A DNA stretch of 64,000 bases from NCBI GenBank assembly GCA_016703525.1, contig JADJBW010000003.1, positions 19,849-83,848 on the forward strand, written 5' to 3'. Positions 1-64,000 of the stretch are shown one piece after another (the stretch's first letter is position 1; each line of letters opens with the position of its first letter). Under the pieces are notes generated by a model that worked only from the letters and a program-made list of their open reading frames with translations, was not told the DNA's origin and ran no database searches. Both the position numbers and the translations under genes were made by a program. Origin of the DNA: Actinomycetota bacterium (lineage in GTDB: Bacteria; Actinomycetota; Acidimicrobiia; Acidimicrobiales; Microtrichaceae).

Positions 1-75
1 GCTCAGGGTCGGTCGCACCGGTGCCGCTCAGGGCCGGTCGCACCGGTGCCGCTTGGATCGGTCGCCGCTAGCGTC
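1..75. repeat. tandem direct repeat, ~25-bp unit (GCTCAGGGYCGGTCGCACCGGTGCC) x ~2.5
   Basis: two near-identical adjacent copies plus a partial third, read directly at the window start upstream of the SDR gene. Confidence 0.6.
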
Positions 76-883
76 CCGCCTCGTGACTGCACCGATCATC
101 GCCCCGACCGACCTGTCCCACCTCGGCGGGTTGTTCGACCTGTCCGATCGCGTGGCCATCGTGACCGGCGCGTCGTCGGGCCTGGGTCGTCGGTTCGCCC
201 GGGTGCTGCACGGCGCCGGCGCGACCGTCGTCGCCGCGGCCCGCCGGGCCGAGCTGCTCGACGAGCTGGCCGAGGAGCTGGGCGAGCGCCTCGTTCCTCA
301 CGCGGCTGATGTGGCGAACGAGCCCGACGTGGAGGCGCTCGTCGAGCGAGCGATGGCGTGTCGCGGGCGCATCGACATCGTGGTCAACAACGCGGGGATC
401 GGCGGTGCGGTGCCGGCGGAGGACGAGACGATGACGCAGTGGCGACGCACCATGGCGGTCAACGTCGACGGGCTGTTCCACCTGTCGCAGCTCGCCGGCC
501 GCCACATGCTCGACGCCGGGTCGGGCAGCATCGTCAACATCGCGTCGATACTGGGGCTGGTGGCCGCGGCGCCGATCAAGCAGGCGGCGTATTGCGCGTC
601 GAAGGGAGCGGTGGTGAACCTGACGCGAGAACTCGCGGGCCAGTGGGGCCGCAGGGGTGTGCGGGTCAACGCCATCGCTCCGGGCTGGTTCCTTTCGGAG
701 ATGACCGCCGAGGAGATGTTCGCCGACGAGCGGTCGATGCAGTTCGTGCGCCGCAACACGCCGATGGGCCGCCCCGGCGAGGCGCACGAACTCGACGGCG
801 CGCTGCTGTTCCTGGCCTCCGACGCATCGAGCTTCGTGACCGGCCAGATCCTCGCCGTCGACGGGGGCTGGACCGCCCGCTGA
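53..883 (+). CDS. short-chain dehydrogenase/reductase (SDR) family oxidoreductase
   Basis: TGASSGLG Rossmann motif, NNAG, catalytic YxxxK (YCASK); ~270 aa; start may lie slightly downstream. Confidence 0.85.
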   Translation: MDRSPLASRLVTAPIIAPTDLSHLGGLFDLSDRVAIVTGASSGLGRRFARVLHGAGATVVAAARRAELLDELAEELGERLVPHAADVANEPDVEALVERAMACRGRIDIVVNNAGIGGAVPAEDETMTQWRRTMAVNVDGLFHLSQLAGRHMLDAGSGSIVNIASILGLVAAAPIKQAAYCASKGAVVNLTRELAGQWGRRGVRVNAIAPGWFLSEMTAEEMFADERSMQFVRRNTPMGRPGEAHELDGALLFLASDASSFVTGQILAVDGGWTAR

Positions 884-901
884 CGGGACCGCGTCGGCGG
901 G

Positions 902-1627
902 TCAGTCCGACGGCGTTGCGTCGTCGCGCCAGGCGCGATCGCCGAACCGTTCGCGGTGCACCACATCGCCCACCGGCCGTCGGGTGGTCGGGCCGTACCG
1001 GCCTCGGGGCCAACCCATCGGAACGATGCACACCGGCGTGACCGACCGGGGAAGCCCGAGGACGCGGCGCGCCCGGATGGTCGACCAGAGCGGGAGCGTG
1101 ATGAGCGAGGCGCCGAGCCCCATCGCTCGGGCCGCCAGCAACAGGTTCTGCACGCTCGGGTAGATCGAGCCGAAGAACGAGCTGGGCGCGATGTCGGGGA
1201 GCGGGATGGTGTTGGGGATCTTCATGCCGTTGAGGCACGGGATCACGAGTACCGGGATCTCCTCGAAGTGATCGACCTGCCATTGCACGGCGTCGAGCAC
1301 CTTGTTCATCGAGGCGTCGCCGCGGGCCATTCGGCGCCCGATGCCGCCGTAGAGCGCCCAGACGCGGCGGTACTGGCGAGCGAAGGCCGCCTTGGTGGCG
1401 CGGTCGGTGACCACGACGAATTCCCAGTTCTGACCGTTCGACCCGGTCGGCGCCCGCAGCGCGAGTTCGATGCAGCGCAGGACGATGGCGTCGTCGACGG
1501 GGTCCGGCAGCACCTTGCGCACCGCGCGCTGGGTCATCATCGCCTCGTCGAGCGGCATCGAGAGGCGGTCGCTGACGTTCGCGAACGAGGTATCGCCGTC
1601 TTCGGGTGCCCGCTCGTTGATCGTCAC
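902..1627 (-). CDS. nitroreductase family protein
   Basis: FMN-nitroreductase-like sequence (RAPTGSNGQNWEFVVV, LGLGA...MGWP); start codon uncertain (alternative internal Met). Confidence 0.75.
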   Translation of the reverse strand: MTINERAPEDGDTSFANVSDRLSMPLDEAMMTQRAVRKVLPDPVDDAIVLRCIELALRAPTGSNGQNWEFVVVTDRATKAAFARQYRRVWALYGGIGRRMARGDASMNKVLDAVQWQVDHFEEIPVLVIPCLNGMKIPNTIPLPDIAPSSFFGSIYPSVQNLLLAARAMGLGASLITLPLWSTIRARRVLGLPRSVTPVCIVPMGWPRGRYGPTTRRPVGDVVHRERFGDRAWRDDATPSD

Positions 1628-1637
1628 GACCGTGCGT

Positions 1638-2135
1638 TCAGGCCGGGATGGCCGGGGTGCCGGAGTAGGGGACCGGATCGCCCGTCGCGGGGATCGCCGG
1701 CGCCTTCCACGACATGACCTTCGCCAGGTGTTCGGCGATCGGCCGCCACGTTTCCGGGTTCCAACCCTCGGCCAGCCCGGCGACCTCGCGGTTGAGGTTC
1801 ACGTGGCACAGCGCCGGGAGCTCGTGGGCGCCGATCGCGGTGACGAACTCCCGGTCGGGATCGCAGAAGGTGAGGTGCCGGTCGGCGAGTTCGCCCAGGA
1901 ACTGGCGGGCGCCCTCCTCGTCGCAGGTCACCACCCATGCCGGCCGACAATCCGCACCCGAGAACCCGGTGAGGATGCGACTCGCCGTGTCGAGAATCCA
2001 CGAACTCTCGAACGTGTACGGATCGATCACCACGGCGAGGAGATGGAAGAGCTTCAGCTGCTCATCCGCAGAGCGATCGTCGCCCCCGAGCGGGTGCAGC
2101 ACCAGGTCACCAGGAAGTGTCGCCACGGTCGGCAC
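1638..2135 (-). CDS. conserved hypothetical protein
   Basis: 165-aa ORF with protein-like composition, non-overlapping with neighbours; no family recognised. Confidence 0.5.
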   Translation of the reverse strand: MPTVATLPGDLVLHPLGGDDRSADEQLKLFHLLAVVIDPYTFESSWILDTASRILTGFSGADCRPAWVVTCDEEGARQFLGELADRHLTFCDPDREFVTAIGAHELPALCHVNLNREVAGLAEGWNPETWRPIAEHLAKVMSWKAPAIPATGDPVPYSGTPAIPA

Positions 2136-2211
2136 GCTAGCGCGGTGCCGCTACGTTCCCGCAGTTCGGGGCGGCCGCGGCGGCGACGCGGGCGGTAGCG
2201 TCCAACGCCGG

Positions 2212-3015
2212 ATGCACCCCATCGAACACCTCCGATTCGTGGCGCGAGCCGTTGGCGTTCCGCAGGACCTGCTCGTGCGCGAAACGGCATCGGCGCTCGC
2301 GGCGTTCGGCGGCGATCCGCCGGGGCTCGTGACGGCCTGTCGCCGGGTGATCTCCCGCCACCTGGCGGTCGGCGGGCTGTGGACGCTGTGCGCCCGCATG
2401 CTCCACGCAGCGGATCCGTTGGCCGAGGCACGTGCCGCGGTGGAGGAGCTCGACGCGGACCGGACGGCGCGCCACCTCGCGATCGAGCTTCCGCCCGATG
2501 CGACGGCCCTGATGGTGGGATGGTCCACCACGGTGATCGATTCGCTCGTGCGGCGCGGCGACGTCACCGTGCTGGTCGCCGAGATCGACGCCGAGGCCGG
2601 GTCGTTGGCCGCGCACCTCGACGCTCGTTCCGTCGATGTGGTCGAGGTCGACGGTTCGTCGCTGGGTGCTGCGGCGGCTACCGCCGACGTGGTGCTGGTC
2701 GAGGCCGAGCTCGCCGGCCCGGCGGCGGTGTTGGCGCCGCGACGGACCCTGGCGGCGGCGTGCGTCGCCGCGCATGCCGGGCGCGCCGTGTGGTTCGTTG
2801 TGCCCCACGGGCGTGCCGTCGGTGGGCGCACGTGGGATGCGGCGAATCGCCGCTGGCGCGACCGCTCCAACGCGTGGGACCGCGACCTCGACGAGGTGCC
2901 GCTCGACACCGCAACCCTGGTCATCGGTCCGACCGGGACAACGCCCCCCACAGCGCTGGTCGACCGGGTCGATTGTCCGGTCGCCCCGGGGTTGTTCAAA
3001 GCTGACGTGACCTGA
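2212..3015 (+). CDS. eIF-2B alpha/beta/delta-like family protein (putative sugar-phosphate isomerase fold)
   Basis: pattern TALMVGWSTTV...VTVLVAE...VDVVEVDGSSLGAAAATADVVLVEAELAGPAAVLAPRRTLAAA resembles e2b2/MtnA family core; start taken at first in-frame ATG (MHPIEHL). Confidence 0.45.
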   Translation: MHPIEHLRFVARAVGVPQDLLVRETASALAAFGGDPPGLVTACRRVISRHLAVGGLWTLCARMLHAADPLAEARAAVEELDADRTARHLAIELPPDATALMVGWSTTVIDSLVRRGDVTVLVAEIDAEAGSLAAHLDARSVDVVEVDGSSLGAAAATADVVLVEAELAGPAAVLAPRRTLAAACVAAHAGRAVWFVVPHGRAVGGRTWDAANRRWRDRSNAWDRDLDEVPLDTATLVIGPTGTTPPTALVDRVDCPVAPGLFKADVT

Positions 3016-3052
3016 GGCGATTCGCCCCGAGCCACACGATCGAAGGAGATCC

Positions 3053-3556
3053 ATGCCATCTCGCCGCGATGCCATCCGAATGAGCGACGATGAGGTCGCC
3101 GGGTTCCTCGGGGGCCGACGCACCCTCAACCTCGCGTCGTTCGGCCCGGACGGCACCATCCATCTCGTCGCGATGTGGTACGGATTCCTCGATTCGGCGA
3201 ACACGTACGATCCCGAAATCGGGTTCGGTCCGGGCGAGATCGTGATCGAGACGTTCGCGAAGTCGCAGAAGGTGGCGAACTTCCGCCGGAACCCCCGGTT
3301 CACGGCGCTCGTGGAGGCGGGCGACGACTACTCCGAGCTGCAGGGCGTGGAGGTCGTGGGAACGGTCGAGGTGCTCGACGACCCGGCGGTCGTCGTCGAG
3401 TCGTGCAAGGCGGTCCTGAGCCGCTATCAGCAGTTCGCCAACCCCGGTGATCTGGAGTTCGCGGCCGAGTTCGCGGCGCGCAAGCGAGTGTGCGTGAAGC
3501 TCCACGTCGACCGCGTGGTGAGCTGGGACCATCAGAAGCTGGACGTCGCCTACTGA
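3053..3556 (+). CDS. PPOX-class (pyridoxamine 5'-phosphate oxidase-like) F420/FMN-dependent oxidoreductase
   Basis: split-barrel PPOX-like sequence (GFLGGRRTLNLASFGPDGTIHLVAMWY..., RNPRFTALVE..., VCVKLHVDRVVSWD). Confidence 0.75.
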   Translation: MPSRRDAIRMSDDEVAGFLGGRRTLNLASFGPDGTIHLVAMWYGFLDSANTYDPEIGFGPGEIVIETFAKSQKVANFRRNPRFTALVEAGDDYSELQGVEVVGTVEVLDDPAVVVESCKAVLSRYQQFANPGDLEFAAEFAARKRVCVKLHVDRVVSWDHQKLDVAY

Positions 3557-3620
3557 GGCCGAGCGCGCTCGGCCCCGCATACGGACGCGCCGATGAGGTG
3601 CGGTCGGTAGATTCCCGGCC

Positions 3621-4304
3621 ATGGGTGAGATCATCGAATTTCCGAGTAACGGCTCGAACGGGCGCGGGTACCTCGCCGAGGCCGCCGGCGGCGGCCCGGC
3701 TGTGATCGTGATCCAGGAGTGGTGGGGTCTCGTGCCCCACATCTGCGAGGTCGTCGATCGCTTCGCTGCTGCGGGGTTCTCGGCCCTGGCGCCCGACCTC
3801 TACCGGGGTGCCACGACGACCGAGCCCGACGAGGCCGGCAAGCTGATGATGGCCCTCAACCTGGACCGTGCCGCCCGCGACATGAGCGGAGCGATCGAGG
3901 CGCTGTTGGCCCGGCCCGCCACGACGAGCTCGAAGGTGGGCGTTGTGGGGTTCTGCATGGGTGGTGGCCTGGCGCTCAAGCTCGCCTGCGACCGGGCGGA
4001 TGTGGTGGGAGCGTGCGCGCCGTTCTACGGCCTGATCCCGTGGGAGGCCGCGGAGCCCGACTGGTCGCAGCTGCAGGCCCCGGTGCGCGGGCACTACGCC
4101 GAGCTCGACGGCTTCTTCGGGCCTGCCGCCGTCGCCGAGTTGCAGGCCACCCTCGACGGCCTCGGCAAGGACGCGCAGCTCACCGTTCACCCCGGCGTGC
4201 AGCACGCGTTCTTCAACGATCACCGCCCGGAGGTCTACGCCGCGGCGGAGGCCGAGGTGGCGTGGGAGATGACGATCTCGTTCTTGTCGTCAGCGCTGGG
4301 CTGA
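3621..4304 (+). CDS. dienelactone hydrolase family protein
   Basis: GYLAEAAGGGPAVIVIQEWWGL..., nucleophile elbow GFCMGG, C-terminal His (VQHAF). Confidence 0.85.
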   Translation: MGEIIEFPSNGSNGRGYLAEAAGGGPAVIVIQEWWGLVPHICEVVDRFAAAGFSALAPDLYRGATTTEPDEAGKLMMALNLDRAARDMSGAIEALLARPATTSSKVGVVGFCMGGGLALKLACDRADVVGACAPFYGLIPWEAAEPDWSQLQAPVRGHYAELDGFFGPAAVAELQATLDGLGKDAQLTVHPGVQHAFFNDHRPEVYAAAEAEVAWEMTISFLSSALG

Positions 4305-4311
4305 GCGGCGC

Positions 4312-5517
4312 ATGCCCGACGTGCATGGCTCCGACGTCGATGTCGTCGAGGCCTACCTGACGCTCGGCCTTCGCCTCGGCCGCTTCGACGACGCGATCGT
4401 CGACGCCTACTACGGCCCGGGGGCGCTGCGCGACACGGTCGCCGCCGAGCCGCGGCGCGAACCCGGGGCGCTGCTCGATGACGCGTCGACGCTGTTGCGG
4501 CGGATCGACCGTGGCGAGGGCGAGTCGGTCGAGGGTCAGCGGCGGCGATGGTTGCAGTCGCAGGTCCGCGGGCTGCACATGGTGTGCCGAGTGCTCGCCG
4601 GTGAGGCCGTCCCGTATCTCGACGAGGTCGAGGCCTGCTACGGCATCCGCCCCGACCGGGTCGAGGAGGACGAGGTGTTCGAGGCGCATCGGCGTCTCGA
4701 ACGGGCGCTGCCGGGCGGGGGTGATCTCGGCGAGCGCGTCGCGGCGCTCCGGGCGCGCCACGTCATCCCGCCCGACCGGCTGACGGCGGTGATCGGGCAC
4801 CTGGCCGAGGAGCTCCGCGCGCGGACCATCGCCCTGTTCGGGCTGCCCGCGGGCGAGCACGTCGACTTCGAGCTCGTGACCGACAAGCCGTGGTCCGGGT
4901 TCAACCACTACCTCGGCGGGTTCCGGTCGCGAGTGGTGATCAACACCGACCTGCCGGTCCTGTCGACGTCGATCGCGCACCTGGTCGCGCACGAGGCGTA
5001 TCCGGGTCATCACACCGAGCACTCCCACAAGGAGGCGGGTCTGGTGCGGCGGCGGCGCCAGGACGAGCAGTCGATCTCGCTGATCGGCACGCCGGCCTGC
5101 CTGCTGGCCGAAGGGCTGGCCGACCTCGGGCTGGAGGTGCTCGTCGGGCCGACCCCGCATCTGGCGGTAGCTCCCATGATCCGGGCCGCTGGCCTCAATT
5201 ACGAGATCGAGGCGATCGACGCGTTGGCGGGGTTCGCCGAGGTATCGGGTCGCGCTCGGGGATCGCTCGCGATCGATCTGCACGACCGGGGTGACGGCCT
5301 CGACACGGTGGTCGATCGTGCGCAGCGGTGGCTGCTGCTCGACCCGGCGCGAGCGCGCAAGGCCGTCGAGTTCCTCGCCGATCCGTCGTGGCGGGCGTAT
5401 GTGTTCTGCTACGCCGAGGGTCATCGGCTGTGTCGCTCGTTCGTGGCGGGCGACCCCGGCCGGTTCGCTCGGCTCCTCGACGAGCAGTTGATCCCCGCCG
5501 ACCTGCTCCCCGCCTGA
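4312..5517 (+). CDS. DUF885 family protein (putative metallopeptidase)
   Basis: HEAYPGHH motif characteristic of DUF885; 401 aa. Confidence 0.65.
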
Positions 5518-5540
5518 CCTGGCCTGCGGGGCGGGCGCCC

Positions 5541-5600
5541 GGGGGGGGGGGGGGGGCTCGGGGGTGGGGTCGGGGTGGGTCGGCCCAGTTCGGGGTGGGG
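5541..5600. repeat. G homopolymer (16 G) within G-rich tract
   Basis: cccGGGGGGGGGGGGGGGGctcgggggtggggtcggggtgggtcggcccag; intergenic between DUF885 gene and TauE gene; includes one REP-like half-site (TCGGCCCAGTTCG). Confidence 0.8.
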
Positions 5601-5629
5601 GCGGGTATTGCGCTCGATGCGGGGGCGAC

Positions 5630-6532
5630 TCACGCGAGGCCGGCGAGCTCGCGGCCCAGGTAGAGGATCGACACGGCGATCAACAGCACCCCGGCGAGAC
5701 GCCGCATCGTGTGTTCCGATGCTCCGACGGTCAGGTGTGCACCCACGCGTGCGCCGGGAACGATGCCGATGGCGAGCGGCGCGGCGAACTCCCAGTCGAT
5801 GTGACCGAGGCGGATGTGCGTGATCAACGCGGTCACCGACATCACCGCCACAGCGGCGAGTGACGTCGCGATCGCCTCCTTCACCTGCAGCCGAACGCCG
5901 AGCACGAGTCCGGGGGTGAGGACCAGGCCCCCGCCGATGCCGAGGAGGCCGGCGAGAAACCCGGCGATCACGCCGAGCGCCACCAGGATCGCCACGCCGT
6001 CGCGAACCTCCCGCTCGACGGGTTCGGCGGTCGGTTCGACGGTCGGTTCGGCCTCGGCCCCGGAGGCGATCGCCGATGGGATCGCTGATGGGATCGCTGA
6101 GGGAGCCGCCGATGGGATCGGGCGCTGCTGAGCGTCTCGCACGAGCGTGCCGCCGCTCCACAGCACGAGCACCGCAGTGACGACCATGAGCCACCGCGCA
6201 TCGACCTGCCCCGCGACCCATGCGCCGATGGCCGCGAAGGCGACCCCGCTTCCGCCGCAGGTCGCCGCCACGCGCCAGTTGACGTAGCCCTCGCGGGCGT
6301 ACCGAAGCGTGCCGGTGAGGGCCCCCGGAAGAATCGCGGGAACCGTGGAGCCGACGGCGTGGATCGGTGTCGCCCCGAGGAATCGGATCACCGGCGTGGT
6401 GATGATCGCTCCGCCGACGCCGAGAATCGCGGCGAGGACGCCGGAGCCGAATCCGGCGACCAGAACGATCGCCGTTGTCCATGACCACTCCACGGGCACA
6501 AGTTTGGCGCGCGGCAGGTAAAGATCCGGCAC
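5630..6532 (-). CDS. sulfite exporter TauE/SafE family membrane protein
   Basis: two repeated 4-TM halves with GxGGG motifs (LGVGGAI, LGIGGGLVLTP); central loop contains PSAI x3 repeat. Confidence 0.85.
   Translation of the reverse strand: MPDLYLPRAKLVPVEWSWTTAIVLVAGFGSGVLAAILGVGGAIITTPVIRFLGATPIHAVGSTVPAILPGALTGTLRYAREGYVNWRVAATCGGSGVAFAAIGAWVAGQVDARWLMVVTAVLVLWSGGTLVRDAQQRPIPSAAPSAIPSAIPSAIASGAEAEPTVEPTAEPVEREVRDGVAILVALGVIAGFLAGLLGIGGGLVLTPGLVLGVRLQVKEAIATSLAAVAVMSVTALITHIRLGHIDWEFAAPLAIGIVPGARVGAHLTVGASEHTMRRLAGVLLIAVSILYLGRELAGLA
6062..6122. repeat. 12-bp tandem repeat x ~3.5 (GATGGGATCGCT) inside TauE gene, encoding (AIPS)n
   Basis: read directly; in-frame simple-sequence repeat in cytoplasmic loop. 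Confidence 0.8.
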
Positions 6533-6622
6533 AGCGTCGATTGCCCTATGAGGTCGAGTTGTACGGTCCCTCCGGCCATGCTCGAAGGTCGATGCAGGTC
6601 ACATGAACAAGGAGTGCTCCCG

Positions 6623-7169
6623 ATGGACACCTTCGCCGGGCTGCCGGCCCACCCGCTTCTGGTCCACGCACCCGTGGTGCTCGTGCCGGTCGTCGCGTTG
6701 CTCGTGATCTTGATGATCGTCCGCCCGCAGTGGCTGGAGCGTTTCGGATGGCTCGCGGTCGGCCTGGCCGGCCTCGCTCTCGTGACGGGTGTGCTTGCCG
6801 AGAACTCGGGAGAGGCGCTCGAGGAGGCCGTGGAGGATTCGGCGTCGCGGACGCTGCTCCACGCGCACGAGGAGGCAGGGCGAGAAGGTCCCGCTGCTGG
6901 CCTTCCTTCTGTTCGCCAGCTTGGTTGCGTGGGTGGGTTGGCAGTGGTGGTCGCGGCGCAAGGCTGCCGCGGGCGAGGCGTCGGGGTCCGGCTCGGCCGG
7001 GTCGTCCAGCGCCCGGTCGCCGATCTCGATGGGTCTCGGCGCGATCGCGCTCGTGGTGTCGCTCGCGGCGACGTGGTTCGTGTACGACGCCGGTCACACC
7101 GGGGCCAAGACCGCGTGGGACGACGTGAAGGTCACGAGCAGCGAGGGCGGGGGCGACGAGGGGCGTTAG
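6623..7169 (+). CDS. hypothetical membrane protein (DUF2231-like), apparent frameshift near 6885
   Basis: AAGGAG RBS 9 bp upstream of ATG 6623; N-terminal TM (…LLVHAPVVLVPVVALLVILM…) continues in another frame (…KVPLLAFLLFASLVAWVGW…TWFVYDAGHTG…) ending 7169. Confidence 0.55.
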
Positions 7170-7185
7170 GAGCCCGCGCGCCATA

Positions 7186-7260
7186 CACGAACGCGAACTG
7201 GGCCGATTCACCAACCCGAGCGGTTGGTAGATCGGCCCAGTTCGCGTGGGTTCGTGGGTT
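7186..7260. terminator. stem-loop between convergent genes; REP-like palindrome CGAACTGGGCCGAT / ATCGGCCCAGTTCG
   Basis: perfect 14-bp inverted repeat (7195-7208 / 7232-7245) with nested CCAACC..GGTTGG palindrome in loop; located between stops at 7169(+) and 7269(-). Confidence 0.5.
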
Positions 7261-7268
7261 CGACGGGG

Positions 7269-8870
7269 CTACTTGCCGACTCGGCCGACGAGCTGGCGGG
7301 CGATCACCTTGATGCACAGCGTCTCGTCTGCGCCCTCGAAGATCGACAGCACGCGGGCGTCGACGTAGTAGCGGCTCACGTCGTACTCCTCGGCGTAGCC
7401 CATGCCGCCGTGGATCTGCATCGCCTCGCGGGTGACCCATTCGGCCGCCTTGCAGACGTATGCCTTGATGAGCGATGCCTCAAGGGCGCCCTCGCCTCGG
7501 GCCATCATCCGGGCGACCTCGTAGGCGAACTGCCGGGCGGCCTGGATCAGCACGGCCATGCGGGCGAGCTTCACCTGGGTGAGCTGGTACTCCGAGATGT
7601 TCGCCCCGAAGACCTTCCGGTTCTCGGCGTAGTCGCGGGCGGCCTCGTACGCCGCCTGCATCACACCGATCGCCCGGGCGGCCGTCTGCAGGCGCCCGTT
7701 CTCGAACCCGGCCATCTGGTAGTAGAAGCCGCGGCCCTTGCCGCCGTCGAGCCCGATCAGGTTCTCGGCCGGTACGAACCAGTCCTCGATCGCGACCTCG
7801 TAGGAGTGCATGCCGCGGTAGCCGATCGTGTCGATCGCGCGGCCCTCCATCTTTCCGGCGCCCGGGCCGTCCATGTCGGCCTGGCGGATGTCGAATCCGT
7901 GTCCTTCGCCGCGCAGCTTGGGCACGATGAACATCGACAGGCCCCGGTGGCCCGCGTTGCGGTCGGGGTCGGTGCGGGCGAGCAGCATCAACACGTCGGC
8001 GCGGGCGCCGAACGGGCACCACGTCTTCACGCCGTTGATCACGTAGCCGTCGATGCCGTCCACGGTCGACGGCGTCGCGGTCACCTTCACGCCGGCGACG
8101 TCGGAGCCGTAGTCGGGCTCGGTGACGGCCACGGCGTTCATCACCTCGGCGGTCGCCAGCAGCGGCAGCCACTGCTGCTTCTGCTCCTCGGTGCCGCCGG
8201 CTTCGAGCGCACGGGCGAGGATCTCGGGTCGGGTGATGAGCGAGCCGCCGGCGCCGAGCGAGCCGCGGGACAGCTCTTCGGTGGCGACGACCATGGCGAT
8301 GTAGTCGGCGTCGGTGCCCGACGCGAACCCGCCGTATTCCTCGGCGATCGACAGGCCGAACGCGCCCATCTCGGCGAGGCCGGTGATGATGGCCTCCGGG
8401 ATGTCGGCGTTGTGGCGGTGGATGTGCTCGGCGATCGGCTTCAGCTTCTCGTCCGCGAACCGGCGGAACGTGTCCTGCACCATCTCGAAGTCGTCGCCGA
8501 GGTGCCGGGGCCCCTCGGTCGTGGCGAGGGGGGCGAGGAAGGCGGCGTCGCGGAACCGGGCGACGTATTCGCGGGTGGAATCGAGCGCGTGGGCGTCGAC
8601 GCCCCAGTCGGCTTCCCGCCCGAACACCTTGCCGGCGAGGTCGGCCACGGCATCCGCCACGAATGCGTGCGTGAGGCGCTCCTCGAGCTCGCCCTTCGCG
8701 CCGTAGCCGAGCATCGACTGCGCGGTTTGCAGGGCGGCCTTGGCGTGGGCGACGTCGTACGCGAGGACCTGATGGTCGTCGAGCCCGATGTCGGCGAGGC
8801 GTCCGATCGCCGCGTCGACGACGGCGGAGGCGGAGGCGATGACGGTTTCGGCGGCGGTGAGATCGGACAT
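7269..8870 (-). CDS. fadE: acyl-CoA dehydrogenase (FadE-like, long form)
   Basis: ACAD N/M/C domains (…YGSDVAGVKVTA…, …GGMGYAEEYDVSRYYVDARVLSIFEG…); start at MSDLTAAE (ATG complement 8868-8870). Confidence 0.85.
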   Translation of the reverse strand: MSDLTAAETVIASASAVVDAAIGRLADIGLDDHQVLAYDVAHAKAALQTAQSMLGYGAKGELEERLTHAFVADAVADLAGKVFGREADWGVDAHALDSTREYVARFRDAAFLAPLATTEGPRHLGDDFEMVQDTFRRFADEKLKPIAEHIHRHNADIPEAIITGLAEMGAFGLSIAEEYGGFASGTDADYIAMVVATEELSRGSLGAGGSLITRPEILARALEAGGTEEQKQQWLPLLATAEVMNAVAVTEPDYGSDVAGVKVTATPSTVDGIDGYVINGVKTWCPFGARADVLMLLARTDPDRNAGHRGLSMFIVPKLRGEGHGFDIRQADMDGPGAGKMEGRAIDTIGYRGMHSYEVAIEDWFVPAENLIGLDGGKGRGFYYQMAGFENGRLQTAARAIGVMQAAYEAARDYAENRKVFGANISEYQLTQVKLARMAVLIQAARQFAYEVARMMARGEGALEASLIKAYVCKAAEWVTREAMQIHGGMGYAEEYDVSRYYVDARVLSIFEGADETLCIKVIARQLVGRVGK

Positions 8871-8948
8871 GGTTCGCGAGGTTACGCGGCGATCTCGGAG
8901 CGCTCCCAACGCTGCGGGCGCCACGGCGCTGCGGGTACGGTCGGGGCC

Positions 8949-9821
8949 GTGATCGATCCCGCGGGACCGGCCCTCGATGCGTTGTTGAGCTGGGGCGACG
9001 TCGTGCGCCGTGACCTGCCGTGGCGTCGAACCCGCGACCCGTTCGCGATCCTCGTGGCCGAGGTGATGCTGCAGCAGACCCAGGTTGATCGCGTGATTCC
9101 CCGGTGGCTCCGGTTCCTCGAACGTTGGGCGACGCCGGCGTCGCTCGCGGCGGCCGGTCTGTCGGACGTGCTGGTCGAGTGGTCGGGGTTGGGGTATCCG
9201 CGGCGGGCACGGAATCTGCATCTCGCGGCCGGTGAGGTGGTCGAGCGATTTGCCGGCTCGTTGCCCCGGGACCTCGACGCCCTGTTGTCGCTGCCGGGCG
9301 TCGGTGCCTACACGGCGCGAGCGGTGCAGGTATTTGCGTTCGAGGTCGACACCGGCGTGGTCGACACCAACATCGCACGGGTGCTCGCGAGGGTGACGGG
9401 GCGGCGGCTGACGGCTCGCGAGGCGCAGGCGTTGGCCGATGCGGCGGTTCCGCCGGGTCGATCGTGGGAGCACAACCAGACGCTGATGGACCTCGGCGCG
9501 ACGGTATGTCGACGTCGTCCGACGTGTGAGGCGTGTCCGATCGCCGAGTGGTGTTCGTGGCGCGGCGATGCGGGCGAGTCCGCCGACCCGGCGATTGGGT
9601 CGGCGGGCGCGAGCGGTCGCCAGGCACGCTTCGAGGGGTCGGATCGCCAACTCCGTGGACGGCTGATGGCCGCGCTTGCGGTCGGTGACGTGGCGCTCGA
9701 CGACGTGGGACGGGTGGTCGCGTTGCCCGACGACCCGCAGCGTTGCGCTCGGGTGGTCGCATCGCTGGTGCGCGACGGACTGGTCGCCGTGGTCGACGAC
9801 GGCGCGGGCGGGCGCGGGTAG
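8949..9821 (+). CDS. mutY: A/G-specific adenine DNA glycosylase (MutY-like, HhH-GPD + 4Fe-4S)
   Basis: HhH-GPD motif (LPGVGAYTARAV), Cys cluster CRRRPTCEACPIAEWC; GTG start chosen in-frame; short actinobacterial-type MutY. Confidence 0.7.
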   Translation: MIDPAGPALDALLSWGDVVRRDLPWRRTRDPFAILVAEVMLQQTQVDRVIPRWLRFLERWATPASLAAAGLSDVLVEWSGLGYPRRARNLHLAAGEVVERFAGSLPRDLDALLSLPGVGAYTARAVQVFAFEVDTGVVDTNIARVLARVTGRRLTAREAQALADAAVPPGRSWEHNQTLMDLGATVCRRRPTCEACPIAEWCSWRGDAGESADPAIGSAGASGRQARFEGSDRQLRGRLMAALAVGDVALDDVGRVVALPDDPQRCARVVASLVRDGLVAVVDDGAGGRG

Positions 9822-9883
9822 CGCCGCGATGGTGGGCCTCGGCGGGACTCGGCCGGTCCGCGCCTGCCGTAGCCTGTTCGCCC

Positions 9884-10981
9884 GTGCGGCAGGTCTCGAT
9901 CCACGAGTTGACCGAGGACGTGCTGCGTCGGTCGTACGACCGTGGCTCGCTGATACGTGGTCGCACCTACGCGGCCGAGGACCGCGTGCGGGTGGTGAGC
10001 GCGGCGCCGGGCCTGCTGGTGGGGCTCGCCACCGGCCATGCGTCGCAGCCGTATCGGGTGCAGGTGGCGTGGGCCGCCCGCGGCGCGTCGATCTCGGTGT
10101 CGGACGACTGCACGTGCCCGGTGGGGCTGGCCTGCAAGCACGCCGTGGCGTTGATTCTCACCGCGCAGCGCTCGGCCAGGGCGACACCGGCGCCGGGGTC
10201 GCCGGGATCGCCCGGATCGCCCGGTCATGTTGGAGTGACGGACCCGGCGCGCCTGACGGGCCCCGAGCGGCAGTTCGCCGATTGGCGCCGGGTCTTCCAT
10301 GACCTGCGCGACGAGCACGCGGTCGACCCGGACGAGACGCCGATCGCGATCGAGTTCGCGATCAGCACGATCAAGCCGAGCCGGTATGTGCCGTCGCCGC
10401 GCCCCGACGTGACGTTGCGCCCGCTGCGGCGGGGGTCGAAGGGGGCGTGGATCCGCACGGGCGTGTCGTGGCGCGACCTCGAGTCGGGGTACGCGTACGC
10501 GCTTCGCGACATCGATCCGGTGCATCGGAACGCGGCGCGTGCGCTGCTGATGAGCCTGACGACCAACCGGTACAACACGCCGGCCACGCTTCCGCTCGGT
10601 CCGGCACAGCCCGACGTGTGGCAGATGCTGCGGCGGTTGGTCGACGCCGGGGTGGCCTTGGTCGGCGAGCGCACGGGACCGACCGAGGTGGTGCTCGCAG
10701 GCGACCCGGCGCGGCTCGCCGTCGACCTGGTTGACGCTGGAGACGGAGCCATTCGGGTGTCGGCGAGGTTGGAGCACGACGACCCCGCGCTCACGGCGAA
10801 TGCGTCCGCGGTCGGGCTGCTTGGCGATCCTCCGCACGGGCTGTTCGTGGTGAACGGCGCGCAGCTCACGCTGGTGCCCTTCGCCCAGCGCTTGCCCCGA
10901 GCGGCCGGCCGCCTCCTCGCCACCCCGTTGGTGGTGCCCCCGGCCGACGTCGACGAGCTGCTCGACGCGACGTTCCGCTGA
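9884..10981 (+). CDS. SWIM zinc-finger domain protein (HelZ-associated)
   Basis: SWIM motif CTCPVGLACKHAVAL; (GSP)3 SSR; stop overlaps ATG of downstream SNF2 helicase (TGATG); GTG start at VRQVSIHEL. Confidence 0.7.
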   Translation: MRQVSIHELTEDVLRRSYDRGSLIRGRTYAAEDRVRVVSAAPGLLVGLATGHASQPYRVQVAWAARGASISVSDDCTCPVGLACKHAVALILTAQRSARATPAPGSPGSPGSPGHVGVTDPARLTGPERQFADWRRVFHDLRDEHAVDPDETPIAIEFAISTIKPSRYVPSPRPDVTLRPLRRGSKGAWIRTGVSWRDLESGYAYALRDIDPVHRNAARALLMSLTTNRYNTPATLPLGPAQPDVWQMLRRLVDAGVALVGERTGPTEVVLAGDPARLAVDLVDAGDGAIRVSARLEHDDPALTANASAVGLLGDPPHGLFVVNGAQLTLVPFAQRLPRAAGRLLATPLVVPPADVDELLDATFR

Positions 10982-13198
10982 TGGCGCAGCATGGGCGGGT
11001 CGGCTCGTCGGACGCCTCGGTCGAGGTGGTGCTGAGCGAGTTCGTCGGCGTCGTCGCGCAGGTGCGTCGCGTGGTGCCCGATGTCGCCGAGCTCACGTGG
11101 GGTCTGCGGTACCGCCGGGGCCAACGCATCACCACGCACCCGCTTGCGCCCACCTCAGCGGTCGGACGCGATCGCGATGCGGAGGTCGCGGCGGTCGACG
11201 CGCTGGAACTCCCGGTGCATCTGCTGGCGTCGATCGCGTGGCCGGACGGTCGGCCGCGCGCCACCGTGGCGCGCGGACGCGACACGGTCACCCTCATGGC
11301 CGAGGTGATTCCGTGGTTGCTCGAACGCGGGCAGGTGCTCGTGGAGGTCGACTCCGAGTTGCCCGCCCTGCGCGAGGCGCTTGGCGATCCCCTGATCGAG
11401 CTCTCGGTGTCGGACGGCGCCGCCGATACCGACGGCGCGGATGGGCAGCGCACCGACTGGTTCGATCTCTCGGTGCAGGTGAGCGTCGACGGCGAGGACG
11501 TCGAGTTCGCGTCGCTGTTCGCGGCGCTGTCGCGCGACGACGAGGTGCTGTTCCTCTCCAGCGGATCATGGCTGCGGCTCGATCGGCCCGAATTCGCGCG
11601 CTTGCGCGAGCTGATCGGCGAGGCGTCGGGTCTCGCCGATGGGGCGGTCGGCGACGGGGTGCGGATCAACCGCTTCCAGACGAGCTGGTGGGACGAGCTC
11701 GCCGGCCTCGGCGTGATCCAGCATCAGTCGGAGCGCTGGCAGCGAAGCGTGGCGCAGCTCGGGTCGCTCACCGCCCCGGCCCGCATCGAGCCGCCCGAGG
11801 GCCTGCAAGCCGAGCTGCGCGACTATCAGCGCGAGGGCTTCGATTGGCTGGTCTTCCTCGCGGAACACGGCCTGGGCGGCGTGCTCGCCGACGACATGGG
11901 GTTGGGCAAGACGGTGCAGACCCTGGCGCTGATGCTGCACTCGCTCGACCGCAAGCCCTCGGCGAGGTTCCTGGTGGTCGCTCCGACCAGCGTGGTGGAG
12001 AACTGGCATCGCGAGGCCAGCCAGTTCGCTCCGTCGATCGAGGTCGCGACGATCGCGGAGACGGCGCGACGCCGCGGCCGCAGCCTTGCCGAGGCGGTCG
12101 GCTCGGCCGCGCTCGTGGTCACGTCGTATGCGCTGTTCCGCATCGAGTTCGACGAGTACCAGGCGCTCGGGTGGGATCTGCTGGTGCTCGACGAGGCGCA
12201 GTTCGTCAAGAACCACCAGGGCAAGACCTACCAGTGCGCGCGGCGCTTGAACGCCGCGTCGAAGCTGGCGATCACCGGCACCCCACTCGAGAACAGCCTC
12301 ATGGACCTGTGGTCGTTGTTGTCGATCACGGCGCCGGGCCTCTACCCCGATCCCAAGCGGTTCTCCGAGGTGTACCGGGTGCCGATCGAGAGCGGCCGTG
12401 CGCCGGAGCTGCTGACGACCCTGCGCCGGCGGATCGCACCGTTGATGCGCCGACGTACCAAGGACGAGGTGCTCTCGGAGCTGCCGCCGAAGACCGAGCT
12501 GACGGTCGAGGTGCCGATGAACGCGAAGCACGCTCGGATCTACCAGACCCAGCTGCAGCGGCAGCGCCAGAAGGTGCTCGGGCTGGTGGGCGACATGCGG
12601 CGGAACCGCTTCGAGATCCTGAAGTCACTCACGCTGTTGCGACAGCTGAGCCTTGACCCGGGCCTGGTCGACGAGGAGCATGCTGCGGTCGGCTCGGCCA
12701 AGCTGGATCGTCTCGTCGACGATCTGGCTCAGGTCGTCGCAGAGGGTCACCGGGCGCTGGTGTTCAGCCAATTCACCCGCTACCTCGCCAAGCTGAAGGT
12801 CCGCCTCGACGAGGAGGGAATCGGCTACTCGTACCTCGACGGTCGCACCCGTCACCGCGACCAGGCCATCAGCCGGTTCAAGGACGGCGGCGCGCCGGTC
12901 TTCGTGATCAGCCTGAAGGCCGGCGGGTTCGGACTGAACCTGACCGAGGCCGACTACTGCTTCGTGCTCGACCCCTGGTGGAACCCGGCTGTCGAGATGC
13001 AGGCGGTCGACCGCACATCGCATCGGGCAGGTCAACCCCGTGATCGTCTATCGGTACGTGTCGACCGGCACGATCGAGGAGAAGGTGATGGATCTGAAGG
13101 CGCGCAAGGCGGCGCTGTTCAGCGATGTGATGGATGCGGACGGGGCGCTGTCGGGAGCGCTCTCGGCCGACGACATTCGGGGGATGTTCGACCTGTAG
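10981..13198 (+). CDS. helZ: SNF2-family DEAD/DEAH helicase (HelZ-like), apparent -1 frameshift near 13008
   Basis: SNF2 motifs [29 protein letters not shown], helicase-C (FSQFT…[15 protein letters not shown]…QAVDR); C-terminal 60 aa ([32 protein letters not shown]…GMFDL*) lie in another frame. Confidence 0.8.
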
Positions 13199-13229
13199 CG
13201 GCGGGTGTCGAGCGAGGCGTCGGCTCGGC

Positions 13230-14114
13230 TCAGGACCCGGTGACGAAGTCGAGGATGGCGCGATTCACGACTGTGGGCTGTTCGAGCTGGAGGAAGTGCC
13301 CGGCACCCTCGACGATCTCGGCCCGGCTCCCCGGTGCGGTGAGCACCGCAGGCGTGGCCGCCGCGAGCCAGGCACCCATGCACCCGTCGTCGGCGCCGTG
13401 CAGGTACAGCAGCGGCTGCGGGGGAATCGCGAGCGTGGCGTTCTGCGCCTCGGCAAGCGCGGGGTCGTGGAACTCGGGCTGGAGGGTTTGGCGGTAGTAC
13501 CCGAGCGCGGCGCTCAGATGCGCGGGCGTCGCCATCGCCTCGATGAAGTGGTCCACGTCGACCGCTTCGTCGTAGCCGGGCGACCAGTCGCGCCAGAGCT
13601 TGGTGATGAACTCGTAGTCGTTCATGGGCACCGCGAGGTCGGCCAGCGGGTTGAGTTGGAAGAACATGTACCAGCTCAGGCGGAGCTGCTCGTAGGAGAA
13701 GAACGCCTGAGCGGTGACGGGTCCGGGTGGTACCGCCGCGGCGACGACGCGTCGCCAGCGATGGGGTGCGATCCCGGCACCCGAGTAGGCACCCATGGCG
13801 CCCCAGTCGTGCCCGATCAGCACGGCGTCGGAGGTGCCGCCGAGGGCCTCGTGGAGTGCGTTTGCGTCGACGCCGAGCACGCCGGCCTGATACCGGCCGT
13901 CGGCGGCGAGCGACGTGGGGGCGTAGCCGCGGTTGAACGGTGCGACGGCTCGGAAGCCCGCCGCTGCGAGCTCGGGAAGCAGGTGTCGCCAGGTGTACGC
14001 CGTGTCGGGGTAGCCGTGCAGGCAGAGCGCCAGCGGGCCGGAGCCCATCTCGAAGTACGCGAAGTCGATTCCGTTCGCCGTGATGTGGTGGAGGGTGTCG
14101 TCCATCTCGGGCAT
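13230..14114 (-). CDS. alpha/beta hydrolase fold protein (epoxide hydrolase-like)
   Basis: HGYPDTAYTWRH…, nucleophile elbow GHDWG, C-terminal His (GAGHFLQLEQP). Confidence 0.8.
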   Translation of the reverse strand: MPEMDDTLHHITANGIDFAYFEMGSGPLALCLHGYPDTAYTWRHLLPELAAAGFRAVAPFNRGYAPTSLAADGRYQAGVLGVDANALHEALGGTSDAVLIGHDWGAMGAYSGAGIAPHRWRRVVAAAVPPGPVTAQAFFSYEQLRLSWYMFFQLNPLADLAVPMNDYEFITKLWRDWSPGYDEAVDVDHFIEAMATPAHLSAALGYYRQTLQPEFHDPALAEAQNATLAIPPQPLLYLHGADDGCMGAWLAAATPAVLTAPGSRAEIVEGAGHFLQLEQPTVVNRAILDFVTGS

Positions 14115-14255
14115 GGCCGCACACTACGGCGGCGGAGCTCCGGCCGCCGGACGTGGGTCGCGAATGACATTGGTCACAGTTCGGGACCGGCCGGAGGTTT
14201 CGTCGTAAGTTGAGTTCTTTCCGCACACTACGGGGGCCGACGCGCAGAGGGGGCC

Positions 14256-15089
14256 GTGCTGAACGTCAGGTTTTTCGGTGTCCGCGGTTCGACGCCCTGC
14301 TCGTGTGAGTCGAATCAGCGGTACGGCGGGAACACCGCCTGTGTTGTCGTTCGCGGCGACACCGGCGATCCGATCGTGCTCGATCTCGGAACGGGCCTGC
14401 GCTTCTGGGGCCTCGAGCCGCAGCCGGAACCGTTCCGGGCCACGGCGCTCGTCACCCACCTGCATTGGGACCACGTGCAGGGCCTGCCCTTCTTCACGCC
14501 GATGCATCGCGAGGGTGCGTCCATGCGCATCATCGGCCCACGCCAACACGATCGCACCCTTCGGGACGCGTTCGACGAGTTTCTCCGGCCGCCCTATTTC
14601 CCCGTGTCGCTCGACCAGCTCGCGGGCTCGTTCGAGTTCGACGAGGTGGGCAGCGACCGATTCCCGATCGGCGAGGCAACCGTCACCTCGGCGTGGGTTC
14701 CCCATGTGGGACCGACGGTGGGGTATCGCATCGAGCTCGACGGCCGGTCGATCGCCTACATCAGCGACCATCAGCAGCCGGGGTGCGCGTCGACGCGGGT
14801 CGACGACGAGGTCTTGCGGCTCTGCGAGGGCGTGGACGTGTTGATCCACGACGCGCAGTACACCGAGGCCGAGTTCCTCGCGAAGTACGACTGGGGCCAT
14901 TGCACGGTCGACTACGCCGTGGAGGTCGCGGCGCAGGCGCGGGTCGGACAGCTCGTGTTGTTCCACCACGATCCGTCGCACGACGACACGATGGTCGACG
15001 CCGTCACGGCCCAGGCGGCGCATCTCGCGGGAGGCCGGTCGGTTCCCGTGATCGCCGCATACGAAGGCCTCGAACTGCAACTGGGTTGA
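14256..15089 (+). CDS. MBL-fold metallo-hydrolase
   Basis: HxHxDH motif (THLHWDHVQG), downstream His/Asp ligands. Confidence 0.8.
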   Translation: MLNVRFFGVRGSTPCSCESNQRYGGNTACVVVRGDTGDPIVLDLGTGLRFWGLEPQPEPFRATALVTHLHWDHVQGLPFFTPMHREGASMRIIGPRQHDRTLRDAFDEFLRPPYFPVSLDQLAGSFEFDEVGSDRFPIGEATVTSAWVPHVGPTVGYRIELDGRSIAYISDHQQPGCASTRVDDEVLRLCEGVDVLIHDAQYTEAEFLAKYDWGHCTVDYAVEVAAQARVGQLVLFHHDPSHDDTMVDAVTAQAAHLAGGRSVPVIAAYEGLELQLG

Positions 15090-15129
15090 CGGATCCGTCG
15101 GCCGACCGAGCCGGGTTCGCCTCGGCGGG

Positions 15130-15909
15130 TCAGGCGTGCATCCGGCGGGGGAAGCCGATCCGCACGGCGGTGCCGGGCGACCAGTGTGCGATGGGCGCCA
15201 CGTCGGGCACGGGGCGGCCGATGGCGGCGGGGACCAGTTCGTCGTCGCAGCGGAGCACCTCGGCGTGGCGAAGCGGCCACGGAGGATGCTCCGCATGCGC
15301 GAAGCGCATGGTGCGTCCGCGGTATGAGTACAGCCGCCAGCGGCCGCTGAGGAAGTGGTCGAAGGGCGTCAGCTCGTCAGCGGTGAAGTCCGGCCCGATC
15401 CGCATTCGCACGGTCGACCGCAGGCCTCGTGGTCCCGGCCATCGCCGCTGGCAGGTGTAGGCAATCTCGTCGCCGTGGTGCTCCAGCGTCATCTTCGACC
15501 AGAAGTACGGCATCGCGTAGGCGGAGCGGCCGGCGATCACGGCGGGCAGGCGAGCGGCGTCGAGCGACAGGAACCAGACGCCGCGCGTGCCGTCCGGCGC
15601 CGTTGCGTACGTGCGCACGTTCGTCTCACAGAAGTGCGAGATCCACGGCAGCGCGGGTCCGCGCGCGGCGCGCACCTCCATGAGGAACGGCACGAGGCCG
15701 ACCCAGGCGCGACCGTCGAAGGTGTCGACCGCCAGCCCCGGAGGGAGGAGCCGCTGGATCTCGTCGGGTTCGAACGACCAGTGGAGGAAGGTCAGCAGAT
15801 CCCATCGGTGGAGCATCGACGCTCGGTCGACGGTGAGCGGGCAGACGCCGTCGTTGCGTTCGCTCGCGGTAGGGGAACGTTCGTACTCGGCCATGCCCAA
15901 TTCATACAA
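15130..15909 (-). CDS. DUF2071 (YqjF-like) family protein
   Basis: sequence pattern typical of DUF2071 (…LLTFLHWSFEPDEIQRLLP…GRAWVGLVPF…); 259 aa. Confidence 0.55.
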   Translation of the reverse strand: MYELGMAEYERSPTASERNDGVCPLTVDRASMLHRWDLLTFLHWSFEPDEIQRLLPPGLAVDTFDGRAWVGLVPFLMEVRAARGPALPWISHFCETNVRTYATAPDGTRGVWFLSLDAARLPAVIAGRSAYAMPYFWSKMTLEHHGDEIAYTCQRRWPGPRGLRSTVRMRIGPDFTADELTPFDHFLSGRWRLYSYRGRTMRFAHAEHPPWPLRHAEVLRCDDELVPAAIGRPVPDVAPIAHWSPGTAVRIGFPRRMHA

Positions 15910-15995
15910 GCGTATGAATTGACGCGCAAGTCGGGTCGTCGGCAGGCAGTCCGCCGGAGTCCGGAGGCGGATGCGCCCCTGAACTGAGCGTCGCC

Positions 15996-16544
15996 GTGGG
16001 CCGCTATCGTCGTCGCCGACCGCAACGCAAGGGGATCCCGTTGTCCGACGACGCCATCGCCATTGACTCCGCCGAGTTCCGCAAGGTCCTCGGCCACTTT
16101 CCGACGGGCGTCACCGTGGTGGCCGCCGTCGCCGACGGCAAGCCGGCCGGCCTCGCTGTCGGCTCGTTCTTCTCGGTATCGCTCGACCCGCCGCTGGTCG
16201 GGTTCTGCGTCGGTCGCTCCTCGTCGTCGTGGGCGCTCATCAGGGACGCCGGCCACTTCGTGGTCAACGTGCTCGGCGACTCCCAGGACGCGCTGTCGGG
16301 CCGGTTCTCGTCGAAGGTCGAGGACAAGTTCGAGGGGCTCGACTGGTCGCCGGCGGTGGCCACGGGCGGTCCGCGTCTCGCCGGTTGCCTGGCTCACATC
16401 GACTGCACGCTCGAGAGCATCTACGACGGCGGCGACCACGACATCGTCGTCGGCAGGGTGCAGGCCCTCGGCGTCGACCCCTCCGAGGACGGGCCGCTGC
16501 TGTTCTTCAAGGGCGCCTACGGCAAGCTGGCTCCTCTGTCGTGA
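15996..16544 (+). CDS. flavin reductase family protein (NADH:FMN oxidoreductase RutF/HpaC-like)
   Basis: FRKVLGHFPTGVTVV…SFFSVSLDPPLV…HFVVNVL… ; true start probably a downstream TTG/GTG. Confidence 0.75.
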   Translation: MGRYRRRRPQRKGIPLSDDAIAIDSAEFRKVLGHFPTGVTVVAAVADGKPAGLAVGSFFSVSLDPPLVGFCVGRSSSSWALIRDAGHFVVNVLGDSQDALSGRFSSKVEDKFEGLDWSPAVATGGPRLAGCLAHIDCTLESIYDGGDHDIVVGRVQALGVDPSEDGPLLFFKGAYGKLAPLS

Positions 16545-16602
16545 CCCGGGGCCCCGCCTCGGCCCGCACCTGAACCTGCCCTGTCCGGCGGATCGGAGCA
16601 CC

Positions 16603-17121
16603 GTGCCTATCTATGCCCTCGGCCATCAGATCCCCGAGATCCACCCCGACGCGTACGTGCATCCGGACGCAATCGTGATCGGCTCGGTCGTGATCGGAGC
16701 GCACTCGTCGGTGTGGCCCACGGCCGTGGTGCGCGGCGACGACGGCCATATCTATGTGGGCGAACGCACGTCGATCCAGGACGGAACGATCGTGCACACC
16801 ACGTTCTTCCATCCGACGACCATCGGCGACGAGGTCACGATCGGTCACAACGCGCACCTGGAGGGCTGCACGATTCACGACCGGGCGCTCGTCGGTTCGG
16901 GGGCCGTCGTGCTCCACGAGGTGGTGGTGGGCGAGGAGGCGGTCGTCGGCGCCAACGCGTTCGTGCCGAACCGCAAGCAGATTCCGCCGCTCGCTCGCGC
17001 ACTCGGGGTGCCGGTGACGATCACCGAGCACGCGGTCCAGCCCGGCTGGTTCGCGCTCGGGGTGCAGAGCTACGTCGACCGTTCTGCGCGGTATCGCCAG
17101 GAGCTGCGCCGCCTCGACTGA
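16603..17121 (+). CDS. gamma-class carbonic anhydrase family (hexapeptide-repeat) protein
   Basis: left-handed beta-helix repeats with His ligands (IGAHSSVW…[17 protein letters not shown]…GHNAHLEG); GTG start. Confidence 0.8.
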
Positions 17122-17179
17122 CGCGTCGTCCGGCCCGTCGTCGGGGCGTGGCCCCTGCTGCTGTTCGTGCGCTCCTCCG

Positions 17180-17212
17180 AATTGTTACTATCTGGGTAGG
17201 ACTAATAACGTG
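17180..17212. promoter_or_regulatory. AT-rich imperfect palindrome upstream of sufB (candidate promoter/operator)
   Basis: ATTGTTACTATCTGGGTAGGACTAATAACG, a conspicuous AT-rich island in ~70% GC DNA 45 bp upstream of the sufB ATG. Confidence 0.3.
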
Positions 17213-17255
17213 CCCGGGCGGCGACCGCCGAGCCGGGCCGAGTAGGGAGTTCCCC

Positions 17256-18653
17256 ATGACCGAGATCGACCTGGATCTGAGTCGCTACCAGCTCGGTTGG
17301 CACGACGACGTCGACTACGTGTTCAAGCCCCGCCGCGGGCTCGACGAAGCGATCGTGCGCGAGATGTCGGGCATGAAGGGGGAGCCCGAGTGGATGCTGA
17401 AGCGTCGGCTCAAGTCGCTGCGCGCCTTCGAGAAGCGCCCGATGCCCAACTGGGGCGGCGACATGAGCGAGATCTACTTCGACGACATCTACTACTACAT
17501 CAAGCCCACCGACCATCAGGTCGACGAGTGGGACGACCTGCCCGACGCCATCAAGAACACCTACGAGAAGCTCGGCATCCCCGAGGCGGAGCGCAAGTAC
17601 CTCGCCGGCGTGACCGCGCAGTTCGAGTCCGAGGTCGTGTTCCACCGCAACCGTGAGGACCTCGAGCAGCTCGGCATCATCTTCTGCGACATGGACACCG
17701 CGCTCCGCGAGTACCCCGAGCTGGTGAAGCAGTACTTCGGCACGGTCATCCCGCTGAACGACAACAAGTTCTCGGCGCTCAACAGCGCGGTGTGGTCGGG
17801 TGGCTCGTTCATCTACGTCCCGAAGGGCGTCAAGGTTGACATGCCGCTGCAGGCTTACTTCCGCATCAACACCCAGAACATGGGCCAGTTCGAGCGGACG
17901 CTGATCATCGCGGATGAGGGCTCCGAGGTGCACTACATCGAGGGGTGCTCGGCTCCCGTCTACACCTCCGACTCGCTGCACTCCGCCGTGGTCGAGATCG
18001 TGATCAAGCCGTCGGCCCGCGTGACGTACACGACCATCCAGAACTGGTCGAACAACGTGTTCAACCTGGTGACCAAGCGCGCCCGCGTCGAGGCCGAGGG
18101 GCACATGGAGTGGATCGACGGCAACATCGGCAGCCGCCTGACGATGAAGTACCCGGGCTGCACGCTGGTCGGGCCGAAGGCGTCGGGCGAGGTGCTGTCG
18201 GTCGCGTACGCCGGTCCGGGTCAGCACCAGGACACCGGGGCCAAGATGGTCCACGCCGCGCCCGAGACCACCTCGAAGGTGGTGTCGAAGTCGATCTCGA
18301 AGGACGGCGGGCGCACGTCGTACCGTGGCCTGGTCCACGTCGACGACGGGGCGTACGGCTGCAAGTCGCACGTCCAGTGCGACGCGCTCATCCTCGACGA
18401 TGATTCGGTGTCCGACACGTACCCCTACATGGAGGTCGGGTCGAAGGACGCCGTCATCGGGCACGAGGCCACCGTGTCGAAGATCGCCGACGAGCAGCTT
18501 TTCTACCTGCAGAGCCGCGGTCTCTCCGAGGAGCAGGCCATGTCGATGGTGGTCAACGGGTTCATCGAGCCCATCACCCGCACGCTCCCCATGGAGTACG
18601 CCGTCGAATGGTCCCGCCTCATCGAACTCCAGATGGAGGGGAGTGTGGGCTGA
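17256..18653 (+). CDS. sufB: Fe-S cluster assembly protein SufB
   Basis: near-full-length match to SufB signature (…[10 protein letters not shown]…, …[16 protein letters not shown]…, …[25 protein letters not shown]…). Confidence 0.95.
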
Positions 18654-18689
18654 ACCCGCGAAGCCCACTCCGTGTGCGGTGGCGGTGCT

Positions 18690-18860
18690 GTGGAACTGGG
18701 CCGGATTGCGTACCGATTGGGTATGTGGATCGGCCCAGAACGGGGGGGCGGTGGCGGGCTGAACTGGGCCGGAGCGACCGAGATGTGGATCGGCCCAGAA
18801 TCGGCCCAGAACCGGCGCGGGTGATGGACCGGCCCAGAACGGGTTCAGGGGTCGGTGAAC
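18690..18860. repeat. cluster of REP-like palindromic repeats (GAACTGGGCCGG…ATCGGCCCAGAAC, >=4 copies of TCGGCCCAGAA core)
   Basis: two ~60-bp imperfect direct repeats each containing inverted CTGGGCCG/CGGCCCAG arms; directly downstream of sufB stop. Confidence 0.7.
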
Positions 18861-18869
18861 GGTGGAGGG

Positions 18870-19391
18870 GTCGACGACTTCGAGATCGATCGCCGGCCAG
18901 TTGTGGTAGCGGCGCTCGAGCGCTTCGACGACCCGGTCGAAGCGTGTGCGGTCGAGCGCTGAGCCCTCCCGTCGAACGGTGTCGGGGCGAATAGCGATCA
19001 CCCGGTCGAGCCGCGCCCAGCTCGGCCGGCGCTGCGCGTCCCACGCGCCGGCCCCGACGGGGAAACGCTCGTCTCCCACTTGTTCCGGCGGCCGGCTCGT
19101 CAGCGTGACGCCCGCGAGCCGGTCCTCGGCGACGTATCCGAGGATCAGGGTCGGGCGGTCCTTGCCCTGCGTGCGGTCCTCCTGGTGCGGGACCCAGGCC
19201 CACACGACCTCTCCGGGGTCGGGGTCGCCGTCGCGTTCGGGCCGGTACCCGACGTCGATCGCGAAGTGTCGACGCTGCACCGGCGTCGGGGGCTGCGACT
19301 CGTTGCGAGGGGGCGCCACGGTTTTCCGTCGACCGCGGCGCGTGAGGGTGCGGATGGCGGCTCCGATGAGCCCACGCTTCGTTGACGTCAC
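18870..19391 (-). CDS. possible PemK/MazF-like toxin-fold protein; 3' end undefined (no in-frame stop before repeat region/sufB)
   Basis: N-terminal segment GEVVWAWVPHQEDRTQGKDRPTLILGYV…DRLAGVTLTS resembles MazF/PemK core; frame stays open into the REP cluster and antisense of sufB. Confidence 0.3.
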
Positions 19392-19400
19392 CGGTCCAGA

Positions 19401-20378
19401 CTAGGGAAGCCCGGTCGGCCCGCCGTCCAGCCCTCCGTCGTCGGCGAGCACGGCGCGACCCTTGCCCGACCGCTTGGCCTGGTAGAGCGCTCGATCGGCC
19501 TCCGCCAGGAGGTCGTGCGACGAGTGCTCGCCGCGGCTGAGGTGGACGCCGACGCTCATGCCGACGCGAACTGTGGCGCCGAGCGCGACCGCCTCGGTGT
19601 CGACGGCAGCGATCAGGCGCCGAGCCAGGTGCACGGCGGCGGTGCCGTCGACGATGTCTTCGGCGACGACGACGAACTCGTCGCCGCCGAGCCGTGCGAG
19701 GGTGTCGGAGTTGCGGAGCTGGTGCGACATGCGGCGGCCGACCCATTGGAGCAGCGCGTCGCCGGTGGCGTGGCCGTGCTCGTCGTTGACTGCCTTGAAG
19801 CCATCGAGGTCGCAGAACAGCACGGCGAGCAGGGCGTGGTCGCGACTCGCTCGTCGGAGCGCCGAGGCGAGGATGAGTTCGAGGTTGGCCCGGTTCGGCA
19901 GCCCGGTGAGCGGGTCGAGCGTCGCGCGGCGAACCATGTCCAGGTTGCTGCGTTGGTGGGCCCGGCGAAGGCGTCGCTCGGTGGTCAACTCGTCGACCAC
20001 CACCGCGATCGGGTCGGTCCCCGGCCAGGCCGAGGTGCGGGCCGCGCTCCAGGCCACGTGCCGGGTCGAGCCGAAACTGTCGAGGATGACGGTCGCCGTC
20101 GGCTCGACGGTGTCGCCGCGCCGGGCGCGTTCGAGGGCTCGTCCCACAAGCTCGGCGGCGTCGCGTGGCAACAGTTCGTCGACCGTCCGACCGTCGAGTT
20201 GGTGGACCTCGGCAGCGAACAGCGTGCCGAACGCGGTGCTCGTCCATCGGATCCGTGCGTCGGCGTCGACGATCGCAACGGCCACCCGCGCTGCGTCGAG
20301 CGCGCTCCAGATGCCGTCTGCTCCTGCGGAGCGACGCGACGCGCCGGTTTCGCGCATGGGGCTGTCGCGATCGGCCAT
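19401..20378 (-). CDS. PAS sensor / GGDEF diguanylate cyclase
   Basis: GGDEF active site (RLGGDEF), upstream PAS-like segment; start taken at MADRDSPM; upstream extension possible. Confidence 0.8.
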   Translation of the reverse strand: MADRDSPMRETGASRRSAGADGIWSALDAARVAVAIVDADARIRWTSTAFGTLFAAEVHQLDGRTVDELLPRDAAELVGRALERARRGDTVEPTATVILDSFGSTRHVAWSAARTSAWPGTDPIAVVVDELTTERRLRRAHQRSNLDMVRRATLDPLTGLPNRANLELILASALRRASRDHALLAVLFCDLDGFKAVNDEHGHATGDALLQWVGRRMSHQLRNSDTLARLGGDEFVVVAEDIVDGTAAVHLARRLIAAVDTEAVALGATVRVGMSVGVHLSRGEHSSHDLLAEADRALYQAKRSGKGRAVLADDGGLDGGPTGLP

Positions 20379-20435
20379 GCGAGGGCATCGGCCGGGTGCG
20401 CGCCGAAGTTGAGCCTTCGCTGGCAGAATGCCCTG

Positions 20436-20795
20436 ATGCCGATGAGGGAAGGCTGCAAGCATTTCGAGAGCCGCACGTACGCCGGTGGCGAGACGGTCCG
20501 CAAGTGCGGACTCGATCTCGCGCCCGAGGCGCCGTGGCGCTGCCCGGGCGAATGCCGGTCGTACGAGCCTCGACTCGCGGATGTCAATTGGCAGCACGGC
20601 ACGCTCATCTCGGCGCCGACACCGCCCGAGCCGACTGGCCTCGGCGACGACCCGTCGATCGGAGCGTTGCTCGATGCCGCCGAGGACATCGTGAACGCGG
20701 TCGCAGCGCGCACGCGGGCCGAGGTCGACGCACAGCGCCGACGGACGCAGGGCCGCCCCGACGGTTGGCGTCGCTGGTTCCGCCGCCGCTCGTGA
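20436..20795 (+). CDS. small Cys-rich hypothetical protein (4 Cys, putative zinc ribbon)
   Basis: MPMREGCKHFESRTYAGGETVRKCGLDLAPEAPWRCPGEC…; stop overlaps GTG of next ORF (GTGA). Confidence 0.4.
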   Translation: MPMREGCKHFESRTYAGGETVRKCGLDLAPEAPWRCPGECRSYEPRLADVNWQHGTLISAPTPPEPTGLGDDPSIGALLDAAEDIVNAVAARTRAEVDAQRRRTQGRPDGWRRWFRRRS

Positions 20796-21295
20796 CGCGA
20801 GCCTGTGCAGAACTGCGCGACGGCACTCCCGTAGGCGCATGGCTGTTCAAGGCGAACCCCGCCGTGTGGGATGTGCTCGGCGCGCTGGAGCGGCACGAGG
20901 ATCTCGATTCGTGGCGCATGGCGCCGTCGTACCGGGTCGGACTGGTCGCCCCCGGGCAGCCGTGCGCGCTCTGGGTGACGGGCCCCCGCTCGGCGCCCTA
21001 TCGGGCCGGCGTCTGGGCGGTCGGCACGGTCGTATCGGTGCCGTACGACGATGTCGGGGACCCCGACGACCCGTCGTGGTTCGATCGCGGCGCGGCGCGT
21101 CAGGTGCGACCGTACGTCAAGGTCGACCTCCGGGTGCTCCCGACGCCGATCGATCGAGACGACCTGCGCGGCGATCCTCGCTTCGCCGGCTCGGAGATCC
21201 TCCGGCGCCCTCGAATGGGGAGCCCGGTGGCGATCACGCCCGAGGAGTGGACGGCGGTGCGCGATCGATTTCTCGACGGTCCCGCCCCCGAGTAG
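20792..21295 (+). CDS. EVE (PUA-like) domain protein
   Basis: WLFKANPAVWD…W…YRVGLVAPGQPCALWVT…VKVDLRVLP…AITPEEWTAVRDRF pattern of EVE domain. Confidence 0.5.
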   Translation: MTRACAELRDGTPVGAWLFKANPAVWDVLGALERHEDLDSWRMAPSYRVGLVAPGQPCALWVTGPRSAPYRAGVWAVGTVVSVPYDDVGDPDDPSWFDRGAARQVRPYVKVDLRVLPTPIDRDDLRGDPRFAGSEILRRPRMGSPVAITPEEWTAVRDRFLDGPAPE

Positions 21296-21380
21296 ATTTC
21301 TCCTATCCGCGTGGGAGTAATGAGGCGGCCTCCAGCGTTGAACCGGCGGCTGCCCCGACCGTGAAGGAAACCAGACCGCC

Positions 21381-22580
21381 GTGTTCTCGACCCTGACCTT
21401 GCCGTCGCCCGATGCGGCGCTGCCGCCGGTCCCCGACTGGCTGGCGTCGTGCCGTGCCGACGCGCTGCGCCGCCTCCACGATGCCGCGCCGCCGAATTCG
21501 GCGGCGGAGGAGTGGCGCTATAGCGATGTCGACGACGTCGAGCTCGAGAGCGTCGCGTTCGGCGCCGGACCCGGCCCGTCCGTTCGTGTCGAGGGCCCGG
21601 CGCTCGACGGTGTCACGGTCGGCGCGGCGTCGGAGTTCGACGGTCCGGCCGCCGACTCGGTCGCCCAAGCGCTCGCGTCGACGCTCGACGACGGCGACCC
21701 GATCAGCCTGGTTTCGCTGGTGGGGCTGTCCGATCCGCTGGTGATCGACGTGGCGCCCGGTCGCACCGTCGCCGAACCGATCCGGGTGACGATCCCCGTG
21801 GGCGACGGCATCGGTGCGCACACCGCTGCGGTGGTCGTTCGCGCTGGGGCGAACAGCGACGTCGAAGTTGTGGTGTCGTCCGACGGCGACGACGTCGAGT
21901 CGCTCGAGATCGTCCGGATCGTGGTCGATGTGGCCTCGGCGGCACGAGTTCGGATCGCCGAGGTGTGCAACGTGGGCTCGCGGGTCCGGCGGATCAGCAG
22001 CGTGGTCGGCCGGGTCGAGCGCGACGCCTCGCTGTCGATCGCCCACGCGGCGCTCGGCGGCGCGGCGACGCGCACCCGATTCGACGCCCGCCTGGTGGGT
22101 CGGGGCGCGAGCGGCGACTTGCGAGCGGTGTATCTGGGCACCGGCGACCAACGCCATGACCTGCGGACGTTCCAGCGACACGAGGCCCCCGACACGTCGT
22201 CGAACCTGGTGTTCAAGGGCGCGCTCGACGGTCGATCTCGTGCGGTGTACACGGGTCTGATTCACGTTGGCCACGACGCACGCGGCACCAACGCGACGCA
22301 GAGCAATCGGATCATCAAGCTCTCCGACGACACCTGGGCCGAGTCGGTACCCAACCTCGAGATCCACCACAACGACGTCCGTTGTGCGCACGCGTCGGCC
22401 GTTGGCCCGATCGACGAGGATCAGCGCTTCTACCTGGAGAGCCGCGGCGTGCCGCCCGAGGTGGCCGAGCGGCTCGTCGTCGCCGGGTTCTTCGAGGAGG
22501 TGCTCGGCGCGTTCGACCGCTCGGGCGAGGGTGCCGCGCTCCGGTCGACGGTGAACGAGCGGCTGGGAGCGGGCGCATGA
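21381..22580 (+). CDS. sufD: Fe-S cluster assembly protein SufD
   Basis: SufD-like beta-helix sequence, C-terminal …NRIIKLSDDTWAESVPNLEIHHNDVRCAHASAVGPIDEDQRFYLESRGV…. Confidence 0.9.
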   Translation: MFSTLTLPSPDAALPPVPDWLASCRADALRRLHDAAPPNSAAEEWRYSDVDDVELESVAFGAGPGPSVRVEGPALDGVTVGAASEFDGPAADSVAQALASTLDDGDPISLVSLVGLSDPLVIDVAPGRTVAEPIRVTIPVGDGIGAHTAAVVVRAGANSDVEVVVSSDGDDVESLEIVRIVVDVASAARVRIAEVCNVGSRVRRISSVVGRVERDASLSIAHAALGGAATRTRFDARLVGRGASGDLRAVYLGTGDQRHDLRTFQRHEAPDTSSNLVFKGALDGRSRAVYTGLIHVGHDARGTNATQSNRIIKLSDDTWAESVPNLEIHHNDVRCAHASAVGPIDEDQRFYLESRGVPPEVAERLVVAGFFEEVLGAFDRSGEGAALRSTVNERLGAGA

Positions 22581-22894
22581 CGGCGCATCGGCTCTGCGCC
22601 TTTGACGACCTGATCGATGGTGGCGTGCGCCGCTTCGACGTCGGCGGTCACGCGATCGCCGTGGTGCGCGTCGGTGACGACGTGTTCGCCCTCGGCGATC
22701 GATGCACGCACCAGGATGTGTCGCTGTCCGCGGGCGAGGTGGACGAGGACGAGTGCACGCTGGAATGCCCGAAGCACGGCGCGGCGTTCCGGCTCGACAG
22801 CGGCGAACCCACGTGCCTGCCGGCGACCCAGCCGGTTCCCGTGTACGAGGTCGCCGTGGTCGACGGCGATGTGATGGTGGAGGTCGGGCGATGA
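22577..22894 (+). CDS. Rieske [2Fe-2S] domain protein (suf-associated)
   Basis: CxH…CxxH boxes (CTHQDVSL / CPKHGAAF); ATGA overlap with sufD stop and with sufC start. Confidence 0.85.
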   Translation: MTAHRLCAFDDLIDGGVRRFDVGGHAIAVVRVGDDVFALGDRCTHQDVSLSAGEVDEDECTLECPKHGAAFRLDSGEPTCLPATQPVPVYEVAVVDGDVMVEVGR

Positions 22895-23664
22895 GCGAGC
22901 TGGTGATCGAGGGGTTGCGGGCGTCGGTCGGTGATCGCGAGATCCTCCGCGGTGTCGACTTGGTGGTTCGCAGCGGCGAAGTGCACGCGATCATGGGGCC
23001 GAACGGGTCGGGGAAGTCCACGCTGTCGGGCGTGATCATGGGCCGCCCCGGCTACACCGTCACCGGCGGCTCGGTGCGCCTCGACGGGACCGAACTGCTG
23101 GGGCTCGACGTGTGGGAACGCGCGCAGGCAGGCGTGTTCCTCGCCATGCAGTATCCGGTCGAGGTGCCCGGCGTGGCGCTCGGCGAGGTGCTCACCGCCG
23201 CGGCGAATGCGGGCGGCCGCGACAGCGGTTCGGTCGCGGAGCTGGTCGCGTCCGAGGCCGATCGCGTCGGGCTCGACCGTTCGTTTCTGCTGCGATCGCT
23301 GAACGTCGATTTCTCCGGCGGGGAAAAGAAGCGGAACGAGACGGTCCAGTTGGGGGTGCTTCGGCCGCGGTTCGCGATCCTCGACGAGATCGACTCGGGC
23401 CTCGATGTGGATGCGCTCGGCCAGGTCGCTCGTCGCGTCGAGGACGCGACGACGGAGTGGTCGCTCGGCGTCATCGCCGTGACCCACTACAACCGGCTCC
23501 TCGAGCAGTTGCACGCCGATGTCGTGCACATCTTCGCCGGCGGCAAGATCCTGCAGTCGGGTGGTCCGGAGCTGGCGACGCAGCTGGAGATCTCCGGCTA
23601 CGGCGAGTGGGCTCCCGCCGAGCCGAGCGCGGCCCCGCTCGAGCCCGACCCGTTCGACCTCTGA
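22891..23664 (+). CDS. sufC: Fe-S cluster assembly ATPase SufC
   Basis: Walker A GPNGSGKST, ABC signature [10 protein letters not shown], Walker B ILDEIDSGLD, H-loop VTHYNRLL. Confidence 0.95.
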   Translation: MSELVIEGLRASVGDREILRGVDLVVRSGEVHAIMGPNGSGKSTLSGVIMGRPGYTVTGGSVRLDGTELLGLDVWERAQAGVFLAMQYPVEVPGVALGEVLTAAANAGGRDSGSVAELVASEADRVGLDRSFLLRSLNVDFSGGEKKRNETVQLGVLRPRFAILDEIDSGLDVDALGQVARRVEDATTEWSLGVIAVTHYNRLLEQLHADVVHIFAGGKILQSGGPELATQLEISGYGEWAPAEPSAAPLEPDPFDL

Positions 23665-23680
23665 GCCGGCCGGACCGAGC

Positions 23681-24097
23681 TCAGCTCGGCGCGGGCACCA
23701 GCACGTAGAACGTGAGCAACTCGGTCTCGTCGCCGCCGGCGCTGACCTTCAGGTCGTGCGGGCCGGGCGCCGGCGTGTGGAACGGGCCGACCTGGATCGC
23801 GAACGGCAGTTGCGTGGTCTCTCCGGGGAAGAGGTTGGGGTCGTCGGCGGGGGTCGTGAACTCGACGGTCGCCTCCCACAACAGGTCGGCCGTGATGGCC
23901 GACGTGACGCTGAAGCGAACGACGGCGGGCTGACCCCGTTCGTCGGGCGACACCTCGATCAGCCCCGCGACGGTGAACGAGATCGGCGCCTCGGGCTGGG
24001 GAACGGCGATGCGCGTGATCCCGCCCGACAGGACGAAGAGCAGGCCATCGCGAATCTGGGCATGGTCGCACAGCAGCGCGGCGGTGACGTGTGGCAT
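23681..24097 (-). CDS. hypothetical protein
   Basis: 138-aa ORF (MPHVTAALL…) with protein-like composition between sufC and ilvA. Confidence 0.45.
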   Translation of the reverse strand: MPHVTAALLCDHAQIRDGLLFVLSGGITRIAVPQPEAPISFTVAGLIEVSPDERGQPAVVRFSVTSAITADLLWEATVEFTTPADDPNLFPGETTQLPFAIQVGPFHTPAPGPHDLKVSAGGDETELLTFYVLVPAPS

Positions 24098-24226
24098 CGG
24101 TCGGACGCTACCGCCCGGGGTCATCGGCGACGTGGCGCGCATCGACCAGAATGGCCGGGTGCCCGAGCGAAGCCTGCGCCTGAACCGGCCCGACCGTCCC
24201 GCGTCGGCGCGACCGGAGACGGATCG

Positions 24227-25429
24227 ATGACCCAGCTCCTGACGCTCGCCGAGATCCGCGAGGCCGAGGCGGCGCTCGACGGTGTCATCCATCGCACGCC
24301 GTGCGAACGATCGCACTCGCTCTCGACCCGCCTTGGCCGAGATCTCTGGCTCAAGCCCGAGTACCGCCAGCGCACCGGGTCGTTCAAGATCCGTGGCGCG
24401 TACAACCGGCTTCGTGTTCTGCCCACGGGGTCCCACGTCGTCGCCGGGTCGGCCGGGAACCATGCTCAGGGCGTCGCTCTGGCGGCGCAGTGGCTCGGCC
24501 ACCGGGCCACCATCTTCATGCCCGCGAGCGCGTCGCTGCCCAAGGTCCAGGCGACCCGGGCCTACGGCGCCGAGGTGATCCTCGGCGGCGTGACGGTCGA
24601 TGACTGCATCGAGGCCGCCGCCGCGATGTGTGGCGACGAGGGAGCGGTGTTCGTGCCGCCCTTCGACCACCGGGCGATCCTCGCGGGTCAGGCGACGGCG
24701 GGTCTCGAGATCCTCGCGGACGTCCCGGACGCGTCCACGGTGCTCGTGGCGATCGGCGGCGGTGGCCTCTGCTCCGGCGTCGCAGCGGCGGTCAAGCTCA
24801 CCCGTCCCGACGTGACGGTCGTGGGCGTGATGGCGCGGGGAGCGGCGTCGATGGGGCTGTCGCTCGCGGCAGGCGAGCCGCGTGAGGTCTCGCCGTTCAC
24901 GATCGCGGACGGCATTGCGCTCAGGGCGCCGTCGCAGCTGACGCTCGACCACATCGAAGCGTTCGTCGACGAGGTCGTCGCCGTGGGAGACGAGGAGATC
25001 ACGCAGGCGATGCTGCTGCTGTTGGAGCGCACCAAGGCGGTGGTCGAACCGGCCGGCGCCGCGCCGCTCGCAGCGCTGCTGTCGGGCCAGATCGGGGGCG
25101 ACGGCCCGGCGGTTGCGCTGCTCGGTGGGGGCAACATCGATGCGCTGCTGCTCGGGAAGCTGCTCGACCACGGCCTGGGTGCGCTTGGGCGCTACCTGCG
25201 GGTGCGGGCCGTCATCCCCGATCGCCCCGGGGCGCTGTCGGGGCTGCTGCTCGCAGTTGCCGACATGGGGCTCAACGTGCTCGATGTCGAGCACCATCGA
25301 TCGGGGATGAGCCTGCCGATCTCGACCGTGGAGGTGCTCGTCGTCGTGGAGACACGCGACCACGAGCACCGCGCCTCGGTGCTGGCGGAGTTGCGCGACC
25401 GGGGCTTCGACGCGCAGTTGGTCGAGTGA
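24227..25429 (+). CDS. ilvA: threonine ammonia-lyase (PLP-dependent; single C-terminal ACT-like domain)
   Basis: PLP lysine motif SFKIRGA, GGGGL glycine loop, C-terminal regulatory ACT-like segment. Confidence 0.85.
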   Translation: MTQLLTLAEIREAEAALDGVIHRTPCERSHSLSTRLGRDLWLKPEYRQRTGSFKIRGAYNRLRVLPTGSHVVAGSAGNHAQGVALAAQWLGHRATIFMPASASLPKVQATRAYGAEVILGGVTVDDCIEAAAAMCGDEGAVFVPPFDHRAILAGQATAGLEILADVPDASTVLVAIGGGGLCSGVAAAVKLTRPDVTVVGVMARGAASMGLSLAAGEPREVSPFTIADGIALRAPSQLTLDHIEAFVDEVVAVGDEEITQAMLLLLERTKAVVEPAGAAPLAALLSGQIGGDGPAVALLGGGNIDALLLGKLLDHGLGALGRYLRVRAVIPDRPGALSGLLLAVADMGLNVLDVEHHRSGMSLPISTVEVLVVVETRDHEHRASVLAELRDRGFDAQLVE

Positions 25430-25439
25430 GCCGCACCGC

Positions 25440-27236
25440 GTGACTACGGCCGAACTCGATCCGCCGGTCTGGCGCTACCGGCCGGCGCTCGACGGCGTCC
25501 GAGCGCTCGCCGTCGCGGCCGTGGTTGCGTTCCACTCGCGGCCCTCGCTGTTCTCGGGCGGGTTCATCGGCGTCGACGTGTTCTTCGTGCTGTCGGGCTA
25601 CCTGATCACCGGGATGCTGTGCGTGGAGCACGCTCGTCGGGCGAGGCCCACCGTCTCCTCGACCGGCCTCGACTCGCCAGCGCGCGGCGTGCTCGGCGGC
25701 GTCGACCTGCGGGGATTCTGGGCGCGACGAATCCGACGGCTCGTGCCCGCCGTGGTCGTGCTGGTCGCGGTGTGCGCGGTCGCGGCGTGGGCGACCGATT
25801 CGGCAAGCCTCCGCGGGATGGTCGATTCGATCGGTGCGCTCACGTGGACCACGAACTGGGCGGATCGGTGGCTCCGCCTGTCGAGCTACGGGGAGCTCGA
25901 TCACCGCACCCTGCTCGACCACCTGTGGTCGCTGGCCATCGAGGAGCAGTTCTACCTCGTCTGGCCGCTGGTGCTGGTCGGGCTGCTTCGCTGGGTTCGA
26001 AGCGCGCCGGTTCGGCTCGGCGCGGTCCTCGTTCTCGGGGCCGCATCGGTCGCCGCGATGGCATTCATCGATCCCGCCGACGCCTATACGCGCACCGATG
26101 CGTGGGCGTTCGAGTTGCTCGCCGGCGCTGCGGTCGCGCTCGTCGGACGCGACCTGCCGGCGCGGTGGCGGACGCCGGCGGTGGTGGTGTCGGCGGGGGT
26201 GCTCACGTCGCTGTGCTTCACCGCGGGGCCGCTCGATTCGTGGATGTATCCGTGGGGGTTCCTCGCTGCGGCGGGGGCAGCCGCGTTCGGCGTCGCGTCG
26301 CTGGTCGCGCCGCCGGGCTGGGCGGAGCGGCTGTTCGCGCACCCGGTGCTCGTCGGCATCGGACGTCGCAGCTACGGCATCTACCTGTGGCACATCCCGG
26401 TGTTGAACGTGTTGTCGGTGGGCCGAGTGCCGCTGCCCGGGCCGCTGATCTGGTCGCTTCGGGCCGTCGTGCTCGCGGCGCTGGTGGAGCTGTCGTACCG
26501 GTTCGTCGAGTCGCCGTTCCGCACCGGCTCGATCGGATTCAGCCCGCCGGTCGTCATCGGTGCGATCGCGTTGGTCGCCCTGTCGATGGTGCCCCTGGTG
26601 CAGGGCGCCCGGCGCGACCTCGACGGCAGATGGGAGTCGACGTCGCCGCTGCCTGCTCGCGCGGCCGGGCAACCGAAGGTGCTCCTGGTGGGCGACGACG
26701 TCGCGGGCGTGCTCGCCTTCGGCTTGGCATCGAGGGACGACCTCGCCGTGTGGAACCTCTTCGACCTGCGCTGCGGGCTGGTCGCCGATGTCGTGCGCCG
26801 CGTCGGTGAGCGGACCGAGACCGCAACGGCGTGGTGTCGTCACTGGTCGACCCGTTGGGGCGCCGCGGTGCGTCGTTTCGATCCCGACGTGGTGGTTCTG
26901 GGGGCCGGGATGATCGACAGCCTGGCGCTGGTGCGCAACGGCGCGGTGCTCGAAGGACGCGAGCTCGACGCCGCCTACTCAGGGGCGGCCGCGGCGCAGC
27001 TCGAAGCGCTGCGTTCCGCGGAGCGGATCGTCGTGGTCGAGGTGGCCGACCCGTCGAAGCTCGTGCCGCGAGGCGAACGGCCCATGGCCGAACGTGCTCG
27101 CGCGTGGTCGGCCTACAACCGGGCGGTGCGCGCTGCGGTGGCCGCCGATCCGCGCGTCTCTGTGCTGAGGGTCACCGGTGACGTGACCGCGACCGACCTC
27201 GCCACCGAGGTGGGCCGGCGGCTCGACGTGCCGTAG
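25440..27236 (+). CDS. acyltransferase 3 family membrane protein with C-terminal SGNH-like domain (OatA-like)
   Basis: N-terminal acyltransferase-3 motifs (LDGVRALAV…FHS…GVDVFFVLSGYLIT), ~10 TM, C-terminal soluble domain. Confidence 0.8.
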   Translation: MTTAELDPPVWRYRPALDGVRALAVAAVVAFHSRPSLFSGGFIGVDVFFVLSGYLITGMLCVEHARRARPTVSSTGLDSPARGVLGGVDLRGFWARRIRRLVPAVVVLVAVCAVAAWATDSASLRGMVDSIGALTWTTNWADRWLRLSSYGELDHRTLLDHLWSLAIEEQFYLVWPLVLVGLLRWVRSAPVRLGAVLVLGAASVAAMAFIDPADAYTRTDAWAFELLAGAAVALVGRDLPARWRTPAVVVSAGVLTSLCFTAGPLDSWMYPWGFLAAAGAAAFGVASLVAPPGWAERLFAHPVLVGIGRRSYGIYLWHIPVLNVLSVGRVPLPGPLIWSLRAVVLAALVELSYRFVESPFRTGSIGFSPPVVIGAIALVALSMVPLVQGARRDLDGRWESTSPLPARAAGQPKVLLVGDDVAGVLAFGLASRDDLAVWNLFDLRCGLVADVVRRVGERTETATAWCRHWSTRWGAAVRRFDPDVVVLGAGMIDSLALVRNGAVLEGRELDAAYSGAAAAQLEALRSAERIVVVEVADPSKLVPRGERPMAERARAWSAYNRAVRAAVAADPRVSVLRVTGDVTATDLATEVGRRLDVP

Positions 27237-27255
27237 CCCAGTCGGACGCGTCGGC

Positions 27256-27762
27256 TCAGTCGGACTCGTCGATCGCTTGATCGAGCGTGTTCCACGACAG
27301 CGTCGCGCACTTGATCCGCACCGGGAACTTCACCACGCCACGGAGTGCGTCGAGGTCGCCCAGGTTGACGTCGTCCGCGTCGGCGTCGGAATCGCCGTGT
27401 TCATGGTCGGACTCGTCGTCGTCGCCGTCGCCGAGTTGCTGCTCGTGGATGGACATCATCGACTTGAACGCCTTCATCAGGTGGCGGGCCGTGGCCACCG
27501 AGTGGCCCTTCACCGAGCTCGACATCATCGATGCCGATGCCTGGCTGATGGAGCATCCCTGGCCGCCGATCCGGATGTTCTCGATCACGCGCTCGTCGCC
27601 CTCGCCGTCACCGAGCTCGAGGTACACGACGATCTCGTCGCCGCACAGCGGGTTGAACCCTTCGGCCCGCACTGCGGGCGGGGTGGGCAGATCGCCACGG
27701 TTCCGCGGAGAGCGGTAGTGGTCGAGGATGATCTCGCGGTAGAGATCTTCAAGGCCGGCCAT
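27256..27762 (-). CDS. sufU: SufU/IscU-like Fe-S cluster scaffold / sulfur acceptor, with acidic His-rich insertion
   Basis: NPLCGDEI…GCSISQASASMM… motifs; 21-aa insertion GDGDDDESDHEHGDSDADADD. Confidence 0.85.
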   Translation of the reverse strand: MAGLEDLYREIILDHYRSPRNRGDLPTPPAVRAEGFNPLCGDEIVVYLELGDGEGDERVIENIRIGGQGCSISQASASMMSSSVKGHSVATARHLMKAFKSMMSIHEQQLGDGDDDESDHEHGDSDADADDVNLGDLDALRGVVKFPVRIKCATLSWNTLDQAIDESD

Positions 27763-27806
27763 GTGAACTCCTGTCAGCGTGCATGTCGAGCGGTGCTCGG
27801 GCGTGG

Positions 27807-29037
27807 TCAGAGGGCGAAGAACGATTCGGCCTCGGCGAGCGCATCAGCGAGCGCATCGATGTCGGCCTCGTCGTTGTAGAGGTACACCGATGCTCGCGCG
27901 GTTGCGCCGACACCCAGGACCTTCATGAGCGGTTTGGCGCAGTGATGCCCAGCCCGCACGCAGACGCCGTGCTGGTCGAGGATCTGCGAGATGTCGTGCG
28001 GGTGCACCTCGGCGAGGGCCAGGGAGAACACGCCGCCGCGCATGGCCGGTTCGGACGGGCCGTGCACGGTCAGCCGGTCGCCGAACCGTTCGTGCAGCGT
28101 CCGGAGCGCGTACGCCGTGAGGGCGACCTCGTGCTCGCGGATGCGTTCCATCCCGATCGACGACAGGTAGTCGACCGCCGCGCCCAGCCCGACGATCTCG
28201 GCGATCGGCGGCGTGCCGGCCTCGAACTTGTGCGGCACCGCCGCGGTCGTGAACCCGTCTTGGGTGACCTGTTCGATCATGCCGCCTCCGCCGAGGAACG
28301 GGGGCATGGCATCGAGTAGCTCGCGCCGGCCCACAGCACGCCGACGCCGGTCGGGCCGCACATCTTGTGGCCCGAGAAGGCGAGGAAGTCGGCGTCGAGT
28401 TCGGTGACCGAGGTGGGGAGGTGGGGAACGTATTGGCACGCGTCCACGCAGACCAGCGCACCGGCAGCGTGTGCCGCATCGGCCATCTGTCGCATCGGCG
28501 TGAACGTGCCGAGCACGTTCGACATGGCGGAGACGCTCAGCATCTTCGCTCCGTCGAGTAGCACGTCGAGGTTGCTGAGGTCGAGCGTGCCGTCGGGAGC
28601 GACGGAGATCCAGCGCAGCTCGATCCCGCGCTCTGCCGCCAGGATCTGCCACGGCACGATGTTGGCGTGGTGCTCCATCTGGCTGAGCACCACAGCGTCG
28701 CCCTCCGCGAGGTTCGCACGACCCCATGACCAGGCCACCAGGTTGAGCGCTTCGGTGGCGTTCTTCGTGAACACGATCTCGTCGGCCGATGGGGCGCCGA
28801 TGAAGCGGGCCACCCGGCGGCGGGCGTTCTCCATGGCATTCGTCGACGCCTCGGCCAGGGCGTACACGCCGCGGGCGACGTTGGCGTTGGTGTGCTCGTA
28901 GTAGTCGCGCAGCGCGTCGATGACGACCGACGGCTTCTGCGAGGTTGCGGCCGAGTCGAGGTAGACCAGCGGCGAGTCGCCGTGGTGTGCGAGCAGGGGG
29001 AAGTCGGCGCGGATGGCGCGGGGGTCGAGGGCGGCGG

Positions 29038-29059
<22 letters not shown>
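27807..29059 (-). CDS. sufS: cysteine desulfurase SufS, apparent frameshift at ~28327 (G-run GGGG->GGG)
   Basis: class V aminotransferase/SufS motifs (…[10 protein letters not shown]…, [14 protein letters not shown]); C-terminal third (…[18 protein letters not shown]…HHCAKP…) in +1 frame. Confidence 0.85.
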
Positions 29060-29807
<748 letters not shown>

Positions 29808-29878
29808 GGGCGCGAGTGTATTTCGCCTACGCGCGTAGTGGAAATAGCGGTGAGCGCCGGTCGAACGCGGTCGAGCGC

Positions 29879-30178
29879 TCAGCCTCGGTCGCCGAGCCAC
29901 GAGTGGATGACCGAGAGCGGTGTCTGTTCGGGTTCCGGCGGGAGGTCGCCGCCGAACACATCGGCGAGCAGGGTGTGGACCACGGGATGAAGACGCTCGT
30001 CGACGAAGCGCCGCCACGCGGCCTCAGTCTCCCAGACGTCGACATACCGCAACCCGTCGTCGCGCTCCACGACGAGGTGAACGACGAGCCCGTCTGGTAC
30101 TTCGCTGCCGAGTCCTTCGACGATGCGCTGGTAGAACGCCGCGTCGATCGGCACATCCTGGGTGAACGCGTAGGTCAT
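29879..30178 (-). CDS. small hypothetical protein (99 aa)
   Basis: clean ORF MTYAFTQDVPIDAAFYQRIVEGLG… divergent from TetR gene; no family recognised. Confidence 0.45.
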   Translation of the reverse strand: MTYAFTQDVPIDAAFYQRIVEGLGSEVPDGLVVHLVVERDDGLRYVDVWETEAAWRRFVDERLHPVVHTLLADVFGGDLPPEPEQTPLSVIHSWLGDRG

Positions 30179-30201
30179 TCCGTGCTCCTCATTGATCCGA
30201 A

Positions 30202-30894
30202 TTGGGTTCGTATGAAAGAATGCTCCGCGTGCCTGGCGATGTCAACGCAACCCAGGGCGCCCGGCGCGGCTACGACAGCTCTCGGCGCCGCGACGGCTCC
30301 CAGGAGACGCGCCGGCGGATCCTCGAGGCGGCGAGGGTGTTGCTGATCGAGCACGGCTACCACGCAACGTCTGTCGCCGAGATCGCGCGAGCCGCCGAGG
30401 TGCACATCGACACCGTGTACCGGCTCGTGGGTCGCAAGCCGGTACTCCTACGAGAACTCGTGGAACAGTCCATCTCCGGCACCGATCAGGCGGCTGTGGC
30501 AGAGGAACGCGCGGACGTCATGGCCGTCATGGCCGCGGAAGACGCTCGATCGAAAATCGTGCTCTACGCCCGGGCGACGCGCCGGGTGCAAGAGCGTCTC
30601 GCTCCGTTGTTCGCGTCGCTGCGCGACGCGGCGGTCATCGATTCCGAGGCCGAGAGTGTGTGGACGGAGATCAGCGAACGCCGAGCACAGAACATGCGGC
30701 GCTTCGTCGAGGACATCGAGGCAGTGGGAGGGCTGCGCGGCGACCTCGACGTCGAGGTCGCCGCGGACGCCGTGTGGGCGACGAACGGCTCGGAGCTCTA
30801 CCTCTTGCTCACGGATCGGCGAGGCTGGACCCCTGATCGCTACGAGGCCTGGCTGGCCGACCTCTGGTCTCGGTACCTCCTGGCGCCGGACTGA
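30202..30894 (+). CDS. TetR/AcrR family transcriptional regulator
   Basis: N-terminal HTH (TRRRILEAARVLLIEHGYHATSVAEIARAAEVHIDTVYRLV); true start likely downstream of first Met. Confidence 0.8.
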   Translation: MGSYERMLRVPGDVNATQGARRGYDSSRRRDGSQETRRRILEAARVLLIEHGYHATSVAEIARAAEVHIDTVYRLVGRKPVLLRELVEQSISGTDQAAVAEERADVMAVMAAEDARSKIVLYARATRRVQERLAPLFASLRDAAVIDSEAESVWTEISERRAQNMRRFVEDIEAVGGLRGDLDVEVAADAVWATNGSELYLLLTDRRGWTPDRYEAWLADLWSRYLLAPD

Positions 30895-30949
30895 GCCTCC
30901 GGTGCAGTGATGCGGTCGTAGCGAGCCGGTGGCCGGCGGTTCAGCCGGC

Positions 30950-33052
30950 TCAGCCGGCTTCGGTGTGGGCCGGATCCGGCCGAGCCGCAGGAGCGGGCGC
31001 CGCACCGCTCGATGCGGCGGCGTCGTCGGCCGGCCGGTCCGGAGCCGGGGCGGACGCCGGGCTCGGCGTGAGTGCGGCGGGTGTGCCTCCGCCACGCACC
31101 ATCTGCGTGAGCGCCGCCGCGAGCGCCTCGAACGGTCCGCCGCCGCCACCCGCCACGAGCACGTCGGGCATCACCTTCACGTCGCCGCGGGCGATCGCGT
31201 CGACGATGTTGACCGCCGCTGTTGCCGCCTCGCCGAGCGCGGCGCGTTGCGCCTCGAAGCCCTCCGCCCGGGCGAGACCCTGGGCTCGGAGGGCGTCGGC
31301 CTCACCGGAGCCGATCGAGCGGATGCGTTCGCCCTCGGCGCTGCCGAGCGCCCGGACCGCCTCGGCCTCGCCCTTGGCCTGCGCGACGCGGGCGGCCGCC
31401 TGGTTCTCCTCGATCGTGATGCCGACCTGCGAGGACGCGAGCTGCGACTGCATGTCGGCGGTGCCGCGGGCCTTCTCCATGTCGATGCGGGCGAGCTCGG
31501 CGCGCTGCTGCTCCTCGAATGTCGCCTTCTCCTGATTGGCGATCTCTCGGGTCGTCAGCACCTTGACCATCTCGTCGGGGAACTGCACATCCTGGATGTA
31601 CACGCCGCGGGTTTCGACCTGATACGAGTTGAGGTATTCGGTGATCGCCTCGAGGGCCTTGGACTGCACCTCGTGTCGGGTCTCGATGAACTTGATGGCC
31701 TCGAGTCGCTGGAGCGTGTTGCGGAAGTGGTTGCCCACGGCCGACTGCAGCACCTCGTTGACCAGGTTCATCATGGTGCCCACCATCGAGATGACCTTGG
31801 GCGCCCGCGTGTCGGGCACGTGGATCTGCACCTGCAGGTCGATGGTGAAGATGAAGCCCTCGCGGCTCTTGCCCTCGATCGGGGAGAGGTGGGCGTCGAG
31901 GTTGTGTGCCTGCGAGCTCGCGTTGGCCCAGTTGAGCGTGATGATCGACGTCGGCACGATCTCGGCGGCGTAGCAGCGCGGGTTGATCGGGTACTTGCCG
32001 GTGCGCAGCGGCTCGCGCCAGATCCCTCGGTGGCCGGGCGCCACGATCGAGCCGAACTTGAACTCCTGGCCCGAGGTGTCGATGGTCGGCAGGCCCACGA
32101 AGCTCTTGACTACGGCCACCTGACCCTGGTTGACCACGAGCATCGGCACGAGCTCGACCCGCACCAGGAACGGGTTCAGCAGGTAGGCGCCGTAGAGCAG
32201 TGGATCGTGCTGCAGGCCGATGCGTCCGCCGTGGTCGAGGAACCGTTGGAAGTCCTGGTAGTTGTTGTGCGCCGAGTTCTGGCTGGCGAGCAACTGCTCG
32301 ACAACCTCGGCATCGCTGGCCCCGGCCTGTTCGGCGGTGAGGATGTCGCCGTAGCCGCCGAGGCGGGAAGCGATGTCGCCCTTGTCGAGCGGGAGCCCCT
32401 CGAGCGCCGTCACGATGCCGACGTAGTCGGAGTTGCCCTGCGGCGCGATCACGGTGACGGAGAGCTGGGCCGGTTCCAGGCCGAACGCGCTCGGCGTGAG
32501 GCGGCCGTGCTTGGCGAGGTTCACCAGATCGGGCGTGGTCGGCATGCCGTACACGCGGTTGGGGGTGAGCACGATGAACGCGGCGGGGTGCAGGGGCAGG
32601 AGGCTGCCCGGTGTGAGGACCGGGCGCTGCACGCCCTTCTGGCCGCCGTTGGCGATGAAGTTGCGGACGTCGCTGAAGTTGCCGAGCACCTCGTTGTAGA
32701 TGGCCGACTTCGCTCCGACGGGCAGCGCCTCGCCGACCTGTGCGATCACCACGCCGATCTCGCCGGCCGGTACCTGCACCCATGGGTGCTTCGAGACGAT
32801 GAAGACCGGCCAGAGCTTGAAACGCAGGCCGGGCATGAGCAGATCGGCCTGATAGCCGGCCTCGCCGTTGAAAGCGATGATGTCGTCGTCGGAGAGACGG
32901 CGGATCGAGAATCGTTTGGTCACCAATCCGACCTCGGTCGGCCCGATGAGCACGAGCGATCGAAGAACGACAAAGGCGACGATCGCGAGTGCGATCAGAG
33001 CAATGAGCAGGGTTGTAGCCACGCGCTCAGTCAACACCCTGGGCGGGCGCAT
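30950..33052 (-). CDS. SPFH/band-7 domain protein, flotillin-like, with C-terminal EA-rich coiled coil
   Basis: N-terminal TM, SPFH core, long coiled-coil (…EEQQRAELARIDMEKARG…AKGEAEAVRALGSAEGERIRS…); start ATG vs GTG (33022) uncertain. Confidence 0.75.
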   Translation of the reverse strand: MRPPRVLTERVATTLLIALIALAIVAFVVLRSLVLIGPTEVGLVTKRFSIRRLSDDDIIAFNGEAGYQADLLMPGLRFKLWPVFIVSKHPWVQVPAGEIGVVIAQVGEALPVGAKSAIYNEVLGNFSDVRNFIANGGQKGVQRPVLTPGSLLPLHPAAFIVLTPNRVYGMPTTPDLVNLAKHGRLTPSAFGLEPAQLSVTVIAPQGNSDYVGIVTALEGLPLDKGDIASRLGGYGDILTAEQAGASDAEVVEQLLASQNSAHNNYQDFQRFLDHGGRIGLQHDPLLYGAYLLNPFLVRVELVPMLVVNQGQVAVVKSFVGLPTIDTSGQEFKFGSIVAPGHRGIWREPLRTGKYPINPRCYAAEIVPTSIITLNWANASSQAHNLDAHLSPIEGKSREGFIFTIDLQVQIHVPDTRAPKVISMVGTMMNLVNEVLQSAVGNHFRNTLQRLEAIKFIETRHEVQSKALEAITEYLNSYQVETRGVYIQDVQFPDEMVKVLTTREIANQEKATFEEQQRAELARIDMEKARGTADMQSQLASSQVGITIEENQAAARVAQAKGEAEAVRALGSAEGERIRSIGSGEADALRAQGLARAEGFEAQRAALGEAATAAVNIVDAIARGDVKVMPDVLVAGGGGGPFEALAAALTQMVRGGGTPAALTPSPASAPAPDRPADDAAASSGAAPAPAARPDPAHTEAG

Positions 33053-33148
33053 TGCACTGATTTGGCGATTCGACCTCGGCCCGCCGGGCCGCCGCCGATT
33101 CCCCGTCGCGACGGCCTTTCGACACCGCGTCGCTCGTACACTCGGCGC

Positions 33149-33574
33149 ATGTCCGACGAGAAGCTGAAGCCCGTTGCCGCAACCGACGAGGAGTGGCGAT
33201 CGCGGCTCACCCCCGAGCAGTTCCAGGTGTTGCGCGAGGCAGGAACCGAACGTGCCTTCGCCGGAGCGCTCGTCGACACCGAAGACGACGGCATGTACCG
33301 CTGTGCAGCGTGCGGCCAGCCGCTGTTCGACTCCTCGACCAAGTTCCACAGCGGTTCGGGATGGCCGAGCTTCACCTCGGCGATCGGCGACGATTCGGTG
33401 TCGCTGGTGCGAGACGTCTCGCACGGCATGGTCCGCACCGAGGTCCGCTGCGGTCGGTGCGACTCGCACCTGGGCCACGTGTTCGACGACGGCCCGCGAG
33501 CCGCGGGCGGGCTGCGGTATTGCATGAACAGCGTCGCCCTCGACCTCGACGCCGAGGCGCAGTCCGGCGACTGA
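33149..33574 (+). CDS. msrB: peptide-methionine (R)-S-oxide reductase MsrB
   Basis: two CxxC zinc motifs (CAACGQPLF, CGRCDSHLGHVF), catalytic RYCMNS. Confidence 0.9.
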   Translation: MSDEKLKPVAATDEEWRSRLTPEQFQVLREAGTERAFAGALVDTEDDGMYRCAACGQPLFDSSTKFHSGSGWPSFTSAIGDDSVSLVRDVSHGMVRTEVRCGRCDSHLGHVFDDGPRAAGGLRYCMNSVALDLDAEAQSGD

Positions 33575-33638
33575 AGGCCGCTTCCGGGCGCGCGGCGGGG
33601 CGGCGCGGCCCCGGCCCGCGGTTCGGCTCCGGTTCGGT

Positions 33639-33682
33639 AATCCAGGCTCAGCGGTGCATATGTGCACCGCTGAGCATGGATT
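33639..33682. terminator. near-perfect 20-bp inverted repeat with 4-nt loop (AATCCAGGCTCAGCGGTGCA tatg TGCACCGCTGAGCATGGATT)
   Basis: 19/20 complementary arms read directly; 65 bp downstream of msrB stop and immediately abutting the poly-G block. Confidence 0.45.
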
Positions 33683-34520
<838 letters not shown>

Positions 34521-34559
34521 CGCCCGCACGATGGTTACCAGCCGCGGGCGACCCATTGT

Positions 34560-35156
34560 CGAGGCCGGGCCGCTCGGCGGCGATGGTCGTGTCGGTGCCG
34601 TGCCCTGGCATCACGATGGTGTCGGCATCGAGGGACGCGAACAGCCGTCGCTCGATCGACTCGATGATCGTCGCGAAGTCGCCCCCGGGGAACTTCGTGG
34701 CACCGGGCCCTCCGGGGAACAGGGTGTCGCCGCTGAACAGCAGCGGCTTGCCTTCGACCCGGAAGCACATGGACCCCGGCGTGTGCCCCGGCGTGTGGAT
34801 CGTGCGGAGGCGGAGGCGACCCACCTCGATCACGGTGTCGTGCTCGATCACCTCGTCGTAGGCGGGCAGGTCCGCCGCGTCTTCGGCCGTTACGCCCACC
34901 GAGTAGCCGGCGTCGCGCATCTCGGGGATCGCCTGGATGTGGTCCCAGTGACCGTGCGCGTCCCGAGCACGCGGCGCACGCCGAGTCGGCTCGCGAGCGC
35001 GAGGAGCTTGTCGTGCTCGTTCGCCGCGTCGATCAGCACGGCCTCGCCGGTGGCCCGGCAGCGCAGCACGAACACGTTGTTGTCGACGGGCCCGACGACG
35101 AGGCGGTGGATCTCCAGGTCGGTGTCGGCATGGTGCAGCGTGTCCATGCCGGTCAT
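34560..35156 (-). CDS. MBL-fold hydrolase (hydroxyacylglutathione hydrolase-like), frameshift at ~34940 and 3' end running into G-rich block
   Basis: expected THxHxDH motif is split by the frameshift near 34940 (translates as …LGTRTVTGTTS… in the ORF track); downstream motifs read …TPGHTPGSMCF…GDTLFPGGPG…MPGHG…; 5' 70 aa in a different frame; no stop before 34520. Confidence 0.65.
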
Positions 35157-35189
35157 CCTCGCGCCGTGGGCGCCCTCTAGGCTCGGCGC

Positions 35190-35663
35190 ATGAACGCGAA
35201 CCTCTACAACCTCCTGCTGGCGATCCACATCATCGCCGTCGCGCTGTGGCTGGGCGCCAACTTCTCGATGGGCGTTGCCGCGAACCGGTCGGTGGGCGCG
35301 TCGAACGAGATCAACGCGTGGTGGGCGGGCGTCCAGGGCCTGATGGGCCGCACCATGAAGAACGCGGCGTTCGCGCTGCTGTTGCTCACCGGCATCGCCA
35401 TGGTTCTCGGGAGCAACGAGTCGATGAAGTTCAGCGCCCCGTTCGTGTCGATCGGGTTCCTGGTGGTGATCGTCGGTGGTGCGCTCGGCGGCATGGTGTT
35501 CGCTCCGGGGGCCCGCAAGGCCGCCGAGTCGTTCCAGTCGGGCGACGCGGCGGGCGGCAAGGCGCAGGTCGACAAGATGGGCATGATCGGCATGGCCGAG
35601 TCGCTGGCCGTGGTCGTCACGATCCTGTTCATGGTGTTCAAGTGGGGCGGTCTCGGCGGCTGA
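35190..35663 (+). CDS. hypothetical membrane protein (4 TM)
   Basis: clean 157-aa ORF with hydrophobic helices. Confidence 0.55.
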   Translation: MNANLYNLLLAIHIIAVALWLGANFSMGVAANRSVGASNEINAWWAGVQGLMGRTMKNAAFALLLLTGIAMVLGSNESMKFSAPFVSIGFLVVIVGGALGGMVFAPGARKAAESFQSGDAAGGKAQVDKMGMIGMAESLAVVVTILFMVFKWGGLGG

Positions 35664-35862
35664 GCCTCGCGGGATCAGCCGGGAAGGCGTTCGGGAAGCC
35701 CGAGCAGCGCGCGGATGTCGGCGCCGCTGAGGCGGGTGCCGATGAGCCCTGTTCTGTGGCCGGTACCTGACGATGCGTCGCAACTCGTCGCCGCAAGGTC
35801 GAGCCCCACGGGTCGTGATCGGGCCGTCGCCGGTGGCGCGCGCGGCGCGGTCCGGGCGCTGG

Positions 35863-37803
35863 TCACCCGTGTGCGCAGGGAGTCCGGACCCGGTCGATCA
35901 GCCGGTTGTCGCGCAGCGCCGGGCGAAGTCCGGCCAGCGGATGCGAGATCGACCACCGAACCAGGTGGTCGCTGTCGATGGAGCGCAGGCCGCGCAGCGC
36001 AGCGGTGTTGGCGCTCCAGGTGTTGACGAGTCGCTTGCGGGTGCGCGGGTTGGGTTCGACCAGGCGCATGTAGCGCTGCAGCAGGTGATCGGCCTCGCCC
36101 GAGGCGGCAGCCTGTGCGTCTCGTTCGGCCATGGCATCGTCCAATTCGGGCGACTTGTGCCCGTGGCTGTCCCACAAGTCGATGACGTCGCGGTACCGCT
36201 CGGTCTCGATGATGTGGTGCAGCGGGTCGGTCGGCGGAACGGGGCAGGCGCGACGCCGTGTCGCGGCGGGGGCGGGCGGCGCGAGGCGCCGGGCCGGCGG
36301 CGCGGGGCGGGTGGCGGGTGGTTGTCGGGGGCGGCGGCCCCGGCGGGTCGACGGGCGGACGCGGCACCTGGCGATGTCGCGAAGATGGCGATCGCTCGGG
36401 GCTGGCACTGGCGATGACGGCCCAGCCGAGTGGTCGGGCCGTGCCTCCGGGTCGCCGGCCGCAGCGGGGGGCGGCTCTGGCGGTTCCACGGTGGGCGCAT
36501 CGGGAAGGTTGAGGGTGATTCGGTCGTATCGGTCGAGGTCCTCGGTCGACGGCGTTGGCAGCGTGATCCGCAACTGGAACAACTTGTCGAGGAACAGCGA
36601 CCCCAGGGTTCGGCCTGGCTCGCCCAACGGAGCGTGGGCGTCGCGATGCCGGTGCTCGAACGCCTGGGAGATCCAGCGCGCATCGGCCGCGACGACGAAC
36701 ACCAACGGCTGGGCCCGCTTGTCGCGGCGCTTGGGTTGGCCCAGCGGTTCTGCGGACGGCTTCCAGGTCGGGAGCCCCGACGCCTCGGGGGCGCGAAGAA
36801 CCGTCTGCACCGCCTCGAGCAGGTCGACCACCTGGTCGGCGTCGCAGCGGTCGAGGTCGTCGATGACCCACAGAAGCGGGCCGCGCAGCTGCTGGCGCAG
36901 CCACCGGGCGTGTTCGACGATTTCGTCCATGGGGTTGGCGTCGCGGCGTTGCAGCAGCCTGGCGCCGAGCGGCGAATACCACAGGATGATCCGTGCGATC
37001 ACGAACCACGCCGCAAGCATCATGGCAGCGATCGCCGCGACGGCCTCGACCACGGTCCGAGCGGTGGTGATCGAATCGAGGGCTCGCTCGTTGGCCGGTG
37101 TGCCGGTGGAGGCGCGGGCCCCCGGGGGGGGGGGGCCCGGGGGCCCGGGGGGGGGGGGGGGGGGGGGGGGGGCGCGAGCGGCGGTCGCCGCCGCCCGCAG
37201 GGGGCAGCGGTCGCGTCGTCGCCGGCGGGGTGCGGGGGCGCTGAGGCGCCAGCCGGCGGCGAAGACCGCGAGCGCGACGGCCGCCACGAGCGCGATCGCC
37301 GCGAGCGTCGCCCAGGTCGATCGGCCGTGGCGGACCCGCGCCCAGGCTTCTCGCACCCGGAACCACCAACGCCGCGGTCCTCTGGGGGTCTGGTCGATCG
37401 CCACCTCGCGGAGCCACGACACGAGTGACCACCAGGTGGGTCCCACCTTGGCGCGGCGCCACGCGTCGTACGCAGCGTTGGGGATCACCCACTCCTGGCG
37501 TTCCTGTTGTGGTTCCGCCGCTGAATCGCCCGGTTTGGGCGACTCTCCGGCGAGGTCTTGACACACGAGATTGACGAGTGTCGTCTTGCCCGAACCCCAG
37601 GGAGCGTCCAGGACGAGCATGAAGTCGTTGTTGGTCGGCGCGGTGCCGGTGCCGACGCGACGGGTGAGCGTGTCGAGCGTGGTCGCGATCCACCCGGCCA
37701 GCGGCGTGCGCGAGCGGGTCGCGTGCGCAGGCTGGTCATCGGCCGTGGCGGCGGGCCGACGCTGACGAGCGGCGGCGAAACCCCGGGCGCGCTGGCCGGC
37801 CAT
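35863..37803 (-). CDS. KAP-family P-loop NTPase (membrane-inserted)
   Basis: Walker A in context FMLVLDAPWGSGKTTLVNLV, two TM helices inserted into the NTPase domain (WATLAAIALVAAVALAVFAAGW; AIAAMMLAAWFVIARIILWY), Walker B-like LLWVIDDLDRCD, C-terminal RLVNTWS region; contains poly-Pro from poly-C/G tract. Confidence 0.75.
   Translation of the reverse strand: MAGQRARGFAAARQRRPAATADDQPAHATRSRTPLAGWIATTLDTLTRRVGTGTAPTNNDFMLVLDAPWGSGKTTLVNLVCQDLAGESPKPGDSAAEPQQERQEWVIPNAAYDAWRRAKVGPTWWSLVSWLREVAIDQTPRGPRRWWFRVREAWARVRHGRSTWATLAAIALVAAVALAVFAAGWRLSAPAPRRRRRDRCPLRAAATAARAPPPPPPPPGPPGPPPPGARASTGTPANERALDSITTARTVVEAVAAIAAMMLAAWFVIARIILWYSPLGARLLQRRDANPMDEIVEHARWLRQQLRGPLLWVIDDLDRCDADQVVDLLEAVQTVLRAPEASGLPTWKPSAEPLGQPKRRDKRAQPLVFVVAADARWISQAFEHRHRDAHAPLGEPGRTLGSLFLDKLFQLRITLPTPSTEDLDRYDRITLNLPDAPTVEPPEPPPAAAGDPEARPDHSAGPSSPVPAPSDRHLRDIARCRVRPSTRRGRRPRQPPATRPAPPARRLAPPAPAATRRRACPVPPTDPLHHIIETERYRDVIDLWDSHGHKSPELDDAMAERDAQAAASGEADHLLQRYMRLVEPNPRTRKRLVNTWSANTAALRGLRSIDSDHLVRWSISHPLAGLRPALRDNRLIDRVRTPCAHG
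37117..37173. repeat. homopolymer tract CCC(G)12CCC(G)5CCC(G)26 inside KAP NTPase gene
   Basis: read directly; translates (minus strand) to PPPPPPPPGPPGPPPPG. Confidence 0.85.
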
Positions 37804-37993
37804 CGGGCCAGTCGTCGGGCCACGTGAGGGGGTCGGTGCGCGGGGGAACGGCCGCCGGTCGACCCCGTCGGCGAGAGCGTGACCGTCCGATCCATCCCCC
37901 CAGACCGCCAGGGTGCCGCCCTGGACCGGGCCGGCCCGGTGCCGTTCGGCGGGGCGCCACGCCACACTCGTGACCGGGGCCCCGAATTCGAGA

Positions 37994-39665
37994 CTATCGG
38001 GCCGCCCCCGCGCCCGGTAGGCCGGTGTTCCATACCCGCACCGTCTTGTCGTTGCTGCCGGACACGATGTGGGTGCCGTCACCGTTGAACCCGACGGACA
38101 ACACCGAGTCGGTGTGGCCGTGGAGACGGTGGAGTTGCTTGCCGCTTTCGGCGTCCCACACCCGCACCGGCCGCGCCGCCGGACACGATCGGGTGCCGTC
38201 AGCTGAACCCGACGGACAACACCGAGCGGTGCGGCCGTCGAGACGGTGGAGTTGTGCCGGTGTCGGCGTCCCATACCCGCACCGTCCACGTCGCTGCCGG
38301 ACACGATGCGGGTGCCGCACGTTGTCCCCACCGACCACACCAGCCGGTGTGGCCGTCGAGTGGCGGAGTTGCGGCCGGTGTCGGCATCCCACACCCGCAC
38401 CGCCGTCGCCGCTGCCGGACACGATGGGGTGCCGTCACCGTTGAACCCGACCGACCACACCCGGCCGGTGTGGCCGTCGAGGGTGGACCCGGCGGCCGGG
38501 GGGCGTCCCACACCCGCACGCGTTCTCGCCGCCGGACACGATGCGGGTGCCGTCACCGCTGAACCCGACCGACCACACCAGCCGGTGTGGCCGTCGAGTG
38601 GCGGAGCTGGGGCCGTGTCGGCGTCCACACCGCACCGTCCGATCGTCGCCGCCCGACACGATGCGGGTGCCGTCACCGTTGTACCCGACCGACCACACCC
38701 AGCCGGTGTGGCCGTCGAGTCGGTGGGCCACTTGCCGGCGTCCCACACCCGCACCGTCCCGTCGTCGCTGCCGGACACGATGCGGGTGCCGTCACCACTG
38801 CACCCGACCGACCACACCGAGCCGGTGTGGCCGTCGAGTGGCGGAGCTGCCGGCCGGTGTCGGCGTCCCATACCCGCACCGTCCGCCGCCGCTGCCGGAC
38901 AGGATGCGGGTGCCGTCACGGTTGAACCCGACCGACACCACCGAGCCGGTGTGGCCGTCGAGTGGCGGAGTTGTTGCCGGTGCGGCGTCCCACACCCGCA
39001 CCGTCCATCGTCGCTGCCGGACACGATGCGGGTGCCGTCACCGCCGCATCCGACCGACACCACCCGGCGGTGTGGCCGTCGAGTGGGTGGAGCTGCTTGC
39101 CGGTGTGGGCGTCCCACACCCGCACCTTCCTCGTCGCTGCCGGACACGATGCGGGTGCCGTCACCGCTGTATCCGACCGACAACACCGCGCCGGTGTGGC
39201 CGTCGAGTGGGTGGAGTCGCTGCCGGTGTCGGCATCCCACACCCGCACTGCCCAATCGTCGCCGCCGGACACGATGCGGGTGCCGTCACGGCTGCACCCG
39301 ACCGACCGCCACCCGGCCGGTGTGGCCGTCGAGGCGGTGGAGTTGTTCGCCGGTGTCGGCGTCCCACACCCGCACCGTCCAATCGTCGCTGCCCGACGCG
39401 ATGCGGGTGCCGTCCGTTGAACCCCACCGAGCGCACCCAGCCGGTGTGGCCGTCGAGCGTGGTCGCGACGTGCTGCAGCGGCGCATCCGCGTTGCGGATC
39501 AGGATTCGCCCATCGGAGTGGCCGGACGCGAGCATGGCGAAGGGACCCGTCCCGCCATCGCTCCACGCCACACACAGGGGAACGCCCGCGGCGAACGGCA
39601 CGGCGTCGAGCGGGCTGTCGTCGAGCGGTGTCGCCATCGGTGACGGGCGTGTCCCTTCTTCCGCC
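37994..39665 (-). CDS. WD40-repeat protein (~12-14 blades) encoded by near-identical tandem units; multiple frame disruptions
   Basis: recurrent LDGHTGxVxSVGFNGDGTRIVSGSDDxTVRVWDAxTG units across all three frames; first blade (…AVPFAAGVPLCVAWSDGG…ASGHSDGRILIRN…) and last blade (…VRVWNTGLPGAGAAR*) intact. Confidence 0.7.
38020..39400. repeat. tandem DNA repeat array, ~120-126-bp unit x ~12 (WD40 coding repeats with high internal identity)
   Basis: motif GTCCCACACCCGCACCG recurs at ~38028, 38146, 38263, 38383, 38500, 38622, 38741, 38864, 38985, 39110, 39232, 39358. Confidence 0.85.
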
Positions 39666-39717
39666 ATCGAGCGCCAGCGCCGACCGTAGCGCGGCCACGG
39701 CGGCGGGGGCCGGGCCG

Positions 39718-40331
39718 TCAGGCGATGGGCGACAGCACCTCGAAGCCCAGGGCCAGCGCGACGGGGATGTGGGTGGGGTCGAGCGTGGCGCACCGAACCG
39801 ACGCGGCAGGCGGTCGGCGGCGGCCATGACGAGGGCGTCGACGGTGCGCAGCGGGTCTGCCGGCCGAGTTCGGCGGCGCGGTCCAGGCAGCGCGGCGTCG
39901 ACCGGCACGACCGCGATGCACTCCCAGTCGTCGCGCACGCACGCCCGAAGGTGAGCGGCGCGGTCGGGGTCGTCGCCGATGCGGTCGACGACCATCAGCG
40001 CCTCGGTCAACGCGCTGGCGCTGGCGCACCACTCCGCATCGGCGGCCATCGCCTCCACCAGCACCGGTCGGAACGGCACATCGAGGTAGCGGGCCAACAA
40101 CGCGGGGGCGCGCGCGGTCGATCCATGATCGTCATCGGCCGCGGACGTCGCGCAGCATCTGGTCGACCGAAGGCCGGCCCACACCGGCATGGTGAACGTG
40201 GGTTGCGGTCGGTCGGGTCGGCGCGGTGGCACCACCAGGCCGCGAGCGACCAGGTCGTCGAGGGTCATTGGCCGGCGGGCGCCTCGATCGGGCCGGATCT
40301 GCGCGACCGGCGTGCCGTCCGGGTCAACCAC
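39718..40331 (-). CDS. hypothetical protein upstream of WD40 gene (possible frameshift near 39790)
   Basis: GTG-initiated ORF (…LDVPFRPVLVEAMAADAEWCASASALTEALMVVDRIGDDPDRAAHLRACVRDDWECIAVVPV…); C-terminus (…LDPTHIPVALALGFEVLSPIA*) in another frame. Confidence 0.35.
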
Positions 40332-40535
40332 GATGGTTCGCCCTGCGCCGCACGCTGGACGAGTCCGCGGCCCGGCTCACGCCCCAGCGTTCGGTCACGA
40401 ATCCTGCTCGACCATGCGTACGCGAGCGAACCAACTGGCTGGCGCGGCGCGGGATCGTTGGCAACTGCCGGTCCACCCGCTGCACCGGCTTGACCCGGCA
40501 CGCCACCGGCCAACTCCACAACGAAGCTGACACCC

Positions 40536-41651
40536 ATGAACTTTGCGTTTTCGGAAGAACAGGAAGAGCTGCGCAAGGTCGTTCGGGATTTCCTGAACGC
40601 CAAGAGCAGCGAGGCGACCGTGCGTGAGCTCATGGAGACCGACGACGGCTACGACGCCGCGGTGTGGTCCCAGATGGGCGAGCAGATGGGCCTGCAGGGC
40701 CTGATCATCCCCGAGGAGTTCGGTGGTTCGGGCTACAGCTACGTCGAGCTGATCGTGGTGCTCGAGGAGATGGGCCGCCGCCTGCTGTGCGCCCCCTACT
40801 TCTCGACCGTGGCGCTCGCCGCCAACACGCTGATGCACTCCGGTGACGATGCGGCCAAGGCGGCGTACCTGCCGGGCATCGCCTCGGGCGAGACGATCGC
40901 GACGCTCGCGTTCACCGAGGCCAACGGCCGGTGGGACGAGGCCGGCATCACCGTGGAGGCCTCGGGTGCCGGCGACTCGTGGACGATCTCGGGCGAGAAG
41001 ATGTACGTGCTCGACGGCCACATCGCGTCGCTCATCCTGGTGGCGGCCCGCACCGCCGGCGGCGTGTCGCTGTTCGCTGTCGACGGCTCGGCCGCGGGCG
41101 TGACCCGCGAGCTCCTCTCGACGATGGACCAGACGCGCAAGCAGGCCCGCGTCACGTTCGACTCGACCCCGGCCACGCTCATCGGTGCCGAGGGCGGTGG
41201 TTGGGACGTGCTCAGCCGGGTGCTCGACCTCGCCGCGGTCGCCCTCGCCGCCGAGCAGGTCGGCGGCGCGCAGGAGTGCCTGGAGATGGCCGTGCAGTAC
41301 GCCAAGGATCGCGTGCAGTTCGGCCGGCCGATCGGCTCGTTCCAGGCGATCAAGCACAAGTGCGCCGACATGCTGCTCGAGGTCGAGTCGGCCAAGTCGG
41401 CGGCGTACTACGCGGGCTGGTGCGCGGCGGAGCTGAACGACGAGCTGCCGTCGGTGGCGTGCCTCGCCAAGAGCTACTGCTCGGAGGCGTACTTCCACAC
41501 CACCGCCGAGAACATCCAGATCCACGGCGGCATCGGTTTCACCTGGGAGCACCCCGCGCACCTGTACTTCAAGCGTGCGAAGAGCTCGGAGCTGCTGTTC
41601 GGCGACCCGACCTATCACCGCGAGCTGCTGGCGCAGCGAATCGGTCTGTGA
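40536..41651 (+). CDS. acyl-CoA dehydrogenase family protein
   Basis: ACAD domains (…FGGSGYSYVEL…, …QIHGGIGFTWEHPAHLYFKRAK…). Confidence 0.85.
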   Translation: MNFAFSEEQEELRKVVRDFLNAKSSEATVRELMETDDGYDAAVWSQMGEQMGLQGLIIPEEFGGSGYSYVELIVVLEEMGRRLLCAPYFSTVALAANTLMHSGDDAAKAAYLPGIASGETIATLAFTEANGRWDEAGITVEASGAGDSWTISGEKMYVLDGHIASLILVAARTAGGVSLFAVDGSAAGVTRELLSTMDQTRKQARVTFDSTPATLIGAEGGGWDVLSRVLDLAAVALAAEQVGGAQECLEMAVQYAKDRVQFGRPIGSFQAIKHKCADMLLEVESAKSAAYYAGWCAAELNDELPSVACLAKSYCSEAYFHTTAENIQIHGGIGFTWEHPAHLYFKRAKSSELLFGDPTYHRELLAQRIGL

Positions 41652-41724
41652 CGCACGCGGGGCGTGCCGGCCGACCCGGAAGGGCGGTCGGTTCGCCCCG
41701 TTGCGCGTCCGGGTTCGGCCGCGC

Positions 41725-42978
41725 CTACGCCGCGTTGCTGCAGCCCGGCGGGTCCGACGGTCGCGGCGGGTCGCTCGGCTCGCTCGGGTCTTCGAGCTGA
41801 CCAAGGTGCACCTCGGCCCGCCGCTCGTCACCGGCGAACGACCAGGCGGCCAACGCGGCAGCGAAGCCCATGACGGCCACCCAGAGCCACATGACCATCG
41901 CCGAGTCGCGGCGATACAGGATCGGCGACACGAGCGCGCACACCATCGACCCGACCGCGTACGTGGCCTCGTACGCGCCCTGACCGGCCCCGGTCAGCCC
42001 GACCGGCACGGTTCCGCCCGCGACGGCGGACTGCCCCGCCGTGTAGACCACCGAGAACAACAGCGCGACCGCGGCGCCCAGCGCGGCCACCCAGCCGAGG
42101 TGTCGCGTCAGCCCGAACCCCGCGATGAACGGGCTTGCGGCCACGAGCGCTACGGCCCCCGCCCGCACCGGCCCGACGTGGTCGACGAGGCGCCCGGCGA
42201 ACGGCATGGCGATCACCAGCGGGACGAACAGGGCGATCATCACCAACGTCAGCTCGTTGTCGGTGCCGCCGAGGTCCTTGAGGAACCGCGACGCGACGGC
42301 GTCGAACGTGCCGATCATCGCGGCGAATCCGAGCCCGATCACGATGCCCGCCCGGGCGAGCGGCAGGCGGAACACGCGCCGCATCTCCGCGCCGGAGGCA
42401 TGGTGCTCGCAGATGTCGGGCTCGGGCACGAGCGTCGCGATCGGGCCGACGGCTGCCAACAGGATCGCCAGCACCAGGAACGGCGTGTTCGGCGAATCGA
42501 AGGCCTGCTCGAGTTGCTTCGCGATCGGCAGGCCCAGCAGGAACCCGCCGATGTCGGCCGCGCCGGCCATCGAGATCGCCTTGCCCGGGTTGTGCGGGTC
42601 TTGCGCGAGGATCGCCCGCCGGGCCGACGGGATGAACGTGCCCGAGCCGAGCCCCACGAGCATGCGGGCCACGGCGAATTCCCACAGCGTCGACCCGAGC
42701 CAGAACCAGATCATGCCGGCCGCCGCGGTCGCGAGCCCGAACCAGAGCAGGCGGCGGGTGTGGCCCCGGTCGGCGAAGCGGGCGAGCCCGAGTTGTCCGA
42801 CGAGCGCGGCGGGGAACGCCGACGCGGCGATGAGCCCGAGCCCGGCCTCGTTGAATCCGAAGATCGGCGGGAACCGGTACTTGTCCTGCAGGTCGGCCAA
42901 CAGGCCGAACACGGCTCCGTAGCCCATGGCTTCGACGCAGATCGCGAGGAGCAGGGACGCGTTGCGGCGGGCAGCCAT
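41725..42978 (-). CDS. MFS transporter
   Basis: 12 predicted TM, MFS motif region (…FADRGHTRRLLW…GLGSG…). Confidence 0.8.
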   Translation of the reverse strand: MAARRNASLLLAICVEAMGYGAVFGLLADLQDKYRFPPIFGFNEAGLGLIAASAFPAALVGQLGLARFADRGHTRRLLWFGLATAAAGMIWFWLGSTLWEFAVARMLVGLGSGTFIPSARRAILAQDPHNPGKAISMAGAADIGGFLLGLPIAKQLEQAFDSPNTPFLVLAILLAAVGPIATLVPEPDICEHHASGAEMRRVFRLPLARAGIVIGLGFAAMIGTFDAVASRFLKDLGGTDNELTLVMIALFVPLVIAMPFAGRLVDHVGPVRAGAVALVAASPFIAGFGLTRHLGWVAALGAAVALLFSVVYTAGQSAVAGGTVPVGLTGAGQGAYEATYAVGSMVCALVSPILYRRDSAMVMWLWVAVMGFAAALAAWSFAGDERRAEVHLGQLEDPSEPSDPPRPSDPPGCSNAA

Positions 42979-43029
42979 TGGGCGAACACACTATCCCGAC
43001 GGGCTCCGCACGCTCGGTAGGGTGGCTGG

Positions 43030-43488
43030 GTGATTTGGCTGTTCACCGCGCTGAGCGTGGTCGTGTCGTTTGTGATCGCCGCGGTGACGGTCGGCTGGGT
43101 CGTCGAGCGTCAAGCCTCCCGGGCGCGGGTCGCGGTGTACGACCTGGACGCCGCGGTGCACTACGTGGCGGATCGGCTGTCGGAGGCGACCACCGCCGAG
43201 CTCAGCTACGACGACGTGGCCGACGTGCTCGGATGGCACCTCGACGAACTACGCGAACGCGGCGTCGCGTCGTTCCGCTCCGATGAGGCGCCGGGCGACG
43301 CGCTGGTCGTGGTCGACGAGGACGAGCCGGTCGCCCGCATCTTGGCGCGGATCGACGGAACCGACCGGGCGAACACCCTGACCGACGACCGTGTCGTCGA
43401 GATCCTGGCGACCCACGACGGGTACCTGCGCTCGATCGGGGCGGTCGGGCCCGCCGTGGGTGGGGATCCCGCCACGCCCGAGCCGTAG
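43030..43488 (+). CDS. hypothetical protein with N-terminal TM anchor
   Basis: clean 152-aa ORF. Confidence 0.45.
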   Translation: MIWLFTALSVVVSFVIAAVTVGWVVERQASRARVAVYDLDAAVHYVADRLSEATTAELSYDDVADVLGWHLDELRERGVASFRSDEAPGDALVVVDEDEPVARILARIDGTDRANTLTDDRVVEILATHDGYLRSIGAVGPAVGGDPATPEP

Positions 43489-43497
43489 GATGCCCCC

Positions 43498-43710
43498 ATG
43501 GATCGCCCATCGAAGTTCGAGCACAACCGATTTGTCGGCGACAAGCGGACCCAGGTCGTCTACGACGTCGACGAGCTCTCCGACGAGCATGCGCCTCTGA
43601 TCGACGAACTGCTCGCCGCCGAGACCTTCCTGTGCTTCGGCCCCGACACGCTCGCGGAGGCTCGCAACCGCGGGTACCGGCTCTTCCGGGCGCAGCGCGC
43701 CGCCTCCTGA
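43498..43710 (+). CDS. small hypothetical protein (70 aa)
   Basis: clean ORF MDRPSKFEHNRFVGDKRTQVVYDVDELSDEHAPLIDELLAAETFLCFGPD…. Confidence 0.4.
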   Translation: MDRPSKFEHNRFVGDKRTQVVYDVDELSDEHAPLIDELLAAETFLCFGPDTLAEARNRGYRLFRAQRAAS

Positions 43711-43726
43711 GCACGGGCGACACGCC

Positions 43727-44519
43727 GTGACCGGTCCCCCGTCGATGGATTACCGGTTCGAGTCGGCGGGTCTCGTGCTGTCGGGTCATCTCGCCGAACC
43801 CCCGGCGGGCCCGGCCCAGGTGCCCGGTCTGGTGCTGTGCCACGGGTTCCCGGTGCGGGGTCGTGAATCGCCGGCGTCGGGCCAGTCGTTCCCCGAACTC
43901 GCGGATCGCATCGCGACCGAGATGGGCTGGCTCGTGCTGACCATGAACTTCCGCGGGTGCGGCCATGCGGAGGGCGACTTCTCGATGCGCGGGTGGCTCG
44001 ACGACATCGGCGCCGCCGTCATGCATCTGCGCGACCTGGGCGTGGCCGACGTCTGGCTCGCCGGGTACGGCACCGGCGGAGCGATGTGTCTGTGCGCCGC
44101 GGCGGGACAGCTCGATCCGCGGCGTCGCGGCGATGGCGGCGCCGGCCGACTTCGACGACTGGGCGAGAAACCCTCGCCGCCTGCTGCAACACGCCCGCCA
44201 GGTGGGCGTGATCCGCCACGAGTGGTTCCCCCGCAGCTTCGAGGAATGGGCCGACGAGTTCCGTGCGCACACGGCGGTCGCCGCGGCCACCGACGTTGCC
44301 CCGAGGCCGCTGCTCGTGCTCCACGGCGACACCGACGATCTGGTGCCCAACTTCGACGCCCGCGTGATCGCCGATGCGCACGGCGACGCCGAACTCCGGA
44401 TCATCTCGGGCGGCGGGCACGAGCTTCGCCACGACCCGCGCGCCGTGGCGGTGCTGCTCGGCTGGCTCGCCCGCCAGCACGACGGCGACCCGCTCGTTCG
44501 GTACCTGCCGCCGGCCTGA
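43727..44519 (+). CDS. alpha/beta hydrolase (dienelactone hydrolase/peptidase S9-like), frameshift near 44105
   Basis: N-terminal half (…GLVLCHGFPV…TMNFRGCGHAEGDF…WLAGYGTGGAM) and C-terminal half (…LLVLHGDTDDLVP…ISGGGHELRHD…) in different frames. Confidence 0.65.
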
Positions 44520-44624
44520 GCCGAGGCGAAGTGCCCACTCCCGCCGCGGGCGCCGGGGGAGTAGCTTTTGCAGGTCTGACGACGCGCCGCGCTCGCTGGC
44601 ACACCGTCCGCTGGGATCCGCCTG

Positions 44625-47462
44625 ATGACCATTCCTCTTCGACTCGACCCACGGGGGTCCCTCGCATCCGACCGGTCCGACCGGTCCGGCGCGTCGCTCG
44701 GCCGTCAGGTGACCACGGTCGCGGTCGTGCTCGGCGGCGGGTTGCTGCTCGGTGCGATGTCGCGGCAGCTCGCGCTGGCGGCGCTGATCGTCGCCGTCGT
44801 GATCGGCGTTGCGTTCATCCGTTCGTTGCTCGCACACCCCGAGCTGCTGGTGAACATCGCCGTGTATTCGATGTGGTTCGACTCGGTGGGCGTCGGCTCA
44901 TTCCGGGTCGGTCGAGCGATCGCCGTGCTGGTCGCCGTCGTGATGGTGTTGCGGCTCGCGTTGACCAACTGGCGGCCTCCGGCGCTCGATCGCCGCGCCT
45001 GGCTGCCGATCGCGGTGTTCGTCGGGTGGGCGCTGGCGTCGGGGCTGTGGGCCGACAAGATCGGCTCGTGGGCCGTCGGCATCGGGGAGCTGTCCCTCGG
45101 CGTCGTCTTCGGCATCATCTACCTCTATTTCCTCGACAGCGAGGCCCAGTTGGCGAAAGCCTTCAAGGTCTTCGTGTGGCTCGGCGTGCCGCTGTCGATC
45201 GTGGGGTATGTGGCCTTCGAGCGGTACGACGACCTGGTGAAGGAGGCGGGTGTCGAGGACCGCGTGGTCGGCTTCACCGGCAACGCGAACGCCCTCGCCG
45301 CCCTCTACATGGCCACGATCCCGCTGGCCGTGGTCTTCTTCCGGCGCTCGACCCGTCGGATCGAGCAGGCGGGGTACCTCGTGGTGATCGCCGCGATGTT
45401 CGTCGGTCTCGTCTCGACCGGATCGCGGGCCGGGTTGCTCCTGCTCGGCGCGATCCTCATGTACGTCTTCGTCACGTCGCCGGGCTTCACCCGGCGCGAG
45501 CGGGTGTGGACCGGGTTGGCCGGGTTCTTCGTGACGCTCATCGCGTTCCTCATTGCCGGCGCGCTGAACCCCGAGCGCTATTCGCTGTCGGGATTTCTCG
45601 GCCCGGGCGGCGCCGGCCGCGAGGACTTCTGGAACGCTGCGGTCAAGACGTTCGGGTCGCATCCGATCCAGGGCTCGGGCATGGGCGTGTTCCGCAACAA
45701 CATGTTCGACATCCTCTCGAAGGTGTCGGGTGGATCGCTCGATCCCACCCGCAGCCCGATCAACCGGAACAAGGGCCACCTCGAGGCGCACAACATGTAC
45801 CTCACGCTGCTCCTCGACCTGGGAATCGTCGGCATGATGGCGTGGGTCGGCATGTACGTGTCGGTGCTGCGCAACCTCTGGGGGCAACGCAACTCGGTGT
45901 ATCGCGACTGGGTCTGGGCGTTCGGGGGAATCCACCTGAGCGTGCTGATCACGGCGATGTTCGCGTCGGACTACAACACGAAGTTCCAGTGGACTGTGAT
46001 CGGGTTCTCGGGAGCGGCCTACGGCCGGACGGTGGTGCGCCACGACGTCGACGGCCGGCTGGAGACGGCGCGGGCGACCGGGCAGCTTCGCCATCGCCTC
46101 CCGTTCGTTCGTCTCGCATCGCTCGTCGCGCTCGTTGCGTTTGTCCTGACGGCGACGAGCTTCGCGACGTTCGGCTCGACCCGCCACGTCGCGACCGCCG
46201 AGGTGTTCGCGGTGCAGTTCGAGAAGGTGACCACCAGCAAGGGCATGCCGCTCGACGACTCGCGAATCCAGCTGATCCTGAACCTCGTCCGCTCCGACCT
46301 CTACACGGCCGAGGTTGCCGCGCAGGCCGATCTGTCGATGCCGATCTCGGAGCTGCGGGACCGTATCGACGCCACCCGCCTCAAGTTCTCGGCGGTGGTG
46401 CAGATCTCGGTGTCGCTCGACAGCGAGGCCGACGCCCGGCGTGCGTCGATGGTCCTGGTGTCGTCACTCGACAGCGTGTTCGAGAAGGCCCGCGCCAACA
46501 TGGCGGCGGCCGACGGGACCGACACCCGCGATCTGATGCCCGATGTCCCCTCCGGGTATGTGGGCCCGCTGTACATGCGGTTCGAGAACCACCCCGAGAT
46601 CACCACGATTCCGCCGCGAACCATCGTCAACGGGCTCGTCGGTGCGCTCGTCGCGGTGTTCGGCCTGGTCTGTTGGACCGCGGCCCGCCAGGACGGTCGA
46701 GCGCTCTCGACGGCCGAGGGCATGGAGGTTCGTCTCGGCTCGGTTCCGATCATCGGGCGACTCGGACGACTCCCGCTCTCACCCCTCGCCCGGCAGCGAC
46801 GGCGGGCGGCGCGGGCCGCATCGACCGCGTTCGCGGACACCGTCATGGCTCGCACGCCGGTGCCGGCCGACGGTTCGGCGCCCGTGGTCGGAATGAGCGC
46901 GGATGGCATCGACCGCCTGCGTGCCGATGCGGTGCTGTCGTTGCTCGGCGGGCTGATCGATACCTCCGACCGCCCGGTCGTGTTCGTCGATCTCGCCGGC
47001 GATGTCGGACCGCGGCTGGGCCTGCGTGGTCGCCCCGGCGTGGGCGAGGTCGTGCACGGCCGCGAGACCCTCGACGCGGTGCTCGTGTCGGTGCCGTGCG
47101 ATCGGTTGCCGCGCTCGGTCCGATCCCGGCCGGATGGCCCGCGAACGGGCGACGGCTCGGATCCTGAAACCGAGACCGGCTCGTTCCGTGCGCTCCCGGC
47201 CGGTCAGCTGGCCGTGCGCGACGCCGAGGCCGAGGCGCTCGGCGGTGTGATCGAGTCGCTGCGTTCCACCGCGACCGTCGTGGTCGACTTCGGCGACATC
47301 GAGGGTCGGGCGGGTATCGGCGAGGCGCTGCGCGAATGCGACCTCGTCGGTGTGGTCGTGCTCGACGGGTGGACCGAGGTCGTTCCCACCTCGGCGATCG
47401 CCGGACGTGCCCGAGCGGCGGGCGCCGAGGTCGGCGTGCTCGTCATCGACAACGGCAACTGA
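44625..47462 (+). CDS. O-antigen ligase (Wzy_C)-domain membrane protein fused to Wzz/chain-length-determinant-like and degenerate P-loop-like C-terminal domains
   Basis: Wzy_C region (…STGSRAGLLLLGAILM…HLEAHNMYLTLLLDLGIVG…), later TM-flanked coiled-coil segment and C-terminal soluble domain; 945 aa. Confidence 0.65.
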   Translation: MTIPLRLDPRGSLASDRSDRSGASLGRQVTTVAVVLGGGLLLGAMSRQLALAALIVAVVIGVAFIRSLLAHPELLVNIAVYSMWFDSVGVGSFRVGRAIAVLVAVVMVLRLALTNWRPPALDRRAWLPIAVFVGWALASGLWADKIGSWAVGIGELSLGVVFGIIYLYFLDSEAQLAKAFKVFVWLGVPLSIVGYVAFERYDDLVKEAGVEDRVVGFTGNANALAALYMATIPLAVVFFRRSTRRIEQAGYLVVIAAMFVGLVSTGSRAGLLLLGAILMYVFVTSPGFTRRERVWTGLAGFFVTLIAFLIAGALNPERYSLSGFLGPGGAGREDFWNAAVKTFGSHPIQGSGMGVFRNNMFDILSKVSGGSLDPTRSPINRNKGHLEAHNMYLTLLLDLGIVGMMAWVGMYVSVLRNLWGQRNSVYRDWVWAFGGIHLSVLITAMFASDYNTKFQWTVIGFSGAAYGRTVVRHDVDGRLETARATGQLRHRLPFVRLASLVALVAFVLTATSFATFGSTRHVATAEVFAVQFEKVTTSKGMPLDDSRIQLILNLVRSDLYTAEVAAQADLSMPISELRDRIDATRLKFSAVVQISVSLDSEADARRASMVLVSSLDSVFEKARANMAAADGTDTRDLMPDVPSGYVGPLYMRFENHPEITTIPPRTIVNGLVGALVAVFGLVCWTAARQDGRALSTAEGMEVRLGSVPIIGRLGRLPLSPLARQRRRAARAASTAFADTVMARTPVPADGSAPVVGMSADGIDRLRADAVLSLLGGLIDTSDRPVVFVDLAGDVGPRLGLRGRPGVGEVVHGRETLDAVLVSVPCDRLPRSVRSRPDGPRTGDGSDPETETGSFRALPAGQLAVRDAEAEALGGVIESLRSTATVVVDFGDIEGRAGIGEALRECDLVGVVVLDGWTEVVPTSAIAGRARAAGAEVGVLVIDNGN

Positions 47463-47467
47463 CCGGG

Positions 47468-47539
47468 CGCTCCGGCACGGCCAGCCAGGTGCGCTCCGGC
47501 ACGGCCGGTCAGGTGCGCTCCGGCACGGCCGGTCAGGTG
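47468..47539. repeat. tandem direct repeat, 24-bp unit x3 (GCGCTCCGGCACGGCCGGTCAGGT)
   Basis: three adjacent copies (1st with 3 substitutions) in the 70-bp gap between convergent genes. Confidence 0.8.
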
Positions 47540-48738
47540 GGTTCGCTGCCCGCCGGGCCCACGGGCGTGTACGCGAATCGCCGCTTGAGCCGCAGCCATG
47601 GCTGCTCCCAGACGACCCAGGTGACGCGAGCGATCAGCAGCGAAAGCCCGCCCGCGACCGCCAGGTTCACGACGCTGTCGAACAGCGTCACGGGCGATCC
47701 GCCGATCGACAGCTTCCCGCCCGAGCGTTCCTTCATCGCGGCGGCGATCGGGAAGTGGAACAGGTAGATCGCGTACGAGTACTTGCCGAGCGTCAGGTTG
47801 AGGCGGCTGTTGGTGAAGCGCGTGGCCCAGGGCGACAGGCGGTCGGTGTAGGCGCCGAGCACGTAGAGCAGAAACGCGACCGACACGAACGTGAGCCCCG
47901 GGCCGTAGACCAGCTTCGGGATGACCTCGGAGGCGTCGCCTTCGAGCGTGATGGTCGGAAGCCACGCGAACGCGACGAGCGCCAACCATCGACGCCGACC
48001 GAGCGCCCGCCGCGCGGGCTCGAGGCGCTGGCGCACGACGGCGTCGCGCACGTACAGCGCTCCGATGGCGCCGATCACGAGCGAGTCGATCCGGGTGAAG
48101 GTGTATTCGCGTGCCTGCCACTCGGGCGTCAGCGCGCCGGCGTACACGAGCCCGGTGCGCAGCAGGAACGTCGCCACGACGATGCCGCTGAACGCTCGGA
48201 ATCGCCAGGACGCCGGGATGGCAGCGACCACGAGCGGCCAGAACAGATAGAACTGTTCCTCGATCGCGAGCGACCACAGGTGGCCCAGCCCGGGAAGTGA
48301 GCGCGGGCCCTGCGCCAGCACGAAGTTCTGGAGGTAGACCCACACGGTCCACAGTCCGCTCGGCCCGTCGGCGAGCGCCCGGAGGTCGGTGACGCCGCCC
48401 ATCTTGTCGGGCAACAGCGACGCGGCGGGCGCCACCACGAAGAGCATGAGCGCAACGAACAGGTAGTACAGCGGGAGGATGCGCACCGCTCGTCGGGCGT
48501 AGAAGTTGGCGAAGAAGCCGGGTTGGTCGCGGGTTTCGACGAGGATGCCGGTGATCAGGAACCCGGACAGCACGAAGAACAGGTCGACGCCGCGCTCGCC
48601 GACGATCCCCCACGACTGGGTCGAGTCGAAGGTGTGAAACACGAGGGTCAACAGGATGGCGCCGCCGCGGACCCCGTCGAGTGCCGCGACGCGAGGCAGC
48701 GCCGCACCGTCCTCGGTGGTCTGAAGGGTCGAACTCAC
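47533..48738 (-). CDS. acyltransferase 3 family membrane protein
   Basis: …LDGVRGGAILLTLVFH…GVDLFFVLSGFLITG…; GTG start chosen at VSSTLQ. Confidence 0.75.
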   Translation of the reverse strand: MSSTLQTTEDGAALPRVAALDGVRGGAILLTLVFHTFDSTQSWGIVGERGVDLFFVLSGFLITGILVETRDQPGFFANFYARRAVRILPLYYLFVALMLFVVAPAASLLPDKMGGVTDLRALADGPSGLWTVWVYLQNFVLAQGPRSLPGLGHLWSLAIEEQFYLFWPLVVAAIPASWRFRAFSGIVVATFLLRTGLVYAGALTPEWQAREYTFTRIDSLVIGAIGALYVRDAVVRQRLEPARRALGRRRWLALVAFAWLPTITLEGDASEVIPKLVYGPGLTFVSVAFLLYVLGAYTDRLSPWATRFTNSRLNLTLGKYSYAIYLFHFPIAAAMKERSGGKLSIGGSPVTLFDSVVNLAVAGGLSLLIARVTWVVWEQPWLRLKRRFAYTPVGPAGSEPT

Positions 48739-48832
48739 AGTCGGCCACTCTACGGCCGAGTCGCGCTCCCGGAGTCGACCCGCTTGGTGGGCGACCGGGG
48801 CGTCGCCGGCCCGGTCGCCGGTGTCCGCGTGG

Positions 48833-51535
48833 TCATCGACGCCACGGTGGCTCGTCGTCGGTGGCGATGCCGAGGTCGGCGATCGCTCGGGCCAGGACCT
48901 TCCGCTTGATCGTCCCGTTCTTGACGAGTTCGCCGAGCACCGACACGACCAGGCCCGCCGCATCGATCTCGAAGAACCGCCGGAGCGCCTCGCGGGTGTC
49001 GGAGCGCCCGAACCCGTCGGTTCCGAGCGATGTGTACGGCCGGGGCACCCAGCGAGCAACCTGGTCGGGAACCGCCCGCACGAAGTCGGTCACGGCGACC
49101 ACCGGTCCGGCGCCCGCGGCGAGCAGCGAGGTGACTCGCGGCGTGCGGGGCGTCTCGGTGGGATGCAGCAGGTTCCACCGCTCCACCTGCATGGCGTCGT
49201 CGCGCAGCGCCTTGTACGAGGTCGCGCTCCACAGGTCGACCCCGACGCCGAAGCGTTCGGCGAGGATCTGGCGGGCCTCGGCCGCGGCCTGCCAGGTCGA
49301 CCCCGAGAACAGGATCGTGGCCGGGACGAGATCGCCGTCGGGCCGGTCCTGCCAGCGGTACAGCCCGTCGATCGCGCCACGCCCGACGTCGGCCGACCGG
49401 TCGGGGTCGAGCGGTGGCATCGGGTAGTTCTCGTTGTAGAGCGTGAGGTAATAGAACTCGTCGATGTTGTCGCGCAGCATGGCGGTCGTGCCGTGCTCGA
49501 CGATCGCCGCGACCTCGTAGGCGAACGCCGGGTCGTAGGCGCGGCACACCGGAACGGCCGACGCGAGCAGCAGGCTGTGGCCGTCCTGATGCTGGAGCCC
49601 TTCGCCCATGAGCGTGGTGCGGCCGGCCGTGGCGCCGAGGATGAAGCCGCGGGCGCGGGCATCGGCCGCGGCCCAGATCAGGTCGCCGACGCGCTGGAAC
49701 CCGAACATCGAATAGAAGATGAAGAACGGGAGCATCGGCACGCCGCGGGTGGCGTAGCTCGTCGCCGCAGCGGTCCACGAGGCCATCGCGCCTGCCTCGG
49801 TGATGCCCTCCTCCAGGATCGCTCCGTCGGTCGACTCCTTGTAGTTCAACAGCAGGTGGTGGTCGACCGGCTCGTACTTCTGGCCGACCGAGCTGTAGAT
49901 GCCGATCTCGGGGAACAGCGAGTCCATGCCGAACGTGCGGGCCTCGTCGGGCACGATCGGCACGATGCGCCGCCCGATCGCCGCGTCGCGGGTGAGGCCT
50001 CGCAGCAGGCGTACGAAGGCCATCGTCGTCGACACCGGCTGCGTGCCCGACCCGGTGCGCAGGTCGTCGAAGACGGCCGGGTCGGGTAGTTCGATCGCTC
50101 GGCGCACGGTGACCTGCCGCTTCGGGAGCGATCCGCCCAGTGCGCGCCGTCGCGCGTGCACATAGTCGTGTTCCGGCGTCCCTTCGGCGAAGCGCACGAA
50201 GGGCGGCTCGTGCCCGTCGAGCGCCTCATCGGGGATCAGACCGCCGAGTTGCAGTCGGTCACGCAGCTCGCGAATCTGCGCGGCGTTCATCTTCTTGATC
50301 TGGTGGGTCGAGTTGCGTCCGGCGACCTGCTCGCCGAGGGTCCATCCCTTGATGGTCTTGGCGAGGATCACGGTCGGCCGTCCCGTCGACCCGTGCGTCG
50401 CCCGGTGGTAGGCCGCGTACAGCTTGCGGTAGTCGTGGCCGCCGCGGCGCAGCTGCGAGATGTCGTCGTCGCTCAGGTGTTCCACCAGTTGGCGCAACCG
50501 CGGGTCGGGGCCGAAGAAGTGCTCGCGCGCATATGAGCCGGGCTCCACGGCGTAGCGCTGGAACTCGCCGTCGACCGTTGCGTTCATCTTGTCGACGAGC
50601 GCGCCGTCGCGGTCGGCTTCGAGCAGCGGGTCCCAGTCGTGGCCCCACACCACCTTGATCACGTCCCATCCGGCGCCGCGGAAGACGCCCTCGAGCTCCT
50701 GGATGATCTTGCCGTTGCCGCGCACGGGGCCGTCGAGGCGCTGGAGGTTGCAGTTGACCACCCACGTGAGGTTGTCGAGCCGCTCGCGGCCGGCCAGCGC
50801 GATGGCGCCAAGCGTCTCGGGCTCGTCGGTTTCGCCGTCGCCGACGAAGCACCACACTCGCGATTCGTCGGTCGCATCGATCCGGCGGTTGTGCAGGTAG
50901 CGGTTGAACCGAGCGTGGTAGATCGAGTTGATCGGGCCCAGGCCCATCGACACGGTCGGGAATTCCCAGAAGTCGGGCATCAGCCGCGGATGCGGATACG
51001 ACGGCAGGCCACCCCCGGCGATCTCGCGCCGGAACCCGTCGAGCTGCGCCTCGTCGAGGCGACCCTCCACGAACGCCCGTGCGTAGATGCCGGGGGCGGC
51101 GTGGCCTTGGATGTACAGGTGGTCGCCGGCGTTGCCGTTGTCCTTGCCCGCGAAGAAGTGGTTGAAGCCCACGTCGTAGAGCGCGGCCGAACTCGCGAAC
51201 GTCGACAGGTGGCCGCCGATGCCCTCGGCGCGGTGGTTCGCGCGCACCACCATGGCCACGGCGTTCCAGCGGATGACGGCCCGGATTCGGCGCTCGATCA
51301 TCTCGTCGCCGGGGAACCACGGCTCCTCGTGACGCGGGATGGTGTTGATGTACGGCGTGACGAGCAGTCCCGAGTTGTCGATGCCGAGATCCTGGGCTCG
51401 GTCCTCAAGGCGGGCGAGCAGGAACGACGCTCGTGCCCGGCCCCGCTGCTGGGCGACCGACTCGAACGAGTCGATCCACTCGGCGGTCTCGTCGGGGTCG
51501 ACATCGGGGATCTGGCCGAGAAAGCCGTCGGTCAT
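48833..51535 (-). CDS. aceE: pyruvate dehydrogenase E1 component, homodimeric type (AceE)
   Basis: 900-aa match to AceE (…HLYIQGHAAPGIYARAFVEGRL…, …GDGETDEPE…), start at MTDGFLGQ. Confidence 0.95.
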   Translation of the reverse strand: MTDGFLGQIPDVDPDETAEWIDSFESVAQQRGRARASFLLARLEDRAQDLGIDNSGLLVTPYINTIPRHEEPWFPGDEMIERRIRAVIRWNAVAMVVRANHRAEGIGGHLSTFASSAALYDVGFNHFFAGKDNGNAGDHLYIQGHAAPGIYARAFVEGRLDEAQLDGFRREIAGGGLPSYPHPRLMPDFWEFPTVSMGLGPINSIYHARFNRYLHNRRIDATDESRVWCFVGDGETDEPETLGAIALAGRERLDNLTWVVNCNLQRLDGPVRGNGKIIQELEGVFRGAGWDVIKVVWGHDWDPLLEADRDGALVDKMNATVDGEFQRYAVEPGSYAREHFFGPDPRLRQLVEHLSDDDISQLRRGGHDYRKLYAAYHRATHGSTGRPTVILAKTIKGWTLGEQVAGRNSTHQIKKMNAAQIRELRDRLQLGGLIPDEALDGHEPPFVRFAEGTPEHDYVHARRRALGGSLPKRQVTVRRAIELPDPAVFDDLRTGSGTQPVSTTMAFVRLLRGLTRDAAIGRRIVPIVPDEARTFGMDSLFPEIGIYSSVGQKYEPVDHHLLLNYKESTDGAILEEGITEAGAMASWTAAATSYATRGVPMLPFFIFYSMFGFQRVGDLIWAAADARARGFILGATAGRTTLMGEGLQHQDGHSLLLASAVPVCRAYDPAFAYEVAAIVEHGTTAMLRDNIDEFYYLTLYNENYPMPPLDPDRSADVGRGAIDGLYRWQDRPDGDLVPATILFSGSTWQAAAEARQILAERFGVGVDLWSATSYKALRDDAMQVERWNLLHPTETPRTPRVTSLLAAGAGPVVAVTDFVRAVPDQVARWVPRPYTSLGTDGFGRSDTREALRRFFEIDAAGLVVSVLGELVKNGTIKRKVLARAIADLGIATDDEPPWRR

Positions 51536-51660
51536 GCGTGGCGCTCCTTGTCCGTCCGGGCGACCCCGTGGCGGCGGCGCGACGCCGTGCACGTGGTGGT
51601 CGAGCCTATTGGCGCACCGGGTCGATGTGGCGGGCGCGGTGCCGGTAGCGTCCCGCAGCC

Positions 51661-52113
51661 ATGGGACGGATCGTGTTCACCGATGGTGCGTGTTCGGGTA
51701 ACCCCGGTCCGGGCGGCTGGGCCTGGGCGCTGGGGGCCGACGATTTCGCGGCCGGCTACGACCCGGCCACGACGAACCAGCGCATGGAGATCACCGCCGC
51801 GTTCCGTGCGGTGCAGGCGCTCGACGGGCCGCTGGAGATCCGGAGCGACTCGACCTACGTCGTGAACTGCTTCAACCAGCATTGGTGGCGCGGCTGGCAC
51901 GCGCGCGGCTGGACCAACTCGCAGCGCAAGCCGGTCGCCAACCGCGACCTGTGGGAGCCGTTCATCGACCTCGTGCGGGCGCGGGGCGACGTGACCTTCA
52001 CCTGGGTGAAGGGCCACTCGGGGAACCCGATGAACGATCTGGTCGATCGGCTCGCCGTCGCGGCCGTCACCAACCGGGCCCCGTCCTCGGGCGGAGTGGG
52101 CGGCGCGGCCTGA
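51661..52113 (+). CDS. rnhA: ribonuclease HI
   Basis: DEDD catalytic residues in context (VFTDGACSGNPGPGGWA…MEITA…SDSTYV…GHSGNPMNDLVDRLA). Confidence 0.9.
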   Translation: MGRIVFTDGACSGNPGPGGWAWALGADDFAAGYDPATTNQRMEITAAFRAVQALDGPLEIRSDSTYVVNCFNQHWWRGWHARGWTNSQRKPVANRDLWEPFIDLVRARGDVTFTWVKGHSGNPMNDLVDRLAVAAVTNRAPSSGGVGGAA

Positions 52114-52114
52114 C

Positions 52115-52606
52115 TCAGGAGTCGACGTTCGGCTGGTGCAACAGCCGGAGCGTGGCGTAGGCCTCGTTGATCCGCTTCGTTTCGAGTTCCGCCTGGCGGA
52201 CGATGTCGGCGGACTGCTCGACGAAGCGGTCGGGGTGGAACTCCTTCGCGAGGCGCCGGTGCGCGGCGACGATCTTGGGCCACGGGTCTTCGCGGGACAC
52301 ACGTAGAACCGAGTAGGGGTCGTCGGGAGTGGCTTCGTCGTCGGGCACGTCCTCGAAGAGCGACTCGTACGTGTAGTACTCGGCAAACCCGCTGCGTGAC
52401 TGCGGTACCTCTTCGGCCACGGCGTGCCGGCGCACGAACGCCGTTCCCACGAACGCAACCTCGGGCTGCGCGCCGACGGGTCGATCCTCGAGTCGCGGCA
52501 GGCGCACCCGTCCGCCGGGAAAGGTTGGTTGGCGCCGGGGGGCGTGGAACGCGGCGGGAGGGGAATCGGCGTTCCTCTCCTCGATGCGTTGCTCGGTCGG
52601 CTCCAT
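52115..52606 (-). CDS. J-domain (DnaJ-like) protein
   Basis: C-terminal J domain with HPD motif (DPYSVLRVSREDPWPKIVAAHRRLAKEFHPDR). Confidence 0.7.
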   Translation of the reverse strand: MEPTEQRIEERNADSPPAAFHAPRRQPTFPGGRVRLPRLEDRPVGAQPEVAFVGTAFVRRHAVAEEVPQSRSGFAEYYTYESLFEDVPDDEATPDDPYSVLRVSREDPWPKIVAAHRRLAKEFHPDRFVEQSADIVRQAELETKRINEAYATLRLLHQPNVDS

Positions 52607-52711
52607 GCGAGTTGTATCGGCAGATGCCCGACGAATCTTCAGCGATTCGGTGTGCAACGCCATCAGGGCCCGCATTTCCTTGACCGAACGGTCAACACGT
52701 AGTCTGCGCGG

Positions 52712-53488
<777 letters not shown>

Positions 53489-53539
53489 GCCTCGTTTCGA
53501 TCCCGGCGTTGCCGGGCGAGACCATTCGCCGAACGGGCG

Positions 53540-54172
53540 TCACGCGTTGCGTGACGCCCGTTTGCCGATCCAGGTGGGATGGTCGGCCATCGCGAGCAGG
53601 TGATCGTCGCCCGAGCTGTCGCCGTACGCCCACAGCTCGGCGCCGGTCAGGTCGCGCTCGGCGAGCCACGACCGAAGCCGCCGCTCCTTCTCGGCCGCAC
53701 GCACGTTGCGCCCCACCAGCTCGCCGGTGACGTGGCCGGTTGCATCGGCATCCATCTCGACGCCGATCACGTGGTCGAACCCGAGGCCGTCGGCGACCGG
53801 CCGCAGGTAGTACACCATCGAGGCGCTCACCATCACGAGGGAGTGCCGCGAGTCGCGATGCCAGCGGACCCGTTCGAGCGTTGCGTCGCGGAACCCCTTG
53901 GGCAGCCGCTGAGCGTACGACCGGCCGGCGTCGTGGAGCTCGTCGATGTGACGGCCGCGCAGCACTCGGCCGAGCACCCGTTCCTTGGCCGCATCGCGTT
54001 CGTCGTCGTCGCCTCGAACGCCGCGGAGCAGCCCGGGCGATTCGGCGCCGAGCGCCGCGGCGACGCGCAATGGGCCACCCACGTGCAGGAGGAACCCGAG
54101 CAGCGTGTCGCGCTGGCTGATCGTTCCGTCGAAGTCGAACGCCGCGACGCCCGACGACGCCCCGTCGCTCAC
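53540..54172 (-). CDS. HAD-IB family hydrolase (phosphoserine phosphatase-like)
   Basis: HAD motif I AAFDFDGTI, motif IV GDSSGD; GTG start. Confidence 0.75.
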   Translation of the reverse strand: MSDGASSGVAAFDFDGTISQRDTLLGFLLHVGGPLRVAAALGAESPGLLRGVRGDDDERDAAKERVLGRVLRGRHIDELHDAGRSYAQRLPKGFRDATLERVRWHRDSRHSLVMVSASMVYYLRPVADGLGFDHVIGVEMDADATGHVTGELVGRNVRAAEKERRLRSWLAERDLTGAELWAYGDSSGDDHLLAMADHPTWIGKRASRNA

Positions 54173-54621
54173 AGTGCGTTCGATCGGTGGCTCAGGAACG
54201 CTTCGAGGCGCTCGAGGGTCCGTTCCATGTTGGGAACGTGGCGACGTGGATACCCGGCGAGCTCGATCGCCTTGGGCGCTCGCGACGTCGACCAGTCGAA
54301 GGTCTCGGTGACCTCGGTGCCGCCGTCGACCGGGCGCAGTTCGTAGCGCCAACGGTGGCCGCCGAGGTGACGCCATGCGATCAGGCGGTCCTGTTCGAAC
54401 TCCACGACCTCGTTCGAGATGCGGTACGGCACCCCCATCCGCATGCCCATCGAGAACTTCGAGCCGAGCCGAAGCTGCCGTTCGTTGGAGTGTGCGCCCT
54501 GCACCGTGCCTGATCCGTCGATGACGGCGTGCAGCGACGGGTCGGACAACACGGCGAAGATCGCGGCGGGGGTGGCAGCGATCGTTCGCGACACGGAGAC
54601 CTGACGAGTGCTCATGTCCAC
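54169..54621 (-). CDS. SRPBCC family protein (polyketide cyclase/dehydrase-like)
   Basis: 150 aa, START/Bet v1-like pattern (VSVSRTIAATPAAIFAVLSDP…). Confidence 0.7.
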   Translation of the reverse strand: MDMSTRQVSVSRTIAATPAAIFAVLSDPSLHAVIDGSGTVQGAHSNERQLRLGSKFSMGMRMGVPYRISNEVVEFEQDRLIAWRHLGGHRWRYELRPVDGGTEVTETFDWSTSRAPKAIELAGYPRRHVPNMERTLERLEAFLSHRSNAL

Positions 54622-54622
54622 A

Positions 54623-55522
54623 TCATCGCAGCATCGACGACAACGCCGAAGCGAGGTCGTCGTGGCCGAACCGGAACCCGGCCCGAAGGAGCACCGCTGG
54701 CTCCACGCGTTGCCCGCCGAGCAGGAGTGCGTCGGCCAACTCGCGCCCGAACAGCGCCCGGGGCCCGATCATCGGCAGGATCGTGGTGGGGCGATGCAGC
54801 ACCGACCCCAACGTGGCGGCGAACTCGGCGTTGGTGACCGGTGAGGGCGCGGTCAGGTTCACCGGACCCGAGATCGTCGATCCGAGCAGAAAGGCGATGG
54901 CGCTCACCTCGTCGTCGAGCGTGATCCAGCTCTGGTACTGACGGCCGGAACCCGCTCGCCCGCCGAGGCCGAGGCGGAACGCAGGCAGTTGGCGGGCGAG
55001 CGCACCGCCCCGGGTCGACAACACGATGCCGGTGCGGATGATCGCCGTGCGGATGCCGGCCTCGGGTGCCGCCGCGGTGGCGGATTCCCAGTCGGCGCAG
55101 AGCCGTGCCAGAAAGTCGTGGCCGGGCGGCGAGGACTCGTCGACCACGTCGTCGCCGGTGTTGCCGTAGTACCCGATCGCGCTCGCGGAGATGAACGCGC
55201 CCGGGGGCCGTCGACACGAGGCGAGCGCTTCGGCGACAAGCCCGGTGCCAACGATGCGGCTCGAACGGAGCCGCTGCTTCTGCGCTGCGGTCCAGCGACG
55301 CTCGCCGATCCCCTCCCCGGCGAGGTGCACGACGGCGTCGAGTCCCTCGAAGGCTCCGGTGTCGATCCGTGAGTTCTCGGGATCCCATCGGATCTCGTCG
55401 TCTGAGGCCCGTTCCCGGCGCTCCCCTCGAACGACGCGCACGACACGATGTCCCTCGCGGGTGAGGTGGTCGCGGAGCGCGGAGCCGATCAGCCCGCTTG
55501 AACCGGTGACGGCGATGTCCAT
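54623..55522 (-). CDS. TIGR01777-family NAD-dependent epimerase/dehydratase (DUF1731 C-term)
   Basis: Rossmann VTGSSGLIGSAL, …YQSWITLDDEVSAIAFLL… ; start at MDIAVTG. Confidence 0.8.
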   Translation of the reverse strand: MDIAVTGSSGLIGSALRDHLTREGHRVVRVVRGERRERASDDEIRWDPENSRIDTGAFEGLDAVVHLAGEGIGERRWTAAQKQRLRSSRIVGTGLVAEALASCRRPPGAFISASAIGYYGNTGDDVVDESSPPGHDFLARLCADWESATAAAPEAGIRTAIIRTGIVLSTRGGALARQLPAFRLGLGGRAGSGRQYQSWITLDDEVSAIAFLLGSTISGPVNLTAPSPVTNAEFAATLGSVLHRPTTILPMIGPRALFGRELADALLLGGQRVEPAVLLRAGFRFGHDDLASALSSMLR

Positions 55523-55587
55523 GGTGGTGTCAGCGGTTCTGGTAGCGGGCGCATTCCGGGCCGGAAGCGGACCCTGCTGAACTGAGC

Positions 55588-57189
55588 GTGATGACGCCTC
55601 CTCGAGTGGTGTTAGGGTGTGGGGAGCGAGTCGGCGGAGTCCAACCGGATAGCATCCGCGGAATGACCGAGCCCGCCGTTTCCGACGAGTTGGTGAACGG
55701 CGCACCGGATTCCGCTCGGATGGTTGGGCGTTCAGAAGGGTCTGTGGGAGATCGGGCCGAGGTCCCTCGAACATCCACATTCAGTCGCCGGCTCCTGCAG
55801 ATCTGCGCGGCCTCGTTCGCACTGCGACTGTCGTACGTGCTGTTGGTGACGAAGAGCGCGCCGCTCGCCGGAGATGCGCTGTACTACTCGGCGCAAGGCC
55901 AAGCGATCGCTGCTGGCAGGGGGTTCGCTCACCCGTTCTACTTCGCGGGCACGATGCCGGCGGCGGACCATCCTCCCCTTGCCGCGATCGTCATGGCCCT
56001 GGGTCCGCTGATCGTGGGTAGCAAGTCCATGGTGTTCGGGATGCCGCTGTTCGTATTCGTCCAACGTCTCACGCTGGTCTTGATCGGCACGGCAACGGTC
56101 GCTGTGGTCGGGGCTACGGCTCGACGAACAATGTCAGTTCCGGCATCGGGCGAGCTCGATCGGGATCAGGAGTCGATCAGCGGAAGGGCGGCACAACGTG
56201 ATGCTGGACCGGTCGCGGATCGCGTGGGTCTCCTTGCCGCCTGTTTTGCCGCAGTAAGCCCGTCGCTCTGGGTGAACGACGGCATCTTGATGTCGGAGTC
56301 GGTTGCGGCGCTGGCCTTGGCTGCTGTCCTCTGGGTCGCGCTGGTCGCGTGGGGTCGCCCGGGAATTCGTCAATGGGCGATGTTGGGAGGCGCGATTGGC
56401 CTCGCTGCGCTCGCCCGTGCCGAGTCGGTATCGCTCCTTGCTGTGCTCGCCGCACCCATGGTGCTGTTGCGCCACCGGGGCAGCGCTCGAAAGATCCTGT
56501 TCTCGGGCGTTTCCGCGGCAATCGCATGTCTTCTGGTGTGCGCTACGTGGTTGATCCCCAACGCGATCCGATTCGAGGAACGAGCGTTGTTCTCGACAAG
56601 CGACGGCCTGCTGTGGCTCGGCGCCAACTGTCCCGATACCTACAGCGGTGATTGGCGAGGATTCTGGACGCTGGGGTGTCTTCGTCACTTCGATACCGAC
56701 GGGAACGGTAGGAACGATGAGGAGGACCTCCATTCATGGTCGCCATTCGACAGGGCGACGGAGGACCAATCGCAGATCTCACGCCGATATCAAGCCGCAG
56801 CATTTCAGTTCATCGGCGGCCACAAGCGTGCGTTCGTAAAGCTCAGTGTCGTTCGGGTGGCACGCACGTGGGGGATCTGGCGTCCAGATCAGATGGCGGA
56901 GTACAACCGAGGCGAGGGGCGATCGCTCGCGGTGTCGTGGATGGCTTGGGCCGACCACATCATCATGATGCCGTTGGCAGCTGTGGGGCTGGTGGCATTG
57001 CGCCGAGCCGGTCGTTCGACGTGGCCCTTCGTGGCGCAGGGTATTGCGGTAACCCTGATTTCGGCGCTCGTCTACGGGCTGGCCCGATTCCGTCTCGGTT
57101 GGGACGTGGCAGCATGCATCCTGGCGGCGATCGGCGTCGATCGGTCGCTCCGGCGATTCAGCACTCGGGTGGGCGCTTCCCGTGAGTGA
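55588..57189 (+). CDS. GT-C fold glycosyltransferase (PMT/ArnT, family 39-like) membrane protein
   Basis: multi-TM protein with GT39-like N-terminal region; local GC visibly lower than flanks; start likely internal (MTEPAV or MVGRSE). Confidence 0.55.
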   Translation: MMTPPRVVLGCGERVGGVQPDSIRGMTEPAVSDELVNGAPDSARMVGRSEGSVGDRAEVPRTSTFSRRLLQICAASFALRLSYVLLVTKSAPLAGDALYYSAQGQAIAAGRGFAHPFYFAGTMPAADHPPLAAIVMALGPLIVGSKSMVFGMPLFVFVQRLTLVLIGTATVAVVGATARRTMSVPASGELDRDQESISGRAAQRDAGPVADRVGLLAACFAAVSPSLWVNDGILMSESVAALALAAVLWVALVAWGRPGIRQWAMLGGAIGLAALARAESVSLLAVLAAPMVLLRHRGSARKILFSGVSAAIACLLVCATWLIPNAIRFEERALFSTSDGLLWLGANCPDTYSGDWRGFWTLGCLRHFDTDGNGRNDEEDLHSWSPFDRATEDQSQISRRYQAAAFQFIGGHKRAFVKLSVVRVARTWGIWRPDQMAEYNRGEGRSLAVSWMAWADHIIMMPLAAVGLVALRRAGRSTWPFVAQGIAVTLISALVYGLARFRLGWDVAACILAAIGVDRSLRRFSTRVGASRE

Positions 57190-58911
57190 GCCCAAACGAG
57201 GTAGACGTGTCCGGGGCCTGGCTCCGTACTGGTTCGTAGCGCCGCTCGTTGTAGCGGCCTTTGTCTCGTTCGGGCGTTCCTGGACCCCTATCGGAGACCT
57301 GGCGTTGGTCGACCTCAAGCTCCGCCACTTGTTGTCCCACCCGCCCCTCGTCGGTCCCTATTCCCGCTTCGGTTGGAGCCATCCTGGCCCGGCGATGTAT
57401 TGGATCCTGTGGCTGCCGTGGCGCATCGTCGGTGGTGGTCCGAGGGGCCTGCTCTTCTCGACGCTCCTCTGGCACGCCGGTGCCAGCACAGTGTCGTTGT
57501 GGCTCGCCCGAAGGTGCGGCGGGATTCGTCTGATGATCGTTTCGGCCGTCGTTCTGGTGGCCACAACGGTGGTGAACCAGCCCGACGCACTGGTTCAGCC
57601 ATGGAACCCGTATCTGAACTTCACCCTTGTCCCGGGTTTGATGTGTGCCGTCGTCCTTGCAGCACGAATCGACCGTGTCGGCTGGGTTTGGTTCGCCGTG
57701 ATCGGCTCCGTGATGGCGCAGAATCATCTCGGCCTGCTGCCTCCGGTGCTGACGCTCGTGGGGGTCGTGGCTGCGTGCACGCTCGTTCGGTGGTGGAGGT
57801 CGGACGACCGCAGCGCCCGCTGGCGAGGTGACGGCGTGACCCTCGCGCTGGTCGGCGGAACCGGGGTCGTGCTCTGGCTTCTCCCGATCGTCGAGCAAAT
57901 CCTTCACGCGCCCGGGAATCTCTCCCTTCTCTGGCGGTTCGCCTCCGGCTCGGAGGCCCGTCTCGGCATCGCCGGAGCGGCTCGAATCATCGGTCGTCAG
58001 TTGGGCCTGACTCCGCCGTGGCTGGGGTTCCGGACGCCGCTCGACCAGTTCGTCGGCGGCATCGACGTCAGCTTGGGGGGCTGGCGGACATGGCCGGTGC
58101 TGCTGGTGCTTCCCATCCTCGCGTTGATGAGGGCCGCCCGGAGTCGACGGTGGCCTGACCTTGAGATCGTGGCGCTGTTCACGATGACGATTCTGGTCGG
58201 CTTCGCTTCGGTGGTTGGCGTGTCGGGCCCGCCCACGAGTACCTCGTGGCCTGGGTTTCACTGGCGTGCGCGATGCTCGTCGGATTCTCTCTCGTGACGC
58301 TGGTCCTTCCGGTGTTAGGCCAACGTGCCAGTGTCGGGGGACGTTCGTTGCGCGCGGCTCGTCTGGTTCTTGCATTTGCCGGCGGATCGCTCGCCGTCTC
58401 CACTGTGATTGCGCCGAACCCGTACTTGCACCTCGCTCCGGCCGCTCGGGAGCTCGATGAGCAACTGGCCCGCCGATATGACTCAGCCGCACCCACCCTC
58501 AACTTCGTTGAGGTGACGGACTTCGATGCCTTGTCCGTGCTGTCAGCCCTCGTCGATACCGCTGAGCGTCGGGGATGGACGGTTCATGTCCCGAGTGAGT
58601 ATGCGAAGGTCGGTTTCGACGGTAAGTGGACGGAGGTCGACCGTGATCCCCGACATGAACAGCTCACGCTTGCGTCGGGGATCGCGGCGCGACGTCTCCT
58701 TGAGGACCCGACGCTGGAGCGGATCGCCTACTACCAGCCGTTCTCCGAAGGCACGCGGCGCCGGATCTGGGAGCTGTCCCGGAGTCTCGAGCAGCTCCGC
58801 GGAATCGAAAGTCCGAGCGAGGAGGAGGTGCTCGGGGGTTTCTACAAATCGGTGGAACTCGCTCGATTGCAGAACGCCAAGGCTGATGTCTCGATCTTCC
58901 GCCGTCGATGA
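57182..58911 (+). CDS. polytopic membrane protein, frameshift near 58240
   Basis: N-terminal 350 aa multi-TM ORF continues in another frame (…VAWVSLACAMLVGFSLVTLVLP… to 58911). Confidence 0.5.
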
Positions 58912-59043
58912 CCGATTGAACACGTGACCTGATCGATCGCGACGTATCGCGTGCTGTCATTGTCGATCGTCAACGCGGCACGCTAATGGGAATTCAACAC
59001 CCGGCGCTCTAGTAGCCCCAACTCTTCACGGGGTGATTTGGGG

Positions 59044-60588
59044 GTAACCAGTCAGGTGTGATCGCGCGGTGTGTGGTGGTCCACCACGGTCCGCGCGACT
59101 GGTGGTAGACCGTGTGTCGTGGACGACGCGGAGCGGATCGGGGTGTTGGAAGCCCGTAACGCTGTCGCCGTGTTGGAAGCCGAGAACGCTGCGTTGCGGG
59201 CACGCGTCGGCGAGTTGAACACCCAGGTCGAGTCGCTGATCGCCAAGATCGCGACGCTGGAAAAGGTGTTGGGCCTGAACTCGTCGAACTCGTCGAAACC
59301 ACCGTCGTCTGACAGCTCGACGCAACGAAACAAGCGGACACCGAACGCGAACCGGGCTGCACGCCGCGCCAAAGGCCGCCCGCAGGGCAAACAGCCGGGA
59401 ACGACAGGCGAAACGTTGCGTCAGATCACCGATCCCGACGAGGTTGTCGCCCACCAGCCCGAAACGTGTCGGCGATGCGAAGCATCGTTGGGCGCAGCGA
59501 CGGTGAGCGGCGAGGTTGTCCCGCAGGTGTTCGACATCGCAGCACCAGCAGTGGTTGTGGTCGAGCATCGTGCCAACGGCGCCGCTGCACGTGCGGGTGT
59601 GAGACCACAGCAGGGTTCCCGCCCGAAGCGTCCGCGCCTGCGGTGTACGGGCCGGCGATCAAAGCTCACGCCCTGTATCTGATGTGCGCCCAACACATCC
59701 CGCGGGACCGATGCGCCCAGACGATCCATGACCTGTTCGGGGTGAACGTGTCGACCGGCACGCTCGACAACTGGCTGACCGAAGCCGCTGAGGCGTTGGT
59801 GATGTTCATCGCTGCGCTCACCGTGCAGCTCCGTGCCGCTGGTCATGTGCACGCCGATGAGACACCGGTGCGTTCCGGTAGGACCCAACTGTGGGTCCAT
59901 GTCACCTGCACCGCCTGGTTGACGTTGCTCCACGTCGGGCGTCGCAACAAGGCGACCGTTGAAGCGGGTCCGCTCGGCGACTACCACGGCACGATCGTTC
60001 ATGACCGTCTCGCCATGTACTTCGGGTACGGCGGCGGTCACGTGTTGTGTAACGCCCACGTTTTGCGGTCGCTTCACGCCTTGTTGTCGTCTCGAACCCA
60101 CCGAGAGTGGGCCCGCGGGTTCATCGAGTTGATCTGTGACACGAAGACTCGTGCCGATACGGCGCGGGTCGGGGGACGGGGTGCGCTCGGTGCCCGCGAG
60201 CGAAGACGGATCTGTCGCCGTTGGAACGATCTCTGTGACCAAGCCGATGTTGCCGCGCCGGGCGTGTACCTGTACGGGCTCGACAAAGACGCGTACCTGC
60301 TCGCGCGGGCACTCCGTGTGCATCGCGACGACCTGTTGGCGTACACCGCGGATCTCACGTTGCCGTTTGACAACAACCTGGCTGAACGTGATCTCCGGAT
60401 GATCAAGCTTCAAGCCAAGATCTCCGGCGAGTTCCGCAGCCAGACCGGAGCGGCGCGCTTCGCTGCGATCCGCAGCTACATCGGTACCAGCCGCAAACAA
60501 GGCCAGAACATCCACACGCACCTCCGTGACCTCTTCACCCCGACCGGCGCCTGGATCCCCACCCCCGCCTACTGACCTGACTGGTTAC
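59044..60588 (+). mobile_element. IS66-family insertion sequence (single-ORF type), 14-bp terminal IRs GTAACCAGTCAGGT, flanked by 8-bp TSD ATTTGGGG
   Basis: IRs at 59044-59057 and 60575-60588; identical direct repeats ATTTGGGG at 59036-59043 and 60589-60596. Confidence 0.85.
59071..60575 (+). CDS. IS66 family transposase, frameshift near 59600
   Basis: N-terminal leucine-zipper/zinc-finger part (…SSKPPSSD…CRRCEASL) and DDE catalytic part (…DETPV…CNAHVLR…NNLAERDLR…) in different frames. Confidence 0.85.
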
Positions 60589-60699
60589 ATTTGGGGTGAG
60601 CATCGAGGCCGATTTCGGCTTCAGCCGGGTGGCCGGGCCGGGTTTGGGGTCGGCTGGCGGGTGTTGGAGGGGTCAGCGAGGCCCTGTCTGTCAGGGTGG

Positions 60700-62230
60700 G
60701 GTGAGACACCGCGTTGAGCGGTTGTGACTCCTCCAGGGCGAGAAACGGACCCGAAATCTGATGACGTTGACGACTGCAGATCTGGTTGACCGCGCCCAAA
60801 ATGGGCGGGTGGATGAGATCGACCCTGCCGCCAGACCGAAGCGCCGCACGTTCACCGCGGCCGAGAAGCACGCGCATCTCGATGCGTACGATGCCCTGGC
60901 GAAGGGCAGCGAGAAACGTGGCGCGTACCTGCGCCGCGAAGGCCTGTACTCGTCGCATCTCGCCGAGTGGCGCAAACAACGCGACCGGGCCGGGACGACA
61001 CCGCCGGCGGGGCGGGTGAAGCGGACCGCCGAACAGGTTGAACTGGACCGGCTCCGACGGCGCAACGCTCGGTTGGAGGCCGAGCTCGAGCGCACCAAGT
61101 TGGCGTTGGAGATCACGGGAAAAGCACACGCGCTCTTGGAGCTCATCTCCGAGAGCGCGGACACCGAGCCGAGGTCGACCAAGTGATCGACGACCACTTC
61201 GACGAACTCGCGAAACAGACATGCGTCCGCCGGGCTGCCGCCTTGTTGGGTCGGCCCCGTGCCACCCACTATCGGCGGCACCAGCCCCCGAAACTAGGCC
61301 CGCCCGTCCCACGCCCGGCGCCGGCCAACGCGCTCACCGAGACCGAACGTCAACACGTGTTGGCGGTGTTGCGGTCGCCCGAATACAGCGATCTGGCACC
61401 TGCCCAGGTGTGGGCCCGACTCCTCGATGACGGCGTCTACCTGTGCTCGATCGCCACGATGTACCGGCTGTTGGCCGTCGCGGGCGAGAACCGCGAACGG
61501 CGCCGTCAACGCACCCACCCCGCGAAGAAGAAACCCGAGCTGATCGCCCGAGGCCCCAACGAGGTGTGGAGTTGGGATATCACGAAGCTTCGCGGTCCGA
61601 CCCGCGGCGTCTACTACGAGTTGTTCGTGATCATCGACATCTACTCCCGCTACGTCGTCGCCTGGTGCATCGCACCCGCCGAGACCGGCGAACTCGCCAA
61701 AGAGTTCATCGACGCTGCCATCCAGAGTCAGGGCGTGGCCCGAAACCAGCTCACGCTTCACGCCGACCGCGGCACCTCGATGACCTCGAAACCCGTCGCG
61801 CAGCTCCTCGTCGACCTCGGCGTCGCCCGCTCACATTCGCGGCCTCACGTCTCCAACGACAACCCCTACAGCGAAGCCCAGTTCAAGACCCTCAAGTACT
61901 GCCCGGCGTTCCCCACCAACTTCGGGTCGATCCACGACGCCCGAGCGTTCTGCGAGACGTTCTTCGCCTACTACAACCACGAACACCGCCACTCCGGCAT
62001 CGCACTCCACACCCCCGCGTCGGTGCACTACGGCACCTCCACCGAAATCAGCGCCCAACGAGCCGCGACCCTCGACGCCGCCTACGCCGCCAACCCCGAC
62101 CGGTTCCGCGGCCGACGGCCCGCCCCGCCCAAGCTCCCTACCGTCGCCTGGATCAACGACCCATCGCGCGAAGCGCTCATACAGAACAACTAACCGAAAA
62201 CTGTCTCAAACTCCTTGACAGGTTCCGAGG
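60700..62230 (+). mobile_element. IS3-family insertion sequence (orfA/orfB), boundaries approximate
   Basis: OrfA 60761-61186 (HTH, leucine zipper) overlapping OrfB 61183-62193 (integrase-core DDE: …WSWDITK…DRGTSMTS…); IRs not resolved. Confidence 0.75.
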
Positions 62231-62343
62231 CGAGGCGAGGCGGGGTGGTGTTGGCGCTGGCCTGAGCGTGGTGCCGGTCGTGTTCAGGTTCGTGTGTGGT
62301 CAGGCGATGAGGGCGATGCGCTGGTAGGCGCCGACCAGGACGC

Positions 62344-62889
62344 TTAAGCGGTGGGCCAGTCGTCGATGAGCCTGACGATGGTTTGGCGTGCGGTGCGCAC
62401 GAGGCGGCCGGGCGCACCGAACAAGGTCCAGCGGAGCTCCTTGGGTCGCACATCACCCACGTCAGGGAGGCAACGAGTTGGAACCAGCGGAACCAGATCC
62501 GCGGCGAGGGTGACGGTCTGGAGCCACGCTTGGTTGGTGTCGAACCGGTTGAACGGGAACCGGCACAGGCCTGAGTCCTTCAACCGTTGAATGTGTTGTT
62601 CGACATGCGCGTGAGCGCGCATGGTCGCGTCGCACTCGACGGGGTCACCGTCCTGGTCGGTGTAGAACCCCCAGTATCGGTATTCCAGCGACGGGAACAG
62701 GGAGCGTTGAGCGCCGGGGTGTAACGGTTCACGACGCACGATGAGCCTGGTCCCGGCAGGGAGTCTCGAGTCGTCGATGAGCGACGTGAGTTCGCATACA
62801 GCAGCACCATCGGTGCGCGGTCGGCCGTCGCGATCGATTGCTGGGGTCCAGGCGTCGACACCGATCGAGTCGCTGATTGCTGCGGTCAC
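62344..62889 (-). pseudogene. IS1380-family transposase, C-terminal fragment only
   Basis: …EYRYWGFYTDQ…HAHVEQHIQRLKDSGLCRFPFNRFDTNQAWLQTVTLAADLV… matches conserved C-terminus of IS1380 transposases; N-terminal ~270 aa absent. Confidence 0.55.
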
Positions 62890-62970
62890 AGCAGGGTTGG
62901 AGCGTGAGGATGCATGGTTCCGTGTGCGGGCGCGGCGCCGGATAGACGAGGGGGGAGATCGCGAGCGGGT

Positions 62971-63840
62971 CTACTCGGCTACGACGATCGGTGAGCAGGT
63001 CTGCTGGCCTCGCCGGAGGTGGTCAACACGCAAAAGATCGATTGCCCGAACGGCGGGCGGAGTCGGCTCGATGAAGCGAAGTGCCGGGACGAAGAACCGG
63101 TCGTACGTCGCGGCGAATCTGGCGCTCGTGGGATCCTTGCGTCCGAGCCGTGCCACCAGGAACCACGCGAACATCCCCGGGAAGTTGACCGAGCGCATGT
63201 CTGCAATCTCACATTCGGTCGCCGTTGCGAGTTCGCGCAGCGCTCGTTTCGTGTACCGCCGGAAGTGGCCGATCGAGCGATCGAAGTCGGACATGAGCCA
63301 CTGGTAGGCGGGAACGTACAGGATGATGTTGGCCGCGGGCTCGAGAAGCTCGCAGATTTCACGCACGGCGGCGCGGTCATCGGGTAGGTGTTCGAGCACG
63401 TTGACGAGCACGGCGCACCCATGGAGAGGCGCGGGCTTGTAGTCCTCGATCCCGCCAGCGACGACCGTGATGTTGTCGTGGCCAGCGACGCGTTCGCGGA
63501 GCCGGTCGGCAGCGGCCTCGAAGGGTTCGAGCGCAGTGACGGTCCGTCCTTGCGACCAGCGCGCGGTGAAGGTGCCGGTGCCGGCTCCCACTTCGAGCAC
63601 GTGGTCGCCGAGCCACGGCTGGCACATCGAGCAAATCCAGCCGACGTAGTTCTCGGCGCCGTCGAGCGACTCGAGAACCGGGCTGAGTGCAGCTCCGGCG
63701 CTGTCGATCGTGACTGGGTCTCTGTCGGCGCTCACGGGAGGGTGAAAGGTCGGTGTGGGCACGGTGGGGAGAATAGGCGAACCGCCGTCGGCAGGGGATA
63801 GGCCTGCCTTCGTGGCAGACCGCCGAGGGTCGATCGGCAA
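62971..63840 (-). CDS. class I SAM-dependent methyltransferase
   Basis: motif I LEVGAGTG, motif II-like (AVLVNVLEHLPDDRAAV); start probably internal GTG. Confidence 0.8.
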   Translation of the reverse strand: MPIDPRRSATKAGLSPADGGSPILPTVPTPTFHPPVSADRDPVTIDSAGAALSPVLESLDGAENYVGWICSMCQPWLGDHVLEVGAGTGTFTARWSQGRTVTALEPFEAAADRLRERVAGHDNITVVAGGIEDYKPAPLHGCAVLVNVLEHLPDDRAAVREICELLEPAANIILYVPAYQWLMSDFDRSIGHFRRYTKRALRELATATECEIADMRSVNFPGMFAWFLVARLGRKDPTSARFAATYDRFFVPALRFIEPTPPAVRAIDLLRVDHLRRGQQTCSPIVVAE

Positions 63841-64000
63841 CCGTTCGGGCGGGGACGCCGTCCTGACGGTCCGTCGTGGAAGTGGCGGGGTTGGTCAGAC
63901 TCCGCGGACGCCGTTGGCGCTCGACAGGGTGGCGAGCGACGCGATCGCCGGGCGGCCGGATCTACGGTCTATAGAGTGCAACGCGTGAGAGGTCGGGCGA

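What the first reader, a model, noticed from the sequence alone, without database searches (positions are those of the whole stretch)
35863..40331. Three-gene minus-strand cluster: hypothetical protein + WD40 protein built from ~12 near-identical tandem units + membrane-inserted KAP-family P-loop NTPase
The central gene is a WD40 propeller whose blades are encoded by ~120-126-bp DNA units of very high mutual identity. They differ mainly at a few positions (x in GHTGxVxSV and DxTVRVWDAxTGxx). The downstream gene is a KAP NTPase with Walker A LDAPWGSGKTT and TM helices inserted in the NTPase domain. This architecture — a highly internally conserved repeat sensor next to a STAND-like NTPase — is the hallmark of NLR-type receptors. 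Those are best known from fungal NWD/HET genes with concerted-evolving WD repeats and hypervariable ligand-contact positions, and from bacterial NLR-like antiphage STAND proteins. A separate WD40 gene immediately upstream of a KAP NTPase is not an arrangement I recognise as described. A conflict-system (defence or programmed cell death) or signalling role is an inference.
Basis: partly seen in the sequence, partly recalled or inferred. Interest (0 to 1): 0.8.

Follow-up and report, generated by a model that had tools for sequence, protein, structure and literature searches.

The report
Garbled WD40–KAP NTPase sensor gene
The region holds a real but ordinary-for-its-family gene cassette, a WD40 repeat propeller joined to a membrane-anchored KAP ATPase of a family linked to anti-phage defence.

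Summary
Partly confirmed.

**What is there**
- A 12-unit WD40 tandem array lies at 37994-39451 on the minus strand.
- A KAP-family P-loop NTPase follows it, with two hydrophobic helices between Walker A and Walker B.

**What is wrong with the gene model**
- The window sequence is corrupted. About 49 small indels fall in the 1.46-kb array alone, and the frame hops in nearly every unit.
- G/C runs replace normal sequence.
- Frameshifts also occur inside sufC/sufS-like genes that are otherwise 99-100% identical to relatives.
- Two near-identical metagenome contigs (L001, L002) carry the same locus intact.
- The "hypothetical protein" is a chimera of a broken VapB/VapC (Phd/PIN) toxin-antitoxin pair plus out-of-frame WD40 sequence.
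- The KAP gene ends at 35675, not 35863.
- WD40 and KAP are fused in L001 and in remote homologues, and overlapping ORFs in L002.

**Context**
- The ~4-kb cassette is an accessory insertion between vapC and a small membrane-protein gene. It is absent from 84 related Acidimicrobiia loci.
- WD40-KAP fusions are common: 33 of 122 closest family representatives. Other members carry TIR, SIR2, caspase, trypsin, LRR or TPR N-termini.
- The closest solved fold is RdrA of the RADAR defence system.

An NLR-like conflict role is plausible but untested. It is a new member of a known kind, of modest interest.

The parts
40135..40398 (-). VapB-type antitoxin (Phd/YefM) gene, broken into three frames in the window. 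It is a backbone neighbour, not part of the cassette.
   Evidence: Peptides VTERWGVS, DGTPVAQIRPD and MLRDVRGR lie in different frames. The intact 93-aa orthologue in L002 matches PF02604 and TIGR01552. It is present next to the acyl-CoA dehydrogenase gene in 51 of 80 related loci.
39721..40109 (-). VapC-type PIN toxin gene, frameshifted at least twice in the window. It is a backbone neighbour.
   Evidence: tblastn with the L002 PIN protein gives two frames, 40109-39792 and 39798-39724. L002 has an intact 136-aa protein matching PF01850.
39452..39667 (-). Start of the WD40 protein (MAEEGTRPSPMATPLDD...) and a divergent first blade (...MLASGHSDGRILIRNADAPLQHVATTLD).
   Evidence: It is read in one frame in the window and is collinear with the intact L002 WD40 ORF 6524..7735.
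37994..39451 (-). Twelve tandem WD40 repeat units. The consensus is GHTGxVxSVGFxGDGTRIVSGSDDxTVRVWDAxTGxQLxxLD; an intact unit is 126 bp or 42 aa. The window copy carries 43 deletions and 6 insertions.
   Evidence: Tandem Repeats Finder; unit list and alignment; indel count and corrected translation. L002 has 6 perfect 42-aa units and L001 at least 8. Pfam WD40 scores 228 bits on the L002 protein.
37741..37993 (-). Degenerate last blade (LEFGAPVTSVAWRP...TLAVWG) and the linker (PLTWPDDWPDGR) joining the propeller to the KAP module. It is frameshifted in the window.
   Evidence: The linker is in frame with KAP in L001 (protein P0001). It is offset by an 8-nt indel in L002, which gives overlapping ORFs.
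35675..37740 (-). KAP-family P-loop NTPase.
- N-terminal motif DDQPAHA: 37720-37740
- Walker A: 37579-37596
- TM1: 37255-37311
- Low-complexity inter-TM loop: 37054-37254, with a corrupted C-run at 37111-37230
- TM2: 36997-37053
- Walker B VIDDLDRC: 36844-36870
- Helical C-terminal domain running to the stop at 35675
- Frame broken at about 36160-36434 and 35740-35950

Best explanation
**What the locus is (shown)**
- In its true form the locus is a single ~4-kb accessory cassette, window ~35664-39720 on the minus strand.
- It sits in one Acidimicrobiia lineage, inserted between the vapC (PIN) gene and a small membrane-protein gene.
- It encodes an N-terminal WD40 beta-propeller of highly repetitive 42-aa units: 12 here, plus a divergent first blade and a degenerate last blade.
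- The propeller is joined to a KAP-family P-loop NTPase, either as one polypeptide or as overlapping ORFs.
- The NTPase core is interrupted by a two-helix membrane hairpin. The loop between the helices is Pro/Thr/Ala-rich and varies between strains.

**Why the frames are broken (strongly inferred)**
- The broken frames, the apparent three-gene structure and the G/C homopolymer runs in this window are consensus or sequencing errors, not biology.

**How it likely works (inferred from family context only)**
- The protein acts as a membrane-tethered, NLR-like sensor-switch.
- Variable residues of the propeller bind a trigger, such as an invader protein or a guarded host protein.
- Binding licenses nucleotide-dependent rearrangement or oligomerisation of the KAP module at the membrane.
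- The output is membrane-level growth arrest or exclusion, as for PifA, because WD40-type members carry no separate enzymatic effector.
For: **Anatomy**
- The repeat array, the KAP match, the Walker motifs and the transmembrane insertion are established.

**Intact relatives**
- L002 carries the same locus: Phd, PIN, an intact 403-aa WD40 protein and KAP.
- It is 96% identical to the window over 38734-46124 and 92.6% over 34493-38719.
- L001 is 98% identical over the 25438-33635 flank. Its last WD repeat, linker and KAP form one ORF, P0001.

**Error origin of the frameshifts**
- Sixty-nine window-specific indel columns occur where L001 and L002 agree with each other. They are clustered in patches, with 600-700-bp stretches free of indels between them.
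- A normal 70%-GC gene of L001 appears in the window as a progressive decay into a poly-C/G run.
- Frameshifts sit inside the sufC-like, sufS-like, Lactamase_B and hydrolase genes. These stay 99-100% identical in protein on both sides of the shift for sufC/sufS, and 95-100% for the other two.

**Accessory cassette**
- Neither KAP nor WD40 is found in 80 related genome loci or in 4 closer contigs. L088 and L089 are empty sites.

**Family context**
- 235 representative proteins match at E<=1e-30, with a median N-terminal extension of 326 aa.
- WD40 is fused in 33 of 122. Others carry TIR, SIR2, caspase, trypsin+NB-ARC, LRR or TPR.
- Remote homologues have no conserved neighbour genes.
- KAP NTPase fusions have been shown experimentally to be antiphage (bioRxiv 10.1101/2025.10.07.681051).
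- PifA, a KAP member, causes membrane lesions (cited in PMC13001434).

**Repeat variation**
- Variation between repeats is concentrated at positions 5, 7, 25 and 36.
- In L002 the differences at the nine most variable codons are 58 non-synonymous against 0 synonymous. Elsewhere they are 28 against 30.
Against: - No read data were available, so sequencing error versus real decay cannot be proven.
- The one-base deletions are not mainly in homopolymers (41 of 81 are in runs of length 1), and they correlate only weakly with GC (rho 0.17). No specific platform signature was identified.
- No PADLOC, NCBIfam or Pfam defence-system model matches beyond the P-loop.
- The insertion slot holds metabolic and glycosyltransferase genes in other genomes, so it is not a recognisable defence island.
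- No effector domain is present.
- The codon test is partly circular, because the variable codons were chosen by amino-acid entropy.
- Repeat numbers in L001 and L002 may be collapsed by short-read assembly.
- Fused versus split remains unresolved within this lineage.
Confidence: 0.55

Rival explanations
1. The locus is a genuine pseudogene. In this strain the WD40-KAP cassette and its vapBC neighbours have decayed through many real small deletions and no longer function.
For: Indels are far denser here than in the flanking DNA. Accessory conflict genes are often lost. Deletions outnumber insertions 43 to 6 in the array, which fits the known deletional bias of bacterial pseudogenes.
Against: - Indels come in patches separated by 600-700-bp stretches free of indels and with only a few substitutions per 100 bp. 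They are not spread along the genes.
- The ratio of indel columns to substitutions is about 69:91, far above natural decay.
- Normal sequence is replaced by implausible poly-G/C runs: 112 consecutive positions that are 85% G.
- Isolated frameshifts also hit sufC/sufS-like genes with 99-100% identical protein on both sides. Real loss of those would be unexpected.
Confidence: 0.12
2. The cassette is intact in reality but is not a conflict system. It is a membrane-associated signalling or scaffolding protein, like the eukaryotic KAP protein Kidins220/ARMS or actinobacterial WD40 signalling proteins such as PkwA. It would organise a membrane complex in a nucleotide-dependent way.
For: - KAP NTPases were first proposed to regulate assembly of membrane-associated complexes (Aravind et al. 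2004, as summarised in PMC13001434).
- There is no effector domain and no match to defence-system models.
- Family members with BTAD/Trans_reg_C N-termini exist.
- The insertion slot elsewhere holds ordinary metabolic genes.
Against: - Distribution is patchy and restricted to one lineage.
- Sister members carry TIR, SIR2, caspase and trypsin N-termini typical of immune or cell-death systems.
- Repeat number and contact positions vary between close strains.
- The nearest solved fold is a defence ATPase.
- KAP fusions have been shown to be antiphage.
Confidence: 0.28
3. One reading: three separate genes form one functional unit, namely a hypothetical protein, a WD40 protein and a KAP NTPase.
For: All lie on the minus strand and are closely spaced. 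In L002 the order Phd-PIN-WD40-KAP is co-directional and could be co-transcribed.
Against: - The 'hypothetical protein' ORF is a frameshift chimera.
- Phd-PIN occurs next to the acyl-CoA dehydrogenase gene in about 50 of 80 related loci without WD40-KAP. Empty sites exist.
- WD40 and KAP are one polypeptide in L001 and in 33 of 122 relatives.
Confidence: 0.05

Closest known systems
KAP family P-loop NTPases (Pfam PF07693; founding members Kidins220/ARMS and PifA; Aravind, Iyer, Leipe & Koonin 2004)
   Same: The HMM match is above the gathering threshold. The Walker A and Walker B motifs are present, with transmembrane helices inserted between them. An N-terminal protein-interaction repeat domain precedes the NTPase, as the ankyrin repeats do in Kidins220.
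   Different: The repeat domain is a WD40 propeller rather than ankyrin. There are two transmembrane helices rather than four. The lineage is actinobacterial (Acidimicrobiia). No member of this subfamily has been characterised.
RdrA, the ATPase of the RADAR anti-phage system (PDB 8fnu, 8fnt)
   Different: Sequence identity is 13-18%, and Foldseek does not find the match significant (E 0.89). RdrA is soluble and works with the deaminase RdrB. Here there is no RdrB neighbour, the NTPase has a membrane hairpin, and a WD40 domain is attached.
Experimentally tested KAP NTPase fusion defence proteins (EF_KAP and metagenomic relatives; bioRxiv 10.1101/2025.10.07.681051), PifA and QatA
   Same: These are proteins in which a KAP NTPase, sometimes with a transmembrane helix inside the domain, is fused to a variable module. 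Their activity depends on Walker B. PifA, QatA and PDC-S20 give weak PADLOC hits.
   Different: In those proteins the variable region is C-terminal and of unknown fold. The hits here cover only about 25-35 residues around the P-loop for the window lineage. There are no QatBCD partner genes. Nothing has been tested in Actinomycetota.
Fungal NLRs with highly conserved WD40 repeats (HET-E, HET-D, NWD family) and bacterial STAND/Avs receptors
   Same: They share a repeat array with high internal identity. Variation is concentrated at a few positions per repeat. Repeat number differs between close strains. A P-loop NTPase switch is attached.
   Different: There the NTPase is NACHT or NB-ARC (STAND), the repeats are C-terminal and an N-terminal effector is present. 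Here the NTPase is KAP, the repeats are N-terminal, no effector domain is present and the protein is membrane-anchored.
Prokaryotic Highly-Repetitive WD40 proteins (Hu et al. 2017, PMC5587647)
   Same: Internal amino-acid identity is 0.80, against that paper's cut-off of 0.7. That paper also reports diversity at predicted top-face hotspot positions.
   Different: That catalogue does not mention KAP or NTPase partners (0 occurrences).
[quoted passage not shown]
   Same: Two transmembrane helices sit inside the P-loop domain. A repeat 'arm' senses a phage protein. The output is at the membrane.
   Different: It belongs to a different family, YobI (PF20693). The window lineage and its close relatives P0001 and P0002 gave no YobI hit. 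Its sensor is an alpha-solenoid, not WD40.

Membership tests
KAP family P-loop NTPase (PF07693) | Profile match above the curated gathering score | tested here: met
   The window translation 35863-37998 scores 67.9 bits against a cut-off of 20, E=1.2e-18. Orthologue P0001 scores 64.4 bits. All 122 scanned relatives match.
KAP family P-loop NTPase (PF07693) | Walker A GxxGxGK[ST] and a Walker B acidic motif | tested here: met
   WGSGKTT lies at 37579-37596 and VIDDLDRC at 36844-36870. D-R-C is invariant across the family alignments.
KAP family P-loop NTPase (PF07693) | Transmembrane helices inserted within the NTPase domain, between Walker A and Walker B | tested here: met
   Two hydrophobic 19-mers score 2.2-2.6 on the Kyte-Doolittle scale between the motifs, in the window lineage and in 9 other members. 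The AlphaFold2 model has long helices at 217-241 and 296-332. Actual membrane insertion was not tested experimentally.
WD40 repeat beta-propeller (PF00400) | Multiple 40-44-aa GH...WD repeats in one reading frame | tested here: inconclusive
   In the window the twelve units are recognisable only after 49 indels are repaired. The orthologue in L002 is intact, with PF00400 at 228 bits and 6 repeats. The feature is met for the locus type, not for the window sequence as given.
Highly-Repetitive WD40 proteins (Hu et al. 2017) | Internal repeat identity of at least 0.7 | tested here: met
   Mean amino-acid identity is 0.80 for five L002 units, 0.80 for eleven corrected window units and 0.65 for L001. 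This used simple pairwise identity, not the authors' exact procedure.
STAND / NLR NTPases (NACHT, NB-ARC) | Profile match to a STAND NTPase domain above threshold | tested here: not met
Known anti-phage systems in PADLOC/NCBIfam (PifA, QatABCD, PDC-S20) | Full-length match to the system's protein model and presence of partner genes | tested here: not met
   PifA scores 30-31 bits over about 25 residues. The NCBIfam QatA model scores 18-21 bits against a cut-off of 600. PDC-S20 scores 25-29 bits. The neighbours are Phd, PIN, a small membrane protein and Lactamase_B, with no QatB/C/D.
YobI/Tmn family (PF20693) | Profile match to YobI-ATPase | tested here: not met
   No hit for the window translation, P0001 or P0002. 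Only the distant member P0139 gives 19.4 bits against 27.
VapBC type II toxin-antitoxin (neighbour, not part of the cassette) | An adjacent Phd/YefM-type antitoxin and a PIN toxin with overlapping stop and start | tested here: met
   In L002 the genes lie at 5755..6036 (PF02604, TIGR01552) and 6033..6443 (PF01850). In the window both are frameshifted.
Anti-phage defence function | Protection against phage, or infection-triggered arrest | not testable with these tools
   Only contextual evidence exists: accessory distribution, immune-type domains in sister proteins, and experimental data on other KAP fusions.

The most novel reading that the evidence does not exclude
The actinobacterial KAP subfamity found here has about 235 representative clusters at E<=1e-30. 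It may be an uncharacterised class of membrane-embedded, NLR-like immune receptors. In this reading the N-terminal slot is swapped among sensors (WD40, LRR, TPR) and effectors (TIR, SIR2, caspase, trypsin). The WD40 members would diversify by repeat gain and loss and by change at contact residues, as fungal HET-E/NWD receptors do, and would signal directly through the membrane hairpin.
Probability: 0.35. Interest if true: 0.6.

Novelty: new member of a known kind. Interest (0 to 1): 0.3.

Why it matters
**For this window:** it matters mostly as a warning. Roughly 33.6-40.5 kb of the window is unreliable sequence. Any gene model, repeat count or "hypervariable position" read from it directly would be wrong.

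**For biology:**
- WD40-KAP proteins add to growing evidence that KAP NTPases are a modular sensor-switch platform in prokaryotic conflict systems, alongside STAND/NLR proteins.
- The subfamily offers a testable case of a membrane-anchored receptor whose WD40 repeats vary between near-identical strains.
- None of this is unexpected given the 2004 description of the family and recent experimental work on KAP fusions.

Tried and rejected
- **KAP protein scan of genome contigs.** It found no relative, so no species-representative genome carries this lineage's gene.
- **Word-indexed search with the L002 WD40 protein.** It returned only generic WD40 proteins and no further alleles, so repeat-number polymorphism could not be extended beyond three loci.
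- **The 157-aa membrane protein (35190..35663) as a cassette component.** I first thought it belonged to the cassette, since it was absent from the 80 loci. I rejected this after finding homologues between Lactamase_B and PIN in four contigs that lack KAP.
- **A platform signature for the errors.** GC content correlates only weakly with indels (rho 0.17), and half of the one-base deletions are outside homopolymers. No technology could be named.
- **The insertion slot as a defence island.** I rejected this: other genomes hold amidase-like, ABC-transporter-like, glycosyltransferase or methyltransferase genes there.

Full report
**1. What is in the sequence**

The window is about 70% G+C. On the minus strand between about 38.0 and 39.5 kb, Tandem Repeats Finder reports an array of period 118. 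It has 11.8 copies, 83% matches, 6% indels and a score of 1737. Anchoring on the GGCCACAC (Gly-His-Thr) motif gives 12 units of 124, 126, 124, 121, 124, 119, 121, 117, 121, 118, 117 and about 126 bp.

A three-frame translation shows that the WD40 motifs (GHTGxVxSV..., DGTRIVSGSDD, TVRVWDA) hop among all three frames, often within a single unit. There is therefore no WD40 ORF in the sequence as given.

Downstream, the translation of 35863-37998 matches Pfam KAP_NTPase at 67.9 bits against a cut-off of 20. Its features are:
- Walker A WGSGKTT at 37579-37596
- two strongly hydrophobic 19-mers at 37255-37311 and 36997-37053
- VIDDLDRC at 36844-36870

**2. Intact relatives show what the locus really is**

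A protein search with the KAP translation found only 11 relatives. Two are close: P0001 at 75% identity and P0002 at 79%. Their contigs are syntenic with the window.
- L001 is 98.2% identical to the window over 25438-33635.
- L002 is 96.3% identical over 38734-46124 and 92.6% over 34493-38719.

The L002 gene order is as follows:
- acyl-CoA dehydrogenase
- Phd/YefM antitoxin, 93 aa
- PIN toxin, 136 aa
- an intact 403-aa WD40 protein
- KAP NTPase
- a 157-aa membrane protein
- Lactamase_B
- Band_7

The L002 WD40 protein has a divergent first blade, six perfect 42-aa repeats and a degenerate last blade. L001 has at least eight repeats before the contig ends. Its last repeat, a linker (PLTWPSDWPDGR...) and the KAP module form one ORF, P0001. 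L001 and L002 differ by an 8-nt indel in the linker. This makes the two parts fused in L001 and overlapping ORFs in L002.

- The 'hypothetical protein' ORF 38916..40331 is a chimera of frameshifted vapB, frameshifted vapC and out-of-frame WD40 DNA.
- The KAP gene continues past 35863 to the conserved C-terminus ...LLGLPERLPG*, ending at 35675 in another frame.
- WD40 and KAP are one module rather than two independent genes.

**3. The window sequence is corrupted here**

Relative to the closest intact units, the 1.46-kb array needs 43 deletions and 6 insertions. Indels against both relatives cluster in these zones:
- 35740-35950
- 36160-36434
- 37111-37230
- 37706-38000
- 38170-39415
- 39672-39890
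- 40111-40527

In a three-way alignment, 69 indel columns and 91 substitutions are specific to the window while L001 and L002 agree with each other. They lie in patches separated by 600-700-bp stretches with no indels. The patches coincide with zones where the two relatives themselves differ (Spearman rho 0.67, p=9e-6).

Two places look non-biological.
- In the inter-TM loop, an Ala/Pro/Thr-rich coding stretch is replaced by runs of C.
- At 33600-34560 the plus strand is 60% G, with near-pure poly-G runs. Aligned to L001, this region is a recognisable copy of an ordinary 141-aa gene that decays progressively into a homopolymer.

Outside the locus, isolated frameshifts interrupt four genes:

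| Gene | Approximate position |
|---|---|
| sufC-like ABC ATPase | 29410 |
| sufS-like aminotransferase | 28331 |
| Lactamase_B | 34960 |
| alpha/beta hydrolase | 44100 |

Protein identity to the relatives stays at 99-100% on both sides of the shift in the sufC-like and sufS-like genes, and at 95-100% in the other two.

Patchiness, an indel-to-substitution ratio near 1, homopolymer decay and breaks in near-identical housekeeping genes all argue for consensus or sequencing error. This could be a noisy long-read or mixed-strain assembly. I estimate about 0.8-0.85 for error against about 0.12 for real decay.

I could not name the technology. Half of the one-base deletions are outside homopolymers, and the GC correlation is weak. 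If the assembly is long-read based, the copy number of 12 may be more trustworthy than the short-read contigs' 6 and at least 9, even though base accuracy is poor. That point is inference.

**4. Genomic context**

Using the adjacent intact acyl-CoA dehydrogenase, I fetched 80 loci from Acidimicrobiia genomes at 76-84% protein identity. The backbone is conserved. Lactamase_B is found in 67 of them, and the Phd-PIN pair in about 50. None has KAP or WD40.

Homologues of the 157-aa membrane protein led to closer contigs.
- In L088 and L089 the PIN gene abuts the membrane-protein gene. These are empty sites, with a 48-bp spacer in L089.
- In L086 a glycosyltransferase cluster occupies the slot.

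The WD40-KAP cassette (about 4.06 kb, 35664-39720) is therefore a lineage-restricted insertion at a variable slot. The vapBC pair and the membrane protein are backbone genes. In other genomes the slot holds metabolic-type genes, so it is not a recognisable defence island.

**5. The protein family**

A full-library search with P0002 gave 1617 representatives at E<=1e-3, 1111 at E<=1e-10 and 235 at E<=1e-30. The Walker A motif lies a median of 326 residues from the N-terminus. All 122 scanned members match KAP_NTPase, and 19 plus 14 of them carry WD40 in the same polypeptide.

Ten non-WD40 members carry these N-terminal domains:
- TIR_2 (two members)
- LRR
- TPR
- Trypsin_2 plus NB-ARC
- Peptidase_C14
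- SIR2_2
- Clp_N
- BTAD with Trans_reg_C
- no recognisable domain (one member)

A conserved core runs through all of them:

D.PA..D.L.R..LA ... DGPWGxGKS ... two TM ... FIDDLDRC ... FVVAADG.WI ... EPGRPLGYLFLDKLFQL ... NPR..KRF

Hydropathy places two (sometimes four) transmembrane segments between Walker A and DDLDRC in every member checked.

Remote WD40-KAP homologues (L083-L085) share no conserved neighbour genes, so the module is self-contained.

PADLOC and NCBIfam give only P-loop-local hits to PifA, QatA and PDC-S20.

**6. The repeats**

After frame repair, the consensus is GHTGxVxSVGFxGDGTRIVSGSDDxTVRVWDAxTGxQLxxLD. Across 22 units from the three loci, Shannon entropy peaks at these positions:

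| Position | Entropy (bits) |
|---|---|
| 5 | 2.5 |
| 7 | 2.3 |
| 36 | 2.1 |
| 25 | 1.9 |
| 40 | 1.8 |
| 11-13 | 1.2-1.7 |
| 33 | 1.5 |

From general knowledge of WD40 structure, positions 5 and 7 lie at the start of strand A and position 25 in the B-C turn. These correspond to the top-face hotspots described by Wu et al. 2012, cited in PMC5587647. I did not test this on a model.

Further repeat statistics:
- DNA identity between L002 units averages 88%.
- Amino-acid identity averages 0.80. This places the protein in the 'Highly-Repetitive WD40' class of Hu et al. 2017, who also noted diversity at hotspot positions.
- In L002, differences at the nine most variable codons are 58 non-synonymous against 0 synonymous, compared with 28 against 30 elsewhere. 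This is suggestive but partly circular, because the codons were chosen by amino-acid entropy.

The edge units of the window array are orthologous to those of L002. The extra six units are internal. One first blade plus 12 units plus one last blade gives 14 blades, which could form two 7-blade propellers, against 8 blades in L002. This is inference.

**7. Mechanism**

Shown:
- the domain order WD40, then KAP with a membrane hairpin, then a helical C-terminal domain
- accessory distribution
- modular N-termini across the family

Inferred:
- The propeller binds a trigger.
- Binding controls the nucleotide-dependent state or oligomerisation of the KAP module at the membrane.
- Because WD40-type members have no enzymatic effector, the output is probably at the membrane itself.

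Precedents are PifA, a KAP member that causes membrane depolarisation and nucleotide leakage (PMC13001434), and the KAP fusion proteins shown to block phage in a Walker-B-dependent way (bioRxiv 10.1101/2025.10.07.681051). I put about 0.4 on a conflict or defence role and about 0.3 on a non-conflict signalling or scaffold role.

**8. Novelty and verdict**

A repeat domain joined to a KAP NTPase with transmembrane insertion is the founding architecture of the family: Kidins220/ARMS has ankyrin repeats plus KAP. WD40-KAP fusions are frequent in sequence databases, and highly repetitive prokaryotic WD40 arrays are catalogued.

I found no paper that describes WD40-KAP specifically. The search for 'KAP NTPase' plus 'WD40' returned two papers that hold both terms. 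The one listed mentions them in separate contexts.

I therefore file the biology as a new member of a known kind. In this window the finding is mainly a sequence-quality problem. Interest is 0.3.

Noticed in passing
window 33600-34560: The plus strand is 60% G (577 of 961 bases), with near-pure poly-G runs at 33683-33794 and 33971-34033. Aligned to L001 4561-5300, it is a copy of an ordinary 141-aa gene in which A/T bases are progressively replaced until only a homopolymer is left. L002 lacks this gene entirely. It looks like an assembly or polishing artefact, not biology.
   Followed up: partly
window ~28331, ~29410, ~34960, ~44100: Isolated frameshifts interrupt a sufS-like class-V aminotransferase, a sufC-like ABC ATPase, Lactamase_B and an alpha/beta hydrolase. 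The first two stay 99-100% identical in protein to L001/L002 on both sides of the shift, the other two 95-100%. This indicates a background indel error rate of roughly one per 3-4 kb across the window.
   Followed up: partly
window 39721-40398; loci L003-L082: The order acyl-CoA dehydrogenase, VapB (Phd/YefM), VapC (PIN), Lactamase_B is a conserved backbone in Acidimicrobiia. The toxin-antitoxin pair is present in about 50 of 80 loci, which is unusually stable for such a module.
   Followed up: partly
between vapC and Lactamase_B: window 35664-39720; L005, L007, L013, L017, L022, L033, L050, L086: This slot is a recurrent insertion site. In different genomes it holds unrelated cargo, judged mostly from ORF sequence rather than domain scans: amidase-like, ABC-transporter-like, hemolysin-III-like and methyltransferase-like genes. 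L086 has Pfam-annotated glycosyltransferase genes there. No integrase or flanking repeats were looked for.
   Followed up: no
window 35190-35663 (+): A 157-aa hydrophobic protein has no Pfam, NCBIfam or PADLOC match. It is conserved at 55-78% identity in Acidimicrobiales and Microthrixaceae contigs, next to Lactamase_B, in the four contexts examined (L086, L088-L090). It is intact in the window although it lies inside the error-rich zone.
   Followed up: partly
window 37054-37254; P0001 residues 242-300; P0002 residues 127-200: The loop between the two transmembrane helices of the KAP protein is a 70-85-aa Pro/Thr/Ala-rich low-complexity segment. It differs strongly between L001 and L002, whereas in more distant family members the two helices are only about 10-40 residues apart. 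If the hairpin spans the membrane, this loop would face outward. This possible second variable surface was not explored.
   Followed up: no
L084 6517-9028: Next to the distant KAP homologue P0003 lies a separate WD40 protein (447 aa), followed by an AAA_16/NPHP3_N/NACHT-like NTPase (392 aa) and a phage integrase. This is a split WD40 plus STAND-like pair on what looks like a mobile element.
   Followed up: no
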